Origin: Candidatus Peribacteria bacterium
Lineage (GTDB): Bacteria; Patescibacteriota; Gracilibacteria; Peribacterales; Peribacteraceae
Length of the DNA stretch: 64,000 nucleotides
Assembly: GCA_041691135.1 (NCBI GenBank)
Contig: JBEPVF010000006.1
Location: forward strand, 1 to 64,000
Direction of reading: 5' to 3'
The notes beneath the pieces were generated by a model. The model had not been told where the DNA came from and made no database searches. It saw only the letters and a program-made list of their open reading frames with translations. Positions 1 through 64,000 of this stretch are shown piece by piece; the stretch's first letter is position 1, and each line of letters begins with the position of its first letter. The translations under genes were made by a program, and so were the position numbers.

Positions 1-196
1 GCCCTAACCGCACGACCTCTCGACCGGAGCCGCTCGCAGCCCCAAACCGCACGTCCTCTCGACCGAAAGAAAGCGCAGCCCCAAACCGCACGTCATCTCG
101 ACCGGAGCGAAGCGGAGTGGAGAGACCCCTGTATTTCGCCGTTGCCGTTGCCCGTACCCCATCGGTGTCATCAATGCAAACCGGGTGTTAAGCCTT
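1..196 (+). repeat. REP family A copy (core 91-139) with upstream ~39-bp tandem partials and downstream module
   Basis: CGTCATCTCGACCGGAGC...GTGGAGAGACCCCTGTATTTCG. Confidence 0.9.
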
Positions 197-202
197 TCGC
201 TT

Positions 203-1090
203 CTAAACAGGAAACGACTTCAGCCACTCACGAAACGCCGGTCCAAGGTCCTCGCGCTTAAGAGCAAGCTCGACGGTCGCTTTCAGAAATCCCAGCTTGT
301 CGCCAGCATCGTGACGCGTGCCTTCATAGCTGAAGCCATAGACCTTTTCGTATTGCAGCAGGGCCTTGATGGCGTCGGTAAGCTGTAACTCCCCACCCGC
401 GCCGGGAGTAATGCCTTCGATCATCTCGAAGATGCGCGGCGTGAGAATATAGCGGCCAATAATGGCGTTCTGCGAAGGCGCATCCTCCGGCCTGGGCTTC
501 TCGACCATGTCCTTCACCGCAAGCAGGCGAGGATTCTTCGGGTCAGGCGTGCAATCGAGGCAGCCATAGGCCGAGATGGCCGCGCCTTCCACAACTTCGG
601 AGCCAAGGATGCTGCACTGCGTCTCGTTGAAGGCTTCGACCATCTGCTTCATGCACGGCGTCGAGGCATCGACGATATCGTCCGGCAGCAGAACCGCAAA
701 CGGCTCATTGCCCACGATCTCCTTGGCCTGTAGCACCGCATGCCCAAGCCCAAGCGGCTCCGACTGGCGCGTGTAAGTGATCTTGGCGAGCTTCGACACA
801 CTGCGTGCTATCTCAAGCAGCGCGGTCTTGTTCTTGGCTTCGAGCGCGGCCTCAAGCTCGGGGCTGCGGTCGAAGTGGTCTTCCATAATGCCTTTACCGC
901 GGCTGGTGACGATGATGATCTCGGTGCAACCCGCGGCCACGGCTTCTTCGATACCGTACTGAATCAGCGGCTTATCGACCAGGCAGAGCATCTCTTTGGG
1001 CATGGCCTTGGTGGCGGGTAAAAAGCGCGTGCCCATGCCTGCGGCCGGCAAGACGGCTTTGCGAATCTTCTGGGGAGTCTTTTGGGTCAT
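203..1090 (-). CDS. galU: UTP-glucose-1-phosphate uridylyltransferase
   Basis: KAVLPAAGMGTRFLPATKAMPKEML, VEKP and GGELQLTDAI motifs. Confidence 0.96.
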   Translation of the reverse strand: MTQKTPQKIRKAVLPAAGMGTRFLPATKAMPKEMLCLVDKPLIQYGIEEAVAAGCTEIIIVTSRGKGIMEDHFDRSPELEAALEAKNKTALLEIARSVSKLAKITYTRQSEPLGLGHAVLQAKEIVGNEPFAVLLPDDIVDASTPCMKQMVEAFNETQCSILGSEVVEGAAISAYGCLDCTPDPKNPRLLAVKDMVEKPRPEDAPSQNAIIGRYILTPRIFEMIEGITPGAGGELQLTDAIKALLQYEKVYGFSYEGTRHDAGDKLGFLKATVELALKREDLGPAFREWLKSFPV

Positions 1091-1252
1091 AAATTCCTTG
1101 GATGCAGTTTGGTTATGGAAGATGCTAGCAGGCAGGAGTTACAAAAAAGACAATCCTATAAAGGCAGCAGAAAAGCCTGAGATAACCAAAATAAAAGACA
1201 GAAGAAAAGTCTAAAGAACTCTCTAAAACTCTTCGTCTCAATTCGAAAAGCA

Positions 1253-1317
1253 CGTCATCTCGACCGGAGCCGCGCAGTTTCATCGCGCGGCGTAGTGGAG
1301 AGACCCCTGTATTTCGC
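1253..1317 (+). repeat. REP family A copy (long inner hairpin)
   Basis: Same conserved ends as the copy at 91. Confidence 0.9.
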
Positions 1318-1443
1318 CTTTGTTCTTGTCGTTGCCTGTTCTTTTATCCGGATGCATCAACTTCTATGACAACTTTAAATACCGGTCTGCACTGCTGTAG
1401 CAGCCAGTCTAACCAGTGTAAATCGATGTCAGGCTTCTTTGGC

Positions 1444-3237
1444 TCAAAGCACCGGCGAATCATCGTGCAGCATGGCTTTGCGGATGATCTTGATCGGAGC
1501 GAATCCCTGACGCATGAAGTTGTTGTGGAACGCCTCGAGATTGAAGGCCGCACCCTCTTTCTTCATCATGTCGGCGCGCAGCTTCATGATTTCGAGCTTG
1601 CCCAGCGTGTAATAAAGATAGGTCGGGTCCGAAGTGCCGCGTTTGGTCTCGACGACACCGACGGCGCGTGATTGATAGCCCTCTTTGACGAAGAAGTCTT
1701 CGGCCTGCTCCATCGTCCATTTGCCGCCGGGTTCGCCCTCGCCGCTGTGCAGCTTGATGCTGTTGACGAAGCGGGCATCGCGCAGCAGCGCGTCCTGCAA
1801 CTGTCCCAGGCGAACGAGATGCGACTCGCGAATCTGGGCAGGCGTGGCATCGGGGCCGGGTGCGTCATAGCCCTGATCGAGCATCATCTGCTCGGTGTAG
1901 TGGGCCCAGCCTTCGATGTTGGTATTGGCCCCCAGCAGCTTGCGGATCTTGCTCGAGAACTCAGGCATCCAGAGGAACTGAACGTAGTGTCCGGGATAGG
2001 CCTCATGGACGCTGGTGCTGATGATCGTGCCCACGTTGAAGCTGGCCATGTGCTCGGCGATGTGCTGCGCCGTCCAGTCTTTCTCCGGCAGCGTCACGTT
2101 GAAGTAGGCCTTGCTGGAGTGCGTCTCGAACGGCCCCGGCGGGTCCATCGAAGCGAACGTCGTGGCGCGCATAAACGGCGGTGTCTCTTCGAGCGTAGGC
2201 TGCACCGTGCTCGGGATAGTGATGATGTGGTGCGAGTTGATAAAGGCGATTAGCGAGTCGAAGGTGTTGTGAAACGCCGGTAAAAGCTGGTCGGGAGCCG
2301 GATGAATGGTGGCAAGCTCGGCGAGCACCTGCTGCGGCGTCTTGGTCGGATCGACCTCTTTGGCGACGCGCGCAAACTCGGCCTGGTTCTTATGCAGGTC
2401 GTCGAAGGCGATCTGCAACAGCCGGTCCAGCGGAATATCCACCATCTCGTCGTAAGCCAGCTTCTTGCGGAACGTGTCAGCCCCAAGGCGGAAATCGCCA
2501 TTGGAGCGTGGCAGCAGATCGGTCTTCATCCATGCGCCGTAAGATTTCAGCGCTTCAATCACGCCCGCGTTCGACTTCGCAAAGTCCCCCTTGGTATCAG
2601 GATCGGTAACGGAAGAGAAAGCACTGGGCACATCGTTCTGAAAGAAGCTGACCAGCCCGTCGATCTGCTCCAGCGCGATCTCGGTATAGATGCGCGGCGG
2701 ATTCTTGAGGTTCTTGCGCGCCTCTTCGAGCACCTGCGGAATCAGCTTCTCGCGCTCGACCACAGCGTGCAAGCGAGTATCTGCAGGCGCATAAGGACGC
2801 TCCATAATGACGAAGATGGAATTGGTAACCCCCGAAGAGTAGGTATCAGGATTCTTCTCCCACGGACGAATGACTTCGAGCGTCAGCAGTTGCGAACGGA
2901 TATTGTTCAGCAAAATCTCGCGGTCCCCGGCGACGCTCGCGTCGAGCGCGGTAGGGTCAATCGCTTCGACCTTCTTCTCAAAATCGTGAAGCGCCGCGAT
3001 CTCCTTCTGAACTCCCGCAGCAGAGTAGTCCTCAAGCTGGGTGTCGTACTGGTGCAGCCCCGCGCTGGTTCCGGCCGTAGGCGAGAAGTGAAAGTAGACG
3101 TCCGTGAAGTATTGATCGGAGACGAATTGAAATGTCTGCGGCGCACCGTCGGCGGAGACGTGCTGGGCTGGCAATGCAGTGGGCATAAGAAGAAAAATTC
3201 CAATTGCGAGGATGAGTGCGGCGAAGAGTTTGCGCAT
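1444..3237 (-). CDS. DUF885 family secreted protein (putative metallopeptidase)
   Basis: Signal peptide; HEAYPGHY, EGWAHYTE and YYTLGKLEI motifs typical of DUF885. Confidence 0.88.
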   Translation of the reverse strand: MRKLFAALILAIGIFLLMPTALPAQHVSADGAPQTFQFVSDQYFTDVYFHFSPTAGTSAGLHQYDTQLEDYSAAGVQKEIAALHDFEKKVEAIDPTALDASVAGDREILLNNIRSQLLTLEVIRPWEKNPDTYSSGVTNSIFVIMERPYAPADTRLHAVVEREKLIPQVLEEARKNLKNPPRIYTEIALEQIDGLVSFFQNDVPSAFSSVTDPDTKGDFAKSNAGVIEALKSYGAWMKTDLLPRSNGDFRLGADTFRKKLAYDEMVDIPLDRLLQIAFDDLHKNQAEFARVAKEVDPTKTPQQVLAELATIHPAPDQLLPAFHNTFDSLIAFINSHHIITIPSTVQPTLEETPPFMRATTFASMDPPGPFETHSSKAYFNVTLPEKDWTAQHIAEHMASFNVGTIISTSVHEAYPGHYVQFLWMPEFSSKIRKLLGANTNIEGWAHYTEQMMLDQGYDAPGPDATPAQIRESHLVRLGQLQDALLRDARFVNSIKLHSGEGEPGGKWTMEQAEDFFVKEGYQSRAVGVVETKRGTSDPTYLYYTLGKLEIMKLRADMMKKEGAAFNLEAFHNNFMRQGFAPIKIIRKAMLHDDSPVL

Positions 3238-3252
3238 ATTTTCGAGCCTTGA

Positions 3253-3654
3253 CTAAAAGACTTTGTAATGAACTTCAACGTTGATTATGACTGCGACTGG
3301 TTTCCCTTGCTCGGTTGCTGGCCTGAAGCGGTACTGCTTAACTGCAGCCAGGGCGCTCTTGTCGAAGGTCTGACCGCCGGATCTGACGATGTGAATGTCA
3401 GTGGGAATGCCATTGATAGGAATAGTGAGACCGACGAGGACAACGCCATCCTTGGCTTTATGAAACAGAGGACGCTTAAATTTAGGTTCTACGCTGGAGA
3501 TTAGTACTGGCGGCAAGATGTTTCCACCGATTTTGAGAGGCCTGGGTGCATCTGCGACTGATGTTGTAGCCGAGGCAGGAGCAGGCACCTGGGCAAAAAT
3601 CATAGGCATGGCGAACAGGATCAAAGCCGCAGAGAGAAGAAGTTTGCGTGTCAT
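3253..3654 (-). CDS. TonB C-terminal domain protein
   Basis: Signal peptide from MTRK (ATG 3654; the ORF could extend to 3717); FDKSALAAVKQYRFRPATEQGKPV TonB_C motif. Confidence 0.8.
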   Translation of the reverse strand: MTRKLLLSAALILFAMPMIFAQVPAPASATTSVADAPRPLKIGGNILPPVLISSVEPKFKRPLFHKAKDGVVLVGLTIPINGIPTDIHIVRSGGQTFDKSALAAVKQYRFRPATEQGKPVAVIINVEVHYKVF

Positions 3655-3709
3655 AGAGATTGCAATGAGTTTACGGCACAGAAGGCGCTTGGGCGAAAGC
3701 AAAATCGCC

Positions 3710-6700
3710 TCAACCATGCGTATCTAGTGCATCTAGCAAAGCCCGCGTCTCCGCAAGAACATCTTCGGCCTTGGCGCTGGTCAACGGCCAGCGCAGAATC
3801 CCCTGTGGCGTGAACTGTGCACCTTTTTTCGTGTTGCGGCTGACCAGCTTCATCAGCACTCCGGGATCGACGCTTCGCTCGCGCGCCGGAGCCACACCGG
3901 GAGCCGTAGCAGGTGCTCCGCCCGATAGCCGTTCAGCAAACTTCAGATGCAGCATCTCAACAAAAGTCTTGGTCTTACCCAGTTCGACCTGGGTGCGTTT
4001 GCGGTCGAGCTGCGCAATGCCAAGCAGCTCGCACTGCAGCCGAATCTCTCCAGCCGCCATCAGGTTCAGCACCGACTCCGGCGGCGTGCCATAACGATCC
4101 TGCAACTCCGCGCGAACATCGGCGAGCGTGGCAAAGTCTTCCGCTCCGGCGATGCGCTTGTACATGCGCAGCCGCTGATTTTCTTCGGGAATGTAGTCCG
4201 AGTCGATGCGCACGCTGATGCCGAGGTTGATGACGGTGTTGGCATGGGCAGGCTTGTCATCCTCGCCCTTCATCTTGCGCACGGCCTCTTCCAGCATGGT
4301 GGTGTACATCTCGAAGCCGATGGCCTCGATGTGGCCAGACTGCTCGCCGCCCAGCATATTGCCCGCGCCGCGCAGTTCGAGATCGAGCGCAGCGATCTTA
4401 AATCCCGCGCCCAGGTCCGAGAACTCCTTCAACGCCGCAAGCCTGCGACGCGATACCTCGGTCAGCTCCTTCTCAGGCGGAATCAGAAGATACGAGTAAG
4501 CACGGCGGTTGCTGCGGCCCACCCGCCCACGCAGTTGATACAGTTCGCTCAATCCATGCCGGTCGGCACGGTTGATGATGATGGTATTGGCCAGCGGAAT
4601 ATCGAGGCCGTTTTCAATAATGCTGGTCGCGAGCAGCACATCGTACTCATGATTCATGAAGGCCAGCATCACGCGCTCCAGCTCTGCCTCCGGAAGCTGC
4701 CCATGACCGATGACAACACGCGCCTGTGGCACCAGCTCGCGAATCTTCCCCGCAAGTTCGTAGATAGATTCAACGCGGTTGTGAACGAAATAAGTCTGGC
4801 CGCCGCGCTCCAGCTCCATCTCGATAGCCGTGCGCACCAGCTTCTCGTCGAACTTGGCGACGATAGTCTGGATGGCCATGCGGTCTTTGGGCGGCGTCTC
4901 GATGACGGACATATCCCGCAGCCCGATCAGCGACATATGCAGCGTGCGCGGAATCGGAGTGGCCGACATTGCCAGCACATCAATTGCGGTGCGCATCTGC
5001 TTCAACCGCTCTTTATGCCGCACGCCGAAGCGTTGTTCTTCATCGACCACCAGCAGCCCGAGGTCCTGAAACTTCAAATCTTTGGACAGGATGCGGTGCG
5101 TGCCGATAAGAATATCGACCTTCCCCTGCTCGACCTTTTCTAGAATGATCTTCTGCTCCTTCGCGGTGCGGAAGCGAGAGATCATCTCGATGTTGACGGG
5201 AAAGTTGGCGAAGCGCCGCTTGAACGTCTCATAGTGCTGAAAGCTGAGCACGGTCGTCGGCGTTAGTATGGCAACCTGCTTCGAGTCCTGCACCGCCTTG
5301 AACGCCGCGCGCATGGCAACCTCGGTCTTGCCGTAGCCCACGTCGCCGCAGAGCAGGCGGTCCATCGGCTGCGTCGATTCCATATCCCGCTTGATGTCGG
5401 CAATGGCGTTGAGCTGGTCGTCGGTCTCGTTGAAGTCGAAGGCGTCCTCGAACTCGCGCTGCATGTTCGTATCCGGCGAAAAAGGCGTGCCCTGAATCGA
5501 CTCGCGTTGGGCATAGAGCTTCAGCAGCTCGGCGGCCATATCGGCCATCGCCTTCTTGACTCGCGCCTTGGTCTTCTGCCACCCCTGCGTGCCCAGCTTG
5601 TTCAGCTGCGGAGCAGGCCCCGTGTCCGTGCTGCGGTACTTCTGGATCAGATCGAGCCGGGTAAGAGGAACGTAGAGCTTGGCCTCGTCGGCAAACTCCA
5701 GAATCATCAACTCCAGTGGCGGCGCATCGTTCTCTTCGATGACGCGCAGGCCGCAGTATTGCGCGATGCCATGCTCAACGTGGACGACGTAATCACCAAC
5801 AGCAAGATCGCGAAAGTCGGAGATGAACGCAGCAGCCTTCGACTTGCCGCGCCGCGCCGTCCGCACCGTCACATCGGCATCGTCGGATAAATCCTGCGCG
5901 CCAAAGATGACGACCTGTCGCGCTGTCGTTCGGTCAAGATCAAGTATCTGCACGCCTGCCGCGATAGTCGTCTTCACGATGACCGGGGTGCGCAAATCAC
6001 CCGCAAGATAGCTGGACTCCGAATAAACCGTCGAGCTACCGTGCTGCTCCGTGCGCGAGCCCAGCCGATAGGGAACCTGATATTCCTGCAAAAGCCCAGC
6101 AAGCCGCTCCACCTCTCCCTGGTTCGGGGCGGTGAGCAGGATGCGCGCGTCCTGCTTCATGAGCACGTTGAGCTGATCGATCAGCGCGGGAATGCTGCCA
6201 TGAAACCGCTGCGTAGGGCGAGTAGCAAAGTCCACCTCCGACAGGTCGCTGCGGTCGGCGTCGAGCACATCGACCGCGCCAAGCTGGTCCAACTCGCAGC
6301 CGCAGAACTTGCGCAAACGATCGTCAAGGTCCCACGGCGAAAGATAAATATCTTCAGGGCGAACCAGATTGCCGATGCCCGAGCGATCATGCCGCTGCTC
6401 AACTTTGTTCCACCAGCGCTCCCCCTGATTCTTCACCATCGCAGGCTCTTCGATGAAGACGCGCGGCGCAGGCCCGCTGGCCGTCAGCAGTTCGAGCAGC
6501 GTATGGGTCGCTCCAGCAACCGGTGCAAAAAACTCCCAGCCGGGAAAAATAGTGGCCTCCCCCGTGCGCGTGGCAACGTGCGTCTGCAACTCGACCGGTT
6601 CCTCTCCGCCTTCAATGGCTGCGCCAGCAATTCCGCTGCGAGTAAGCCGCGCATTGATCGCGCTCAGGACCTTCTCGGTGACAGGAATCTCGGTAAGCGG

Positions 6701-7405
6701 CAGCAGCAACGCTTCATCCAGCGGACTGCTGCTGCGCTGCGTCTCGGCGTCGAAGGTGCGGATGGACTCGATCTCGTCGCCAAAAAAGTCGATGCGTACC
6801 GGGTGGCCCATCTCGGGCGAGTAGACGTCGATGATGCCGCCGCGCAGCGTAACCTGTCCCGGCATCTCCACCACGTCGACGCGGCTGTAGCCGACCGAGA
6901 GCAGATGCTCGATCAGCATGTCCGGCATGTACTCCTCGCCGACCTTCAGGTGCAGCGCCAGCGCCTTGTAGAAGTCCCGCGTAAACAGCTTCATGCAGGC
7001 AGCTTCGACCGGAGCAATCACCAGCCGTGCCGTCCCATTGGCGATCTTCCAAAGCGTCGCCGCCCGCGTCTCCTGAATCTCGGGATGCGGCGAGAGATTT
7101 TCAAATGGCAGCACATCGTGGGCAGGCAGCCGCAAAACCTGCGTGGGGTCCAGCGCCCCGGTCAACTCGCAGGCCGACAGCACCGCCGCATGGAGCGCCT
7201 CCGCAGCTTTGTTGTCAGAGACGATAATCACGCACGGTGCATCCGCCGCCCGAACAAACAGCGGCAGGTAAAGCGCTCGCGCCGTCGAGGTCAGTCCAGA
7301 CACACGTCTGCGCCCGGTGCCTGCGCTCAGGTGGCGGCGCACACGTTCAAAAGCCTCAGAGTGTTCAAGGTCCGCAAGCAGTTCGCGGACGAAAGGCAAA
7401 ACCAT
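3710..7405 (-). CDS. mfd: Transcription-repair coupling factor
   Basis: 1231 aa; CarD-like VVHVEHGI, GDVGYGKTEVA, DEEQRFG, QLRGRVGRS and TRCF C-terminal domain. Confidence 0.97.
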   Translation of the reverse strand: MVLPFVRELLADLEHSEAFERVRRHLSAGTGRRRVSGLTSTARALYLPLFVRAADAPCVIIVSDNKAAEALHAAVLSACELTGALDPTQVLRLPAHDVLPFENLSPHPEIQETRAATLWKIANGTARLVIAPVEAACMKLFTRDFYKALALHLKVGEEYMPDMLIEHLLSVGYSRVDVVEMPGQVTLRGGIIDVYSPEMGHPVRIDFFGDEIESIRTFDAETQRSSSPLDEALLLPLTEIPVTEKVLSAINARLTRSGIAGAAIEGGEEPVELQTHVATRTGEATIFPGWEFFAPVAGATHTLLELLTASGPAPRVFIEEPAMVKNQGERWWNKVEQRHDRSGIGNLVRPEDIYLSPWDLDDRLRKFCGCELDQLGAVDVLDADRSDLSEVDFATRPTQRFHGSIPALIDQLNVLMKQDARILLTAPNQGEVERLAGLLQEYQVPYRLGSRTEQHGSSTVYSESSYLAGDLRTPVIVKTTIAAGVQILDLDRTTARQVVIFGAQDLSDDADVTVRTARRGKSKAAAFISDFRDLAVGDYVVHVEHGIAQYCGLRVIEENDAPPLELMILEFADEAKLYVPLTRLDLIQKYRSTDTGPAPQLNKLGTQGWQKTKARVKKAMADMAAELLKLYAQRESIQGTPFSPDTNMQREFEDAFDFNETDDQLNAIADIKRDMESTQPMDRLLCGDVGYGKTEVAMRAAFKAVQDSKQVAILTPTTVLSFQHYETFKRRFANFPVNIEMISRFRTAKEQKIILEKVEQGKVDILIGTHRILSKDLKFQDLGLLVVDEEQRFGVRHKERLKQMRTAIDVLAMSATPIPRTLHMSLIGLRDMSVIETPPKDRMAIQTIVAKFDEKLVRTAIEMELERGGQTYFVHNRVESIYELAGKIRELVPQARVVIGHGQLPEAELERVMLAFMNHEYDVLLATSIIENGLDIPLANTIIINRADRHGLSELYQLRGRVGRSNRRAYSYLLIPPEKELTEVSRRRLAALKEFSDLGAGFKIAALDLELRGAGNMLGGEQSGHIEAIGFEMYTTMLEEAVRKMKGEDDKPAHANTVINLGISVRIDSDYIPEENQRLRMYKRIAGAEDFATLADVRAELQDRYGTPPESVLNLMAAGEIRLQCELLGIAQLDRKRTQVELGKTKTFVEMLHLKFAERLSGGAPATAPGVAPARERSVDPGVLMKLVSRNTKKGAQFTPQGILRWPLTSAKAEDVLAETRALLDALDTHG

Positions 7406-7435
7406 GCTGGTTCGATTCTAGCGGACTGCGAGCGA

Positions 7436-8446
7436 TCAGACGGTCACGACGATCTTCCCGATCTGCGCGTTGGACTCCATGTACCGGTGAGCGGCGACGA
7501 TTTCGCTAAGAGGAAAGACCTTATCGACGCGCGGTTTGAAGTCACCCGCCAGGATGTGATCGAAGATGTACTGTTTGGCCTTTGGGAAGGCCTCAGGATT
7601 GGTGACGATCTCGAAGAGCGTATATCCCTTGATGGTGAGACGGCGTGTCAGCGCAGTAAAGAGCGGGAAAGGCGTAGGTTTCGGATCAAGGCCACCATAC
7701 TCGAAGATCGTGCCGCCGATGGCGGTGATGTTTGCGAGGACCTCCAGCCCTGGCCCGGCAACGGGATCGAAGACAAGGCGTGCGCCCTTGCCGCCGGTGA
7801 TCTCCTTCACGCGGGTGGCCAGGTCTTCTTCGCCGGTGACGATGACGTGATCCGCGCCCAACGCGAGCAGTTCCGCTTTCTTGGCTGAGGTGCGGGTGGC
7901 CGCGATGCTGATAGCACCTTCAGCCTTCGCAATTTCAATGGCGGCGAGGCCGACGCTGCTGCTGGCGGCGGTGAGCAGGACAAAGTCGCCGCGGGTGATC
8001 CTGCCAAAGTGGACGAGCGCGCCATAGGCGGTAAGGTACTGCATCCAGATGGAGGTCCCTTCCTCGTAAGAGAGCGTGGAGGGATACTCGGCGAGTGCGG
8101 TTGCGGGGACGATGGCGATCTCGCCATAGACGCCGTATTGCGTAAGTTGGAAAGAGGGAACCGTGCTGGCGGTCTTATTCAGCCAGATGGGATCGACGCC
8201 AGCGCCGATCGCTTCGACGATGCCGGATGCCTCGTAGCCAAGCTTCGAGGGGAACGTCGGCTGGTAGAGGTAGTGGCCTTCACGGAACATGACCTCGGCG
8301 CGGTTCAGGCCGATTGCTTTGACGCGAATGCGAACCTCGCCTTCGCCCGGCTCCGGCAGCGCGAGCTCTTCCAGTTCGAGAACTTCAGCGCCACCGGTCT
8401 GGTGAAAGCGGACGATCTTGGCGGTCTTGGCGGTTTCTGCGGACAT
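7436..8446 (-). CDS. Zn-independent MDR family quinone oxidoreductase / alcohol dehydrogenase-like
   Basis: GYEASG, AASSSVG NADPH-binding loop and AHRYMESNAQIGKIVV. Confidence 0.88.
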   Translation of the reverse strand: MSAETAKTAKIVRFHQTGGAEVLELEELALPEPGEGEVRIRVKAIGLNRAEVMFREGHYLYQPTFPSKLGYEASGIVEAIGAGVDPIWLNKTASTVPSFQLTQYGVYGEIAIVPATALAEYPSTLSYEEGTSIWMQYLTAYGALVHFGRITRGDFVLLTAASSSVGLAAIEIAKAEGAISIAATRTSAKKAELLALGADHVIVTGEEDLATRVKEITGGKGARLVFDPVAGPGLEVLANITAIGGTIFEYGGLDPKPTPFPLFTALTRRLTIKGYTLFEIVTNPEAFPKAKQYIFDHILAGDFKPRVDKVFPLSEIVAAHRYMESNAQIGKIVVTV

Positions 8447-8647
8447 TGATATCTCCTGTGGCGATTGGATTCGCGTCGCTGGTTTAAGTTTCAGGGTCTC
8501 ATAGCGCCGCTCCGAAGATTGTAGATGCCGGTGTTTTCAAGCGTTATGCGGTTGGAGTAGTATCTTGCACCCACAGGCAAGACAGCCTGCGATGCTGCCC
8601 GATTTACAGGGGACCGCGATGCTTCGGACAGCCGATGTTGCCGGAGG

Positions 8648-9649
8648 ATGAGCATGGACACTTTGGTGAAGCGAGTTCTTTTAGCACTCTTCGTTGCGGC
8701 CTTTCCGCTGCTGACAGGATGCACCAGGCACAGCAAAAGCGAGCACTACTATCTGGTCGCGACTAACATCAACCTGCCTTATTGGAAGACGGCAGCCGAC
8801 GGATTTCAGGCGGCAGCGGCCCAATATAACGTCACCGCCGAGGTCTGGGGGCCAACCACGTTCGACCCGCAGGACGAAGTCACCGAGTTTCACAAGATCG
8901 CGGCACGCAAGCCCGCGGGAATCCTTGTCTCGGTCGCCAATGCCGAATTGATGGGACCAGAGATCGACGCGGCCATTGCGGCGGGGATTCCGGTGATTAC
9001 CATCGACTCGGACGCTCCGGCCAGCCATCGGCTCTACTTTATTGGCACCAACAATCTGGAGGCAGGCCGCTTAGGAGGGGCACGGGTATCGGCACAATTG
9101 AACGGCAAAGGCAACGTGGTCTTCTTTACCATCGCCGGACAGCCCAATCTGCAAGAGCGGCTGAAGGGCTACAAGGATGCTTTCGCAAGCTCCCCCGACA
9201 TCAAGATTGTGGATGTCTTCGACATGAAGGGCGACTCCGGGCTGGCCATGGACAAGGCGCAGGAGTACCTCGGCAAGACCGGCAAAGACAAGATCGACGC
9301 GATGATCTGTCTCGAGGCCTCGGCAGGCAAAGACGTGGGCGAAGCCTACAAGCGGGCTAACGTCAAGGACCGGCTGCTGGTGGCGATGGATGTGGACACC
9401 GCGACGCTGAACCTGGTCAAGGATGGCACCGTCGACTCGACCATCTCGCAAAAGCCCTACACCATGGCGTTCTTAGGATTGAAAGGGTTGGACGACGTTC
9501 ATCACTATCCGGTCAAGCCACTGACGGCCGACTTTGGGTTGGATACGCTCTCTCCATTCCCGGCATTTATCGATACGGGAGTGTCGCTCATCGACAAAAC
9601 CAACGTGGATAGCCTCCTCAATCGAAGCAAAAATGCAGGATCGCAATAG
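8648..9649 (+). CDS. Sugar-binding periplasmic lipoprotein (RbsB-like), no adjacent permease
   Basis: Lipobox LTGC; IPVITIDSD, IGTNN and ISQKPY motifs. Confidence 0.85.
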   Translation: MSMDTLVKRVLLALFVAAFPLLTGCTRHSKSEHYYLVATNINLPYWKTAADGFQAAAAQYNVTAEVWGPTTFDPQDEVTEFHKIAARKPAGILVSVANAELMGPEIDAAIAAGIPVITIDSDAPASHRLYFIGTNNLEAGRLGGARVSAQLNGKGNVVFFTIAGQPNLQERLKGYKDAFASSPDIKIVDVFDMKGDSGLAMDKAQEYLGKTGKDKIDAMICLEASAGKDVGEAYKRANVKDRLLVAMDVDTATLNLVKDGTVDSTISQKPYTMAFLGLKGLDDVHHYPVKPLTADFGLDTLSPFPAFIDTGVSLIDKTNVDSLLNRSKNAGSQ

Positions 9650-9729
9650 GACAACCGCACACGAAGTGGGCAGGGAATATCGAATAGTCTGGTTGCAAAA
9701 CCAGAGGGCTCAATCGCGCCTCAAAAACA

Positions 9730-9790
9730 CGTCATCTCGACCGGACCCTGAGCGCAGTCGAAGGGGTAGTGGAGAGACCCCTGTATTTCG
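9730..9790 (+). repeat. REP family A copy (CCCTGAGC...GTCGAAGGG insert)
   Basis: Same conserved ends. Confidence 0.9.
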
Positions 9791-9799
9791 TCGTTGTCT

Positions 9800-10711
9800 T
9801 TACCGCTGCACATCCTCGTCATGCCGCTTCGTGGCGGAAATTGGACTGTCCGGCTCCGGCGGAAGCGCCTCGGCCTCGGCGTCGCCGCCATAGACCACCT
9901 GTCCGTATTCGAGCAGCGTCACCATGCCGACGCCCCCGCAGATATTGCCCGCGACCGCCAGCCATAGCCAGTGCAGAAAGCTCGTCAAAGAAGCCTGCCC
10001 CACCAGCACCGCAGTCAGAATCTCGCCGCTGGCCGCGATGCAGTGAGCAAAGTTGCCCAGTCCTACGACGAAGGCCAGCATCCAGATAATCATCACCGAC
10101 CCGGTGATCGAGTGCGAGCCCGAGACCAGCCACGCCACCGTCGCAATGATCCAGCCGCCCATCACCCCGCTCCAGAAGATCGTCTGCGAGGGATGATGTA
10201 GTGCTTCAAGTCCCAGTTGCGACAGCGCATGCACCATGTTCGTATGCAGCGCTCCGGTAAGCCCGGCAATGGCGGCAAAGGCCAGCGCCCCCAGCACGTT
10301 GGCCGGAAGCACGATGCCCCACAGCCGCAGCGTCTTCCACAGATGCTTCTTTTCAGAGAGCACCAGTGCCACGGGGTAAAGCGTATTTTCGGTGAAGAGC
10401 TGCGAGCGCCCGAGGATCACCACGATGAACCCCAGCGGATAAAACATCTTCGCGATAAAGAGCGTGGTGTTCGTCGGCTCCGTCCCCGGTGCGGTCAGCA
10501 GGGCGATTGCAATCGCATTGCCCAATCCCGACAGCCCCATAAAGATGCCGCCCGCCAACCCGGAGATGGCAAGCGCCACGCTCGATCGGCCCAGCTCCTG
10601 GCGCGCGTTGTTCGCCACCTGCTCGTAGATGTCCTGTGCGCTGGGGCGTTCCAGGTTCTTTTGCGCTTCATTCTTCGGGGCAGGCTGGAGTGGGCGTAGA
10701 CGATAGGGCAT
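9800..10711 (-). CDS. Formate/nitrite transporter family protein (YfdC-like)
   Basis: YPLGFIVVILGRSQLFTENT, FAHCIA and GNICGG motifs; start set at MPYRL. Confidence 0.88.
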   Translation of the reverse strand: MPYRLRPLQPAPKNEAQKNLERPSAQDIYEQVANNARQELGRSSVALAISGLAGGIFMGLSGLGNAIAIALLTAPGTEPTNTTLFIAKMFYPLGFIVVILGRSQLFTENTLYPVALVLSEKKHLWKTLRLWGIVLPANVLGALAFAAIAGLTGALHTNMVHALSQLGLEALHHPSQTIFWSGVMGGWIIATVAWLVSGSHSITGSVMIIWMLAFVVGLGNFAHCIAASGEILTAVLVGQASLTSFLHWLWLAVAGNICGGVGMVTLLEYGQVVYGGDAEAEALPPEPDSPISATKRHDEDVQR

Positions 10712-10794
10712 AGGCTTCCTTGGTTTTTTGAGAGGTGCACTTGTGAGATGCAAAAACAACCGGCGTCGCGGCGCTTGTTAGAATCAACTTGATT

Positions 10795-12273
10795 ATGTCT
10801 ACCGCTACCGCGCTCTCGCCAGAGGTTCTCGCCAAATATCAGCCCGTCATCGGGCTGGAGGTCCACGTTCAGCTCCTGACCGCCTCCAAGGCCTTCTGCG
10901 GCTGCGTCAATCAATATGGTGGCGAACCGAACACGCACGTCTGCCCCACCTGCCTGGGCCTGCCAGGAGCTCTGCCCGTGCTCAATCGCAGGGCGGTGGA
11001 GTTCGCTGTGCTCGCGGCCCGGGCGATCAACTGCGAGATCCGCGAGACCAGCGTCTTCTCGCGCAAAAACTACTTCTACCCCGACTCCCCCAAGGGCTAT
11101 CAGATCTCTCAGTTCGACAAGCCCATCGCGGAGAATGGCTGGCTCGATGTTCCCGACGCCAGCGGCGCGTCGAAGCGCATCGGCATCACCCGCCTGCACA
11201 TGGAAGAGGATGCGGGCAAGAGCGTGCACGACGGTTTCGCCGACTCCGTATCGAGAACCTACATCGACCTCAACCGCTGCGGCACGCCTCTGATCGAGAT
11301 CGTCAGCGAGCCCGATCTGCGCACCGCCGACGAGGTCTTCGAGTACCTCACCAAGCTGAAAGAGATCCTGCTCTACACCGGCGTCAGCGACTGCAACATG
11401 GAAGAAGGTTCTCTCCGCTGCGACGCCAACGTAAGCGTCATGCTTAAAGGCGCGAAAGAGTACGGTACCAAGGCCGAGGTCAAAAATGTCAATAGTTTTA
11501 GATACATCCGCGCTGCGGTCGAGTACGAGATCGAGCGCCAGATCGGCGTCATCGAAGAAGGTGGACGCGTCGTGCAGGAGTCGCGCCTGTGGAACAACGC
11601 CGAGGGCCGGACATTTTCCATGCGGAGCAAGGAGCAGGCACACGACTACCGCTACTTCCCCGAACCCGATCTTCCCCCGTTGGTCGTAGGCGCAGAGTGG
11701 CAGTCGGAGATTCTTGCAAACTTGCCCGAACTACCCGAGGCTCGTCGCGCCCGCATGATCGCCGAGTACGAGATCAGCGAACAGGACGCCGCAACCCTGA
11801 CCGCAACGCGCTCCTTCGCCGATAGCTTCGAGTCTGCCGCCAAGCAGGCGAAGAGCCCCAAGCGCGTAGCCGCCTTGCTGACCAGCGAGCTGACTATGCG
11901 CCTGCGTCTCGCCAACCTCGAACTCGATCAGTCCCCGGTATCGATGGCAGGAATCGTCATGGCCGCCGACCTCGCCGAGTCGGGCGATCTTTCGAGCAAG
12001 ATGCTCAAGCAGCTCTTCGACACCTGCTTCGAAAAGAACGAAGACTTCCCCGCAGTCTACGAGCGCGAGAAGCCGCAGCAGATCTCCGACGCCTCGGCCA
12101 TCGAGAAGATGATCGACGAAGTCATCGCCGCAAACCCCAAACAGGTCGAACAGTATCGCGGCGGCAAGAAGACGGTCTCCGCCTTCTTCGTTGGCCAGGT
12201 CATGCGCCTCTCCAAGGGACAGGCCAACCCCGCGCTGCTCAACGAACTGGTAGTAAAAAAACTCGACGGTTAA
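10795..12273 (+). CDS. gatB: Asp-tRNA(Asn)/Glu-tRNA(Gln) amidotransferase subunit B
   Basis: IGLEVHVQL, RKNYFYPD, HMEEDAGK, EEGSLRCDANVS and YRYFPEPDL. Confidence 0.97.
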   Translation: MSTATALSPEVLAKYQPVIGLEVHVQLLTASKAFCGCVNQYGGEPNTHVCPTCLGLPGALPVLNRRAVEFAVLAARAINCEIRETSVFSRKNYFYPDSPKGYQISQFDKPIAENGWLDVPDASGASKRIGITRLHMEEDAGKSVHDGFADSVSRTYIDLNRCGTPLIEIVSEPDLRTADEVFEYLTKLKEILLYTGVSDCNMEEGSLRCDANVSVMLKGAKEYGTKAEVKNVNSFRYIRAAVEYEIERQIGVIEEGGRVVQESRLWNNAEGRTFSMRSKEQAHDYRYFPEPDLPPLVVGAEWQSEILANLPELPEARRARMIAEYEISEQDAATLTATRSFADSFESAAKQAKSPKRVAALLTSELTMRLRLANLELDQSPVSMAGIVMAADLAESGDLSSKMLKQLFDTCFEKNEDFPAVYEREKPQQISDASAIEKMIDEVIAANPKQVEQYRGGKKTVSAFFVGQVMRLSKGQANPALLNELVVKKLDG

Positions 12274-12355
12274 GCCATTAGTAGCCACCTCGCATTGAGA
12301 ACTCCGTAGAGCATCCGTAGCCCCATGTAATCCAGACTGGAGTACCCCAAGGGCA

Positions 12356-12403
12356 CGTCATCTCGACCGGAGCGCAGCGCAGTGGAGAGACCCCTGTATT
12401 TCG
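12356..12403 (+). repeat. REP family A copy
   Basis: Same conserved ends. Confidence 0.9.
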
Positions 12404-12479
12404 TCTTTGTCTTTCTATTCCCGCTTCCCGCTTGACACCCGTCCATCAATTGGCTAAACAGGTGTGAGAAAAAGCGGCT

Positions 12480-13394
12480 ATGGCAAACATGTTGGGATGC
12501 AGAGGAAGTTCAGCTCGCAAGCTGTTACTGATTACTTCTGGATGGATGGCTGTTGCCACGCCAGTTACATTCGCGCAGGCAGCGGCGACTCCTCATGTGG
12601 AACCTGCTGCAACTGTAAGTAAGCCGTATGTCCCGACACTGACATTTGATGTGGCGTCGATCCGGCAGACTCCGGTCGCAGATTCTTATCTGATTGGCGG
12701 TTTTTTCTCGCCTCATTCCAGCTCTTTCCGTGCGACAAGCTTCAACGATATGAATCTGGTTGCCACGGCGTATGACATCCGGTGGGATCAGATATCGGGC
12801 ATGCCGGACTCGAGAGCCATGTTCGATATTCAGGCAAAGTCAGACAGCATTGCCGATGAACGCCTGGCCGGGTTGAGTAAAGATCAGAAACTACTCGAAC
12901 AGCAACATATGCTCCAAACAATGCTTGCGGACCGCTTTAAGCTGAAGGTCCACTGGGAGACGCGAGAAGGTCCGGCCTACGATCTGCTGGTGTCGAAGAA
13001 TGGATCGAAGATGCGTGAGGCAAAAAGCGAGCCGCGAAGCCCCGAGGACATCAAGACATGGGGAGACAACCCCATACCCCCTCTCTACCAGCGAGGCGAT
13101 AGCCACGTCGGCTTTGATTACGTTGCTCATGGATGTTCGATGAGCGATATCGTTCAGATGCTCGCCGCACAGTTTGGCCATCCCGTCGTCGATAAGACTG
13201 GCCTTACCGGTAAATATGACTTCATCCTCCGATATCACGGCGCGCTGTTGAGCGATAGGAAGGCCGATGATCTGGACCCCATCCCGACGCTCGATACAGC
13301 GATTCAGGACCAGTTGGGGCTGAAACTGAAGCCCACGAAGGCCCCGGAAAAGATTCTCGTGATCGATCACATCGAAAAACCTTCGGATAATTAG
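12480..13394 (+). CDS. TIGR03435-type Acidobacteria-expanded protein
   Basis: FDVASIR, LADRFKLKVH, VVDKTGLTGKYDF, QDQLGLKL and LVIDHIEKPSDN signatures. Confidence 0.88.
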   Translation: MANMLGCRGSSARKLLLITSGWMAVATPVTFAQAAATPHVEPAATVSKPYVPTLTFDVASIRQTPVADSYLIGGFFSPHSSSFRATSFNDMNLVATAYDIRWDQISGMPDSRAMFDIQAKSDSIADERLAGLSKDQKLLEQQHMLQTMLADRFKLKVHWETREGPAYDLLVSKNGSKMREAKSEPRSPEDIKTWGDNPIPPLYQRGDSHVGFDYVAHGCSMSDIVQMLAAQFGHPVVDKTGLTGKYDFILRYHGALLSDRKADDLDPIPTLDTAIQDQLGLKLKPTKAPEKILVIDHIEKPSDN

Positions 13395-13426
13395 TGGGTG
13401 GAAATTTTCTGAGGTCTAATAAGCCA

Positions 13427-14947
13427 ATGCCTATTCGCTGGCCGCAAAACTTCGGCTGCATCTCCTGTGCCATCGTGCTCGCCGCTTTGATCGGTTGCAA
13501 AAGCGATGCGCCCTACGTCGTACCGGAGGAGCCGATGCCCGCCAATACCGTAATGCTGTCCCAGATGATGCGCGAGCTTTCAGCCACGCCCGGATTCACC
13601 GAAGCCATCCTCGCCGAGCTGGACAAAAGCGGAAAGCAGGGCCCAGCCCTGATGACGCCCGCGCTGATGCATCGTCTGCGCCAGTTGATACTAGGCAAAG
13701 ACTGGCAGGGGCTCGACCGCTTTCCCGGATGGACCATGCACGAGATCAATCCCACCGTGCGCGTCGCCGGACGGGTCGCCGGAAAAAATCAGGCGCTCGA
13801 AGATCTCTCAGCCGTCCACCCCGGCGCCCCCCAGGGCAGCATGTCGACCGCGCAGGCAAAGCAGTTCATCGACCTCGGCCCTTACACGCTCGACCACGCC
13901 GAGACCGTCAATCTGGATAAGCCCTCGCACTTGCCCGGCTTCAGCACTGAAGGCATCGTCAGCGAGCTTGGCCGTGGCGTCGTTCGCGGCGACGATGCCA
14001 ATCTCAGGCTCGCTCCACTTCACTCTGAGAGCCAGCGCATCGCCGATGTGCTCAACCGCCTCAGCCTGAACGCGCTCGACGGCGCACCCAAAGCGACGGC
14101 AGAGCTTGGCGGAAAGAAGGCCACCACCCCCGAGGCGCTGATGCAAACGCTGATGGACTCAGGCCACACGGTCGTCGTCTGGGACGCCCGCTACTTCGCC
14201 AACTTCGGCCACTTCCACTACCAGGGCCACGATGTGATGATGCCCTTCTGGGTCAGTTCGCAGATTAAAATTCCCGGCACGAATCGCACCCTGCTCGTCC
14301 CCGTCAGCCACGCCGAGTACGAGTGGGAGATTCGCGGGCCAAAGATTAATGCCGACGTCAGCTGGTACTTCGGCATCGACGGCAAGGCCGAGTTCCGCAC
14401 CATGGATACGCTCGACCAGCCCTGGGTACTCGGCCATCACGCGCACGAATATCGCAACGCCGACGCCCTCGAAGTAACTCGCCTCGTAGGCGCGATGTCG
14501 GTCGCCTACATGCATCAGCATCAGGCGCGGCCAACGCTGCCCTTCGGCGGCTACTACGCTCTCGGCGTCTGCCAGGACAGCGTTGCCGCCATCGAAAAGA
14601 AGATGACAGGCCATGCAACGCTCTTCCCAAACACCGCGGATGGCGCACTCTTCGACGATCCCCGCGACGCCGAAATCAACGCCCTCATCGAAGCCATTCC
14701 GAAAGACCGCAACGGAAAACCGCCCGAGCCGGAGCGAATCTTCGGCTCTCTGCCAACCGGTAATTTAAATGCGATCACCATCCCCGGCCTCACCGCCGAC
14801 CTCGTGACCGTGCAGACCGCATGGCACGACGGCTCGCTCGAGCGCACGCAATCGTGGACGCGAAAGATGCTGGGCAGACTGCTCGGCATCTCCGCAGCGG
14901 CGATGCTGTTGGGAATCATCGTGGTCAGACGCAGGCGAGCGCGATAG
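13427..14947 (+). CDS. Hypothetical lipoprotein with C-terminal TM anchor and basic tail
   Basis: Long ORF with host-like codon usage; lipobox LIGC; C-terminus LLGISAAAMLLGIIVVRRRRAR. Confidence 0.75.
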   Translation: MPIRWPQNFGCISCAIVLAALIGCKSDAPYVVPEEPMPANTVMLSQMMRELSATPGFTEAILAELDKSGKQGPALMTPALMHRLRQLILGKDWQGLDRFPGWTMHEINPTVRVAGRVAGKNQALEDLSAVHPGAPQGSMSTAQAKQFIDLGPYTLDHAETVNLDKPSHLPGFSTEGIVSELGRGVVRGDDANLRLAPLHSESQRIADVLNRLSLNALDGAPKATAELGGKKATTPEALMQTLMDSGHTVVVWDARYFANFGHFHYQGHDVMMPFWVSSQIKIPGTNRTLLVPVSHAEYEWEIRGPKINADVSWYFGIDGKAEFRTMDTLDQPWVLGHHAHEYRNADALEVTRLVGAMSVAYMHQHQARPTLPFGGYYALGVCQDSVAAIEKKMTGHATLFPNTADGALFDDPRDAEINALIEAIPKDRNGKPPEPERIFGSLPTGNLNAITIPGLTADLVTVQTAWHDGSLERTQSWTRKMLGRLLGISAAAMLLGIIVVRRRRAR

Positions 14948-15023
14948 CAAACTCGCAAGGCCGCATGCGCACGATGCAACTCATCCGAGCGATTCGAGAC
15001 TCCTAAAGACAGGGAGAACTCTT

Positions 15024-15356
15024 ATGGCGACCAAAAAGGCAACCAAGAAGTCTGCGAAAAAATCAGCAACAAAGAAATCAGCAACGAAAAAAGCAGCCAG
15101 CAAGAAGAGCACAACCAAAAAGGCTGCAACAAAGAAGACCGCCAGTAAAAAGACAGCCGCGAAGAAGAGCAGCGCAGACCGCAAGTATGGAAAGGCCGCG
15201 GGCAAGAGCGTCGAACGCGAGATGAAGGCGATGAAGCAGGGCAAGTTGAAGAGCGGTGGCAGCGGCAAGAAGGTCACCAGCCGCAAGCAAGCCATCGCCA
15301 TCGGCTTATCTGAAGCACGCAAGTCCGGCGCAAAGGTCCCAAAGAAAAACAGCTAG
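15024..15356 (+). CDS. Lys/Ala-rich histone H1-like protein with DUF6496-like C-terminus
   Basis: Repeated (S/A)ATKK; C-terminal KLKSGGSGKKVTSRKQAIAIGLSEAR; SD GGAG. Confidence 0.85.
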   Translation: MATKKATKKSAKKSATKKSATKKAASKKSTTKKAATKKTASKKTAAKKSSADRKYGKAAGKSVEREMKAMKQGKLKSGGSGKKVTSRKQAIAIGLSEARKSGAKVPKKNS

Positions 15357-15388
15357 GGAACCTCTGATTAAGCCGTCCTTTTGTTTAA

Positions 15389-15448
15389 GGGCACTGCTTC
15401 AGCCGTGCCGTAAGTCTAATAAAATCAATAGGGCTTTAGCCCATGAGG
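15389..15448 (-). repeat. Palindromic repeat family C
   Basis: Minus strand CCTCATGGGCTAAAGCCC...GGCACGGCTGAAGCAGTGCCC. Confidence 0.7.
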
Positions 15449-15520
15449 AACGTCTGTCGGAATAAATCAGAGCATCCCCAGCGCAAATTCCGTGATGGGG
15501 CAGAGCAAACTCATCTGGTC

Positions 15521-15601
15521 AGCGCCAACGGCGCAATCGATACCAGCCTGGGGCAAAGCCCCAGGTCTACGGGCCAGCGCAAAATGAGGGCTGAAAGCCC
15601 G
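15521..15601 (+). repeat. Palindromic repeat family B
   Basis: AGCGCCAACGGCGC...TACCAGCCTGGGGCAAAGCCCCAGG...AGGGCTGAAAGCCCG. Confidence 0.8.
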
Positions 15602-15656
15602 GCCTATCTCACGCCACCACGCCTATATCTTGGCGGGAATACGCGCTATCTCCCCG

Positions 15657-15971
15657 TTATTTTTTGTCCGAGCTGGCGGCGGCCGCCGGAGCAGCAGCAG
15701 CCACGGGCGCAGCCGTTGCCGCAGGCGCAGCAGCCGCGGTCGTGCTGGAGTCGGTGCTCTTGCTCTCGGTCCCAGACGAGGCCTTCGGCTTCGCGTTGCC
15801 ATAGCCGTCCGCGTACCATCCGCCGCCCTTGAAGCTGATGGCAGGCGCGGAGACCACGCGCTCGAGATGTCCGTTGCAGAACGGGCATATGGTGATCTCA
15901 GGGTCGGAAAACTTCTGTATTTTCTCGGTGCGGCGATGGCAGGCAGTGCATTCGTATTCGTAGAGCGGCAT
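15657..15971 (-). CDS. FmdB family zinc-ribbon protein
   Basis: MPLYEYECTAC...CPFC...FKGGGWY. Confidence 0.92.
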   Translation of the reverse strand: MPLYEYECTACHRRTEKIQKFSDPEITICPFCNGHLERVVSAPAISFKGGGWYADGYGNAKPKASSGTESKSTDSSTTAAAAPAATAAPVAAAAPAAAASSDKK

Positions 15972-16037
15972 TGCGGAGTCGTTTCCTATCTGTCCAGGTA
16001 CAGCTCTATTTTATAGCCTCTGGCAAGGGCGCTCGCG

Positions 16038-17642
16038 CTACAGGTGGGAATCGCTGCTCCGCTTGCGCCACACCGCCTTCACCTTAGCCCGCCACCGCTC
16101 ATCGAGCGCCACCAGCGTCCACTCCACGCGAGGCGACAGATAACGCAGCACCACCTCGGTCGCCGGATGCACCCGCAGCGCGGGAGCCACCAGATAAAGC
16201 TTCGGGGCCTCCGCCGACAATCGCACGCCACCAAAGTATCCATGCCGCTGAAACTCGCCCAGCCCAGTCATCGGATCGGGATTCTGCAGATGATGCCAGC
16301 GCACGCGAATCCAGTAGTCCAATCCCTGCAAGGCGAGGTGCAAATCCTCATCGGCTTTCAGCTCAATCACGGCGAGCCTGCCATCATCGGTTACGCCCAG
16401 CAGATCGAGCATGCCGCGATCCGCCGCCGCGAACGCCGGAACCTGCGTATAAACATGCGCTGCGTTCAGGTGCGCATCCAACGGCTCGACATCGCGCCGC
16501 AGAACGCTCTCCAGCCAGCGCTCCGGCTGCATTCGGTACAGCGGATCGCGGCGGTCTCCACCCACCGCGCGCCGCGCAAACAGCCGCGCCACCAGCTCCC
16601 TCAACTCCGCCTCGTTCTCGTCCGTCAGCGGAGTCTCGTTCGCGCCTGCGCCAAACGTAATCTCTTCGGCGCGGTTGAAGGAGCTGCCCGCATAGCCCGT
16701 GCGAATCCGCGCAAACTCCAACCCGTGCAGCAGAAATGCCATCTCGGTTCCGCTGCGAATCTTCTGCTCGACGGCTTCGCGCATCGGCTCCGGCACCAGC
16801 GACCTCACCCGCGCAGCCGACTCGCTGAACCGCTCCCGCGCAGCGTCCACGTTCGGCGCATGCATCAAGCGTGTGGTCAGATTGCCGTGGTCTGCGGCAT
16901 CCTTTTGCTCCAATTCTTCGGATGCCTGGTCCAGCTCCCACAACTCCCATTGGGCCGCATCGGCATTCAGCCAGGCCAGCCGCGACAAGGTTAGTAAAGA
17001 TGTTCCACGTGGAACAAAAATCTTCAATCCATGGTACAATCTCCGACCGTTCCCCGACTCGCGACAATGCTGTAGCCATAAAATGCCCAACGTCAGGATT
17101 CCATCGACGGTCGCCTGCGTCTCCTCTTCATTGACGGCGACGACGGCCCAGGCCTTCTGCCCCTGCAGCAGCGATCCCCGCGCATACGCTGGTCCAAAGC
17201 TCTTCTCTAAATCCATGGCGGTGCGAAACCCATCCGGCTTCCATCCGTCGAAGTTCCGTTCGAGCACACGCTCCAGCACACGCAGATATTTCACTCGCGT
17301 CGCCTCGCGCGTCGAAGGGGTACGCCGATCCTTGTCGGCGGCAAGCTCCAGCGTCTGCGGCTTGGTCTGTCCAAAGCGATGCGTGCTCAGCCGCAGCACG
17401 CCGTTGCGCAGCACCGTTCCGCTCACCCGCCGGACGAGATTGCGCTCCTCGCCCCAGAGATGCAGCGTGCATCGCCCATGCTCGGTTGCCAGCGAATATT
17501 TCGCCTCGCGCATGTCGAAGAGCACCTTGCCGTCTTCGAGCACGACTGCCTTCGGATGTTCGGCAAGAAACCCTTCGAGCGTGGCGGCAATCTGTTCTAC
17601 CGTTTGCTCGGGCTCCGCGATTGCCGTGCGCGACGATCTCAT
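16038..17642 (-). CDS. Uncharacterised protein with C-terminal PD-(D/E)xK (NucS/RecB-like) nuclease domain
   Basis: ERWLE...LDLLGVTDDGRLAVIELK...LQGLDYW; start set at MRSS, just after the upstream gene. Confidence 0.72.
   Translation of the reverse strand: MRSSRTAIAEPEQTVEQIAATLEGFLAEHPKAVVLEDGKVLFDMREAKYSLATEHGRCTLHLWGEERNLVRRVSGTVLRNGVLRLSTHRFGQTKPQTLELAADKDRRTPSTREATRVKYLRVLERVLERNFDGWKPDGFRTAMDLEKSFGPAYARGSLLQGQKAWAVVAVNEEETQATVDGILTLGILWLQHCRESGNGRRLYHGLKIFVPRGTSLLTLSRLAWLNADAAQWELWELDQASEELEQKDAADHGNLTTRLMHAPNVDAARERFSESAARVRSLVPEPMREAVEQKIRSGTEMAFLLHGLEFARIRTGYAGSSFNRAEEITFGAGANETPLTDENEAELRELVARLFARRAVGGDRRDPLYRMQPERWLESVLRRDVEPLDAHLNAAHVYTQVPAFAAADRGMLDLLGVTDDGRLAVIELKADEDLHLALQGLDYWIRVRWHHLQNPDPMTGLGEFQRHGYFGGVRLSAEAPKLYLVAPALRVHPATEVVLRYLSPRVEWTLVALDERWRAKVKAVWRKRSSDSHL
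17001..17016. other. parS centromere-like site
   Basis: Perfect palindrome TGTTCCACGTGGAACA, matching the bacterial parS consensus TGTT(T/C)CACGTG(A/G)AACA. Confidence 0.85.
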
Positions 17643-17650
17643 GCCGCCAT

Positions 17651-18178
17651 CTACCACTCTTCCTTTGCGCGCAGGTGAGTGATGTGCGCGACATGATGCA
17701 TCGAGTGCCATGCATAGATCAGCGTCATCAGGTCCAGCGTCATCGGCCCGTTCTCGGGATGATGGAAGCCGCGCTGCCACTGCTCCTCGCTCAGCGATTG
17801 CAGCAGCATCACCCAGCGCGCATGCAGGCTCTCCACCAGCTCCAGCGACCACTCCACCGGGGCCGCCGCGTCGCGCAGCCGCGCCCACGCCTGTTCGTCA
17901 TAGGTTTTGATGGTCGGCCAGTCCTCGGTCAGCGCCAGCCGCATACGAATGAACGCATTCATGTGGCTGTCGGCCATGTGGTGCACCACCTGCCGCACCG
18001 TCCATCCGCCTTCGCGGTAGGGTGTGCTCAGTTGCGCGGTATCCAGGCCTTCGACGGCGTTGCGCAACATCTCGGGCAGCTCTGCCAGCGTCGAAATCGC
18101 TCGAGCCCGGTCATCGGGCGTGATGATCGCAGGCCTCGCAAATTTGCCAATGGGGTATCGCGGATCATGTTCGGACAT
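17651..18178 (-). CDS. YfiT/BstA-type DinB-family thiol S-transferase
   Basis: DPRYPIGKF, YREGGWTVRQVVHHMADSH and YAWHSMHHVAHI. Confidence 0.92.
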   Translation of the reverse strand: MSEHDPRYPIGKFARPAIITPDDRARAISTLAELPEMLRNAVEGLDTAQLSTPYREGGWTVRQVVHHMADSHMNAFIRMRLALTEDWPTIKTYDEQAWARLRDAAAPVEWSLELVESLHARWVMLLQSLSEEQWQRGFHHPENGPMTLDLMTLIYAWHSMHHVAHITHLRAKEEW

Positions 18179-18266
18179 GCGTCGCTCCTCGAAAATTGAT
18201 TGAATTGCAAGGTAGCATATGCCCCCGTATCCTCAGTTAAGGCTTTTTCAACGTCTTACTTTCTAC

Positions 18267-19127
18267 ATGCGTCTTCTGATAACGAGTTTTGCCCTCTTCG
18301 TCTTCGCTGCCTCTGCCAGCGCGCAACCGCCTTCGGTCTCTCATCGCCAACGGTCTGGCGCCGCGCACGCCTATCTCGGCTTCGACCTCAACAACTACCC
18401 CGGCGATCAGGCGCTCCCCGCTTTGCGGCAGCACTTTTCCTTTGCCGGATACTGGCTCAACACTCCTCCTGGCGCACAGCGGAATGGCTGGCAGGGCAAA
18501 CGCGACCTCCTCCTTCGCAACGGTTTTGGGTTTCTTGTGCTCTTCAACGGCAGGCTCGATGACGAGATCACGAAGGCGCAGAAGTCTGGCACTCCTCCCG
18601 CTGTCCTCGGCAAGAGTGACGCTGCTGCCGCGCTCGCAGCCGCGCATCGCGAACACTTCCCGCAAAACACCATCCTCTTTCTCGATCAGGAACAGGGCGG
18701 ACGTCTTCTGCCGGAGCAGGTAGGCTATCTCTTTGCATGGACGGAGGTTGTGGCCAGTTCGGGCTATCGTCCCGGGGTGTATGGTAGCGGTCAGCCTGTT
18801 AATGAAGGGCATGGCCATACCATCACCACTGCTGAGGACATTCGCAGTCACGTCGCCGCCGAGCATCTGCATGAGATCGCGCTGTGGGTGGCGCAGGACT
18901 CGTGTCCGCCGTCGAACGGCTGTGTTTTGAATGCTTTACCTGTCGCCGCCAGCGGAACTCCTGATGCCGTGGCGTGGCAATATGCGCAGTCTCCGCGGCG
19001 CAAGTCCAGCACGGCGGCCTGTGCTAGCACCTACGCCCGAGATGGAAACTGCGAGGTTCCCGGGGTTCCTGATCTCGCCATCGATCTGAATGCGGCAGGC
19101 TCGCCTGACCCGTCCCACGGTCGATGA
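18267..19127 (+). CDS. DUF1906/Rv2525c-like (GH25-related) secreted glycoside hydrolase
   Basis: Signal peptide; GFD, LFLDQE, GYRPGVYGS, WQY and DLN motifs. Confidence 0.75.
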   Translation: MRLLITSFALFVFAASASAQPPSVSHRQRSGAAHAYLGFDLNNYPGDQALPALRQHFSFAGYWLNTPPGAQRNGWQGKRDLLLRNGFGFLVLFNGRLDDEITKAQKSGTPPAVLGKSDAAAALAAAHREHFPQNTILFLDQEQGGRLLPEQVGYLFAWTEVVASSGYRPGVYGSGQPVNEGHGHTITTAEDIRSHVAAEHLHEIALWVAQDSCPPSNGCVLNALPVAASGTPDAVAWQYAQSPRRKSSTAACASTYARDGNCEVPGVPDLAIDLNAAGSPDPSHGR

Positions 19128-19216
19128 AACCTCCTTGAGGCTGGTTTACCGGTTACATTGAATCGAACGTAACCGTTTAGAGGGGGTTTTACTGGTTACC
19201 CGCTGGCCTCCGTCGT

Positions 19217-19245
19217 TTGCCGCCCTTCCCCCGGAGGCCTACAAT
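19217..19245 (+). promoter_or_regulatory. Sigma70-like promoter of tldD
   Basis: TTGCCG-N17-TACAAT, 8 nt before the ATG. Confidence 0.55.
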
Positions 19246-19253
19246 GGAATAAG

Positions 19254-20696
<1,443 letters not shown>

Positions 20697-20780
20697 GCCG
20701 GATAAATTTTGATTTGATTTTTTAGATCTCATGGAATCGAACCCATGCGCACAGCACCAGGCAACACATCGAGGTGAACC

Positions 20781-21089
20781 ATGGCAGTCGAACGCGAAAA
20801 ATTTTATGAGTGTGAAGTGAAGCGTCGTCGCGTAAAGGCCACCGGTGGCTATGAGCCGTTCTGGAAGGTCAAGATGATTGCCGACGCTCTCGTCGATAAC
20901 GATACGGAGTTTCGCTGCAAGAGCTGCGGCGGTCCGCTCAAGGTCTTCCGCCGCAATGTCGAGAATGCGCCGCCGCCGCACGTCGAGCACAAGCTGAAGA
21001 GCGACTCGGAGTATTGCGCGGCAGGAATGCATTTTTTGAAGGCGACGGATGGTCGCGAGGCTCGTCCTTCGCAGGCTCCGGTTCAGTAA
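20781..21089 (+). CDS. Small hypothetical protein, probable Zn finger (CxxC...H...C)
   Basis: SD GAGGTG; FRCKSCGG...PHVEH...EYC. Confidence 0.75.
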   Translation: MAVEREKFYECEVKRRRVKATGGYEPFWKVKMIADALVDNDTEFRCKSCGGPLKVFRRNVENAPPPHVEHKLKSDSEYCAAGMHFLKATDGREARPSQAPVQ

Positions 21090-21126
21090 GAAATTTCAGG
21101 GGAACGTCCGTGACGGGGAGATGGAT

Positions 21127-21207
21127 CGGGCTTTCAGCCCTCGGCGCTGCTCCTCCAACATCCCTGGGGTTTTGCCCCAGGCTGGTATAGGGCGCGCCGT
21201 TGGCGCT
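21127..21207 (-). repeat. Palindromic repeat family B
   Basis: Reverse-complement match to 15521-15601. Confidence 0.8.
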
Positions 21208-21305
21208 ATCGCTGTCGAAGCACTAGCCTGACAAAACCGGGCGACCCATGTTCGGAACTGCGGAGATGAGTTTCCCGGTACCACGAAAGCTAAAGGAATC
21301 GAACA

Positions 21306-22682
21306 TTGCAAGCTCAACAAGCCGTCTCCGATCTGAAGCAACTTGCCTCCGATGTTCTTGCCAAGGCGCTCAAGGCTGGCGCGACCGATGCCGAAGCCGT
21401 CGTCTATGAGGGCGATGAGTTTTCGGCGCTGGTGCGGCTGGGGCAGGTGGAGACGTTGAAGGAGTCGGGCTCGCGGGCTATTGGCTTGCGCGTGTTCGTC
21501 GGTCAGAGGACGGCGAGCACGTCTTCGTCGGATTTTTCTGCGGAGTCCATTGCGCGGCTGGTTGAGGGTGCGATTACTTTGGCGAAGATTACCAGTGAAG
21601 ATCCCTTCGCTGGTTTGCCCGAGGCGCATGAGTTCGGCAAGATCGAAGAAGATCAGCATCTCTATTTTGAAGATGTGAACGAGATGCCTCCAGCGGAGCG
21701 GATCGAGACGGCGCGCAGAGTTGAAGCGGCGGCGATGGGCTACGACACCCGCATTCAGAACTCGGGCGGCGGCGACTTCGATACGGCGACCTCGCATAAG
21801 ATTCTGGTTAATTCGCGCGGGTTCGTTGGCGAATATCGGCGGTCGTACTGCGGCTTTTCGGCGATGCCGATTGCGGTGGACGAGAAGGGGATGCAGCGCA
21901 ACTACTGGTACTCGGCTGCGCGGACGACGCGCAAGCTGGAGTCGCCGGAGGAGATTGGCCACGAGGCGGCGCGGCGGACGCTGGCGCGGCTGGGAGCGCG
22001 ACAGGTGAAGACGCAGAAGGCTCCGGTGGTGTTTTCGCCAGAGATTGCGCGGTCGATTATTGGCAACATCTTCGAGGCGGCGAATGGCGATTCGATCTAT
22101 CGCAATGCCAGCTTCTTTTCGGAGCAGCTTGGGCAGCAGGTGGCGGGAGAAAACATCACCGTCGTCGATGACGGGACGATGATCTTTGACGGCATCGGCG
22201 GGTTCGGGACTTCTCCTTTTGATGGCGAGGGTCTGCCTACGCGGCGAACGGTTCTGGTCGAGAACGGCATTCTGAAGAACTATGTTTTGAATACCTACAC
22301 CGCGAAGAAGCTGGGCATGAAGTCGACCGGCAATGCTTCGCGTGGGCTGGCGGGGAATCCGGGGATCGGGGCGGGGAACTTTTATCTTGAGCCGGGGATG
22401 CTTACTCCGCAGCAGTTGATCGGCGATGTGAAGAGTGGGCTTTATGTCACCGAGACGATGGGCTTTGGCGTGAACCTTGTGACCGGCGATTATTCGCAGG
22501 GGGCTAGCGGCATGTGGATCGAGAATGGCGAGCTGGCTTATCCGGTTGAGGAGATCACCATTGCGGGAAATCTGAAGGACATGTACAAGAACATTGTTGC
22601 GATTGGAAATGATCTTGTTTTTCGTGGGTCGAGTGCTGCGCCTACGATTCGGGTTGAGGGGATGATGATCGCCGGGGCTTGA
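21306..22682 (+). CDS. pmbA: TldE/PmbA metalloprotease subunit
   Basis: PFDGEG, STGNASRG, GVNLVTGDYSQG and ITIAGNL; TTG start with SD AAGGA. Confidence 0.93.
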   Translation: MQAQQAVSDLKQLASDVLAKALKAGATDAEAVVYEGDEFSALVRLGQVETLKESGSRAIGLRVFVGQRTASTSSSDFSAESIARLVEGAITLAKITSEDPFAGLPEAHEFGKIEEDQHLYFEDVNEMPPAERIETARRVEAAAMGYDTRIQNSGGGDFDTATSHKILVNSRGFVGEYRRSYCGFSAMPIAVDEKGMQRNYWYSAARTTRKLESPEEIGHEAARRTLARLGARQVKTQKAPVVFSPEIARSIIGNIFEAANGDSIYRNASFFSEQLGQQVAGENITVVDDGTMIFDGIGGFGTSPFDGEGLPTRRTVLVENGILKNYVLNTYTAKKLGMKSTGNASRGLAGNPGIGAGNFYLEPGMLTPQQLIGDVKSGLYVTETMGFGVNLVTGDYSQGASGMWIENGELAYPVEEITIAGNLKDMYKNIVAIGNDLVFRGSSAAPTIRVEGMMIAGA

Positions 22683-22754
22683 GCTTTCGACGCCTAACAG
22701 CGATTTCTCCTGATGGTATGTCTTTGCGGTCAGGGTGACGTAGAAACTATAGAG

Positions 22755-22925
22755 CGGGCTTTCAGCCCTTGATGCTATACCGGAACATTTCCTGGGGCGA
22801 TGCCCCAGGCTGGTATGGAGCGGGCCTTCGGCCCTTTCGATGCGATGTCCCACGCTGATATAGAGCCCCCTTCGGTTCTTTGGGGCCGCGCCCGAGGCTG
22901 GTCTGGATAGGGCCTTCGGGCCTTT
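22755..22925 (-). repeat. Palindromic repeat family B (one full copy plus degenerate units)
   Basis: CGGGCTTTCAGCCCT...CCTGGGGCGATGCCCCAGGCTGGTAT. Confidence 0.78.
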
Positions 22926-23023
22926 GATTTGTGGCCCTTTGATCTTTGACCTTTGATCTGCGAATGGAATGAGAGAGTCGCAACGATAGCGCAGAGTAGA
23001 AGAGAAGAAACTACAATCCGGGT

Positions 23024-24331
23024 GTGGGATTGAGTTTTCATTTCGAACAGGTTGTTGACTTTGTGCCGGAGCGGGCAGAGGAGATTTTGCGCGCGGTGCC
23101 TGCGCTGCCGGGCGTGTTTGCGCTGTGCGGTGCGCGCGAGGGCGATGAGCCTTATCTGACGCGCACGGCCGATCTGCGGCGGAGGATGAGGCGGCTGCTC
23201 GATCCGCCGGAGTCGCAGTCGAAGCGGCTGAATCTGCGCGACAAGGTGGCGCGGATTGAGTATTGCGTCACGGGGTCGGACTTTGAGTCGTCGCTGGTGC
23301 TGTATGACGCGGCGGTGGCGCTGTTTGGGTATGCCGAGGCGCGGCGCAGGCTGAAGTTGCACACTCCTTATTTTTTGCGGTTGACGATGGAGAATGCGCA
23401 TCCGCGGGTGTACTCGACTAACCGGCTGTCGAAGCGCGGGCTGCGGGAGATGTATGGGCCGTTTCCTTCGCGGGCGGTTGCGGAGCGATACTGCGATGCG
23501 GTGCTCGATCTGTTTAAATTGCGGCGGTGCTGGGAGGATCTGGAGCCTTATCCGGAGCATCCCGGCTGCGTGTATGGGGAGATGAAGAAGTGCATGGAGC
23601 CGTGCAAGCAGGCCTGCACGCCGGAGGAGTATGCGGCGGAGGCGCAAGCGGTGAAGGCGTTCTTCGACACGCGCGGCGAGAGCAGGCTGGCGGCGATCGA
23701 GCAGGAGCGCGAGCAGGCTTCGGCGGCGATGGAGTTTGAGCAGGCGGCGGCGCTGCATGTTCAGTGGCAGAAGGTGAAGGCCGCGGCGGCGCTGGCGGAT
23801 GAGATGGTGAGGCCGGTTGCGAAGCTGCGGGCGGTGATGGTTCAGGCGGCTGCGGTGGAGAAGGAACTGCCGGAGCAGGCGGTATTGTTTCTGCTGGAGG
23901 GTGGATGTCTGGCCGGGCCGGAGCGGCTTTCGACGCTGGGGGTGAGGGCGGTGAAGGAGCAGACTAGTGTGGGCAGCTCGCTGTTTGCGCAGCCGCTGAT
24001 GTTGCAGCCGGTTCCGCTGGAGGGAGAGGCGGTGACGGATTCTCCTGAGGTGCGGGCGGCAGGGGTGCTGGCAGCGCTTGAGGCGAAGGTGGGGAAGGCT
24101 AAAGACCTGGCGCTGCTGAGCGATCATCTTTCGCTTTTCAAACGATGGTATTACAGGCCGGAGAAGCAGCGGGTGGGAGAGGTCTTTTTGCCGAACGCGG
24201 ATGGAGGGTGGCCGGTGCGGCGGATTCTGCGGGGTGCGGCGCGAGCGGCGCTGGGCGAGCCGAAGAAGATGGCTGAGACGCAGCGGGAGGCGGCGAAGGG
24301 GGCCAAGGTGAAGATTCTGCATGAGGGGTAG
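23024..24331 (+). CDS. UvrC/Cho-like protein (degenerate GIY-YIG, Cys cluster, UVR motif)
   Basis: PALPGVF...PYL...LRRRM; YGPFPS; LFKLRRC...C...KCMEPC; MEFEQAA; no recognisable RNase H or HhH C-terminus. Confidence 0.8.
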   Translation: MGLSFHFEQVVDFVPERAEEILRAVPALPGVFALCGAREGDEPYLTRTADLRRRMRRLLDPPESQSKRLNLRDKVARIEYCVTGSDFESSLVLYDAAVALFGYAEARRRLKLHTPYFLRLTMENAHPRVYSTNRLSKRGLREMYGPFPSRAVAERYCDAVLDLFKLRRCWEDLEPYPEHPGCVYGEMKKCMEPCKQACTPEEYAAEAQAVKAFFDTRGESRLAAIEQEREQASAAMEFEQAAALHVQWQKVKAAAALADEMVRPVAKLRAVMVQAAAVEKELPEQAVLFLLEGGCLAGPERLSTLGVRAVKEQTSVGSSLFAQPLMLQPVPLEGEAVTDSPEVRAAGVLAALEAKVGKAKDLALLSDHLSLFKRWYYRPEKQRVGEVFLPNADGGWPVRRILRGAARAALGEPKKMAETQREAAKGAKVKILHEG

Positions 24332-24410
24332 GGAAGGGGTGGAGCGGGTGGTGGTGGAGAAACGGTTGCCGGAGTAGGTTGGGGAAGGTGGTTTCCGACA
24401 TGGAGAAAGG

Positions 24411-24646
24411 CGAAATACAGGGGTCTCTCCACTTCGCTTCGCTTCGGTCGAGATGACGTGCTTTTGTGCGGCGAGCTTGGACCTCCTGGCTTTGGCCGAG
24501 ATGACGTGCTTTTGTGGAGTGGGCTTGGACCTCCTGGCTTTGGCCGAGATGATGTGCTTTTGTGGGGCGGTCTTGGACCTCTTGGCTTTGGTCGAGATGA
24601 CGTGGTTTGGTGCGGCTGGCCTGCGGTTTTAGTCGAGAAGACGTGC
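24411..24646 (-). repeat. REP family A copy with 48-bp tandem array
   Basis: CGAAATACAGGGGTCTCTCCAC...GGTCGAGATGACG followed by ~48-bp units that each contain CGAGATGA(C/T)GTG. Confidence 0.9.
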
Positions 24647-24723
24647 ATTTTGGGCCTGCGGATTTGGGAGAGGACGGACGATGGGTGCACTGAGATAAAC
24701 TTGCTGGCAGGAGTGACTTTCAC

Positions 24724-25398
24724 TTGATTGAATTGGCATTTTCGATACTGGCGTCTGACTTTGCGCACCTGGCCGATGATGTGGCAGCGGCGGAGCGGGG
24801 TGGCGGGACCATCGTCCATGTGGATGTGATGGATGGGCATTTCGTGCCGAATATTTCCTTTGGGCCGCCGATGGTCAAGGCACTGCGGCCGGTGACGAAC
24901 CTGCCGCTGGACTGCCATCTGATGGTCGAGAATCCTGACGCGTTCATTCCGGCGTTTGCCGAGGCGGGCGCGGACATGGTGAGCGTGCAGCAGGAGGTTT
25001 GCCGGCATCTGCACCGGACGCTGCAACTGATCGAGCAGTATGGGATGAAGCCGGGAGTGGTGCTCAATCCGGCGACGCCTGTGGATACGCTGATCGAAGT
25101 GCTGCCGATGGTGCACTATGTGCTGGTGATGAGCGTGAATCCGGGGTTTGGCGGGCAGAAGTTTCTGCCGCTGGCGCTCGAAAAGATCGCTTATCTGGCT
25201 GAGCTGCGCAAACAGATGGGGCTGGATTTCCGCATCGAGGTGGATGGCGGCGTCGCTCACGATACAGTGGCCCGCGTGGTCGAAGCCGGAGCGGATATGC
25301 TGGTGGCCGGCTCGGCCATCTTCAGCCCGAAGAAGACGGAGCAGAATGCGCGGAAGTTTTTGAAGGTTGCCCGTGCTGCTGCGCCTGACGAGGATTGA
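24724..25398 (+). CDS. rpe: Ribulose-phosphate 3-epimerase
   Basis: HVDVMDGHFVPN, DCHLM, MSVNPGFGGQ and EVDGG. Confidence 0.96.
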   Translation: MIELAFSILASDFAHLADDVAAAERGGGTIVHVDVMDGHFVPNISFGPPMVKALRPVTNLPLDCHLMVENPDAFIPAFAEAGADMVSVQQEVCRHLHRTLQLIEQYGMKPGVVLNPATPVDTLIEVLPMVHYVLVMSVNPGFGGQKFLPLALEKIAYLAELRKQMGLDFRIEVDGGVAHDTVARVVEAGADMLVAGSAIFSPKKTEQNARKFLKVARAAAPDED

Positions 25399-25454
25399 GC
25401 CTGTTTGAAATTGGATTTGGACTTTGGTTTTAGGGCAGGGGCAGGAATAAAAAG

Positions 25455-25600
25455 CGAAATACAGGGGTCTCTCCGCTACGGCGGCAAAAGCGCCGCCTTC
25501 GGTCGAGATGACGTGGATTGGAGGCTGGTCGAGAGGACGTGCTCTGTTTGCAACTTCGGTCAAGATTACGTTTTTTGAGGATGGTCGAGAGGACGTGCTG
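25455..25600 (-). repeat. REP family A copy with degenerate partials
   Basis: Core 25455-25513. Confidence 0.88.
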
Positions 25601-25764
25601 TTTTGCTGCTTCGGAGTGAGAGGAAGTAAGTTGACTGCCTGCACTCGAGGGAATGTTTTTTGGGTGGAGTTGTTGGACGGGTGCTAAGACAAGGCTGACA
25701 GGAAAGGCTAGAATAGAACGCAGCCTGTGCGCCGATGCGCGAGGCTTATGGGGTAGACCGCAGG

Positions 25765-27495
25765 ATGAGTGAGCGTTCCTTTTTTCCAAGTTTGAAGGCC
25801 AGTGCGCTGGCTGGGGTGGCGGTAGCGGTATTGCTGACGTCTTCAATGGTTGCAGGGGCACAGGTGACGGGTTCGTCGCAGACGACGACTGACGCCAACG
25901 GACAGCAGCAGGAGAGCGTGACGCTGTCGGCCTCGGGGAGCAAGAAGCACAAGGAAAAGAAGGAAAAGGTCGTCGAGTCCAAGGACACGAAGAAGCAGAT
26001 CCGCAAGCAGAAGGCGCTGACTCCGATCGCAGAGCAGGATGCGAAACTGCCCGATAAGGAGCTGTACGACAAGGCTGTGGTCGCGACCAAGAAGGGGCAC
26101 TTCGACGTCGCCCGTTTGGACCTGCAGACGCTGCTCAATACCTATCCCGACTCGCAGTTCCAGATGCGGGCGAAGCTGGCGATTGCCGATAGCTGGTACA
26201 AAGAGGGCGGTACGGCGGCGTTGATGCAGGCCGAGAGCGAGTACAAGGACTTCATCACCTTCTTCCCGAACGCTCCTGAAGCGGCCGAGGCGCAGATGCG
26301 CGTGGGTGATATTTATTTTCGGCAGATGGACAAGCCGGACCGCGACTATAGCAAGGCCACCCATGCCGAGGAAGAGTACCGGCTGATGCTGCAGCAGTTC
26401 CCGGAGTCGGCACTGGTGCCGCAGGCCAGGCAGCGGCTGCGCGAGGTGCAGGAGGTGATGGCGCAGCGCGAGGCGGAGATTGGCGACTTTTATGCCTCCC
26501 GTGCGGCGTGGCCAGCGACGATTGCGCGCTATCAGACGGTGGTCGACACCTACCCCGAGTACAGCCACATGGACGATGTGCTAGTGGGACTGGGAGATGC
26601 TTACGAGGCGGAGGCGAACTACGTCCGCTCGATTCGGCTGCCGGAGGCCGCGAAGGCCCGGCTGGAACATATCTATGATGACCAGGCTGCCGAAGCCTAC
26701 CGCAAGGTAGTGCTCGATCACTCGGCTTCGCCGCACGTAGAAGATGCGCGCGACCGGCTGGCGGCGATGAACCTTCCGATTCCGACGCCGAGTGCGACGC
26801 AGGTGGCGGCGAGCGAGGCGCTCGAGAACAGCCGCTCCGGGTACAACCTGAAGCAGCGGGCCAGGCTGCTGGTGATGCACACGCCGGATACGGTGATGGC
26901 GGCCCATATCGGCGAACCGTCGTTGAACGATCCGAAGGCGACGCTGGCTCCGGATATCACGCGGAAGATTATTACGGACTTCAATACCTCAATGCATCCG
27001 GAGACGGCGACGGCGGCTACGGCGGCCAAGTCTGCTTCGGCAGGGACGGCTGAGGCTGCACCGGCGGATGCGGCTGCGACCCCGTCAGCTACGTCAGCTC
27101 CGTTGGCGTTCCACGAAGTTCCTACAGCTGCATCGGGTGCCAACAGCGGCTCTGCGGTGGAGACGAGCGTTCCGGGAGCGACCAGCAATACGTCGTCGGG
27201 AGCGGCTACGAATTCGTTGGGCATCGAGATCGTTTCGCCTTCTTCGTCTCCGAAGTCGAGCGGCGCGGATGGTGGCCTGAAGGCAGTCGGACCGACCAAC
27301 AATACCCCTCTGCCTGCGGTCGAGAAGGCTGGGGATGCACCGGATGCGGTCAATACGATCCAGCCGGGAACGCAGGCCGCAGCCCAGACTCCGAACCCCA
27401 AGGGCAAGAAGACCAAGCCCGCGTTCGACAAGTCGGATGAGTCGTCGAGCAAGCATAAGAAGAAGAAGGGGCTGGATAAGCTCAATCCTTTCTAG
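25765..27495 (+). CDS. bamD: Outer membrane protein assembly factor BamD with long low-complexity C-terminal tail
   Basis: TPR helices LLNTYPDS, FFPNAP, DRDYS and YQTVVDTYP; Ala/Ser/Pro-rich tail. Confidence 0.85.
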   Translation: MSERSFFPSLKASALAGVAVAVLLTSSMVAGAQVTGSSQTTTDANGQQQESVTLSASGSKKHKEKKEKVVESKDTKKQIRKQKALTPIAEQDAKLPDKELYDKAVVATKKGHFDVARLDLQTLLNTYPDSQFQMRAKLAIADSWYKEGGTAALMQAESEYKDFITFFPNAPEAAEAQMRVGDIYFRQMDKPDRDYSKATHAEEEYRLMLQQFPESALVPQARQRLREVQEVMAQREAEIGDFYASRAAWPATIARYQTVVDTYPEYSHMDDVLVGLGDAYEAEANYVRSIRLPEAAKARLEHIYDDQAAEAYRKVVLDHSASPHVEDARDRLAAMNLPIPTPSATQVAASEALENSRSGYNLKQRARLLVMHTPDTVMAAHIGEPSLNDPKATLAPDITRKIITDFNTSMHPETATAATAAKSASAGTAEAAPADAAATPSATSAPLAFHEVPTAASGANSGSAVETSVPGATSNTSSGAATNSLGIEIVSPSSSPKSSGADGGLKAVGPTNNTPLPAVEKAGDAPDAVNTIQPGTQAAAQTPNPKGKKTKPAFDKSDESSSKHKKKKGLDKLNPF

Positions 27496-27519
27496 AGATT
27501 AGCGATAACCCGCTCGCGG

Positions 27520-27548
27520 AAAGCCCTGGAGATCTCCGGGGCTTTTTT
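27520..27548 (+). terminator. Rho-independent terminator after bamD
   Basis: AAAGCCCTGGAG-AT-CTCCGGGGCTTTTTT hairpin with T tract. Confidence 0.75.
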
Positions 27549-27563
27549 GCGAGAGGGAGACTC

Positions 27564-27613
27564 TTGACAGGCTTGGTTGCGGCATGTACGTTGGCTGCAA
27601 CGTAACCGCTTAC
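27564..27613 (+). promoter_or_regulatory. Promoter with LacI-type operator, upstream of the transporter-lacI genes
   Basis: TTGACA-N17-TACGTT followed by GTAACCGCTTAC (27602-27613). Confidence 0.6.
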
Positions 27614-27695
27614 TTATTGGTGAGTTTGAGGTGTGGAGCGCTCTGGAAGGGCAGCGGCAGTTTGGGTTTGGAGAAAGAACAGGCAACGGCAACTG

Positions 27696-27835
27696 CGAAA
27701 TACAGGGGTCTCTCCACTTCGCTTCGCTCCGGTCGAGATGACGTGCTGTTTTGCTGATCCGGGCTGGATGACTTGCTGTTTTGTTGGTTCGGTCGAGATG
27801 ACTTGCTGTCTTGCTGGTAGGGCCTGGATGACGTT
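27696..27835 (-). repeat. REP family A copy with 30-bp tandem units
   Basis: Core 27696-27743; GATGAC recurs every 30 bp. Confidence 0.88.
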
Positions 27836-28037
27836 TCTATAGAGTTGCGATCGTGGTTTTGAGTTAAGCAGGTTGGAGGGTGGAGGGTTTGCGATGGATT
27901 TTTGGCGTGGCGTGAGGACGATTGTGACTGACAGCCACTTTCTGGTACCTTTTTTTGTGCTGATCGCCGGGATCGCCCTGTTGGTGGTGCTGCACTAGGG
28001 GGTGAGTTTGCTCGGGGTTGGTTGGCTGCAGTCAAGG

Positions 28038-28140
28038 CGAAATACAGGGGTCTCTCCACTGCGCTTCGCTCCGGTCGAGATGACGTGTTTATTGCTGCTT
28101 CGAGAGATGACGTACTTTATTGCTGCTTCGATCGAGATGG
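28038..28140 (-). repeat. REP family A copy with partials
   Basis: Core 28038-28085. Confidence 0.88.
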
Positions 28141-28177
28141 CTGGTGATGTTTCTGAATGGATGATGTTGGATAGAAC

Positions 28178-29479
28178 GTGGAGACGTGTGTGGGAAGTGC
28201 GGTAACCAAGGTGCAAAAAAACGGGATGTCGCTGCATGGCCTGGGCGTCGTCTGCGGGTTGACGGCGGGAGTGTGGCTGGGCGCGGCGGAGGCTCCGACG
28301 AAGCTGGTGAATGCGGGCTTCTCTCCGTTTGCGATCTCGCTGTGCATGGTGGCGGGGGTGTTTACGGCGCGGTGGACGTTTCCGACGCTGCTGAAAGGGA
28401 CGAGCTATGTCTTCGCCGACCTGTTCGATAAGAAGCACCTGATCGTGTGGGCGCTGCTGGCTGGGGCGCTGTGGGCGGTGGCCAATACGCTGACCGTGTT
28501 TGCGATTCGCGATGTGGGGCTGGCGGTGGCGTTTCCGCTGTGGAATACGAACTCGCTGATCGGGCTTTTGTGGGGGCGGCTGCTGTTTCGCGAACTCGAA
28601 GGAGCCAGCGGGAAGAACATCGGCAAGGTGGTTTTGGGGACCGCGGCCATTGTGGCTGCAGCGGTGATGCTGGGCTTCAGCACGCTACATGGTGGGACGG
28701 CTACGGGCCATAACGCGGTAGGCGGGATACTGGCTGCGGCTGGCGCGAGTTTGATGTGGGGGACGATGTATGTTCCTTACCGGAAGGCTTATCTGAGCGG
28801 GATGAATCCGCTGTCGTTTGTGACTGCGTTTACGGTGGGGGAATTGAGTACGGTGTTTGGGCTGACGCTGGCGCTCGATGGCGGGCTGCACTCTCCCTCG
28901 TTCCAGTTGTTTCATCTGCGCGGCATGGTGTTCTGGCTGTTTCTGGGCGGGTTTGTTTGGGTGATCGGCGACCTGTTTCAGCAGTTCGCCACGAAGTATG
29001 TCGGGATTGGCAGGGGGATTCCGCTGTCGAATACGAACCAGCTTTGGGGGCTGGCGTGGGGCGCGCTGGTGTTTGGGGAGCTGGCGGCGGCGGACCATCG
29101 GCATAAGGTGCTGGTGGTGACGGGATCGTTGGTGATGATTCTGGGCGCGCTGGCGATCAGCACGGCGGTGGCTTCGGCGAAGGAGCAGACGTCGACCAAC
29201 GAGGCGGTGCTGCGGGAGTGTGAGCGCTATGGGCTGGACTATAACCGGACGATGATGGCGATGGCCGGCGACGAGTTCAATACGCGCAACGAGAAGCGGC
29301 GCTGGTGGGACTATCTGATTATTGCAGCGGCTACCGGCGTGTTTATCTGGCTTGGCGTGCGGGCGGTGGTGCCTCCGCTGGCGATGAATGTTCGCTGGAT
29401 CGCTGCGCTGGGCGCGGTGTTGCTGCTGAGCCTGATTGCAGGGACCTGGAGCTTGTGGAAGAGGACTCGGTTTTCGTAG
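28178..29479 (+). CDS. GRP/DMT-family sugar transporter
   Basis: Many TM helices in two DMT-like repeats (GLAVAFPL / GIGRGIPL); start uncertain (28178-28226). Confidence 0.8.
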   Translation: METCVGSAVTKVQKNGMSLHGLGVVCGLTAGVWLGAAEAPTKLVNAGFSPFAISLCMVAGVFTARWTFPTLLKGTSYVFADLFDKKHLIVWALLAGALWAVANTLTVFAIRDVGLAVAFPLWNTNSLIGLLWGRLLFRELEGASGKNIGKVVLGTAAIVAAAVMLGFSTLHGGTATGHNAVGGILAAAGASLMWGTMYVPYRKAYLSGMNPLSFVTAFTVGELSTVFGLTLALDGGLHSPSFQLFHLRGMVFWLFLGGFVWVIGDLFQQFATKYVGIGRGIPLSNTNQLWGLAWGALVFGELAAADHRHKVLVVTGSLVMILGALAISTAVASAKEQTSTNEAVLRECERYGLDYNRTMMAMAGDEFNTRNEKRRWWDYLIIAAATGVFIWLGVRAVVPPLAMNVRWIAALGAVLLLSLIAGTWSLWKRTRFS

Positions 29480-29508
29480 GGCTTTGGGGCTGACGAGGAG
29501 AAGGCATA

Positions 29509-29575
29509 CCCCCAGGGGCTAAAGCCCTTTCTGTTTAATTATTTAGAAGGCCAAGGCTGAAGCCTTGGCGTACCT
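29509..29575 (+). repeat. Palindromic repeat family C
   Basis: CCCCAGGGGCTAAAGCCC...GGCCAAGGCTGAAGCCTTGGC. Confidence 0.7.
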
Positions 29576-29604
29576 AGAGGCCAGAGCAAATGCAAGGGCA
29601 ACGA

Positions 29605-29822
29605 CGAAATACAGGGGTCTCTCCGCTGCGGCCTGCGGCCTTCGGTCGAGATGACGTTGGTTGATTGGCCGACAAGCGAGGTGACGTTGGTTGGTGGATG
29701 GCCTGCGGTCGAGATGACGTGGGTTGGTCGATGGCAGACGAGCGAGATGACGTGGGTTGGTCGATGGGCCGATGGTCGAGATGATGTGGGTTGGTTGATT
29801 GGCCGACAGGCGAGATGATGTA
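29605..29822 (-). repeat. REP family A copy with ~30-35-bp tandem units
   Basis: Core 29605-29656; CGAG(A/G)TGA(C/T)GT repeated five more times. Confidence 0.88.
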
Positions 29823-29863
29823 GGTTGGTATGCTTCAGATGTGGAGAAGTTTCAGGAGCGGAC

Positions 29864-30886
29864 ATGGCTGTAAGGCTGAAAGATATTGCGCGTGATTTGG
29901 GAGTATCTGTCGTCACTGTGTCGAAGGTGTTGCGGGGTAATGCCGATATTGGAGAAGAGACCCGGCGGCGCGTGCTGAAGCGCATGAAAGAGCTGAACTA
30001 TCAGCCCAACATGATGGCGCGGGGACTTGCCAGCGGGCGTACCTATACCGTGGGACTGGTGGTTCCGGACCTGGTGCATCCGTTCTTTGCCGAGTTTGCC
30101 AAGTCACTGAGCGGTGTTTTGCGGACGAGCAAGCGGGCGCTGATTCTGGCTTCGTCGGAGGAAGACCCGGAGATTGAGCAGCAGGAGATACGGACGCTGC
30201 TGAGCCGGGGGATTGACGTTCTGCTGATCGCGTCGTGCCAGGCTAGCCTGCGCAACTTCTATGAGCTGGGCGATGTGCGGACTCCGTACCTGCTGTTTGA
30301 CCGCAACTTTGCTCATCTGGCCGCGCACTTTGTGGGCACCGACGATGTGAAAGTCGGGGAGATGGCGACCCGGCATTTGATCGAGATTGGACGGAAGCGT
30401 ATCGCCCATATCGGCGGGAAGAACACCAGCCCTTCGTTTGATCGTTTACGTGGATACAGGAGCGCGATGGCGGAGCATCGGCTGATTGTGCCCGAAAGCT
30501 ATGTGCTGGTGCGGGACCGGGTGGAAGAGACGGGCGATACCGCCGGGTTTCAGGCCATGCAGGAACTTCTGCGGCTGGACCCTCGGCCGGATGCGGTTTT
30601 TTGCTACAACGATTTGACCGCCATCGGAGCGATGGAAGCGACGCTGCAGGCGGGTTTGCGGGTGCCTGAGGACATTGCGTTCATCGGCTGCGGAAACCTG
30701 CGCTATGCGGATTATCTGCGGGTTCCGCTGAGCTCGATCGACCATGGGACGACTGAGCTGGGGCGGATTGCGGGCGAGTTTGCGCTGGACCTTTCGGCGA
30801 AGCCGGAGCAGACTCCGCGGAGTGTGCTGTTGGAGTCGACGCTGGTGGTGCGGGAGTCTACGGTGAAGGGGGCGGGCCGGAGATGA
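29864..30886 (+). CDS. LacI family transcriptional regulator
   Basis: LKDIARDLGVSVVTVSKVL HTH; YQPN; CYNDLTA; SD AGGAG. Confidence 0.95.
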   Translation: MAVRLKDIARDLGVSVVTVSKVLRGNADIGEETRRRVLKRMKELNYQPNMMARGLASGRTYTVGLVVPDLVHPFFAEFAKSLSGVLRTSKRALILASSEEDPEIEQQEIRTLLSRGIDVLLIASCQASLRNFYELGDVRTPYLLFDRNFAHLAAHFVGTDDVKVGEMATRHLIEIGRKRIAHIGGKNTSPSFDRLRGYRSAMAEHRLIVPESYVLVRDRVEETGDTAGFQAMQELLRLDPRPDAVFCYNDLTAIGAMEATLQAGLRVPEDIAFIGCGNLRYADYLRVPLSSIDHGTTELGRIAGEFALDLSAKPEQTPRSVLLESTLVVRESTVKGAGRR

Positions 30887-30927
30887 TCTTCGGCCACTCT
30901 GTATCTGTGAGATAACGGCATAACGGA

Positions 30928-31464
30928 TTATTTGACGCCGTTCGCAGGGTTCCACGAGCCTTGTTCTTTGCGGACGTAGATGATCTGACCGATGTGATAA
31001 GCATTGTGCGTGCTGATATTGGCGATGGTCGGCGCCCAGGCTTCGAGCTTCTTCTCGTCGGCGGATTCGACGGCCTTCTCCCATTCGGTAAGGACCTTGT
31101 CTAATTGCTGAACGGTAGCTGCCCACTGCTTGTCGTCGAAGGCGTTGAAGGTCTCGTCGTTATTGCCGCTGAACTTCGCCAGCGGCTTGCCTTCGAACTT
31201 CTCCAGATTGCGCGTGTCCCAGAAGATGAGATGGTTTGCCAACTGTCCGACGGAGTGGTTTCCCTTACTGTCGGTCCATTTTGCCTGCTCCGCAGTCAGG
31301 CCGGCTACGGCTACGTTTGCGGGGACAAACCATTCTTCCTTGTTGTGGGTGGTTTGAAGTTGATGAAGAAGGATGCTTCTGAGGGTGGGCGCAGTCTTTG
31401 TGGGAGCCTGTGCCGATGCCTGAAACGGTAACGAGAATAGAAGAAGGAAGAGAATCGGCTTCAT
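30928..31464 (-). CDS. Secreted DinB-family protein
   Basis: Signal peptide; HSVGQLANHL and HNAYHIGQI. Confidence 0.82.
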   Translation of the reverse strand: MKPILFLLLFSLPFQASAQAPTKTAPTLRSILLHQLQTTHNKEEWFVPANVAVAGLTAEQAKWTDSKGNHSVGQLANHLIFWDTRNLEKFEGKPLAKFSGNNDETFNAFDDKQWAATVQQLDKVLTEWEKAVESADEKKLEAWAPTIANISTHNAYHIGQIIYVRKEQGSWNPANGVK

Positions 31465-31566
31465 AGTGTGAGCCTTCACGGTTCTGTGGAAATCATTCTG
31501 AAAATCCTTCAAAGTTTACTAAAGAAACCGATTTTGGGTGGGGAGAAGAAAATCTAATCATCCCGC

Positions 31567-31609
31567 TTGCCAGTGTAGTCTTTCCGGGGCTACTATAGTT
31601 AGCGGTAAC
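31567..31609 (+). promoter_or_regulatory. Promoter with LacI-type operator, upstream of the inositol oxygenase
   Basis: TTGCCA-N18-TACTAT immediately followed by GTTAGCGGTAAC (31598-31609). Confidence 0.6.
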
Positions 31610-31646
31610 GCGAACCGCAGATGTTTCGCGCCGAGGGAAGGTTCTT

Positions 31647-32507
31647 ATGGCAACGACAGCAATCTCAACCGACGCCCCGCTGAAGGACATTGATGAGTGG
31701 GACGAATTTTTAACCGGGCGCTATCAGGAAGGCAAGAGCGAGGACGAGTTCCGTCAATATGATGAACATGCGACCCCCGGTGTCGCTGAGTTCTATCGCC
31801 TGAATCATCAGCACCAGAGCTTCGATTATGTGATGGCGAAGGAGAAGGAGTATTTCGGCCTGAACAAGGGCGAGAAGAGCATCTGGGAGGCAGCGGAGTT
31901 TCTGAACACGCTGATCGACGACAGCGATCCTGATACCGACCTGACCCAGATCGAGCACCTGCTGCAGACCTCGGAGGCGATCCGCAAGGATGGGCATCCG
32001 CGCTGGTTTGTGCTGACCGGCTTCATTCATGATCTGGGTAAGGTGCTGTGCCTGTGGGGCGAGCCGCAGTGGGGCGTGGTGGGCGATACGTTTCCGGTGG
32101 GCTGCGCTTATTCCGACCAGATCGTTTTTCCGCAATACTTCAAGGCGAATCCCGACATCAACAACGCGCTGTATCAGACCAAGTACGGCATCTACGAGCC
32201 GAACTGCGGGCTGAGCAAGGTGCATCTGTCATTTGGACACGACGGCTATATCGGCGAAGTGATGAAGAATTACATGCCCGAAGAGTCGCTGTACATGCTG
32301 CGCTATCACTCGTTCTACTCGGCCCACCGGCATGGCGCGTATCGCCACCTGATGAGCGACCACGATGTGAAGATGTTCGAGTGGGTCAACAAGTTCAACG
32401 TGTATGACCTCTATTCGAAGGGGCATACCAAGCCGGATTTGAAGGAGCTGAAGCCCTACTACGACGATCTGTTTGCCGAGTTCTTCCCGGCCAAGATCGC
32501 CTGGTAA
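31647..32507 (+). CDS. myo-Inositol oxygenase (MIOX, HD-type di-iron)
   Basis: DDSDPD, QIEHLLQT, HDLGK, PQWGVVGDTFPVGC, GHD, RYHSFY and DLYSK; the di-iron ligand motifs are present. Confidence 0.93.
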   Translation: MATTAISTDAPLKDIDEWDEFLTGRYQEGKSEDEFRQYDEHATPGVAEFYRLNHQHQSFDYVMAKEKEYFGLNKGEKSIWEAAEFLNTLIDDSDPDTDLTQIEHLLQTSEAIRKDGHPRWFVLTGFIHDLGKVLCLWGEPQWGVVGDTFPVGCAYSDQIVFPQYFKANPDINNALYQTKYGIYEPNCGLSKVHLSFGHDGYIGEVMKNYMPEESLYMLRYHSFYSAHRHGAYRHLMSDHDVKMFEWVNKFNVYDLYSKGHTKPDLKELKPYYDDLFAEFFPAKIAW

Positions 32508-32537
32508 CGGAGACTCTCCCAGGAGTTTTCACTGAGC

Positions 32538-32577
32538 AGCCCCGAGATTGCGAGAGCTTTTTCGGGGCTATTTTTTT
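32538..32577 (+). terminator. Hairpin/terminator after MIOX
   Basis: AGCCCCGAGA...TTTCGGGGCT followed by ATTTTTTT. Confidence 0.6.
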
Positions 32578-32606
32578 GATTGTGGTGGTGGGTGGTAAGT
32601 GCTCGA

Positions 32607-32740
32607 GGCTTAACACCGATTTGCACTGATGACACCGATCTGGAACGGCAACGGCAACTGCGAAATACAGGGGTCTCTCCACTGCGCTGCGCTCCGGTCG
32701 AGATGACGTGCGGTATTGGTGGTTCGGTCGAGACGACGTG
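32607..32740 (-). repeat. REP family A copy with AGGCTTAACACCGAT flank module
   Basis: Core 32661-32708. Confidence 0.88.
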
Positions 32741-32774
32741 ATTTTGAGATGGGGTTTTAAGAAAGGAAGAGGCG

Positions 32775-33542
32775 ATGTCGAAGCGTTTGGTTGGCGGTAC
32801 GGCGGGTGTGGCGGGGCGGAACATCTTTATCTCTCCGGGCAACAGCTCGATGCGGGAGATGAGCTATGGCAGGATTCGTCTGGGGGCAGATGAGCGCCGT
32901 GTGAGCTTTACCAACGACGGCCAGGAGACCGGGCTGGTGTGCCTGAGCGGTGCGGCGACGGTGACGGTGGGGGAGGAGCGCTTTGAGCTGCAGACCAGGG
33001 ATGCTCTCTATATCTCGAAGGGACTGCCGGTGACGGTGGAGACGGCTTCTGAGGTCGACCTGGTGGAGTGCTCGGCGGTGGTGGAGGGGGAGTACCCGGT
33101 GCAGTTCGTTCCTTATGCCAGCGTGCAGGCGGATGAGAAGCTGCACTTTGTCGCGGGCAATGAGAGCTCGAAGCGTGAGATCAATATCATGCTGGGAACG
33201 AATGTGAAGGCGGGACGGCTGGTGGTGGGGGTGACGAGTTCGCTGCCGGGCAACTGGACGAGCTGGCCTCCGCATGAACATGCGGCGATGCTTGAGGAGA
33301 TCTACGTGTTCTTCGATATGCCGGCGCCCGCGTTCGGTCTGCAACTGGTGTATACGGACGGGATCTCTGCCGCCGAGGTGGAGGTGGTGCGTGACGGGGA
33401 TGCGGTGCTGCTGCCGGAGGGCTATCACCCCAACGTGGCGATTCCGGGGAGCGAGTTGAATTTTGTTTGGATGATGGCGGCGCATCGCGAGGTGGTGGAC
33501 CGCCAGTGGGGCGTGGTGACGGTGGACGCTCGATTTGCCTGA
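32775..33542 (+). CDS. iolB: IolB/KduI family cupin isomerase (5-deoxy-glucuronate isomerase-like)
   Basis: GNWTSWPPHEH, LEEIY, GYHP and FVWMMA. Confidence 0.85.
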   Translation: MSKRLVGGTAGVAGRNIFISPGNSSMREMSYGRIRLGADERRVSFTNDGQETGLVCLSGAATVTVGEERFELQTRDALYISKGLPVTVETASEVDLVECSAVVEGEYPVQFVPYASVQADEKLHFVAGNESSKREINIMLGTNVKAGRLVVGVTSSLPGNWTSWPPHEHAAMLEEIYVFFDMPAPAFGLQLVYTDGISAAEVEVVRDGDAVLLPEGYHPNVAIPGSELNFVWMMAAHREVVDRQWGVVTVDARFA

Positions 33543-33787
33543 GTTGAGATAATGACCTAGTGAACTGAATCCGGTGATTGCGCATGTTTATTGCGGGATC
33601 ATGGACTGTTCACCGTAGATTCATCCAAAGACAGCATGATGGAGCTGTGTCTCTTTTGCTTCGACATGCTGGTCGTTGTAGTTTTCGCTAAAGGTCAACG
33701 ATGTTAGATATAAAATATATGATTCTAAAAGAGTTATATTGCTATTTCTGTATGCTTACGTTATCGGTGCCGTTAGCGGATTTTTGG

Positions 33788-33817
33788 TTGACAATGGTTC
33801 TCCCCGATGCGTAATGT
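33788..33817 (+). promoter_or_regulatory. Promoter of the TonB-dependent receptor
   Basis: TTGACA-N18-TAATGT; partial operator GTTAGCGG at 33772. Confidence 0.5.
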
Positions 33818-33921
33818 TCGTTGCGGTTGAACTACGGTAGCAAAGTTGTGAAGCGTAAACGCGGATGATGCCGCTGCGCTGATATCACCAGTGAAGTTTA
33901 TTTTTCGGGAAGGCAGGACAG

Positions 33922-36900
33922 ATGATGCAAAGCATGCAAAGAGTAAGACCGAATGATTCGGGCGATGGGTCGACGGGGACATGGGGATGGCTGCGGCTGG
34001 TGCTGGCAGTTCTTCTGCTGTTGCCGGCGCTGCAGTGCTATGGGCAGTTTGAGTCGGCTTCGGTGCTGGGCTATGTCAGGGACACGACGAGCGCCGCGAT
34101 TCCGAACAGCAAGGTGACGCTGACCAACGTGGCGACGGGCATTCAGCAGACGGCGACGACGGACGCCGAGGGACGCTATGAGTTTTCGAGCGTGCAGATC
34201 GGCTCGTACAAGGTCCTTGGCGAGGCGCAGGGCTTTCAGCAGACGCAGACGCAGGCCTTCACGGTGACGACCAATGCTCGCCAGCGCGTCGACCTTGCGC
34301 TGAAGGCCGGGTCGGTCGCAGAGACGGTGACGGTATCGGCGGCGCCGACGGCGCTTGAGACAGAGACCAGCTCGCGCGGCCAGGTGATTGGGGAGCGTGA
34401 GGTGGAGAATCTTCCGCTGAACGGCCGCTCCTATGCTGACCTTGTTCTGTTGGCTCCGGGCGTGCGCAAATCGACGCTTGAGAACCAGTCCGCATCGAGC
34501 CGCGAGGGCGCGTTCAACGTGAACGGCCAGCGCTCTGCGTTCAATAACTTCCTGCTCGATGGTTTGGACAACAACAACTACGGCACGTCGAACCAGGGAT
34601 TTGCGAATGAGAACATTCCGCCATCGCCTGATGCGGTGAGCGAGTTCCGGGTTGAGACCAGCAACTACTCGGCAGAGTATGGCCGCGCTTCGGGCGCCGT
34701 CATCAACGTGTCGACCCAGCGCGGCGCGAACAAGTTTCATGGCAAGGCTTATGACTATCTTCGCAACACGAACCTGAACGCGATTGGACCGTTTCAGCCG
34801 GCGGGTGGGATCAAGCAGACCTTCATTCGCAACCAGTTCGGCGGAACGTTCGGCGGGCCGATCAAAAAGGACCACACCTTCTTCTTCGTGGACTATGAAG
34901 GGCTGCGTCAGATCTTCCGCAACCAGGTGTCGACGGTGACGCTGCCGAACGCGGAGCAGCGCCAGGGCATCTTCCTGTTCCACTATAAAGACCCCTCGAT
35001 TGCGCCGACGCCGATTACGCTGCGCAACCCGATTACCGGTACGGTGTTTACGTCAGGAAACGTCTCGGCAGAGGCGACTCCGTTTGCCAAGGCTGTGCTT
35101 GCCGCGCTGCCGGGCAACAATGCCACGTCGGTTACGGGTGGCGGCCCCGGTGCGGTTGCTTATGACACCATCGCGAACAACTACATCGCTTCTCCGCGCG
35201 GCACGATTGAGGACAACAAGGGCGATGCGAGGATCGATGAGACCTTCAACCAGAAGTGGAGCATGTTTGCGCGCTACAGCGAGCATCGCGGGACCATCTT
35301 CGACCCGCCGACGGTGCTGGGCCGCGCCGGTGGCAATGGCAACTCGAACGTTCACCTGCTGAACCGCCAGATCGCAGGCGGCGCGACCTGGATTATTTCG
35401 CCTACGAAGCTGCTGGATATTCGTTTTGCTTATACGAAGAACCAGGGCGCGAAGACTCCGTATGGGCAGGGTGACGCTTCGCTGCTGACGGAAAACGGCA
35501 TCACCAATGGCGTTCCCACCGATAAGAGCATTGTGCGCGATCTGAATGCGCAGTCGGTGTCGGGCTTTACGCAGTTCGGTGCGCAGTCTTCCAGTCCGCA
35601 GTTTCAAAACCCCACGATCTACGATCCGAAGGCTAACTTCACCTGGGTTCGCGGTCGGCACTCGATGAAGTTCGGCTATGAGTACCAAGCGGTCAATACG
35701 CAGGTCAACGACTTCAACCCCAGCTATGGGCAGGACAACTACTCGGCTGGCTATGCGGCCGTCCCGGTCTGCAACGCTGCGGCCCCGGTTTCGCCTTGTG
35801 TGCCGTCGAAGCCGTCTGATCCGGCGCAGGGAAGCAGCGCTGTGGCAGCGCAGCTCTCGCAGGCGGCGAACCTTGCCGACTTTCTCTTCGGCAATCAGTC
35901 TTCGTACTCGTTGACGAACTACACCGTGGTGAACCTGCGGCAGCGGTTCAACTTTATGTATGTGCAGGACGACATCAAGGTTTCGCCGACGCTGACGGTC
36001 AATGCCGGTCTGCGGTACGAGATCGCGACTCCGCAGTGGGAGCGCGACAACAAGCTCGCGAACTTTGACCCGACAACGAATACGCTGATCCAGGCGAAGA
36101 ACGGCAGCATCTATGACCGCGCGCTGGTGCATGTTCCGATGAAGAACTGGGGACCGCGCTTTGGGTTTGCCTGGAGCGGAACACCGAAGACGGTTGTGCG
36201 TGGCGGCTACGGCATCAGCTATACGCAGTACAACCGCGCGGGCGGCGAAAATAACCTGACCTATAACGGACCGAACGTGGTCAATGCTTCGATCAACAAT
36301 CCAGCTCCGACTACCACCGACCGTTGCGCTAACGACACGCAAGACCAGACGGCTTGCTTCCGCCAGATGCAGCAGGGCTATGCGGTGGGGCTGACGAGTC
36401 CTTCCAACTTCGACCCGAAGAAGGTGACGTCGCGGTATATTCCGAAGAACTTTGCGACGGGTTATGTGCAGAGCTACTTCTTCGGCTTCCAGCGCGAGCT
36501 GCCGTGGGGAATGGTGATGGACATCTCCTATGTCGGCAACAAGGGCACCCACCTTCAGGTGCTCGCCGACTACAACCAGGCGACGCCTTGCCTCAATGCA
36601 GGAGGAGTGGGCTGCGCGACTTACCAGTCGCGCCGTCCGGTAACAACGTTTGGCGATATCGAGATCGCTTACGGCGGTAACTCCTCCAGCTATAACTCGC
36701 TGCAGGCCAAGCTGGAGAAGCGTGTCGGTGCGCTTTATCTGCTGAACTCGTTTACGTGGGGCCGCGCGTACGATCTGGCTTCGGGACATCTTGAGACCAG
36801 CAACGGCGACAACTCTCGCGTGAACTTTACAAATCCGCGCAACGACTATGGTCCGTCGGGCTATGACCAGCCGATCAACAATACGCTTTCGATTGTGTAT

Positions 36901-37461
36901 GACCTGCCGTATGGTCATGGACGCAAGTTCGGGGCGAACTCGAACTTCCTGATCAATGCGGTGCTCGGCGGATGGCAGACGACTCTCATCAATACGTCGA
37001 CAAGTGGTTTGCCTTTCAATTTGAACTACAACAGCTCAGCCAACAATCCGCTGTATACGTCAGATCTGGTGACTCTGCGTCCGCAGTTGACCATGGCGGG
37101 TGCGAAGATCAAGAACCCAACCTCGAAGCAGACCAAGACAGCCACAGCGCTGAAGGGGTATCTGGACGGAACTTATCTGGCGGTGCCATCGGTGGCATTG
37201 GGAAACACCAATGCGTATGGCAATATCTCGCGTAACAAGCTTCGTTCCTTTGCTTACTTCGATACAGACCTCGGTCTGCACAAGGCGTTCAACCTATGGA
37301 GCGACTCCTCCAAGCTGGACTTCCGCGCCGAGGCCTTCAACGTACTCAACCAGGTGGACTACCAGGCACCGGATGGCAATATCATCGACGGAGCTTTCGG
37401 TAGCATCACCAGCGCTTATCCTGCACGACAGCTTCAGCTTGCCGCGAAGATTATCTTCTAG
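33922..37461 (+). CDS. TonB-dependent receptor (Oar-like, carboxypeptidase-regulatory N-domain)
   Basis: LPLNGR, NGQR...FLLDG, RNQFGGTFGGP and FRAEAFNVLN...RQLQLAAKIIF. Confidence 0.93.
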   Translation: MMQSMQRVRPNDSGDGSTGTWGWLRLVLAVLLLLPALQCYGQFESASVLGYVRDTTSAAIPNSKVTLTNVATGIQQTATTDAEGRYEFSSVQIGSYKVLGEAQGFQQTQTQAFTVTTNARQRVDLALKAGSVAETVTVSAAPTALETETSSRGQVIGEREVENLPLNGRSYADLVLLAPGVRKSTLENQSASSREGAFNVNGQRSAFNNFLLDGLDNNNYGTSNQGFANENIPPSPDAVSEFRVETSNYSAEYGRASGAVINVSTQRGANKFHGKAYDYLRNTNLNAIGPFQPAGGIKQTFIRNQFGGTFGGPIKKDHTFFFVDYEGLRQIFRNQVSTVTLPNAEQRQGIFLFHYKDPSIAPTPITLRNPITGTVFTSGNVSAEATPFAKAVLAALPGNNATSVTGGGPGAVAYDTIANNYIASPRGTIEDNKGDARIDETFNQKWSMFARYSEHRGTIFDPPTVLGRAGGNGNSNVHLLNRQIAGGATWIISPTKLLDIRFAYTKNQGAKTPYGQGDASLLTENGITNGVPTDKSIVRDLNAQSVSGFTQFGAQSSSPQFQNPTIYDPKANFTWVRGRHSMKFGYEYQAVNTQVNDFNPSYGQDNYSAGYAAVPVCNAAAPVSPCVPSKPSDPAQGSSAVAAQLSQAANLADFLFGNQSSYSLTNYTVVNLRQRFNFMYVQDDIKVSPTLTVNAGLRYEIATPQWERDNKLANFDPTTNTLIQAKNGSIYDRALVHVPMKNWGPRFGFAWSGTPKTVVRGGYGISYTQYNRAGGENNLTYNGPNVVNASINNPAPTTTDRCANDTQDQTACFRQMQQGYAVGLTSPSNFDPKKVTSRYIPKNFATGYVQSYFFGFQRELPWGMVMDISYVGNKGTHLQVLADYNQATPCLNAGGVGCATYQSRRPVTTFGDIEIAYGGNSSSYNSLQAKLEKRVGALYLLNSFTWGRAYDLASGHLETSNGDNSRVNFTNPRNDYGPSGYDQPINNTLSIVYDLPYGHGRKFGANSNFLINAVLGGWQTTLINTSTSGLPFNLNYNSSANNPLYTSDLVTLRPQLTMAGAKIKNPTSKQTKTATALKGYLDGTYLAVPSVALGNTNAYGNISRNKLRSFAYFDTDLGLHKAFNLWSDSSKLDFRAEAFNVLNQVDYQAPDGNIIDGAFGSITSAYPARQLQLAAKIIF

Positions 37462-37488
37462 CTGCGAGTTATAAATCACTGGAAATAT

Positions 37489-37519
37489 CTGCGGCACCGT
37501 CTTCAGGGCGGTGCCGCAG
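37489..37519 (+). terminator. Intergenic stem-loop between the receptor and PI-PLC
   Basis: CTGCGGCACCG...CGGTGCCGCAG perfect 11-bp stem; weak T tract. Confidence 0.55.
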
Positions 37520-37556
37520 TTCATTGCAAAAAAAATCAGATTGAGTAGAGGCAGAT

Positions 37557-38714
37557 ATGACTGTGTATCAAGCAGCTCGCACTTGTTTTGCCATCGCTGC
37601 ATTTGCCATTGGTGGATTAGCGTTGGCGCAGCAGCCGACTGCTGCTGAACAGGATCAGCGGGTTCATGTCAATCAGATACAAGTGATTGGTTCGCACAAT
37701 AGCTACCATGAGGGGTTTCCGCCAAGCGCGAGGAAGCTGATGGAGAGGATGAGCCCGGAGGGATTGCATGGGCTCGATTATCATCACGCTCCGCTGGCCG
37801 ATCAGTTGTCGGGAGGCGTGCGGCAGATAGAGATTGACGTCTACGCCGACAGCAAGGGCGGCAGGTATGCGCATCCTGCGATTCTGGGTATGGTGGCGAA
37901 GGCTGGATTGCCCGCCGATCCGGAGTTCGATCCCGAGCATGTGATGGGCAAGCCGGGATTCAAGGTGCTGCATATGCAAGATATCGATGTGCGCAGCACC
38001 TGCATGACGCTTATCGCCTGTCTCACCGATGTTCGCGATTGGTCGAAGCAGCATCCTCAACATCTGCCGATTTTTATTTTGATTGAGACGAAGGAAGGTA
38101 AAGATCGTAATCTTCCGAATGCAGTGGTGCCGGAACCATTTACTGCTCCTGTATTCGATGCGCTGGATAAGGAGATTCGATCGATCTTCAAGACAGACGA
38201 GATGATTACGCCGGATGATGTGCGTGGCGATTCGGCGACGTTGGTGGAGGCTGTCCATGCCGGAAGATGGCCCACGCTGGCGCAGGCTCGCGGCAAGGTT
38301 ATTTTTCTGCTGGACCAGAGGCACGTCGAGCCGATTTATACGAAGGGACATCCCTCGCTGCGTGGGAGAGTGTTGTTTACCAATGCGCAACCGGGCGCTC
38401 CTGATGCGGCGTTCACGGAAGAGAACGATGGATCGCGTGAAGAGATTGATGCGCTGGTGAAGCAGGGCTATCTGGTGCGGACGCGGACTGATGAAAGTAC
38501 GGATCAGGCGCGCACGAACGATACGACGCGGCGCGACCTTGCGCTTTCGAGCGGTGCGCAGATGATTAGTACCGATTACCCGCCTTCAGAGCCTTCGCAG
38601 TGGACGAAGTATGTTGTTGAATTTCCGGATGGGCTGGTGGCTCGATGCAATCCGGTGACGAAGCCGGTTGGATGTGTGGATAAGCTTTTGGCTCCTTCTG
38701 TCAGTGCTCACTGA
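37557..38714 (+). CDS. Secreted phosphatidylinositol-specific phospholipase C-like phosphodiesterase
   Basis: Signal peptide; GSHNSYH, GVRQIEIDV, VLH.QDID, PIFILIETK and GAQMISTDY. Confidence 0.85.
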   Translation: MTVYQAARTCFAIAAFAIGGLALAQQPTAAEQDQRVHVNQIQVIGSHNSYHEGFPPSARKLMERMSPEGLHGLDYHHAPLADQLSGGVRQIEIDVYADSKGGRYAHPAILGMVAKAGLPADPEFDPEHVMGKPGFKVLHMQDIDVRSTCMTLIACLTDVRDWSKQHPQHLPIFILIETKEGKDRNLPNAVVPEPFTAPVFDALDKEIRSIFKTDEMITPDDVRGDSATLVEAVHAGRWPTLAQARGKVIFLLDQRHVEPIYTKGHPSLRGRVLFTNAQPGAPDAAFTEENDGSREEIDALVKQGYLVRTRTDESTDQARTNDTTRRDLALSSGAQMISTDYPPSEPSQWTKYVVEFPDGLVARCNPVTKPVGCVDKLLAPSVSAH

Positions 38715-38790
38715 CGGGAGGGGTGGCGTTTAATGGCGGTTATTTTGCAGTTGCCGGGCTCGAAAAGACAGGCAAAGGCAAGAACAGCGA

Positions 38791-39032
38791 CGAAATACAG
38801 GGGTCTCTCCACTGCGGCGGCAAAAGCGCCGCCTTCGGTCGAGATGACGTCTTTTGGGCTGGGTTGAGCTTGCTTCGGTCGAGATGACGTGCTTTCGGGT
38901 TGGGTTGAGCGTTTAGAGCCCTTGCTATGGCAGGTGCCGGGATAAAGCGAACAGGCAAAGGCAAGAACAACGACGAAATACAGGGGTCTCTCCACTGCGG
39001 CGGCAAAAGCGCCGCGTTCGGTCGAGATGACG
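38791..39032 (-). repeat. Two near-identical REP family A copies (local duplication)
   Basis: Cores 38791-38849 and 38974-39032 share flanks. Confidence 0.88.
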
Positions 39033-39084
39033 TCTGTATGGAGATTCGATTTAGAGCTTCTTAGGATGTTTAATTAGTATCCGG

Positions 39085-40584
39085 CTACTTCGAGAAGTTG
39101 AGGTAGATGGGATTTCCGACGATGAGAAGAGCGCCGCTTTGGGAGCGGACGTTGACTCGGAGCCAATGCCGCTTGCCGTCGCTTTGATAGTCGAAGTTCC
39201 TTGTCTCCTCGTTCTGGTTTGCGGCGGATGCATCGAGTAAGGTGGTTGGCTGGCCATCGACAATGATCTCTGCGTGGTCGCTGGCGAGGGCGGCCATCTT
39301 GAGGGTGAAGTGAATCTGTTGCCCGGCTGGAGATTGAACTTCGTCTCCCATCATTGCCATGCCTGTATCTGTCTTTGCAGTAAATTCGATGGCGCGGTCT
39401 TTTGATCCCTGCGCATCGACGAAGACGTGGCCTGCGCGGATGGCGTCGAGGATGGCGTTCTCGGATAAGTTCGCGGCATAGATCACGGTTGCAGGATGAC
39501 CGATGGCGGAGTAGGTTTGCGGTTTGAGATCGGCATCGTGGTTATCGCTGCCGCCCAATGCTGTTAGTCGAAATCCATTGTTGAGTTGCTGCTGCCAGAG
39601 TGGGATGCCAGAGTGCGGGCCGTCGGCCATGCCTCCATTGATTACTTCGATGGCTGTGACTCGGCTGAAGTCCGTGTTGGGAACTGTCCATCCGCAACCC
39701 ATGCACGACTCTCCTGAAGGGATGCCGGGATGATTGATGGAGAGGATGCCGTGCAGGCGCTGCACTTCGTCGAGCAGGTGATTGAAGTCAGGGACGTGCG
39801 GGCTGGTCAGACGGAAGTCGATGAAGTCTGTAGGGCCGTAGACGTTGGCGTGTCCCTGGAAGGTGGTGATCTCGCGGGCAGGTATCAGGAGCAGGTGATC
39901 GAAGTAAGGTTGCAGCTCGCGCATGTCGTTATATTGCGAGATGGTGTTGTGGTCGCTGATGGCGATGAAGTCGAGACCTCTTTCGGCTGCGGTCTCGACG
40001 GTCTTGTAGAGAGGGCAGGGAACTTTCTTGCCGGACTGGCTGAGGCATGAGCCGTCGCTGTGTGCGTCGTGCATGTGCAGATCGCCGCGATACCATGCGG
40101 GGCCGGGACGCAGAGGGGCCTGGCTGAAGGTGGAGGCGTCGGGCTTGTCGCCAGCGTGCGAGAAGTGAATTTTAGCTTCGTATTGAGAGCGAACACCTTC
40201 CCGGATGTTAGGAACGCCGAGTATCAGCTTCCATCTGCCGGGCACGATGGGGCCGGGAAGATACGACGGGGTGGAGTCGGTCGCTGATACCGTAAAGGTT
40301 GATTTATTGCCGCCGCTCCATCCGCGGAAGCGCTGGCTGTCGAACATGCCGAGGTCGATGCTGGTGTGCTTATCGCGTTCGGTATAAGAGAATTCCACGG
40401 TTACGCGGGTGACGCCTTTGGGCACTTCAAAGGGGACCTCGACGTAGCTCTGGTGATTGGCATAGGTGATTGTTCCGTGCAGATCGAGATCGGAGGATGG
40501 CTTCTGCGCGTGGCATGCTGGCGAGGTAAAGGCGGCGAGGAGGCAGACGAAGATTGCCGCGGTGCTGAAGGAGAACAATCTCAT
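39085..40584 (-). CDS. Secreted PHP-family (CehA/McbA-like) metallohydrolase
   Basis: WYRGDLHMHDAHSDG, ISDHN, INHP and GGSDNH; start set at MRLFS. Confidence 0.85.
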   Translation of the reverse strand: MRLFSFSTAAIFVCLLAAFTSPACHAQKPSSDLDLHGTITYANHQSYVEVPFEVPKGVTRVTVEFSYTERDKHTSIDLGMFDSQRFRGWSGGNKSTFTVSATDSTPSYLPGPIVPGRWKLILGVPNIREGVRSQYEAKIHFSHAGDKPDASTFSQAPLRPGPAWYRGDLHMHDAHSDGSCLSQSGKKVPCPLYKTVETAAERGLDFIAISDHNTISQYNDMRELQPYFDHLLLIPAREITTFQGHANVYGPTDFIDFRLTSPHVPDFNHLLDEVQRLHGILSINHPGIPSGESCMGCGWTVPNTDFSRVTAIEVINGGMADGPHSGIPLWQQQLNNGFRLTALGGSDNHDADLKPQTYSAIGHPATVIYAANLSENAILDAIRAGHVFVDAQGSKDRAIEFTAKTDTGMAMMGDEVQSPAGQQIHFTLKMAALASDHAEIIVDGQPTTLLDASAANQNEETRNFDYQSDGKRHWLRVNVRSQSGALLIVGNPIYLNFSK

Positions 40585-40673
40585 GGCAATCATTATGGCA
40601 GCATCGTGCTGGCGCTGTAATGAAGAAGGTATGACGATGATGTTTTGGAATTGAAAAAGGGCAACGACAACGG

Positions 40674-40734
40674 CGAAATACAGGGGTCTCTCCACTACCC
40701 CTTCGATTTCGCTCAGGGTCCGGTCGAGATGACG
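40674..40734 (-). repeat. REP family A copy
   Basis: Same insert type as the 9730 copy. Confidence 0.88.
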
Positions 40735-40755
40735 TTATTTTCGATGGAAGAGAGA

Positions 40756-41334
40756 TTACTTCCAGGCGCGGGACCACTTTGGTCCGGCGGTGTCTCCCGT
40801 GCGGAGGCGGGCGTCGATGCCTGCGGTCAATTCGATGAGCCTGCCGAAGAGCCAGATGAGATCGGAGAGCCGGTTGAGGTAGGCGATGATCTCGGGCTTT
40901 ACCTCTACGCCATTTTCTGCGAGTCGCACGGCGTTGCGCTCGGCGCGGCGGCACACGGTGCGAGCGACCTCGTAGGCGGCGGATTCGGTATGCGCGCCGG
41001 GAAGCGACCAGTCGGAGAGGATGCCCTCGGTTGCCTCGATCTGGTGGACGAGCTTTGTCAGCGTATCGACATCGTCGAGCGAGATGATGGGAGCGTTCTT
41101 CTGGTTTTCGGGAGGGGTGGCCAGAGCGCCTCCTACGCGGAAGAGTGTTCGCTGAATCTCTTCGGTCCAGTTGCAGATTTGCTGGTGATGGCAGATGCTG
41201 CGGGCAAAGCCGAGTACGCTGTTCAACTCATCGACTGAGCCGTATGCCTCGACGCGCAGGTCTGCTTTTGAGACGCGCACGCCGCCAGCTAATCCTGTTT
41301 GCCCGCGGTCTCCTTGGGTGGTTGCAATGCTCAT
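40756..41334 (-). CDS. ATP:cob(I)alamin adenosyltransferase (PduO-type)
   Basis: TTQGDRGQT, AYGSVDELNS, ARTVCRRAER and YLNRLSD. Confidence 0.92.
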   Translation of the reverse strand: MSIATTQGDRGQTGLAGGVRVSKADLRVEAYGSVDELNSVLGFARSICHHQQICNWTEEIQRTLFRVGGALATPPENQKNAPIISLDDVDTLTKLVHQIEATEGILSDWSLPGAHTESAAYEVARTVCRRAERNAVRLAENGVEVKPEIIAYLNRLSDLIWLFGRLIELTAGIDARLRTGDTAGPKWSRAWK

Positions 41335-42728
41335 CGCTTGTCTCCTTGTATGCTTTGCTGCGTGGCTGTGCGTGCGTCTCTGATTAAGTCAGGTAGCCCG
41401 ACGCCGCGATATCCATTTCCTAAAAGGTATAGCCCATCGAGGCTTCGTACGCGCTCATCGAGTTCCTGCATTCGTTCCAGGTGGCCGACGGCGTATTGGG
41501 GAAGGCTCTTCGGCCAGCGCCGCACCACGGTGATCTGAGGCTCGGGCAATGGGCCGAGGATGTGCGCCAGTTCGAGCCGAGCAACGGAGGATACTTCGTC
41601 ATTGCCGCAGTGCATTAGTCGCTCAGCAGCGTCTCCGCCAAAGAAGGCGCGGATCAGCTTTCCATTTTGCGGTACGCGGTGGGCGTACTTCTGGTCTACA
41701 AAGGTACAGGCGAGCAGGCGGCTTCCCGATCCCTGCGGCACTAGAAATCCGAAGCCCGGCGGAGTGAGAAATTTTGTCGCGTCGGGAAATCCGAAGGCTA
41801 CGACTACCGCGGAGCTTGCGTCCATCTCCATGAGCTTGGCGGCGCGGCCATCAATGGGTAACAGCAGCTCTCGCGCGATGTGTGGGGGAGCGGCCATCAT
41901 GACGGTATCGAATGTTTCTTGCGAGGTGGAGGTCTCGAGTTGCCAGCGGTCGTGGCTGCGTGAGATGGATCGGATCTTCGTTCCCAAACGAATCCAGTCT
42001 TTGGGAATGGTTGCGATCATGCCGTCGATGAGCGTTCCCAATCCGCTTTGTAGCGTGGTGAAGACGGGAGACTGCTTGTTGCCGCTCGCGGTAGCGCGGG
42101 CCTGCATTGCGGCGATCAGGCTGCCGTGCTCGCGCTCCATCGCAACGAAGGGAGCCATGACGGCACGCACGCTCAACTTCGTCACATCTCCGCCGAAGAC
42201 GCCGCGCAGCAGCGGAGCGCCGATGGTTGCGAGCACTTCTTCGCCGAAGTGCCGCTGTACGAACGATGCGACGCTCTCGTCTTGTTGCGGTGCGCTGGCC
42301 TTGAGTTCTTCTGCTCGATTCACCTCGGCGTGAAAGGCTTGTTTTGCCTCTGCGCTGAATAAGTCCGATTGGTCGAGAGCGTCGAGGTTGGATGGAACCA
42401 TCATGCGCATTCCATCGGGCATCGCTTTGAGTTGGCCATCCATCACGATATAGGTCTTACGCGTGGCGTCATTGGAAGGCATGACTTGGTCGGCGAGGCC
42501 AAGCTCTTCGGCGAGTTCGCGGGCCCAGGGTTTTTCTGTCACCCAGGCATCGGGGCCGCATTCGATGACGAAGCCGCCTTCGCGCACGGTCTCGACGATG
42601 CCGCCTAGTCGTGGCGAGGCCTCGAAGAGCACGGCTTTTACTGCCGCTCCGTTGCCTGCGAGACGCGATAATTCATAGGCTGCCGTCAAACCTGCGATGC
42701 CGCCACTGACGATTGCTATCCGCTTCAT
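41331..42728 (-). CDS. hemG: Proto/coproporphyrinogen oxidase (HemY type)
   Basis: FAD-binding N-terminus, ECGPD, PGFGFLVP, PQYAVGH and YRGVGLPD. Confidence 0.9.
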   Translation of the reverse strand: MKRIAIVSGGIAGLTAAYELSRLAGNGAAVKAVLFEASPRLGGIVETVREGGFVIECGPDAWVTEKPWARELAEELGLADQVMPSNDATRKTYIVMDGQLKAMPDGMRMMVPSNLDALDQSDLFSAEAKQAFHAEVNRAEELKASAPQQDESVASFVQRHFGEEVLATIGAPLLRGVFGGDVTKLSVRAVMAPFVAMEREHGSLIAAMQARATASGNKQSPVFTTLQSGLGTLIDGMIATIPKDWIRLGTKIRSISRSHDRWQLETSTSQETFDTVMMAAPPHIARELLLPIDGRAAKLMEMDASSAVVVAFGFPDATKFLTPPGFGFLVPQGSGSRLLACTFVDQKYAHRVPQNGKLIRAFFGGDAAERLMHCGNDEVSSVARLELAHILGPLPEPQITVVRRWPKSLPQYAVGHLERMQELDERVRSLDGLYLLGNGYRGVGLPDLIRDARTATQQSIQGDKR

Positions 42729-42789
42729 TCACTCTCCTAAATAAGAATGCGGAGGCCAGGGCCTCCGCGTTAGCTCTGCTTCTGCCAGC

Positions 42790-43821
42790 TTAAACCTGCG
42801 CTGGAACGATCACCTCATCGACCGTCGCTTTGTATTGGCCTGATGCTATTTCAGTTAAAGCGTCGATGAGGATCTCGGAGTCGTTGAGGCTCTCGGCTCG
42901 CCATAACTTCAAACCGAGCTTTTGTGTTGTCTCGGTGAAGGCTACGTCGATGTCGTAGAGGATCTCGACGTGGTCGCAGAGAAAGCCTACGGGCTGCATG
43001 ACGACTCCGCTATGCCCCTGCTCTTTGATGGCCTTGAGGGTTTCCTCTACGGTTGGGCCGATCCATGGTCCGCCGCTGATGCCCTGACTCTGGAAGGCGA
43101 AGTACCAGTCCTTTTCTCCGAATCCGACCGGGGCCATGCGCTCGGCCACGAGTTCGGCGGTGCGCTTTGCTTCGACCGGGTAGGTGTCGGGAGACTCGGC
43201 TGCGGATGTTCCGTCAGCCGAAGCTTCCTTGGTCATGATGGTTCGACAGGGAACGCTGTGCGCCGTGAACAGCACAGGGACACGCTGCTTTGATTGCGCG
43301 CACGCCAGCGCCCACACCGGCCACAGGCGTTCGGCAAACGCCTGAGCGAGCAGCGGATGTTCAGCCCATCCAGCGACGAAGTCGACCTCAAGCCCATCGG
43401 CGGCGGCAAGGACGGCCTTGCGATAGAGACCGACGCTGGTGCGGGAGTTTTGCGGAGCGAGGCAGATCGCCTTGATATGGGTTACGCCGTCGAGCCGCAT
43501 CTGCGCGATGGCGTCGGCGATGTAGGGATGCCAGTTGCGCATGCCTACGTACACCCTGGTATTGGAATCGCCGTTGCGATCGAGGGAGCGCTCCAGCAGG
43601 TTGGCTTGAATGAGCGTCCATTTTGTCAGCGGCGGGGCTTCGGCTCCCGGCGTTTCGCCAAGGCCTATCTGCTGATAGCGATGCTGCAACTCCTCGACGA
43701 CCGCTTGCGGAAGGGAGCGGCCACCGGTCACTTTGCTGAGATATGCAGCCATCTCGCCGAGCACGTCGGGGGTGCCGTGGGCGAGCAGCAGAACGGCGCT
43801 TCGGCCTGTCTCTCCGCTCAT
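42790..43821 (-). CDS. hemH: Ferrochelatase
   Basis: LLLAHGTP, GMRNWHPYI, FTAHSVP, FQSQG and GFLCDHVEILYDID; ATGA overlap with hemE. Confidence 0.93.
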   Translation of the reverse strand: MSGETGRSAVLLLAHGTPDVLGEMAAYLSKVTGGRSLPQAVVEELQHRYQQIGLGETPGAEAPPLTKWTLIQANLLERSLDRNGDSNTRVYVGMRNWHPYIADAIAQMRLDGVTHIKAICLAPQNSRTSVGLYRKAVLAAADGLEVDFVAGWAEHPLLAQAFAERLWPVWALACAQSKQRVPVLFTAHSVPCRTIMTKEASADGTSAAESPDTYPVEAKRTAELVAERMAPVGFGEKDWYFAFQSQGISGGPWIGPTVEETLKAIKEQGHSGVVMQPVGFLCDHVEILYDIDVAFTETTQKLGLKLWRAESLNDSEILIDALTEIASGQYKATVDEVIVPAQV

Positions 43822-44942
43822 AGCGCTCCGTACTCCTTGACCCATTCGACGACTTTGATGACGCTTTCGACGGGAGTTCCGGGGACGATGCCATGGCCAA
43901 GGTTGAAGATGTGGCCGGGGCGTCCGGCTGCGGCGGCCAACACCTCGCGCACGCGGTCTTTGAGAATCTCTTCGGGTGCAAATAAGGTGATGGGGTCGAG
44001 GTTTCCCTGCACGGCATGGCCGGTGCCGATGGCCTTCCATCCCTGATCGAGCGGAATGCGCCAGTCGAGGCCGATGACGTCGGCTCCGGTCTCGGCCATG
44101 GAGGGCAGCAGGGAAGCGGTGTCTACGCCGAAGTAAATTACCGGAACTCCCAGCGACTGAATTCTTTGGACAAGTTCTGTCACCGCAGGGAGGCAGTAGC
44201 GCCGGTAATCGGTCACGCTCAGCGCGCCGACCCAGCTATCGAAGATCTGGATGACATCGGCTCCGGCCTCGACCTGCTGCTGTGCGAATCCGACCAGCAC
44301 TGTCAACAGTTTTTCCATTAGCATCTGCCATGCGACGTTGTCGCTATACATCAGCTTTTTGGTCTCGATGTAATTTCGCGAAGAGCCGCCTTCGATCATG
44401 TAGCTGGCGAGTGTGAACGGCGCGCCGCAAAATCCGATGATGCCAAGCTGATCGCCGTCGGCGCGGGGAGCGGAGAAGTGAGCGGCAACCTTCTCGATGG
44501 CCCGCGCCACGTAGCTTAGTTCTTCGATGCGGTCGGTGCGCAGTGCACGTATCTGCTCGGCGGAACGCACGGGCACATGGACGACGGGACCTTCGCCAGC
44601 GAGGAATTCGAAGTCGAGGCCCATGGGGGTGAAGGGCAGCAGCAGATCGGCAAAGATAATTGCGGCGTCCACGCCCAGCCGCTCGGCGGCGGTGATGGTC
44701 ACTTCGGCGGCGATCTCGGGGGTTCGGCAGATGTCGAGCAGCGAGTGGTGCTTGCGCACTGCCATGTATTCGGGCATGTATCGCCCGGCTTGACGCAGCA
44801 GCCAGATGGGAGTGCGATCAACTGGCTGGCGAAGGCAGGCACGGACAAATCTGCTTCCGGCGGATAGGGTTCCGGCAGGCTGAAGCGCAGCCGCGGATTC
44901 CGAGGATGCAGGGATCGACGCAGGACTCAAAGGGTTCTCCAT
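43818..44942 (-). CDS. hemE: Uroporphyrinogen decarboxylase
   Basis: PIWLLRQAGRYMPEY, GAPFTLASY, QGNLDP and FNLGHG. Confidence 0.96.
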   Translation of the reverse strand: MENPLSPASIPASSESAAALQPAGTLSAGSRFVRACLRQPVDRTPIWLLRQAGRYMPEYMAVRKHHSLLDICRTPEIAAEVTITAAERLGVDAAIIFADLLLPFTPMGLDFEFLAGEGPVVHVPVRSAEQIRALRTDRIEELSYVARAIEKVAAHFSAPRADGDQLGIIGFCGAPFTLASYMIEGGSSRNYIETKKLMYSDNVAWQMLMEKLLTVLVGFAQQQVEAGADVIQIFDSWVGALSVTDYRRYCLPAVTELVQRIQSLGVPVIYFGVDTASLLPSMAETGADVIGLDWRIPLDQGWKAIGTGHAVQGNLDPITLFAPEEILKDRVREVLAAAAGRPGHIFNLGHGIVPGTPVESVIKVVEWVKEYGAL

Positions 44943-45049
44943 TGCTATGCTTTTGAGCCTAGCACCAGCCGCTTGCCGCTTCCAGCGGTGGCGATTGATT
45001 TTGATACAAAAGCGACACAGATTTGTTTGAGAAGCGGCTAAAAAAATGA

Positions 45050-45170
45050 AGGCTTAACACCGATTTGCAGCGATACCGCCGATCAGGAACAGGCAACAGC
45101 AAAGACGGAAATATAGGGGTCTCTCCACTGCGCCACGCGATAAAACCGCGTGGCTCCGGTCGAGATGACG
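45050..45170 (-). repeat. REP family A copy with AGGCTTAACACCGAT flank module
   Basis: Core 45108-45170. Confidence 0.88.
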
Positions 45171-45219
45171 TGGGTTTAGAGGTTCGATGATGTGGTTCGA
45201 TGATGTTTTTTTACACCTT

Positions 45220-45465
45220 TTAGGGTTCCAGGCGGAAGGTAAACTCTTCGATTACCGGATTGGTGAGCACCTCGCGCGCAATCCGTTCGATCTCGGCCTG
45301 CGCCGCGTTCTGGTCCAATCCATCTTCCAAAGTCAGCAGGAAATACTTCCCCTGCCGTACGTCAGCAACGCCGCGATATTCCATTCGCCGCAATGCATCC
45401 GCGACTGTCTGCCCCTGGGCATCCAGCACCGTTCGTTTCAGCGTGACATAGACATGAGCCTTCAT
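45220..45465 (-). CDS. purS: FGAM synthase subunit PurS
   Basis: VLDAQG, VRQGKYF and LTNPVIE. Confidence 0.93.
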   Translation of the reverse strand: MKAHVYVTLKRTVLDAQGQTVADALRRMEYRGVADVRQGKYFLLTLEDGLDQNAAQAEIERIAREVLTNPVIEEFTFRLEP

Positions 45466-45591
45466 TCTGCTTGATTATAGACAAGGTGACGCTTTCCTTC
45501 CTAAAACGGAGAGAAAACCGTCCCCTTAGGCCGCTGCCGTCGCGCGCCACAGGCTGCAAAATTTCGCACACGAGAAGAGATCCCAGATTTT

Positions 45592-46149
45592 ATGCCGAAC
45601 TATCTTGAGCTACCCATCGGAGATAAAGCCCCCGAGGTAATCAACGCCGTCATCGAGATCCCCTCCGAAGGAATCAACAAATACGAGTACGACAAGAAGC
45701 TGCACGTCTTCCGGCTAGACCGCAATCTTTATTCTCCCGTCCACTATCCGGGGGACTACGGCTTTATTCCCAGCACGCTTGCGGCGGACGGCGATCCGCT
45801 GGACGTTCTGGTGCTGGTGGATACGCCTAGTTTTTCCGGCTGCATTCAGGAGGTTCGTCCCATCGGCGTGCTGGAGATGCTCGATCAGGGCATCGCTGAC
45901 GAGAAGGTCCTTTGCGTGGGCAAGAACAATCCGCGCTATCAGGATGTCTGGAACTACTCCGAGATCTACCCTCACATGCTTAAGGAGATTACGCACTTCT
46001 TTGCCATCTACAAAGACCTCGAAGGCAAGCGCGTCGAAGTGAAAGGCTGGCGGGATGCGTCTTTTGCGCGCGACAAGGTGCTCGAAGCGCAACAGGCCTT
46101 TCTCGACAACAAGGCGAAGATTGAGGTAAAGGCTGTTGCTCAGAAGTAG
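45592..46149 (+). CDS. ppa: Inorganic pyrophosphatase (family I)
   Basis: KYEYDK, YPGDYGFIPST and DGDPLD. Confidence 0.96.
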   Translation: MPNYLELPIGDKAPEVINAVIEIPSEGINKYEYDKKLHVFRLDRNLYSPVHYPGDYGFIPSTLAADGDPLDVLVLVDTPSFSGCIQEVRPIGVLEMLDQGIADEKVLCVGKNNPRYQDVWNYSEIYPHMLKEITHFFAIYKDLEGKRVEVKGWRDASFARDKVLEAQQAFLDNKAKIEVKAVAQK

Positions 46150-46184
46150 ATGGCTTGCTCGAGCCTTCCCGGTCAGCGGAAGAT

Positions 46185-46230
46185 AAATACAGGGGTCTCT
46201 CCACTGCGCTACGCTTCGGTCGAGATGACG
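46185..46230 (-). repeat. REP family A copy
   Basis: Conserved ends. Confidence 0.88.
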
Positions 46231-46324
46231 TGCTTCTGTGTTTTCACAAGAATGCTATGGGCCGCTGAAGTCTAGCGGCCCTATCGCCTGCCGTGGCCGG
46301 CATACAACGGCGAAACGTATAGGG

Positions 46325-46400
46325 TGGTGAGCGAGGCAGGGCTCGAACCTGCAACCGTCAGCTTAGAAGGCTGATGCTCTATCCATTGAGCTACTCGCCC
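46325..46400 (-). tRNA. tRNA-Arg(TCT)
   Basis: Cloverleaf GGGCGAG...CTTCTAA loop...GGTTCGAG...CTCGCTC-ACCA. Confidence 0.95.
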
Positions 46401-46525
46401 CTACATCTTCCTGATCGATTGTAGCGGGTAGAGCGGGCAACCGGAAATGCAGAGAGCTTGTTTAGAAACTGCTCTGGCTGGCGCGGTGTTTGATAGAAAG
46501 AACAGGCAACGGCAGGAACAAGGAC

Positions 46526-46633
46526 AAATACAGGGGTCTCTCCACTCCGCTGCGCTCCGGTCGAGATGACGTGCTGTTTGTTGCGCTTCGTCCAAGTGAC
46601 GTGCTGTTTGTTGCTTCGGTCGAGATGACGTGC
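46526..46633 (-). repeat. REP family A copy with partials
   Basis: Core 46526-46571. Confidence 0.88.
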
Positions 46634-46654
46634 TTTAGAGTATGGAATAAATAT

Positions 46655-47275
46655 TCATGCGAAGGAGAGGTCCTTGCTGCGGACGAGGCTTACGATCGCA
46701 TCGAGGGCGCTGGCCCAGTTCTCTTCGGCAGATTGTGGATCGTGGCCAAGGGCTTTGAGGTAGAGGCTGAGAGCGAAGCCTTCTTGTGGCCCGGTGAGGT
46801 CGACGAGCGCAGGGCGCAGAACACAGTCGAGCATGGCGTAAGGATGGTTGAGGGGCGCGGCGTGCCGGGTGAGGCGATGGAGAAGCTGCTCGTGCTGGTG
46901 GAACGAGGTGAAGATGGAACGTTCGCGCCAGAGGATGTCGATGTAGCTGACGAAGCCGTGGGAGGCGTCGTGGGAGGCGTCGTCGAAGATATCGAGATTG
47001 ATGCGAAGGCTTTCGATCTCGTCTGCGTCTTGTTTTGGACGGAGCGGCCAGGCATCGCATTTGGCCGTGAACACTGGAGAGCGGGGCGCGTTGAGCGAGC
47101 GCAGAGCGTGCATGAGCGGAGGATGAAGCTCCGCTTCGGGCAGGTGGTCGAGGTCGTAGGGATTTTCGCGCAGGTCGATGAAACGGCGGTTGCCGCTGGG
47201 GTCTGAGGGATCAGACCAGGGGATGACGAGGACGGGATCGTCTGCGGAGGCTTCTACGGACCATTCGGCGAGCAT
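46655..47275 (-). CDS. Hypothetical protein
   Basis: About 206 aa ORF with a -10 box (TAAGAT) 8 nt before the ATG; no motif recognised. Confidence 0.7.
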   Translation of the reverse strand: MLAEWSVEASADDPVLVIPWSDPSDPSGNRRFIDLRENPYDLDHLPEAELHPPLMHALRSLNAPRSPVFTAKCDAWPLRPKQDADEIESLRINLDIFDDASHDASHGFVSYIDILWRERSIFTSFHQHEQLLHRLTRHAAPLNHPYAMLDCVLRPALVDLTGPQEGFALSLYLKALGHDPQSAEENWASALDAIVSLVRSKDLSFA

Positions 47276-47360
47276 CAATGATTATCTTAGTGCCTGTTTA
47301 AAGGCTGAGGGCTGGTTATCGGCTTGTGTTGATGAGCAACAGGCAAAAAAACAAGAAAAG

Positions 47361-47408
47361 CGAAATACAGGGGTCTCTCCACTGCGCTGCGCTTCGGTCG
47401 AGATGACG
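47361..47408 (-). repeat. REP family A copy
   Basis: Conserved ends. Confidence 0.88.
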
Positions 47409-47474
47409 TACCTTTTTTGCTGCTTCGATCGAGACGATGGTTGGCTGGGGCGGAATGGTCTGGCTGCGAACGGG

Positions 47475-48512
47475 CTAAGCGTTGGCTAGGATGAAGCGCA
47501 GGAGCGTGTGCTCGGCCCAGTAGCCGTCGTAGTTGGTGGCGGGGTCTGGTTGGGCGAGGAAGGCGCAGTGGCCGCCCTGGGCGGTTTCGAGAAGAGTGAT
47601 GTTCGGGTTCGAGATGATCTTGTCGCGGGTATCGGGTGCGATGCGAATGAAGGGATCGTCGAGAGAGCTAAGGATGAGGGTGGGGACGGTGATCTGGTCG
47701 ACAACGCGAGCTGCGGCTACGCGATGATAGTAGTCCTCGGCCCCGGAGAAACCGGCGTAGAGAGCGATGATGCGCTCGTCGAAGTCGCGCAGCGAACTGA
47801 TGCCTATCGCACGGTTGGGATCGAAGGCACGAGGGAAGAGCGATGCCTTGCGGCGAAAACGGCGCAGCATGGCGCGTACGAATTTCTTCTCGTAGATGCG
47901 GTTCTGCCAAAGGTGGAGAGCGTCGGAGGAGGGAGCAAGATCGATGACCGGAGAGATTCCGATGGCCGCCCGGAGCTGTGGCGGCGGGGTTTTGCCGAGG
48001 TCGCCCGCAAGCTTGAGCACAAGATTGCCGCCCATGGAGTAGCCGATGAGCGCGATGGATTGAAGCTGATGCAGATCGACGAAGAAACGCATGACGGCGT
48101 CGACGTCGCCTGAGAGACCAGAGTGGTAGAGCGTAGGCGCAAGCGCTTCGGTGCCGCCGCAGTTGCGCATGTTCATGCGGACGATGTTGCAGCCGGCCCG
48201 CCAGAGCTTGTTGGCGTTGCCGACCACGTACTGCGAATCGGAGGAGCCTTCGAGCCCGTGCACGATGATGGCGGTGGGACGGGCGGCGCGGACCTCTGCT
48301 GGCTGCCAGTGACAGTGGCAGAGGACCTGGCTGGAGATCTGATGCTCAGTGGCAGGAGAGACTTCGACGAGCTGGGCTTCGGGCGCAGGAAGACTGTTGG
48401 CGCGGGGAAGATAGTTGCCGAAGATGGTCTGCAGGTGGCCGCTGTGCAGGAAGCGCCGCGGCTGAAAGTCGGTGGTCTGAATGGCGTCGGTTGGAATCGT
48501 TGTTGCTGACAT
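47475..48512 (-). CDS. YheT-like alpha/beta hydrolase
   Basis: GHLQTI, HGLEGSS, GYSMGGN, DDPF and GGH. Confidence 0.9.
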   Translation of the reverse strand: MSATTIPTDAIQTTDFQPRRFLHSGHLQTIFGNYLPRANSLPAPEAQLVEVSPATEHQISSQVLCHCHWQPAEVRAARPTAIIVHGLEGSSDSQYVVGNANKLWRAGCNIVRMNMRNCGGTEALAPTLYHSGLSGDVDAVMRFFVDLHQLQSIALIGYSMGGNLVLKLAGDLGKTPPPQLRAAIGISPVIDLAPSSDALHLWQNRIYEKKFVRAMLRRFRRKASLFPRAFDPNRAIGISSLRDFDERIIALYAGFSGAEDYYHRVAAARVVDQITVPTLILSSLDDPFIRIAPDTRDKIISNPNITLLETAQGGHCAFLAQPDPATNYDGYWAEHTLLRFILANA

Positions 48513-49273
48513 CAGTGCTTGTCCTCGATGGCGAGAGTGCGGTCGAGGAAAGCTTTGGCGTTGAGCGCGCCGGTCGGTTCGTCCTCGTGCTTGAAGTAGG
48601 CGTAGACATCGCGCTGCTGCGCGAGTGCGGTGAAACGTCTGGCGAAGGTGTCGAGTTCGGCGGAGGTGTAGCCGCCGCTGCTACGCAGGCGGAAACAGGT
48701 GAATCCGGCCGCGGTGTGTACCTCGGGAGTCTTAAGGTCGTCGCTTTCGGCGATGCAGAGCGCCGCGTCGTGTTGGCGCAGGAGGGTATAAATCTCGTCG
48801 CTGAACCACGACTCGTGGCGGAACTCAAATGCTATGCGGGGTGCATTCGATATCTGTAATAAAGGTGTTGTGAGAAATGCGGTGAGCAGGGCGGCGTCAG
48901 CCTTGAAGTTCGGAGGGAGTTGAAAGAGCAGGGGGCCGAGTTTGCCTGCACGTCGAACGGGCTCTAGCGCGGCGATGAATTGGGCCACGTCGGCTTCGCA
49001 ATCGCGGAGACGTCTGAAGTGGGTGATGCGCTGCGGGGCCTTGAAGCTGAAGCGGAAATGCGATGGAGTCGATGCCAGCCAGCCTTCCAGAATCTTTTCG
49101 GTGGGCAAGGCGCGGAAGGTGTAGTTGACCTCGACAGAGGTGAGTTGGGAGGCGTAGAACTCGAGGAACTTCTTTGCGGGAGTGCCGGGAGGATAGAAGT
49201 CAGGTTTCCATGTCGGATAAGCCCAGCCGGAGGTTCCGGCATAGATTCGAGTTGAGGCTTGGGTGGAAACCAC
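48512..49273 (-). CDS. DUF72 family protein
   Basis: GTSGWAY, VEVNYTF, KAPQRITH, LFQLPP and FEFRHESW. Confidence 0.92.
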   Translation of the reverse strand: MVSTQASTRIYAGTSGWAYPTWKPDFYPPGTPAKKFLEFYASQLTSVEVNYTFRALPTEKILEGWLASTPSHFRFSFKAPQRITHFRRLRDCEADVAQFIAALEPVRRAGKLGPLLFQLPPNFKADAALLTAFLTTPLLQISNAPRIAFEFRHESWFSDEIYTLLRQHDAALCIAESDDLKTPEVHTAAGFTCFRLRSSGGYTSAELDTFARRFTALAQQRDVYAYFKHEDEPTGALNAKAFLDRTLAIEDKH

Positions 49274-49316
49274 GACGGATCGGGGACCTGGAGTCGCTTA
49301 TGAGGAGAGAAAATTT

Positions 49317-49392
49317 TGGGGCGGCTAGTGGGTTTCGAACCCACGACATCCGCTGCCACAGAGCGGCGTTCTGCCACTGAACTATAGCCGCC
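49317..49392 (-). tRNA. tRNA-His(GTG)
   Basis: Cloverleaf with G-1, CTGTGGC anticodon loop and encoded CCA. Confidence 0.95.
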
Positions 49393-49427
49393 GTATACTG
49401 AGAATTATAGCACCGAGTAGGAGTGCG

Positions 49428-49976
49428 ATGGAATTTACAGCAAAGCCCGAGGTTCCGCCGCCGCGCACGAAACGCGGGGGAAAGCTGAGCGGAAAATTAT
49501 TCGATGACGAGAACCTGAATCTGCTGTCCCATGTCCTCGACGATTTTCTGAAGATTCCCGGAACTTCGATCCGCTTCGGCCTCGACGGCATTGTCGGCGT
49601 TATTCCGGGAATTGGCGATTTGATTGGCGGGATTGCTTCGTGCATCATCATCATCGCGGCCTGGATGCGTGGGGTTTCGTATGTCACGCTGGCGCGCATG
49701 GTGGCCAATGTCGGTATCGAGGTGGTGGTGGGATCGGTGCCGATTGTGGGAGACATGTTCGACATCGCCTGGCGGGCGAACCGGCGCAACTACGCCTTGC
49801 TGGCGGGCAGCCTGGTGCAGCCGCGAAAACATACGATTCAGAGTTGGGTATTTTTGATTGTGCTCTGCGTTGTGCTGGCGGGGCTGGTGCTGTTGCCTAT
49901 GCTGCTGATTGCATGGATGGCGGAACATGTGTTGCGAGCGATTGGTATGGACATGCATCGACTCTTCGCAATGTAG
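49428..49976 (+). CDS. DUF4112 family membrane protein
   Basis: IPGTSIRFGLDGIVGVIPGIGD and GDMFDIAWRANRRN. Confidence 0.88.
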   Translation: MEFTAKPEVPPPRTKRGGKLSGKLFDDENLNLLSHVLDDFLKIPGTSIRFGLDGIVGVIPGIGDLIGGIASCIIIIAAWMRGVSYVTLARMVANVGIEVVVGSVPIVGDMFDIAWRANRRNYALLAGSLVQPRKHTIQSWVFLIVLCVVLAGLVLLPMLLIAWMAEHVLRAIGMDMHRLFAM

Positions 49977-50015
49977 CGTGAGCCTTTGGCCTGAATGCTA
50001 TAAACTAAAACGAGT

Positions 50016-50092
<77 letters not shown>

Positions 50093-50176
50093 TCTAACCT
50101 ATTTACCTTCAACACTTTTGACCGAGTAAGGAGGGGATGATACCAAGAGTGATACCACTTTGCCGGGAGTTTTCCC

Positions 50177-50387
50177 ATGCAGGTGAATATCACCAAGCGT
50201 ATTAACACCCCCGAAGGCAAGCGTTACTGCCCTGTCGTCGTCGGTCCTAACGGCCGCATCAAGCCCGATTGGGTGATGGTGAATGACCGCCAGGAAAAGC
50301 ACCCAGAAGGCGCCTACTACCTTGACTGGAACGAAGACGGAAAGCGCAGGCGCATGTCCGTCGGCACCGACGCGGCTGCTGCGTATA
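50177..50387 (+). pseudogene. Truncated integrase (N-terminal arm-binding-like segment only)
   Basis: Directly downstream of tRNA-Pro; [19 protein letters not shown] resembles tyrosine-integrase N-termini; no catalytic domain follows. Confidence 0.65.
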
Positions 50388-50778
50388 CCACTCACTTCCA
50401 AAGGCAGGAACCGAGTAGACGCCCCAATGAATAAATATCCCAAATTTGGCATCCTTATACCACTCCGGCAACGGCACTCTGGAGAGCGTCGTCCAATCCT
50501 CGGTGTAGGGAAGGTCCGAACTTCGTCGATCTACTTTTTTGAGGATCGCCGCACGCTCAGCGTCATATTTGCTACTGGCCTTCTGCCATTGCTGATCAAT
50601 TGTTGTGGCTGGAAGATCACGGGTGGGAGCATTCACCGACTAGGCACTCGCTGAAGTATGTGTAAAAATAAGCACCGCGCACAGCGTTATCAGCAATACA
50701 ACATAATGGAGGTGAAGGGCAGTGGCCTTAATCCAAACATAGTATCCAATTTCAGGTATGGGTATCGTTCTTCTTCAT
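50385..50778 (-). pseudogene. GH29 alpha-L-fucosidase 5' fragment
   Basis: [21 protein letters not shown]; in-frame TAG (50640-50642) after a signal peptide; truncated at the integrase junction; 5' end approximate. Confidence 0.8.
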
Positions 50779-50854
50779 GGCGATATTGCATTGGTCGACT
50801 TATCTGGTGATCAGATCTAAATCCTTTTGGTGCTCGTAAGTTTTGATATTAGGC

Positions 50855-53377
50855 TCAAGTCTGGATTAAGAATTTAACGGGACCGAGAAGACCGGAGGGC
50901 ATGAGAATCGCGTCTTTTTTGTGGAAGTAATTCCATGTCGTGAACGTATAGCGCTCCTTGGAGGGACGAGTCTCGTTCTTGAGAAACCAGTCAGGCAACT
51001 CCTTCATGAAGTAGCCTCCCTTCAGAACGGGATCTCCCATCTCCCAGATGATATCCGGGGGCTCCTGTTCGTCCCCGATGAGACGATTCGCCCAACCATT
51101 GGTGACGGCAATCTCTATCTTGTTTTCGCCTGGAATGGCAGCAGAGGAAATGTCGATACGCCAAGGCGATGTCCAGACAACCCCGAGCTCTTTGCCATTG
51201 ACTGTGACAGTGGCTATATCCTTGACCGTCCCTAGGTCGAGCCATAACTTTTTACTCTTGTCGACATCAGGCAGTTTGAAAGTTTTGGCATAGATGGCTG
51301 TACCGGAATAGAATCTGATCCCTTTCTCGGCATGCATAGACCAATCGGCAAGTGAAGCAAACTCAATAGAGGCAGGCCCACCCCATGTAGGATCGAACTG
51401 AACTTTCCAGCTACCTGTGAGTTCAGTTACCAGAGAAAGAGTTGGTGAGTTACGGGTAGACTTTACGTCACTGTGGGGTTTGCGGAAAATAATAAAAAAA
51501 CTCTGTGCCGGGGCAAAATCGAGATTAAACCTGGTGAAGCCGCTCGACTGGATAGTCTGGAGATCGTGCATGGTACCCCACACGGGGTCCCAAAGCTCAG
51601 GCTGAAGACCTGTGACAGGAAAAGTTAGCTGAGCGCTGCCGCCAGAGTTGCCAATGTTAGCCACAAAATAGATATGCTCCTTGCCGCGAAGGCGATGGAT
51701 GCTTTTCAGATCGAGGCTTCCTTGCTGCAAGGTAAAACTGGCGCTGGTCTGAGTTGAAGCAGGGATAAAGCTTCCGGTCTGGAGCAGCGTCTGGCACCGC
51801 CAGAGATAGGTAAACCAAGCTTTACCGGGCTCCCACCATGTCTGATAGCGGCCCAAGTGGATACCCCACTGTCCCATGGCGTTGCCTGGTTTATACTCCG
51901 GCCCCCACGGTTGCTGGACAAAGTGGTGAATGTTAAAACGGTTGACTCCATCACAGAAGGCGGCATCACCAATGGGTTTGAGCCACGCAGGATTCGCCTG
52001 CCACGAAGCGAGCTCTGGAGCAGTCGTAAATGCTTCGGCTCCTACAATGCGTTGACCAAGCGCATGAGCGGTGTCGTTGACCGAACGGTTTGCAACAGGC
52101 GAATACTTGTTGTTGTGTGTCCAGAATTCCATGTTTGCATGGTCGAGATATTTAACAACCTCAGTGGTGTCCCACGGCCCCTCGTAGGGTTCAGCTACAA
52201 ATTCCAGACCATACTCATGAGCGATAGAGCGCGGTGTCTTCCAATAGCACTCACGGTACAAATCCATAATGGTGCGCTTGAAGTCCTGTTTGAAGCGCGC
52301 AGTTTCGGCTTCACTAACAAGGGTACGGCCAGCCATTGCTGGAAGAAAGGTTAAGAGATCGTAGCCACGGCGAACCTTGAACTCTTCGCTCATCTTTGGG
52401 GTCCAGGTCGGAGTGCCCGCCTCGTAGCTATCAAAATAGAAGGTGCTGAGGCCAGGGTTGCCAATGAGATCACCCACGTGTCTCTTAATGTCCTCAAGGA
52501 CATGTCTGCAGTGGAAGGTGACTGCTTCGACGCTCATCTTGTCGCATTCCAGACCCATGGCCCCCCACTGAGCAGGTTGGATCATGGCGCCGGTCGTAGT
52601 GTGGCCGAAGCGATAGATGGACCAGTTGCCGATGGGTGCGTCCCAGGTAAGTTCGTCGGTAGAACTCAATCTTCCAGTCAGATCGATAATCTTGTCTCTT
52701 GTGGCCGTGCCTTCGGATGGAATAGCAATGACTGCGATGTCGCGGTAATAGTTGCGGCGCGCCTCAACTACCGGAATTCCATCTTTACCCAGTGAGGGAA
52801 TATAGACAGTAGGAAACTGTGCATGAGGATGGGGATCTACCACTGCACGGGCGAGGGTCTTTGTAATATGCCTACCACCTTCAACATGATGCTCGGACCA
52901 GACCACCTCTTGCATGGACAGTTCGGGTGTGATCCATGGGCCGCCACTGCTCTCGTAGCCTGCGCAGTTGTGAAGAATGAGTTCAAGCCCAAGGCGTCGG
53001 CATTCGGTAGCCGCATGACGCACCATAATCCACCAAGGCTCGGTAAAAGTTATGATCTCGGGTGTAGGGCTTTTAAGGATCACGCCTGCCCAAGGGGTAA
53101 GGGTATCGGCAAGACTGAAGATGGTTGCGCCCCCGATACCAGCCTCTTTCATCGCTTCTAGGTCGCGGGTAATGCCCTCTCTACTAATGTTGCTTCCCAT
53201 CCACATCCAAAGAACATAAGGACGAGTTGAGGCGGCCGGCGCTTCAAATGCTTCGGCAAGATCGCTGACTATGGGATCTGGCATGGCACCTGGCACCTTG
53301 CCAACAGCAAATTGCGAGCGAAACAGTAGCGGCGAACTGGCCAAGAATGCAAGTACGTCTCTGCGCGTTGTCGTCAT
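50855..53377 (-). CDS. GH106-like alpha-L-rhamnosidase, Tat-exported
   Basis: TRRDVL Tat motif; LWMWMGSNISREGITRDLEAM, GGPWITPE, FDSYE, AEAFT and PSGLLGPV. Confidence 0.85.
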   Translation of the reverse strand: MTTTRRDVLAFLASSPLLFRSQFAVGKVPGAMPDPIVSDLAEAFEAPAASTRPYVLWMWMGSNISREGITRDLEAMKEAGIGGATIFSLADTLTPWAGVILKSPTPEIITFTEPWWIMVRHAATECRRLGLELILHNCAGYESSGGPWITPELSMQEVVWSEHHVEGGRHITKTLARAVVDPHPHAQFPTVYIPSLGKDGIPVVEARRNYYRDIAVIAIPSEGTATRDKIIDLTGRLSSTDELTWDAPIGNWSIYRFGHTTTGAMIQPAQWGAMGLECDKMSVEAVTFHCRHVLEDIKRHVGDLIGNPGLSTFYFDSYEAGTPTWTPKMSEEFKVRRGYDLLTFLPAMAGRTLVSEAETARFKQDFKRTIMDLYRECYWKTPRSIAHEYGLEFVAEPYEGPWDTTEVVKYLDHANMEFWTHNNKYSPVANRSVNDTAHALGQRIVGAEAFTTAPELASWQANPAWLKPIGDAAFCDGVNRFNIHHFVQQPWGPEYKPGNAMGQWGIHLGRYQTWWEPGKAWFTYLWRCQTLLQTGSFIPASTQTSASFTLQQGSLDLKSIHRLRGKEHIYFVANIGNSGGSAQLTFPVTGLQPELWDPVWGTMHDLQTIQSSGFTRFNLDFAPAQSFFIIFRKPHSDVKSTRNSPTLSLVTELTGSWKVQFDPTWGGPASIEFASLADWSMHAEKGIRFYSGTAIYAKTFKLPDVDKSKKLWLDLGTVKDIATVTVNGKELGVVWTSPWRIDISSAAIPGENKIEIAVTNGWANRLIGDEQEPPDIIWEMGDPVLKGGYFMKELPDWFLKNETRPSKERYTFTTWNYFHKKDAILMPSGLLGPVKFLIQT

Positions 53378-53447
53378 TATCTTTAAACCTCGCACCGCGG
53401 CTTCGGTCCGCGGCAAATATTTCTGTCCATACTTCTATTCTTTGAAC

Positions 53448-55715
53448 TTAGTTACTAATTGGCGAGGTAATGCCGTGTTCGGGAGGAATTGCACGTTCAC
53501 TTGCGTAGACGATAACAGGCTGCTTTGCCTCGACATCCACCACAATCATTCCATTTACTACTCGAACCTTGAACGTGGAGCGGCCCTGTAAGCTCAAAGT
53601 TCGAGCGGTTATCTCGGTTGAATTCCAAGCAGAAGGGATTGTGTAGCGCAGTTGACGTGCAGTGCGCGCATAAAAGGCGATACGAGTTTCGTCGATAGGG
53701 CAGAAGGTAGCATCATTCTTTGCAATCTCCATCCCTTTCCACTCCGCCGAATAAGCCTGACTGGTAATGTCCATAGTTATCTGAGAGCCCAGCTCCAACA
53801 GTAAGCGACGTGATGAGTTCGTACTCTCATAAGCCTCGACAGATAACAAATGCAGCTTGCTGAAAGGAAGCGCAATAAGATAATAAAAGTCCGTCATCTT
53901 CGTACGGTCAGTATCTGCCTGGAACCACAGCGCGGATCGCGTATTCCAAAAGAGCTCGCGTTGAGGATGGATCGCCCCTCCTCCTGTGCCCCATATAGCA
54001 GCACCCCGATAGATCATCGATAGCATTGGCACCGCCTCGCCACCAAATGGACAATTGCTTATCCCCGGACCATCCATGGATACAGACAGCTTTCCGATGA
54101 AAGGGTATCGCAATTGCTCTGAGGTCACTGCGATCCCACGCTCGCGAAACTGTTCCAAAATCTTGTACTTGCCGTCTACGAGATTTTTATATCCGCTTGC
54201 GGGTTTTTGAGGATCCCAATCATTACGAACCGCAAACCAGGACATTGCATCGATCAGAATCGCATCGCTGATCTTAAAGTGATCGTTGGTAAAGGCAATC
54301 CGCCTACTCCCCCACCCACCTTCCATGTATTTGGCCATGCCAACGACGTAAGAATCTTCTCCATCCCAAGCCCTGCTCTTCCATATCTTGCCATCAGGCC
54401 TGCGAGCGATGAACGCCTCATCGAACAGAGGGCTACTCTTATATGCATCGTCATAATTAACGTTTAGCGTCACGTTGGCATTAAAGCGTTTACCTGTCTG
54501 AATTAGCGCTTGAAGCTCTGCATCCGTTCCCAGGCTGGCGCTAATCTTGTCTTCTGACGGAAAGCCAGTGTCTTGTCCATCGTAGGCGAACCCGCTAATG
54601 AAGGCGATTTGTGGAGCGTTGTCGGTCAACATGGCGATGTCACGCACTAAGGTTTCGCTCTGCTCGAATGTCGTTCTCGGCTGAGTATCGATCTTCCTTT
54701 TTCCCGCAACTATGTAAAGAAACTTATCGGAAAAATATTGTGTGGGTGCACTTGGCATGCGAGCGCGCATAATTTTCGCCCCCGTCAACCATGGCTGCGC
54801 CTGTCCTTCACATGAGAAAAAATCGAAGCGCGTTCTCGGCGTCTGCCCAACAATCAAATTTAACGTTTTACTGTCTCCGCAAATAGGTGGCCCACCGTCA
54901 TTCATGTTGTAGCAGCGACCGCCATGTACGCGGTGGGTCATGACACAACCTAGTGTGGCGTGACGATAGCCTGAAGTTCCCTTTATTTCGGTTTCGGTGC
55001 CATCATGAAAAGCACTCACCTCCATTAGGCATCCAATGCCAGACCTTCCCACCATACCGACCGGCAGCTCCGTGCTGATCCGGCCAAAGTATTCGTTATC
55101 AGGAAGACGAAAGGCCTTTGAATCTTCCAGCTTTACGAAAGAACCGCCTCCGCGTCCCTCGGCCATCCATGCGGGCCCATCCTCTTCACGTACACACATT
55201 AGCTGTGGCAGTGCTACCTCAATCAGTTCGAAACCCGATTGTTCTTTCACCGACTCCATCGTTATAACGAGAGACGCTCCATCAATAGCGTAGTGTAAGC
55301 AAAATGTTGACACTGTACTTCCTGCAAAGTCCAACCGAAACTCGCAGACCAGAGCATAATTTGCCTGTTTGACCGAAATCAATTGGGCCGGTACAACTCG
55401 GTATTCACGAGGCTCTAATCGGCACACAATGGCCCGTGCTGGTTGTCCTTCATCCTCTCCCCATAGCCGTTGTCCGTTGAACTCGTACGAATAGGGAAGC
55501 CCGTCTTTCGAATCCAACGTCACTTTAAGCTCTGCAGTGCTCACAGTAACGGGCTTAACGGGAGCCCGCCTCTTGCGCTCCGGTTGGCCTTGAGCAGTTG
55601 CATCAAGAGCACAAGCAGATATGGAAGCAATACCCAAAATAGGCTGTACCGCTTTGGAGACCGCACTGCTTCCAGCTAGCCGTGCGGCATCCTTGATCAA
55701 ATCTCTGCGATTCAT
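53448..55715 (-). CDS. Tat-exported glycoside hydrolase, GH101/GH129-like TIM barrel
   Basis: MNRRDL; GFAYDGQDTGFP and LNVNYDDAY resemble endo-alpha-N-acetylgalactosaminidase-family motifs. Confidence 0.6.
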   Translation of the reverse strand: MNRRDLIKDAARLAGSSAVSKAVQPILGIASISACALDATAQGQPERKRRAPVKPVTVSTAELKVTLDSKDGLPYSYEFNGQRLWGEDEGQPARAIVCRLEPREYRVVPAQLISVKQANYALVCEFRLDFAGSTVSTFCLHYAIDGASLVITMESVKEQSGFELIEVALPQLMCVREEDGPAWMAEGRGGGSFVKLEDSKAFRLPDNEYFGRISTELPVGMVGRSGIGCLMEVSAFHDGTETEIKGTSGYRHATLGCVMTHRVHGGRCYNMNDGGPPICGDSKTLNLIVGQTPRTRFDFFSCEGQAQPWLTGAKIMRARMPSAPTQYFSDKFLYIVAGKRKIDTQPRTTFEQSETLVRDIAMLTDNAPQIAFISGFAYDGQDTGFPSEDKISASLGTDAELQALIQTGKRFNANVTLNVNYDDAYKSSPLFDEAFIARRPDGKIWKSRAWDGEDSYVVGMAKYMEGGWGSRRIAFTNDHFKISDAILIDAMSWFAVRNDWDPQKPASGYKNLVDGKYKILEQFRERGIAVTSEQLRYPFIGKLSVSMDGPGISNCPFGGEAVPMLSMIYRGAAIWGTGGGAIHPQRELFWNTRSALWFQADTDRTKMTDFYYLIALPFSKLHLLSVEAYESTNSSRRLLLELGSQITMDITSQAYSAEWKGMEIAKNDATFCPIDETRIAFYARTARQLRYTIPSAWNSTEITARTLSLQGRSTFKVRVVNGMIVVDVEAKQPVIVYASERAIPPEHGITSPISN

Positions 55716-55737
55716 AATTATCTAAACCCTCTTGTAG

Positions 55738-55770
55738 AAAAGATGGGGGCAAGGTGCCTCGCCCCCATCG
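55738..55770 (-). terminator. Hairpin/terminator after the island TonB receptor
   Basis: GATGGGGGCGAGG-CA-CCTTGCCCCCATC followed by a short T tract on the minus strand. Confidence 0.6.
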
Positions 55771-55793
55771 GGCTGTCCGAATTACGCGTAGTA

Positions 55794-58700
55794 CTAGAAG
55801 CTTAGCTTGAGTGCGAATTGAAGTTGGCGCGGAAGGCCGGCAATGCTATTGATCACTCCAAAATTCGTATCACTAAAGTTGCCGTCAGGAAGTCCAGGAT
55901 TAATAATGTTGAAGACGTTGAATGCCTCTGCGCGGAACTCTACGTTTCCAGTCTCGGCAAATGGAAAGTTTTTGAACAGGGATAGATCTGCGTTCTTGTA
56001 AGGCTGGCCTCGCATACTCCCTTTTCGGACATTACCGAAGGTGTAGGACGCCGGAGCCACAAAAGCGGATTTATTGAACGCTAGTTTGTATGTAGGGTGG
56101 CTTAGATTTGGATTGCCCACCTGATTCGGCCGTTCATTTCCACCTGTCCCTACATTGGCAATATCACCATTAACACCCAGAGAGTAGCTTTGGCCACTCC
56201 TAAATTGAGTGAGTGTATTGACTTGCCAACCACCCAGCACATAGGAAATAGGGCCTGACTTCAGGAATGGTTTTCCTTTGCCAAAGGGTAGCTCGTAGAG
56301 AGCAGATATTGAGAGGAACTGAGGAATGTTATATCCAGACGGCCCGTAGTTGGATCCCGGATCGTAGTAATTCTCCATGGAGGTTCCGGGCCCATCTTCC
56401 GCATTGAAGAGCCCAGAGCCGGTATCAAGTGATTTGGAAAAGGTATATGAGACCAATGCTTGTAGCCCATTGGCAAGTCGCTGCTCCAACTTGGCTTGGA
56501 ACGAGTTGTAGTTTCCTGTTCCTCGCGAACTGTCATAGTGGAAATTCGTCATGTATGGAAATGGTCTGCGGGCGTTGACTTGTGCTGCAGTTCCAGGACC
56601 AGGCGTCACTGCTGAATTCGCACCTCCAGAGTTGTAATCTAAATGCCGCGACACACTGCCTACATAACCAGCTGACAAAAGTGTTTTCTTGGAGAAGGAG
56701 TGCTCCACCAACAAGTTGAACTGCTCTGAGTAAGGGGGGCGAAATTTAGGGCTGTAATAGTAATTGCTGTCGTTGAAGGGACCGCCGGTTGTAAGTGGAG
56801 TACCGACTGAGGCCTGTGCCGCCGTAACTGTGACAAGAGGCGTACCCAAAACGTTGTATGTTTGGGAGACTGAGCCCTTAGCTGGCCATTCCCCAACCGT
56901 ATTCGACAGTAATTGGCTGATTCCATTCAAAGTGTCATACACAATCCCAAAGCCTCCGTGAACAACGGTGGAAGGCTGAATCATGTATGCAAACCCCACC
57001 CGTGGCCCGAACTGCAAGTTCAAAGAAGCTGGCGCTCTCGATGCTACAGGCGAGACAATGATATGGCTACCGGCGACAGAACCATCTCGGCCAATAATTG
57101 CCGCCAAATTCACAGCCGCATCGGTACTTGCTCCCGGAATGCAGGGAGCGACAGGTTTCGCAAGACACGAGGGCGGCAGAACACCGCCGCCTATCTCCCA
57201 GTTACCAGTATCAAAATTGAACCCATTATTCATTCCGGCAGTAAAGCTGGGCTGGTTCTGTCGGTCGTAACGCAACCCTAGGTTCATTGTTAATTTAGGG
57301 GTTACTTTCCAAGAGTCACCTGCATAGATAGCGTACGCAGGAATTCCATATTTAATAGTGTTTTGCCCCTGGAAGTTGCCCGAGCTAGGATAAGCAAGTA
57401 GGGCGGAAGCTACTGCGTTACCCGTCGTAGACAAATTCGCTGGATCTGCTGTCTGAGCGGTATCGAAATTCAGATTCTGGCCTGTACCATGCTGGGACCT
57501 ATATTGCTCAATCACAGTTGACCCGAAGCTAAGGCTATGCCTACCTAATTGCCAGTTGAGGACTCCGCCAACCGACCATGATGAATTGCGCCGCAACGCA
57601 GTGCTGTTCAGCCCGGACCCACCGTAAGCCGCAAGGTTAACCGCCACGGGACCATATTGATCGATGCCTTGAAAGCCCAATTGAGTGAGTGGAGCGAGGC
57701 CCACCGTTGAGAGGTTGACGAAGGTGAAAGCTCGACTTGCCCGGCCACCGTTGATGTTCAGTACCATCTTGGGAGAAAAAACATGCGTGATGCCCGCTCC
57801 GATATTGAGCCCTCCAAAATCTGTCGTATTACTTAGTTTGTGTGTTGAAGGCTGGTTAAGAAAGCTAAACATGTTGCTCCAGCGGAAGAATACGGTGTCC
57901 TTCTTGGTCACAACCTGATCGAGCCTGCCTTGGTAGTTGTTATCGTTATTAGTTGACGGGGCATTCAAGATCTCATTGAAATTTGAATTCCCAGTAAGGT
58001 TGGGTCGGTCGAAGTATGCTTGTATGTATCCCTGCATCTGCGCGTTGATCCGGCCAGAAGGGATCATACTGTTTGCAAACTGTTGCCGAGTATAAGTCTG
58101 GGTCGTTGAATTGAAGGTGGTCGTTGTAGGATCGAAAATCTGTGTGTTGCTGTGAGAAACAGTGAAGTTTCCACTGATCTCAGTATCTGTCGGCACATTG
58201 TAGAGGCTGGCCGTCGGGTTACTGAAGCGCCATCCCTCATAGCCGAAGAAGAAGAAAGTCTTGTCCATGCCGTTATAAAGCTTCGGTATACGAACCGGAC
58301 CACCAATTGTTCCGCCAAATTCGTTTTGATGAAATGCGCCAACCTTTTTTGCGCTTCCATCCGAGTTAATGTCAGTAAAAGGGTTACGTGCATTGAAGGC
58401 ATTGTTTCGGATGAATTCCCAGGTGCTACCGTGAAACTGGTTGGTTCCAGACTTGCTGATCAAGTTCACCACACCGCCCAGAACCGATCCAAATGCAGGA
58501 TCGTCGTTGTGTGACTGTACTTTGAATTCGCTGATTCCATCGATGATCGGTAAGACCGTATAAGTTGTCGTCCGAAAGTCAGTGTTGACAACCCCGTCCA
58601 GAAGGTAAAGTGTCTCCCTATTTTGCTGCCCATTAATGGCTGGATTTGAGAACGAACTTCCGGGAATGGCAACGGCCCCGCCATCATCCGTACCGATGCG

Positions 58701-59243
58701 CGCACCCTGACTGGTACTCACTGGAGTGGCACCGGGTACGAGGGTCAGTAGTTGAGTGAAGTTACGACCGTTTAGCGGCAGATCTTTAACTGCTTGCTCT
58801 CCAATCACAGTCCCCAGAGTTGAACTTGTAGAGTTCAATAACTCACCTTGCCCTTGCACTTCGACCGTTATCGAAGCAGCCCCAACTGAGAGCTTTGGGT
58901 TAATGGTGATGCTCTGATTTACATCGAGCTTGATTGAATTCGTTGTCATCGACTGAAAGCCTTCTTTAGAGATCGTCACCTGATAGTTTCCCGTTGGCAA
59001 CAATGTCAAAAGATATTCTCCGTGCGAGCCACTCTGTGTTGAACGGGCAGCTCGGGTATCAGTGTTCACGACGTTAATATTCGCGTCGGGAACGGCCGCC
59101 CCGGTTGAATCTTGAACAGTCCCGGTAATTTGGCCCGTCGTCGTTTGCGCAGCTAGTCGATAGCTCGACAGCACAAATATTGCAACAGCTATGACATAAA
59201 AAAACTTACATATTATTCTCACTCGAAGCCTCCGGGAAAACAT
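55794..59243 (-). CDS. TonB-dependent receptor (Oar-like)
   Basis: LPLNGRNF, QNEFGGTIGGP and FRAEAFNVFN...RQLQFALKLSF. Confidence 0.93.
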   Translation of the reverse strand: MFSRRLRVRIICKFFYVIAVAIFVLSSYRLAAQTTTGQITGTVQDSTGAAVPDANINVVNTDTRAARSTQSGSHGEYLLTLLPTGNYQVTISKEGFQSMTTNSIKLDVNQSITINPKLSVGAASITVEVQGQGELLNSTSSTLGTVIGEQAVKDLPLNGRNFTQLLTLVPGATPVSTSQGARIGTDDGGAVAIPGSSFSNPAINGQQNRETLYLLDGVVNTDFRTTTYTVLPIIDGISEFKVQSHNDDPAFGSVLGGVVNLISKSGTNQFHGSTWEFIRNNAFNARNPFTDINSDGSAKKVGAFHQNEFGGTIGGPVRIPKLYNGMDKTFFFFGYEGWRFSNPTASLYNVPTDTEISGNFTVSHSNTQIFDPTTTTFNSTTQTYTRQQFANSMIPSGRINAQMQGYIQAYFDRPNLTGNSNFNEILNAPSTNNDNNYQGRLDQVVTKKDTVFFRWSNMFSFLNQPSTHKLSNTTDFGGLNIGAGITHVFSPKMVLNINGGRASRAFTFVNLSTVGLAPLTQLGFQGIDQYGPVAVNLAAYGGSGLNSTALRRNSSWSVGGVLNWQLGRHSLSFGSTVIEQYRSQHGTGQNLNFDTAQTADPANLSTTGNAVASALLAYPSSGNFQGQNTIKYGIPAYAIYAGDSWKVTPKLTMNLGLRYDRQNQPSFTAGMNNGFNFDTGNWEIGGGVLPPSCLAKPVAPCIPGASTDAAVNLAAIIGRDGSVAGSHIIVSPVASRAPASLNLQFGPRVGFAYMIQPSTVVHGGFGIVYDTLNGISQLLSNTVGEWPAKGSVSQTYNVLGTPLVTVTAAQASVGTPLTTGGPFNDSNYYYSPKFRPPYSEQFNLLVEHSFSKKTLLSAGYVGSVSRHLDYNSGGANSAVTPGPGTAAQVNARRPFPYMTNFHYDSSRGTGNYNSFQAKLEQRLANGLQALVSYTFSKSLDTGSGLFNAEDGPGTSMENYYDPGSNYGPSGYNIPQFLSISALYELPFGKGKPFLKSGPISYVLGGWQVNTLTQFRSGQSYSLGVNGDIANVGTGGNERPNQVGNPNLSHPTYKLAFNKSAFVAPASYTFGNVRKGSMRGQPYKNADLSLFKNFPFAETGNVEFRAEAFNVFNIINPGLPDGNFSDTNFGVINSIAGLPRQLQFALKLSF

Positions 59244-59292
59244 TTACTGAGATTCCAGTAATGTCAAAAAGCGCATGGACATTGTGGAGGAA

Positions 59293-59345
59293 AAGATAGG
59301 GGGAGAAAGGCACGACTGTCAATATATTATTCGATAACTTTATCG
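59293..59345 (-). promoter_or_regulatory. Promoter and palindromic operator upstream of the island receptor
   Basis: Minus-strand TTGACA (59317-59322)-N18-TATCTT; palindrome CGATAAC/TTTATCG at 59332-59345. Confidence 0.45.
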
Positions 59346-60189
59346 CAATAGATTCTGCTATAGATGAACTAAGTGCAATATCAACAATAAGTTAAGTGGA
59401 ATTGATGAATGGCAGAAATAATTTCACAGGTGACAATTAATTATCGTATATGGTGCACTATTTTAGGCCAGCGCTGATATTTGGATGGTCCAACTGTCGT
59501 GGTGTTCGTACTCCTCGACGCGACAACGCAGTCTGGTGCTGCTACGCCGCGAACTTCTAAAACGAACCTATCTGAAGAGGATTACAGCTATGACCTTGAT
59601 ACGAGCCGTGCACAAGATGCTAGCTTTGCGACCGGATTCCGCTTCACGGAAAATGCGATGAACTTCATCGTGGAAACCGAGAACGGAGCGGAAGTAGTAA
59701 AGAGGATAATGCCAAAGTGACGATCTGAGCGCTTCGGATTTACAAACGGCGGACGCCCATTCTCGCAAGGCTACAGTTACAATCTGTTTGCGGAGAATTC
59801 AATCGCCGTTAGATATTATTGGATGAGTAATAAGCAACAACTACGCTCAGGCTCACCTCATTCAAAATAGGGAATTCCCACAGCATGTGAGACCTGCTCA
59901 AGCTGCAAACGTTAGTTTGATGACAAGTTGAGCTTGGACTACATGCTATTGAGCAAAGTAAACGATTATTCTAAATTTACGCAATCCCTCTGTTCGAAAT
60001 TTAACTCCGACACTACGCAAAGGTGAGACTGCGCAAATCCGAACAACCACGCCGTCCTCCCGATCGGCTCCCTCGAAAGCTCGGGATCAACGGTATCCCT
60101 GAACGGGCATCCCCCGAATTTCATTGCCGATTACCTGACCATACTGCAGCAGAAGCTGCACGGTTCAATGTCCCTTAATTTCAAGTACC

Positions 60190-60878
60190 TTGTATATTGC
60201 AATGTATGACTGTATTGCCTCAACAGCAACCTCTGGAGAGCAATTCGAACGCTTAGAAGAAAGCGGCCCTCCTTACGTTCTTATAGATCGTAATTTTCCG
60301 GGGCATCCAGCCAATTTCGTTGGCATTGATGATGTTGCGGCCGGCCGCATAGCTACCGAACACCTAATTAATATAGGCTGTCGTCTTGTGGCTCATATAG
60401 GCGGAAGAAGAAACAGCACTGGAGTGAGCAGACTGGAGGGATACAACAGGCTCTCCACACTCGCCATAAGTCTTACTTAAAAGAGTATGTAGCAAGCCGC
60501 ACAAATGTCGATACGGATAGCAAGCAACATGGCGCAGAGGCAATGCGATCCTTACTGCAGTGCAATCCCCTACCCGACGGGGTCTTCTGTTATAAGGATC
60601 CGCTCGCAATCGGAGCTATGGACGCAATTCTCGAAGCTGGCTTACGAATACCGGAAGACATTGCTATCTTCGGCTGCGGAAATTTGCACTACGACAGTTC
60701 TCTTCGCGTCCCATTATCCAGCATCGATCAACACAGCCACTTGATTGGACGGCGCGCAGGAGAGATTGTCTCGATCTTATCGAATCAAAAGTGCAGCAGC
60801 CATCGCGAAGCATCCTGCTCGATCCGGCGCTCGTCATTCGCTCCTCTTCACGAATGCAAGCACATACGAGAAGACTGA
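60190..60878 (+). pseudogene. LacI-family regulator remnant (no HTH, frameshifted)
   Basis: Fragments PYVLIDRNF...VAHIGG and DGVFCY...IPEDIAIFGCGNL in different frames; resembles 29864-30886. Confidence 0.85.
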
Positions 60879-61200
60879 CCTCGCCCGTCAAAAAATACTC
60901 GCAGCAAACGTAGCTTCAGTCCGAGTGCTCAGGTAGTCCGGATGGCCAGGTGTTTGCAAACCCATAGCCAATCGCCTTTTGTACTTCTCTTACGAGGGAG
61001 AAGTCGAGCGCGTTCTCAGCTGAGAGTACATTGAGTTTCACTTCTTAAGCCGTTGCCATTCCAATTATGGTGCTTGTGACGGAGGGATGTGCTAATGAGA
61101 ACTGTAGGGCAAGCGTTGATATATCCGTGCCGTGCTTTAATGCCACCTCTGTAAAGCGGAAAAAGTCGAATTTACTCAAATCGTTCAACCGCTAAGCTTG

Positions 61201-62310
61201 CTATTTGATTCGCTGCCTTGCATATCTAATTTCGTTATAGCCGTTACTTTGAGTAATCGGACCGATCTCGAAAAGTGTGTTCATATCCCGTAGAACTACC
61301 AAGCAGCGACTATACCCTTTTCCCAGGACAGAACCGACCTGCGTCCAACTCGAGCCTGAAACGGCATAGGCCTTATTGGTGAATAAATTGTTCGAACTGT
61401 TTGAAACAGATACCAACGTTCCATCTGCTCCGCCAGAAGGCATCCAAACAATGTACGGGGTTCCTCCGGATCCAGGAATCTTCGTTCCCACATTTGGCGC
61501 ATCCCAAATCTCTGGATTCTGAGTAATCTTATAGCTTGTATATTGAGTGCCATCACAAACGCACTCCCAGGTCATGATATAGCTTCCGTTCCCCATTTTG
61601 GCCACTACCGGCATCCCAGGACGCTCACTCGGCGCGATCGCCACATCCTCAATTGTTCTACCCCAGTTCACTCCGTCTGCTGAAGTCTGGTGAACTATCA
61701 TCTGATTATGAAGGGGCTTACCCCGCTCGTCTGAATAATAGACAATGAGCTTCCCGTTCGCTAGCAATGCGAACGGTTCCCACACTGGACTATGCTTGCT
61801 ATCCGGAATTGCGTTGCCTCCATCGGCAATATGGCTCACAAACATCCATGTCGCGCCTTTATCGTTGCTTTTGTACATATCGATTTGAGTTTTGGAGAGA
61901 TCGGGTGGAATCGAATTGCCGAAGCACAAGATGGTTCCCGCAGGCATGAGACCTAAAGGTTGTGGCAACTCGTAAAGAAATGGCTGCAATCGCATTCCCC
62001 ATCCGTTCCGAGTATCGGTCACGTCGGAAAGATGGGACCAGGTAGCTCCTCCATCGGAACTGCGGTAAACCGGAAATACCGGAACGCCACGGGTATACTG
62101 CTCAAATGTTGCAAGCATGTAACCATTTTTAGCGCCCGCATGCTTGAGTTGAATAGCCCGTGGATAGAGTGATCCTGGCTTAGGACTTGGACTGCGAGGC
62201 CCATACATGGTGGAAGGTCGATCTATCGCTGCCCAGACGCGCACACTAGACGAAAATAGAAAAATTAAACTAAGCGTAAAACATAAAATCTGGCCAAAAA
62301 AATGTTTCAT
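61201..62310 (-). CDS. BNR/Asp-box beta-propeller glycosidase (GH93 exo-arabinanase-like)
   Basis: Signal peptide; LYPRAIQL, SSDGGATW, QPFLYELP, PVWEPF, YYSDE and RPGMP; SD AAGGAG. Confidence 0.78.
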   Translation of the reverse strand: MKHFFGQILCFTLSLIFLFSSSVRVWAAIDRPSTMYGPRSPSPKPGSLYPRAIQLKHAGAKNGYMLATFEQYTRGVPVFPVYRSSDGGATWSHLSDVTDTRNGWGMRLQPFLYELPQPLGLMPAGTILCFGNSIPPDLSKTQIDMYKSNDKGATWMFVSHIADGGNAIPDSKHSPVWEPFALLANGKLIVYYSDERGKPLHNQMIVHQTSADGVNWGRTIEDVAIAPSERPGMPVVAKMGNGSYIMTWECVCDGTQYTSYKITQNPEIWDAPNVGTKIPGSGGTPYIVWMPSGGADGTLVSVSNSSNNLFTNKAYAVSGSSWTQVGSVLGKGYSRCLVVLRDMNTLFEIGPITQSNGYNEIRYARQRIK

Positions 62311-62427
62311 AAAGCTCCTTTTTGGGGCGAATTGCAGATTGTCCATAAAATGCGATCGTGTATCTTTAGCTTTTCGATGGCGAAGCGTTCAATTTGGGAG
62401 TGCGCCTGAAGCCAATCCAGCAACTCC

Positions 62428-63531
62428 CTACTGCCGGCCATTGCCTTGTTTGCGCTGTTGCGAAACCCATTGAAGAGCGTCCACCGTCTCCCTGTTACCT
62501 GGACTCAACGAAAGCGCTTTCTGCAACTCAGCCTTTCCTTCATCCAAATATCCCGCATGGCATTGGGCGAGTCCCAGGTGTTGATGCAGACTTGCCTGCA
62601 ATTCGCAGTTACCGCACATGACAATTGCCTGCCTAAACAAAGCAATTGCTTGCGCCCAATCCTGTTTGAGCATAAGTGAATAAGCGTGATTGGCTGTTTT
62701 TGTAACTTGCTCTAAAGCTTGAGACCTTTCCTGCAAAGTCCGGAATTGCTCCATTAATCGTTTCGATTCCTCTGAATCACGAGTTCGAAGCGCTTGGCCC
62801 AAGTTGTAAATAGCCTCTACATACTCGGGATTGAGAGCGACCGCGCTGCGCCATGCTTCTATCGCCTCGCCTTCCCGCCCTTGGTTCTGAAGGCTCTTGC
62901 CAAGCAGAAAATAAGCATGAAAGTTTTTCGGATCTAGGACAACAACTTTTTTCAACAAGAGCGATTCCTTCGCATCATGGTGGCATTTTGATTCAAAGAT
63001 CGCCCAGAAGAAAAATACTTCAGCATCTTTTGGAGCAAGTAAGGATGCCTCCTGAAACTCTGCGCGGGCGGCTGTTGCCTTGTCCGCATCGGCCAATATG
63101 CGTGCACGATTGAGATGTGCCGCCGCAGACTTCGGATCAATTTTGATAGCTTTGTCTATCTCGGATAGCGCATCCCGCGAATTAGAACTGTCTGCGAGGA
63201 CAATCGCCAAATTCAGATGTGCATCTCCCGATTCCGGAGCTGCCAATACGGCCTTGCGCAGTAGCAGGATTGCTTCTTTCTCTTCCCCCAGACGGGCCTT
63301 TATTTTTCCCAGCAAAGTTAGTGCTTCTGCGTTACCGGGAGCCAGCAAGACCGCTTTTTCCAGTGGAATCTCCGCTTCCGCAAGCCGACCCTTTCTTGCC
63401 AGACCCTCGCCTTCGCGCTGCAGCGCTGCAATATCATCAAAGCGCTTTTGCGGACCTTGAGCGCGCCCAAAGTGACCAAGCAAGCTGGAGCAGCAAATCA
63501 AAGCCGTAAAAACTCTTTTGGAATAGTTCAT
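62428..63531 (-). CDS. Secreted tetratricopeptide repeat protein
   Basis: Multiple TPR repeats (AHLNLA, AYFLLG, AIYNLG); signal peptide. Confidence 0.85.
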   Translation of the reverse strand: MNYSKRVFTALICCSSLLGHFGRAQGPQKRFDDIAALQREGEGLARKGRLAEAEIPLEKAVLLAPGNAEALTLLGKIKARLGEEKEAILLLRKAVLAAPESGDAHLNLAIVLADSSNSRDALSEIDKAIKIDPKSAAAHLNRARILADADKATAARAEFQEASLLAPKDAEVFFFWAIFESKCHHDAKESLLLKKVVVLDPKNFHAYFLLGKSLQNQGREGEAIEAWRSAVALNPEYVEAIYNLGQALRTRDSEESKRLMEQFRTLQERSQALEQVTKTANHAYSLMLKQDWAQAIALFRQAIVMCGNCELQASLHQHLGLAQCHAGYLDEGKAELQKALSLSPGNRETVDALQWVSQQRKQGNGRQ

Positions 63532-64000
63532 AGATGGATTCCCCGATCTGCTAAACGTCAATAATGGACTTCCTTCATGGCTGCCACTAAATATCCTTAC
63601 TCTGCGCAAAAGTAAATGGTATGAACCGCGTAGGAACTGGCCGCCTTAACCACAGGGGGATCCCTCCCCGCCTCAACCTCAATGACAATTTACGGAAGAC
63701 GGACTGGTGAGGCACAACGAGCGCCACGTCGCACTATATTATTAGTGAAAAATTACTGTCAATAGGAAATATTAGTCGATTGCTGTAGCGTTGACTTAGC
63801 GGAACGGAGCAACATTGGAAAAACTCAAACGGCTGTTCGGAGGCAATAAAAGCAGACACGCTTGCATCGCCGCATTGCTTCCAGGAGTAATTGCCTTGTT
63901 CAAATCTGTGTCCCCGATTGTCATAATTCTAGGTTTTTTGATAGCGTTTCCGCTGAAGGGTCAGCTTCCCGCGCCTCCAGCGCCCACACCAACTGGAGGC

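Follow-up and report, generated by a model that had tools for sequence, protein, structure and literature searches.

Of the described systems that bear on the locus presented here, eukaryotic myo-inositol oxygenase (MIOX; EC 1.13.99.1), as represented by the mouse enzyme (PDB 2HUO and 3BXD), belongs to the same Pfam family as the MIOX of our locus, in which the iron-ligand and lysine positions are kept. One bacterial MIOX is reported to be active in Escherichia coli, forming glucuronate from myo-inositol, and the Flavobacterium johnsoniae orthologue combined with Udh in this host is described as yielding glucarate from the same substrate (PMC4551912). In contrast to the mouse and F. johnsoniae enzymes, the MIOX analyzed here is a predicted enzyme and lies in a putative bacterial LacI regulon with a TonB-dependent receptor (TBDR), a PI-PLC-like protein and a cupin. 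The locus resembles PUL39 of the plant-associated Bacteroidota YX-36, in which a transporter is described alongside an inositol oxygenase family protein, a TonB-dependent receptor and LacI, with a mild fitness role in plant colonization and a substrate that its authors call unknown (bioRxiv 10.64898/2025.12.01.691665); as described, however, PUL39 employs a sodium/sugar symporter where our locus has the GRP permease and also includes a SusD partner, it belongs to another phylum, and its available description names neither a PI-PLC-like nor a cupin gene. The canonical Iol pathway of Bacillus subtilis (IolG-E-D-B-C) has in common with our locus its presumed substrate, myo-inositol, and a PF04962 member, but differs in that iolG, iolE, iolD and iolC each score over the curated cut-off in none of five closely related acidobacterial genomes that share the locus (completeness not given), and in that our cupin falls below the IolB equivalog cut-off.

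The cupin family also occurs in the KduI/KduD hexuronate branch, and kin of our cupin adjoin KduD-like SDR genes, although our protein reaches only 59 bits on the KduI model (cut-off 250) and a true KduI is found elsewhere in the genome of one relative. E. coli KduI is reported to help convert glucuronate and galacturonate (PMC3578941), which, as far as that report describes it, sets a precedent for activity on plain hexuronates within the KduI family. The solved Ca2+-dependent PI-PLCs, namely Streptomyces antibioticus PLC1 (3H4W) and the Pseudomonas sp. enzymes (5FYO, 5FYP and 5FYR), share family PF16670 with our PI-PLC-like protein, but at merely 15–19% identity and with target-normalized TM-scores of 0.57–0.68; sequence matches to them are restricted to the central part of our protein, which is about 90 residues longer and is encoded behind a TBDR. 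Finally, a secreted Botrytis PLC is described as degrading plant glycosylinositol phosphorylceramides (GIPCs), thereby freeing inositol-phosphate glycans (PMC11496612), a precedent for a secreted PLC acting on GIPCs, although this enzyme is fungal and is described with no link to uptake or MIOX.

The features of our locus are collected in Table 1, where positions refer to the window, by which we mean the whole 64,000-nucleotide stretch of DNA analyzed. All seven genes listed in the original prediction are borne out by Pfam or NCBIfam profile matches, at or near the positions proposed for them. The GRP permease, the start of which is ambiguous (GTG at 28178 or ATG at 28226), scores merely 42.8 bits on the RhaT/GlcU subfamily model TIGR00776 (cut-off 319.6), and is the probable inner-membrane inositol importer. 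The PI-PLC-like protein has a signal-peptide-like N-terminus, as judged by eye, and the solved folds nearest to its predicted model (pLDDT 95.2) are the Ca2+-dependent PI-PLCs 5FYP, 5FYO, 5FYR and 3H4W (E-values 7e-16 to 2e-14), while the CehA/McbA hydrolase is without any Pfam match. Four features had escaped the earlier analysis: the DinB_2 gene, the repeat elements in four gaps, the three palindromes and the mis-binning of the contig. Compared with the closest related locus, L009, the DinB_2 gene has been inserted (272 nt there, 711 nt in the window), and it probably lies outside the system. The repeat elements are multi-copy and occupy four intergenic gaps of the locus, with 17 copies of the repeat core in the window and none in 100 shuffles; in relatives, the MIOX-to-cupin gap spans about 70–110 nt.

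Table 1. Genes, operator-like sites and repeat elements of the MIOX locus, with coordinates in the window.
Feature	Coordinates	Strand	Remarks
O1, operator-like site ACGTAACCGCTTACTT	27600..27615	+	Upstream of GRP-LacI unit, 578 nt before GRP
Repeat element copies	27676..28141	+	Inserted between O1 and GRP gene
GRP/DMT-type permease	28178..29479	+	PF06800, 47.3 bits (cut-off 26.3)
Six tandem copies of 33-34-nt unit (families D2, D3)	29637..29829	+	Directly before and overlapping LacI start
LacI-family regulator	29825..30886	+	PF00356 and PF13377
Small secreted DinB_2-superfamily protein	30928..31464	-	PF12867, 39.5 bits; between LacI and MIOX
O2, operator-like site TAGTTAGCGGTAACGC	31596..31611	+	51 nt upstream of MIOX; abuts promoter-like -10 hexamer
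MIOX (myo-inositol oxygenase, di-iron HD-domain oxygenase)	31647..32507	+	PF05153, 340 bits
Repeat element, one copy	32641..32752	+	MIOX-cupin gap
KduI/IolB-family cupin	32775..33542	+	PF04962, 142 bits
O3, operator-like site ACGTTATCGGTGCCGT	33758..33773	+	164 nt upstream of TBDR
TonB-dependent outer-membrane receptor (TBDR)	33922..37461	+	PF13620, PF07715 and PF25183 (CarboxypepD_reg, Plug, OMP_b-brl_4)
Secreted PI-PLC-C1 family phosphodiesterase	37557..38714	+	PF16670, 462 bits, whole profile (1-329 of 329)
Secreted CehA/McbA (PHP-type) metallohydrolase	39085..40584	-	NF038032, 287 bits (cut-off 80); convergent with PI-PLC

The MIOX matches mouse MIOX (2HUO) with 248 bits, and H104, H128, D129, K132, H198, H221 and D254 align with seven positions of the mouse enzyme, which we take to be its iron ligands and lysine. 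None of the seven varies among 15 relatives. The premise that MIOX is best known from eukaryotes fared less well, since bacterial MIOX is not rare: of 201 Acidobacteriaceae-family genomes, 41 encode it. No match to iolG, iolE, iolD or iolC was found on the contig, in keeping with their reported absence from the window, and the scores in the five relatives given above support the proposal that MIOX takes the place of the Iol pathway. We note that an unconventional inositol dehydrogenase is conceivable, since in each of these relatives 11–20 proteins match Gfo/Idh/MocA oxidoreductases while scoring under the iolG cut-off. Glucuronate isomerase UxaC is present in all five (584 bits against a cut-off of 387 in one) and UxuA in four, while a Mannitol_dh-type fructuronate reductase was found in none of the five, such that an SDR-type enzyme would be required for that step.

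What is new here is a LacI-type palindrome common to the upstream regions of GRP, MIOX and TBDR in the window. The long distance between O1 and GRP is due to the repeat elements that sit between them, and near-identical sites lie 162–222 nt upstream of GRP in L010, L011, L015, L020 and L021. O2 adjoins a promoter-like site (31567-31596), although such sites are no commoner than in shuffles. Counting sites at ≤4 mismatches, in loci that are related and so not independent, the palindrome precedes MIOX in 29 of 51 regions and TBDR in 12 of 15, but the cupin in none of 9 and PI-PLC in none of 13 loci, against a background rate of 0.018 per 230 nt that counts the true sites as well. Upstream of GRP (220 nt) and LacI it occurs in 1/34 and 2/26 regions, respectively, with a GRP-type variant in 13 of 43 GRP-upstream regions of 700 nt, and GlpK is preceded by an operator-like site in one sister locus. 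We propose three transcription units, namely GRP permease-LacI, MIOX-cupin and TBDR-PI-PLC-like, with TBDR and PI-PLC probably co-transcribed and the LacI-family repressor as the probable regulator of all three. We consider it reasonably likely that the locus forms, in an Edaphobacter-like acidobacterium, a regulon for inositol catabolism under LacI control.

The contig is filed in a 1.74-Mb bin of a small-genome lineage, the 20 relatives of which (0.7–1.5 Mb) all lack MIOX, and its GC content steps from 0.59 to 0.50 at a tRNA-Pro that no contig bridges in the four runs searched, so that the locus might be an assembly or binning artefact joining genes from more than one organism. However, the MIOX is 96% identical to that of Edaphobacter dinghuensis and 99% to that of an Edaphobacter metagenome-assembled genome (MAG), with a contig of which the whole locus is collinear (29827-42065, 87–94% DNA identity; 89–93% at 44000-50100), as it also is with other acidobacterial genomes, and the two flanks of the tRNA-Pro are similar in read depth in four runs from three studies. 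Judging from these comparisons, the contig is mis-binned Edaphobacter-like DNA, the artefact affects the bin and not the locus, and a chimeric origin of the locus is scarcely credible. A whole-genome check for iol genes and uxaC, as originally envisaged, is consequently void on the source bin, where the absence of iol genes is uninformative. The identity of the cupin is a separate matter. Annotation sources call it and its homologues 5-deoxy-glucuronate isomerase, and the IolB model TIGR04378 is its best NCBIfam match; however, its score on that model is 110 bits, short of the cut-off of 205, the other iol genes are missing over cut-off from the relatives, and its nearest kin (48–56% identical) occur in uronate clusters and not in iol contexts, which makes a true IolB in a cryptic Iol pathway very unlikely. 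The cupin belongs to a third KduI/IolB subfamily. It could instead be an ordinary KduI-type isomerase that handles the 4-deoxy-5-hexosulose uronates released by polysaccharide lyases, has simply moved next to MIOX and plays no part with glucuronate, given that its kin neighbor KduD-like SDRs (12 of 25 loci), MFS transporters (11), IclR regulators (4), PfkB kinases (4), an alginate lyase and a heparinase-like gene, that 78 positions are invariant across MIOX-linked and kin cupins with only 5 fixed differences, and that UxaC can already manage glucuronate. We regard this as a minority possibility, as a second, separate PF04962 copy exists in all five relatives (in the one examined, a genuine KduI equivalog of 396 against 250 bits, beside a KDG-kinase-like gene), and as the 10 MIOX-linked cupins form one clade (support 100/100, long stem of 1.35 changes per site) and in every case follow MIOX immediately, with the gap free of operator-like sites. 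The cupin is probably an aldose-ketose isomerase of uronates, transcribed together with MIOX. Its proposed action on glucuronate or a related uronate is weakened: UxaC makes it dispensable as a glucuronate isomerase and it occurs in only 8 of 80 MIOX loci. A glucuronate role is possible, though not necessary.

Those 80 fetched loci, with TBDR orthologues defined at 55% identity or more, also bear on the source of the inositol. The conserved core, as judged from this survey, is GRP permease-LacI-MIOX (GRP in 43, LacI in 32), so that part of the expected synteny is upheld; TBDR (14) and PI-PLC (13), together in 11, form a frequent add-on, and the cupin is confined to one clade. Membership of the PHP hydrolase in the system is doubtful: the gene is present, convergent and secreted as described, but it lies near MIOX in 4 of the 80 loci and has no operator-like site nearby in the window, with a TBDR-CehA-like tandem (hydrolase directly after TBDR) in one distant locus, L045. 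Free inositol may be all that the core regulon uses, and on one reading GRP-LacI-MIOX consumes only free myo-inositol from plants, fungi or root exudate, with TBDR-PI-PLC as an independent phosphate- or lipid-scavenging neighbor. The low TBDR and PI-PLC counts fit this, as does the finding that MIOX and PI-PLC lie within 10 kb of each other in only 4 of 13 co-carrying genomes and not in the other 9, and phosphorus scavenging is compatible with the frequent phosphatase fusions of PI-PLC-C1 homologues. These fusions, to phosphatases, GDPD, lipases and GH92, are themselves new: of the 30 long homologues scanned, a phosphoesterase domain is present in 11 (His_Phos_2 twice, AlkP, PhoD, PAP2, NPP-type, Exo_endo_phos and GDPD four times), a lipase domain in 2 and GH92 in 1. 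We nevertheless consider full independence unlikely, as a related palindrome precedes both MIOX and TBDR, in the window and in most TBDR loci, and as PF16670 is almost confined to MIOX-bearing genomes, an association also new here (13 of 15 carriers, against 41 of 201 genomes overall; odds ratio 36.7, with related genomes not independent). Moreover, genes for GlpK/GlpD, GH92 and NAGLU join the same loci; sister loci, as newly seen here, hold within 7 kb of MIOX a Metallophos phosphoesterase (6 loci), GH92 (8), GlpK (5), GlpD-like (4), NAGLU (GH89; 3) and NagX-like (3) genes. The originally proposed link to inositol phospholipids or their head groups is thus retained on circumstantial evidence, namely operators, co-occurrence, accessory genes and fusions, and what emerges is a real MIOX regulon, for which inositol-lipid head groups are a plausible source.

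Taking the regulon with a lipid head-group source as our working model, and noting that we infer the substrates from the genes themselves, the secreted PI-PLC-like phosphodiesterase would cut the phosphodiester of inositol phospholipids or of their deacylated or glycosylated head groups, and the TBDR would bring either the resulting inositol phosphate or the head group as such through the outer membrane. A phosphoesterase would then strip the phosphate; in sister loci the Metallophos gene lies between TBDR and PI-PLC, but it is absent from our locus, which leaves this step in the window without a candidate. The GRP permease would take in free inositol, MIOX would open the ring with O2 to give D-glucuronate, and the latter would enter the isomerase pathway via the cupin linked to MIOX, a UxaC encoded at another place in the genome, or both, with LacI leaving the three operators when inducer is present. 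It seems, then, that a soil acidobacterium uses co-regulated genes to harvest inositol from inositol lipids, by way of an oxygen-dependent ring cleavage as opposed to the usual pathway.

Judged by sequence kinship, the locus is acidobacterial (Edaphobacter-like). Its MIOX is 96% identical to that of Edaphobacter dinghuensis, 90% to that of Tunturiibacter lichenicola, and 99% to that of an Edaphobacter MAG, with which the DNA of the window is also collinear (87-94% identity over 29827-42065, and 89-93% over 44000-50100). The bin that holds the window comprises 1.74 Mb in 35 contigs, with contamination given as 3.83%; genome size in its 20 nearest relatives ranges from 0.7 to 1.5 Mb, and MIOX occurs in none of the 20. 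The kinship of both the MIOX and the surrounding DNA with Edaphobacter, together with the size of the bin's relatives and their lack of MIOX, therefore indicates that the contig is mis-binned, a binning error that inflates the bin. In tetranucleotide composition, the first 50 kb of the window lie at the edge of the spread shown by the bin. A search of the bin for iolG/E/D/C and uxaC returned nothing over cut-off, which we rejected as evidence: because the contig is foreign to the bin, this lack carries no weight.

All seven genes named in the original prediction are real, with family matches (Pfam and NCBIfam) at each, and their coordinates and scores are collected in the table together with those of other features of the window. 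The GRP permease scores 42.8 bits on the RhaT/GlcU subfamily model TIGR00776, against a cut-off of 319.6. The small DinB_2 gene, overlooked in the original prediction together with the repeat copies and the three operator-like palindromes, is missing from the closest relative, where the gap between LacI and MIOX is 272 nt, as compared with 711 nt in the window. The label "PUL-like" fits only loosely, as no SusC/SusD pair was found and none of the locus genes gave a SusD-type match in Pfam. In a Bacteroidota SusC/SusD-type PUL, a SusD-like gene stands beside the TonB-dependent receptor (TBDR), whereas among the locus genes Pfam found no SusD-like lipoprotein gene at that place, the gap between the TBDR and PI-PLC genes being 95 nt (37462-37556).

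Coordinates of features in the window, with family scores and remarks
Feature	Position	Match or remark
GRP-type permease	28178-29479	PF06800, 47.3 bits (cut-off 26.3)
LacI regulator	29825-30886	Pfam/NCBIfam
Small secreted DinB_2-superfamily gene, between LacI and MIOX	30928-31464	minus strand
MIOX	31647-32507	PF05153, 340.3 bits (cut-off 25), profile positions 4-249 of 249
KduI/IolB-family cupin	32775-33542	PF04962, 142.2 bits (cut-off 23.9)
TonB-dependent receptor	33922-37461	Pfam
PI-PLC-C1 protein	37557-38714	PF16670, 462.4 bits, profile positions 1-329 of 329
Secreted CehA/McbA-type (PHP-like) metallohydrolase, convergent	39085-40584	NF038032, 287.2 bits (cut-off 80); no Pfam hit
Operator-like site O1	27600	at -578, pushed there by inserted repeats
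Operator-like site O2	31596	
Operator-like site O3	33758	
Three further weak palindrome sites	21197, 27588, 36320	
Intergenic repeat, example copies	27696, 28038, 29605, 32661, 38791, 38974, 40674	
Tandem 33-34-nt unit, six copies	29637-29829	runs into annotated LacI start
Units related to the tandem unit	32689-32745	
tRNA-Pro	50016-50092	
125-residue frame	50259-50636	minus strand

The MIOX of the locus matches mouse MIOX (2HUO) with 248 bits, and its residues H104, H128, D129, K132, H198, H221, and D254 agree with their mouse counterparts and are invariant in 15 sequences. We take H104, H128, D129, H198, H221, and D254 to be the six iron ligands (four His and two Asp), and K132 to be the catalytic Lys. 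The enzyme is predicted to convert myo-inositol and O2 to D-glucuronate, and one bacterial MIOX, the F. johnsoniae orthologue, has been shown to be active (PMC4551912).

The fate of the predicted glucuronate was considered in the five closest genomes carrying both MIOX and the cupin (4.9-5.6 Mb, completeness not stated). In none of the five did iolG exceed its curated cut-off (best 138 bits vs 355, with 11-20 weaker Gfo/Idh/MocA matches below the cut-off in each genome), nor did iolD, iolE, or iolC (each 0/5), which supports the original prediction of a MIOX route in place of the Iol one. UxaC, the glucuronate isomerase, was over cut-off in all five, UxuA in four of the five, and a Mannitol_dh-type reductase in none (0/5). 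Thus, the Iol route was not found in these relatives, and the ordinary glucuronate isomerase route appears, from gene content, to be largely in place. In one relative, UxaC scores 584 bits against a cut-off of 387 on the glucuronate isomerase model, and its neighbors are a KDG-kinase-like gene and a KduD-like SDR. At locus L134 (G023:C7:1043000-1057000), a glucuronate isomerase gene adjoins LarB, a KDG-kinase-like gene, and a KduD-like SDR, and this hexuronate cluster contains a nickel-pincer enzyme, a "nickel-dependent putative hexonate epimerase" (660 bits vs 500).

The cupin is named 5-deoxy-glucuronate isomerase in databases; it falls below both curated models, with 109.9 bits vs 205 for IolB (TIGR04378) and 59.1 vs 250 for KduI (NF002091). 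We rejected it as an IolB equivalog on this score and on the lack of its IolG/E/D/C companions in the close relatives, and as a KduI equivalog on its NF002091 score. Each of the five relatives has two PF04962 genes, and in the one checked (G021) the second copy is a true KduI (396 bits vs 250), beside a KDG-kinase-like gene. At E <= 1e-20, the cupin has matches in 29 of 201 genomes of the family, of which two are MIOX-linked (>70% identity), 24 carry copies of 48-56% identity away from MIOX, and three are weak. Next to these 48-56% copies, which occupy 25 loci, stand a KduD-like SDR (12/25), an MFS transporter (11), IclR (4), and a PfkB kinase (4); TBDRs, an alginate lyase, and a heparinase II/III-like gene also occur there. 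One of these 25 lies in a genome marked as unpublished (G198), and none of the claims depends solely on it. A tree of 38 rows groups the 10 MIOX-linked cupins in a single clade (100/100), whose stem measures 1.35 changes per site; with true KduI as the outer group, this clade is nested among the uronate-context cupins with weak support (80/83); the two sets share 78 positions that are invariant in both and show five fixed differences. In our reading, the uronate aldose-ketose isomerases include a third subfamily to which the cupin belongs, and in the Edaphobacter/Tunturiibacter clade a branch of this subfamily was recruited to a place behind MIOX. Glucuronate would be a reasonable substrate on this basis, and a reported role of E. 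coli KduI with plain hexuronates offers a precedent (PMC3578941); the enzyme could equally act on 4-deoxy uronates. Since UxaC is present, the cupin would be dispensable for the pathway.

A LacI-type palindrome, ACGTTAGCGsTAACGT, scored at up to four mismatches, was found in 29 of 51 regions upstream of MIOX (at ~50 nt) and in 12 of 15 upstream of the TBDR gene (at ~150-190 nt), against a background of 0.018 sites per 230 nt with the true sites counted in; at the same threshold, it is absent upstream of the cupin (0/9) and PI-PLC (0/13) genes. Within 220 nt upstream, it was found for one of 34 GRP and two of 26 LacI genes, and of 43 GRP upstream regions of 700 nt, 13 contain a variant, ACGTAACCGCTTACTT, six times in the divergent gap shared with MIOX. 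In the window, the operator-like sites O1, O2, and O3 precede the GRP-LacI, MIOX-cupin, and TBDR-PI-PLC genes, respectively, and the window scan found no site near the CehA-like gene. In one sister locus such a site precedes glpK, and none was found directly upstream of the GH92 or NAGLU genes in sister loci at up to three mismatches. The pattern fits three co-regulated units: GRP-LacI, MIOX-cupin, and TBDR-PI-PLC. Because the loci are related, the counts overstate independence, and the occurrence of the motif at different promoters inside one locus is the stronger point. We note that a promoter-like site adjoins O2, promoter-scan counts being no higher than in shuffles; the sigma-70 promoter and terminator scans of the window gave 3 vs a shuffle mean of 5.4 and 13 vs 11.6, respectively, which we judged to be no excess.

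For the PI-PLC-like protein, sequence comparison with two solved Ca2+-dependent PI-PLCs matched only the central part (43 and 34 bits; 58 and 53 with a profile). A first structure model, built from 10 close homologues, was discarded (mean pLDDT 50.9), and a model from 71 diverse homologues reached a pLDDT of 95.2. The Foldseek top 10 for this model are the same Ca2+-dependent enzymes, 5FYP/5FYO/5FYR and 3H4W, with E-values of 7e-16 to 2e-14 and target TM scores of 0.57-0.68, followed by other bacterial PI-PLCs, eukaryotic PLC catalytic domains, and GDPDs among the lower matches; the modeled protein thus has a PI-PLC-type fold. Residues H47, N48, E92, D94, K136, and H139 each recur in at least 90% of the 71 homologues. 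We regard the protein as a putative phosphodiesterase of the PI-PLC type, with predicted cleavage of PI into diacylglycerol and inositol phosphate. Its family comprises 2753 representatives at E <= 0.001, the best 150 of which include 39 of at least 500 residues, and 30 of these were scanned for fusions. Eleven of the 30 are fused to a phosphoesterase (His_Phos_2 twice, alkaline phosphatase, PhoD, PAP2, NPP-type, Exo_endo_phos, and GDPD four times), two to a lipase or alpha/beta-hydrolase, one to GH92, one to an amidohydrolase, and five to SLH; five have no further Pfam domain, and another five carry other or weak domains (DUF4214, HEAT repeats, SpaA_4, FlgD_ig, and a below-cut-off GH43). These fusions mirror the neighborhood partners, in that both combine cutting of the phosphodiester, removal of the phosphate, and trimming of mannose, and the fusion set could help to assign substrates across the entire family.

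The conservation of the locus was assessed in a MIOX scan with one genome per species, in which at least 600 stretches matched, at least 568 of them encoding a MIOX relative; the best 80 were kept, nearly all labeled Acidobacteriaceae or Terriglobales, and neighbors were counted within up to 10 kb on each side of MIOX. GRP occurs in 43 of the 80 loci, LacI in 32, the cupin in 8, and the CehA-like gene in 4; a TBDR orthologue was present in 14, PI-PLC in 13, and both in 11, all of these counts being lower bounds because contig ends cut many loci. Among the 201 sampled genomes of the family, MIOX occurs in 41 and PF16670 in 15, 13 of which also have MIOX (odds ratio 36.7, the genomes being related and thus non-independent), and the two genes lie within 10 kb of each other in four of the 13. 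The locus or its core is found in named relatives, namely Edaphobacter, Tunturiibacter, and a Granulicella DSM strain. One relative, G024, has two MIOX genes (C1:424259 and C2:337804) and two PI-PLC-C1 genes (C1:418364 and C2:382280), one pair 5 kb and the other 44 kb apart.

Within 7 kb of MIOX, sister loci also hold a GH92 alpha-mannosidase (eight loci), a Metallophos phosphoesterase exactly between the TBDR and PI-PLC genes (six), a glycerol kinase (five; 711 bits vs 590), a GlpD-like dehydrogenase, a GH3, and a PfkB kinase (four each), and NAGLU/GH89 with a NagX-like N-acetyltransferase (three). The window has no Metallophos gene, and ~1 kb of the closest relative is without a counterpart between 37516 and 37552. 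The CehA/McbA match (NF038032) covers residues 201-533 of a long reading frame, and a PDB sequence search returned no solved relative. In the nearest relatives, the gene stays in place between PI-PLC and hem genes; one of the four CehA-like loci is distant, and there a TBDR gene and a CehA-like gene in tandem immediately precede LacI, GRP, and MIOX. With no operator-like site and a presence in only four of the 80 loci, a role for it as a phosphoesterase of the system is possible but unsupported.

An intergenic repeat with the core CGAAATACAGGGGTCTCTCCACTGCG occurs in 17 copies over 113-47386 (0 in shuffles), including copies in four intergenic gaps of the locus; related genomes have dozens of short matches each, and metagenome contigs show depth spikes at the repeat. 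Every copy left of 12.4 kb lies on the minus strand and every copy right of 24.4 kb on the plus strand, and the minimum of the cumulative GC skew falls near 18-20 kb, over the same stretch as the flip in orientation (about 16000-22000), which may mark a replication origin or terminus. The six tandem copies of a 33-34-nt unit run into the annotated LacI start. Past tRNA-Pro, GC is 0.50, down from ~0.59, and the closest relative is no longer syntenic; the stretch at 50016-64000 contains glycan-use genes (GH106 rhamnosidase, GH101-like, second TBDR, BNR, and TPR) and none of the 17 repeat copies. Read depth is similar on both sides of tRNA-Pro in four runs, and no contig in these runs bridges it; two explanations fit the stretch, acquisition of an island or a join made in assembly. 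The match of the 125-residue frame near its edge to the alpha-L-fucosidase family is confined to the family's first 60 positions, and the frame is probably a gene remnant at the border of the low-GC stretch.

Taking these observations into account, we tentatively propose, as a possibility that we consider rather less than even, that Acidobacteriaceae possess a modular, LacI-governed system for the use of inositol-lipid head groups, with ring cleavage by MIOX and, in the Edaphobacter clade, a cupin acting on the product. The secreted PI-PLC-like enzyme and the TBDR would harvest inositol phosphate or inositol-glycan head groups, with phosphatidylinositol, glycerophosphoinositol, fungal or plant inositol phosphoceramides (MIPC/GIPC), GPI anchors, and actinobacterial PIMs as candidate sources. 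Interchangeable add-ons (metallophosphoesterase, GH92, GH89 with the NagX-like protein, and GlpK/GlpD) would trim these to free inositol and glycerol, MIOX would then cleave the inositol ring, and in the Edaphobacter clade a re-purposed uronate-isomerase cupin would work on the MIOX product. Such a system, if real, would be the first bacterial oxygenase route to be described from membrane inositol lipids to central carbon.

In the literature outside subscription journals, we found neither the acidobacterial regulon, its operator, its accessory gene set, or a third cupin subfamily, nor the near-exclusive co-occurrence of PI-PLC-C1 and MIOX. A preprint describes the Bacteroidota PUL39, which has a symporter, SusD, TBDR, MIOX, and LacI, shows a mild phenotype in plant colonisation, and lacks a known substrate (bioRxiv 10.64898/2025.12.01.691665). 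A secreted fungal PLC has been reported to degrade plant GIPCs, which shows that release of such head groups occurs in nature (PMC11496612). Bacterial MIOX is already known, and the acidobacterial regulon is readily testable in culturable strains. It predicts a 16-bp operator, a GRP-family inositol permease, and a third KduI/IolB subfamily, which pipelines now call "5-deoxy-glucuronate isomerase".

Soil holds a large stock of organic carbon and phosphorus as inositol phospholipids and inositol phosphates, and Acidobacteria are among the most abundant soil bacteria, with substrates that are poorly known. A regulon that joins outer-membrane uptake, a PI-PLC-like enzyme, and an oxygenase would give a candidate substrate class for the MIOX-containing PUL39, would explain the commonness of MIOX in aerobic soil bacteria, and would open a new entry by which membrane lipids of eukaryotes and actinobacteria reach bacterial metabolism.
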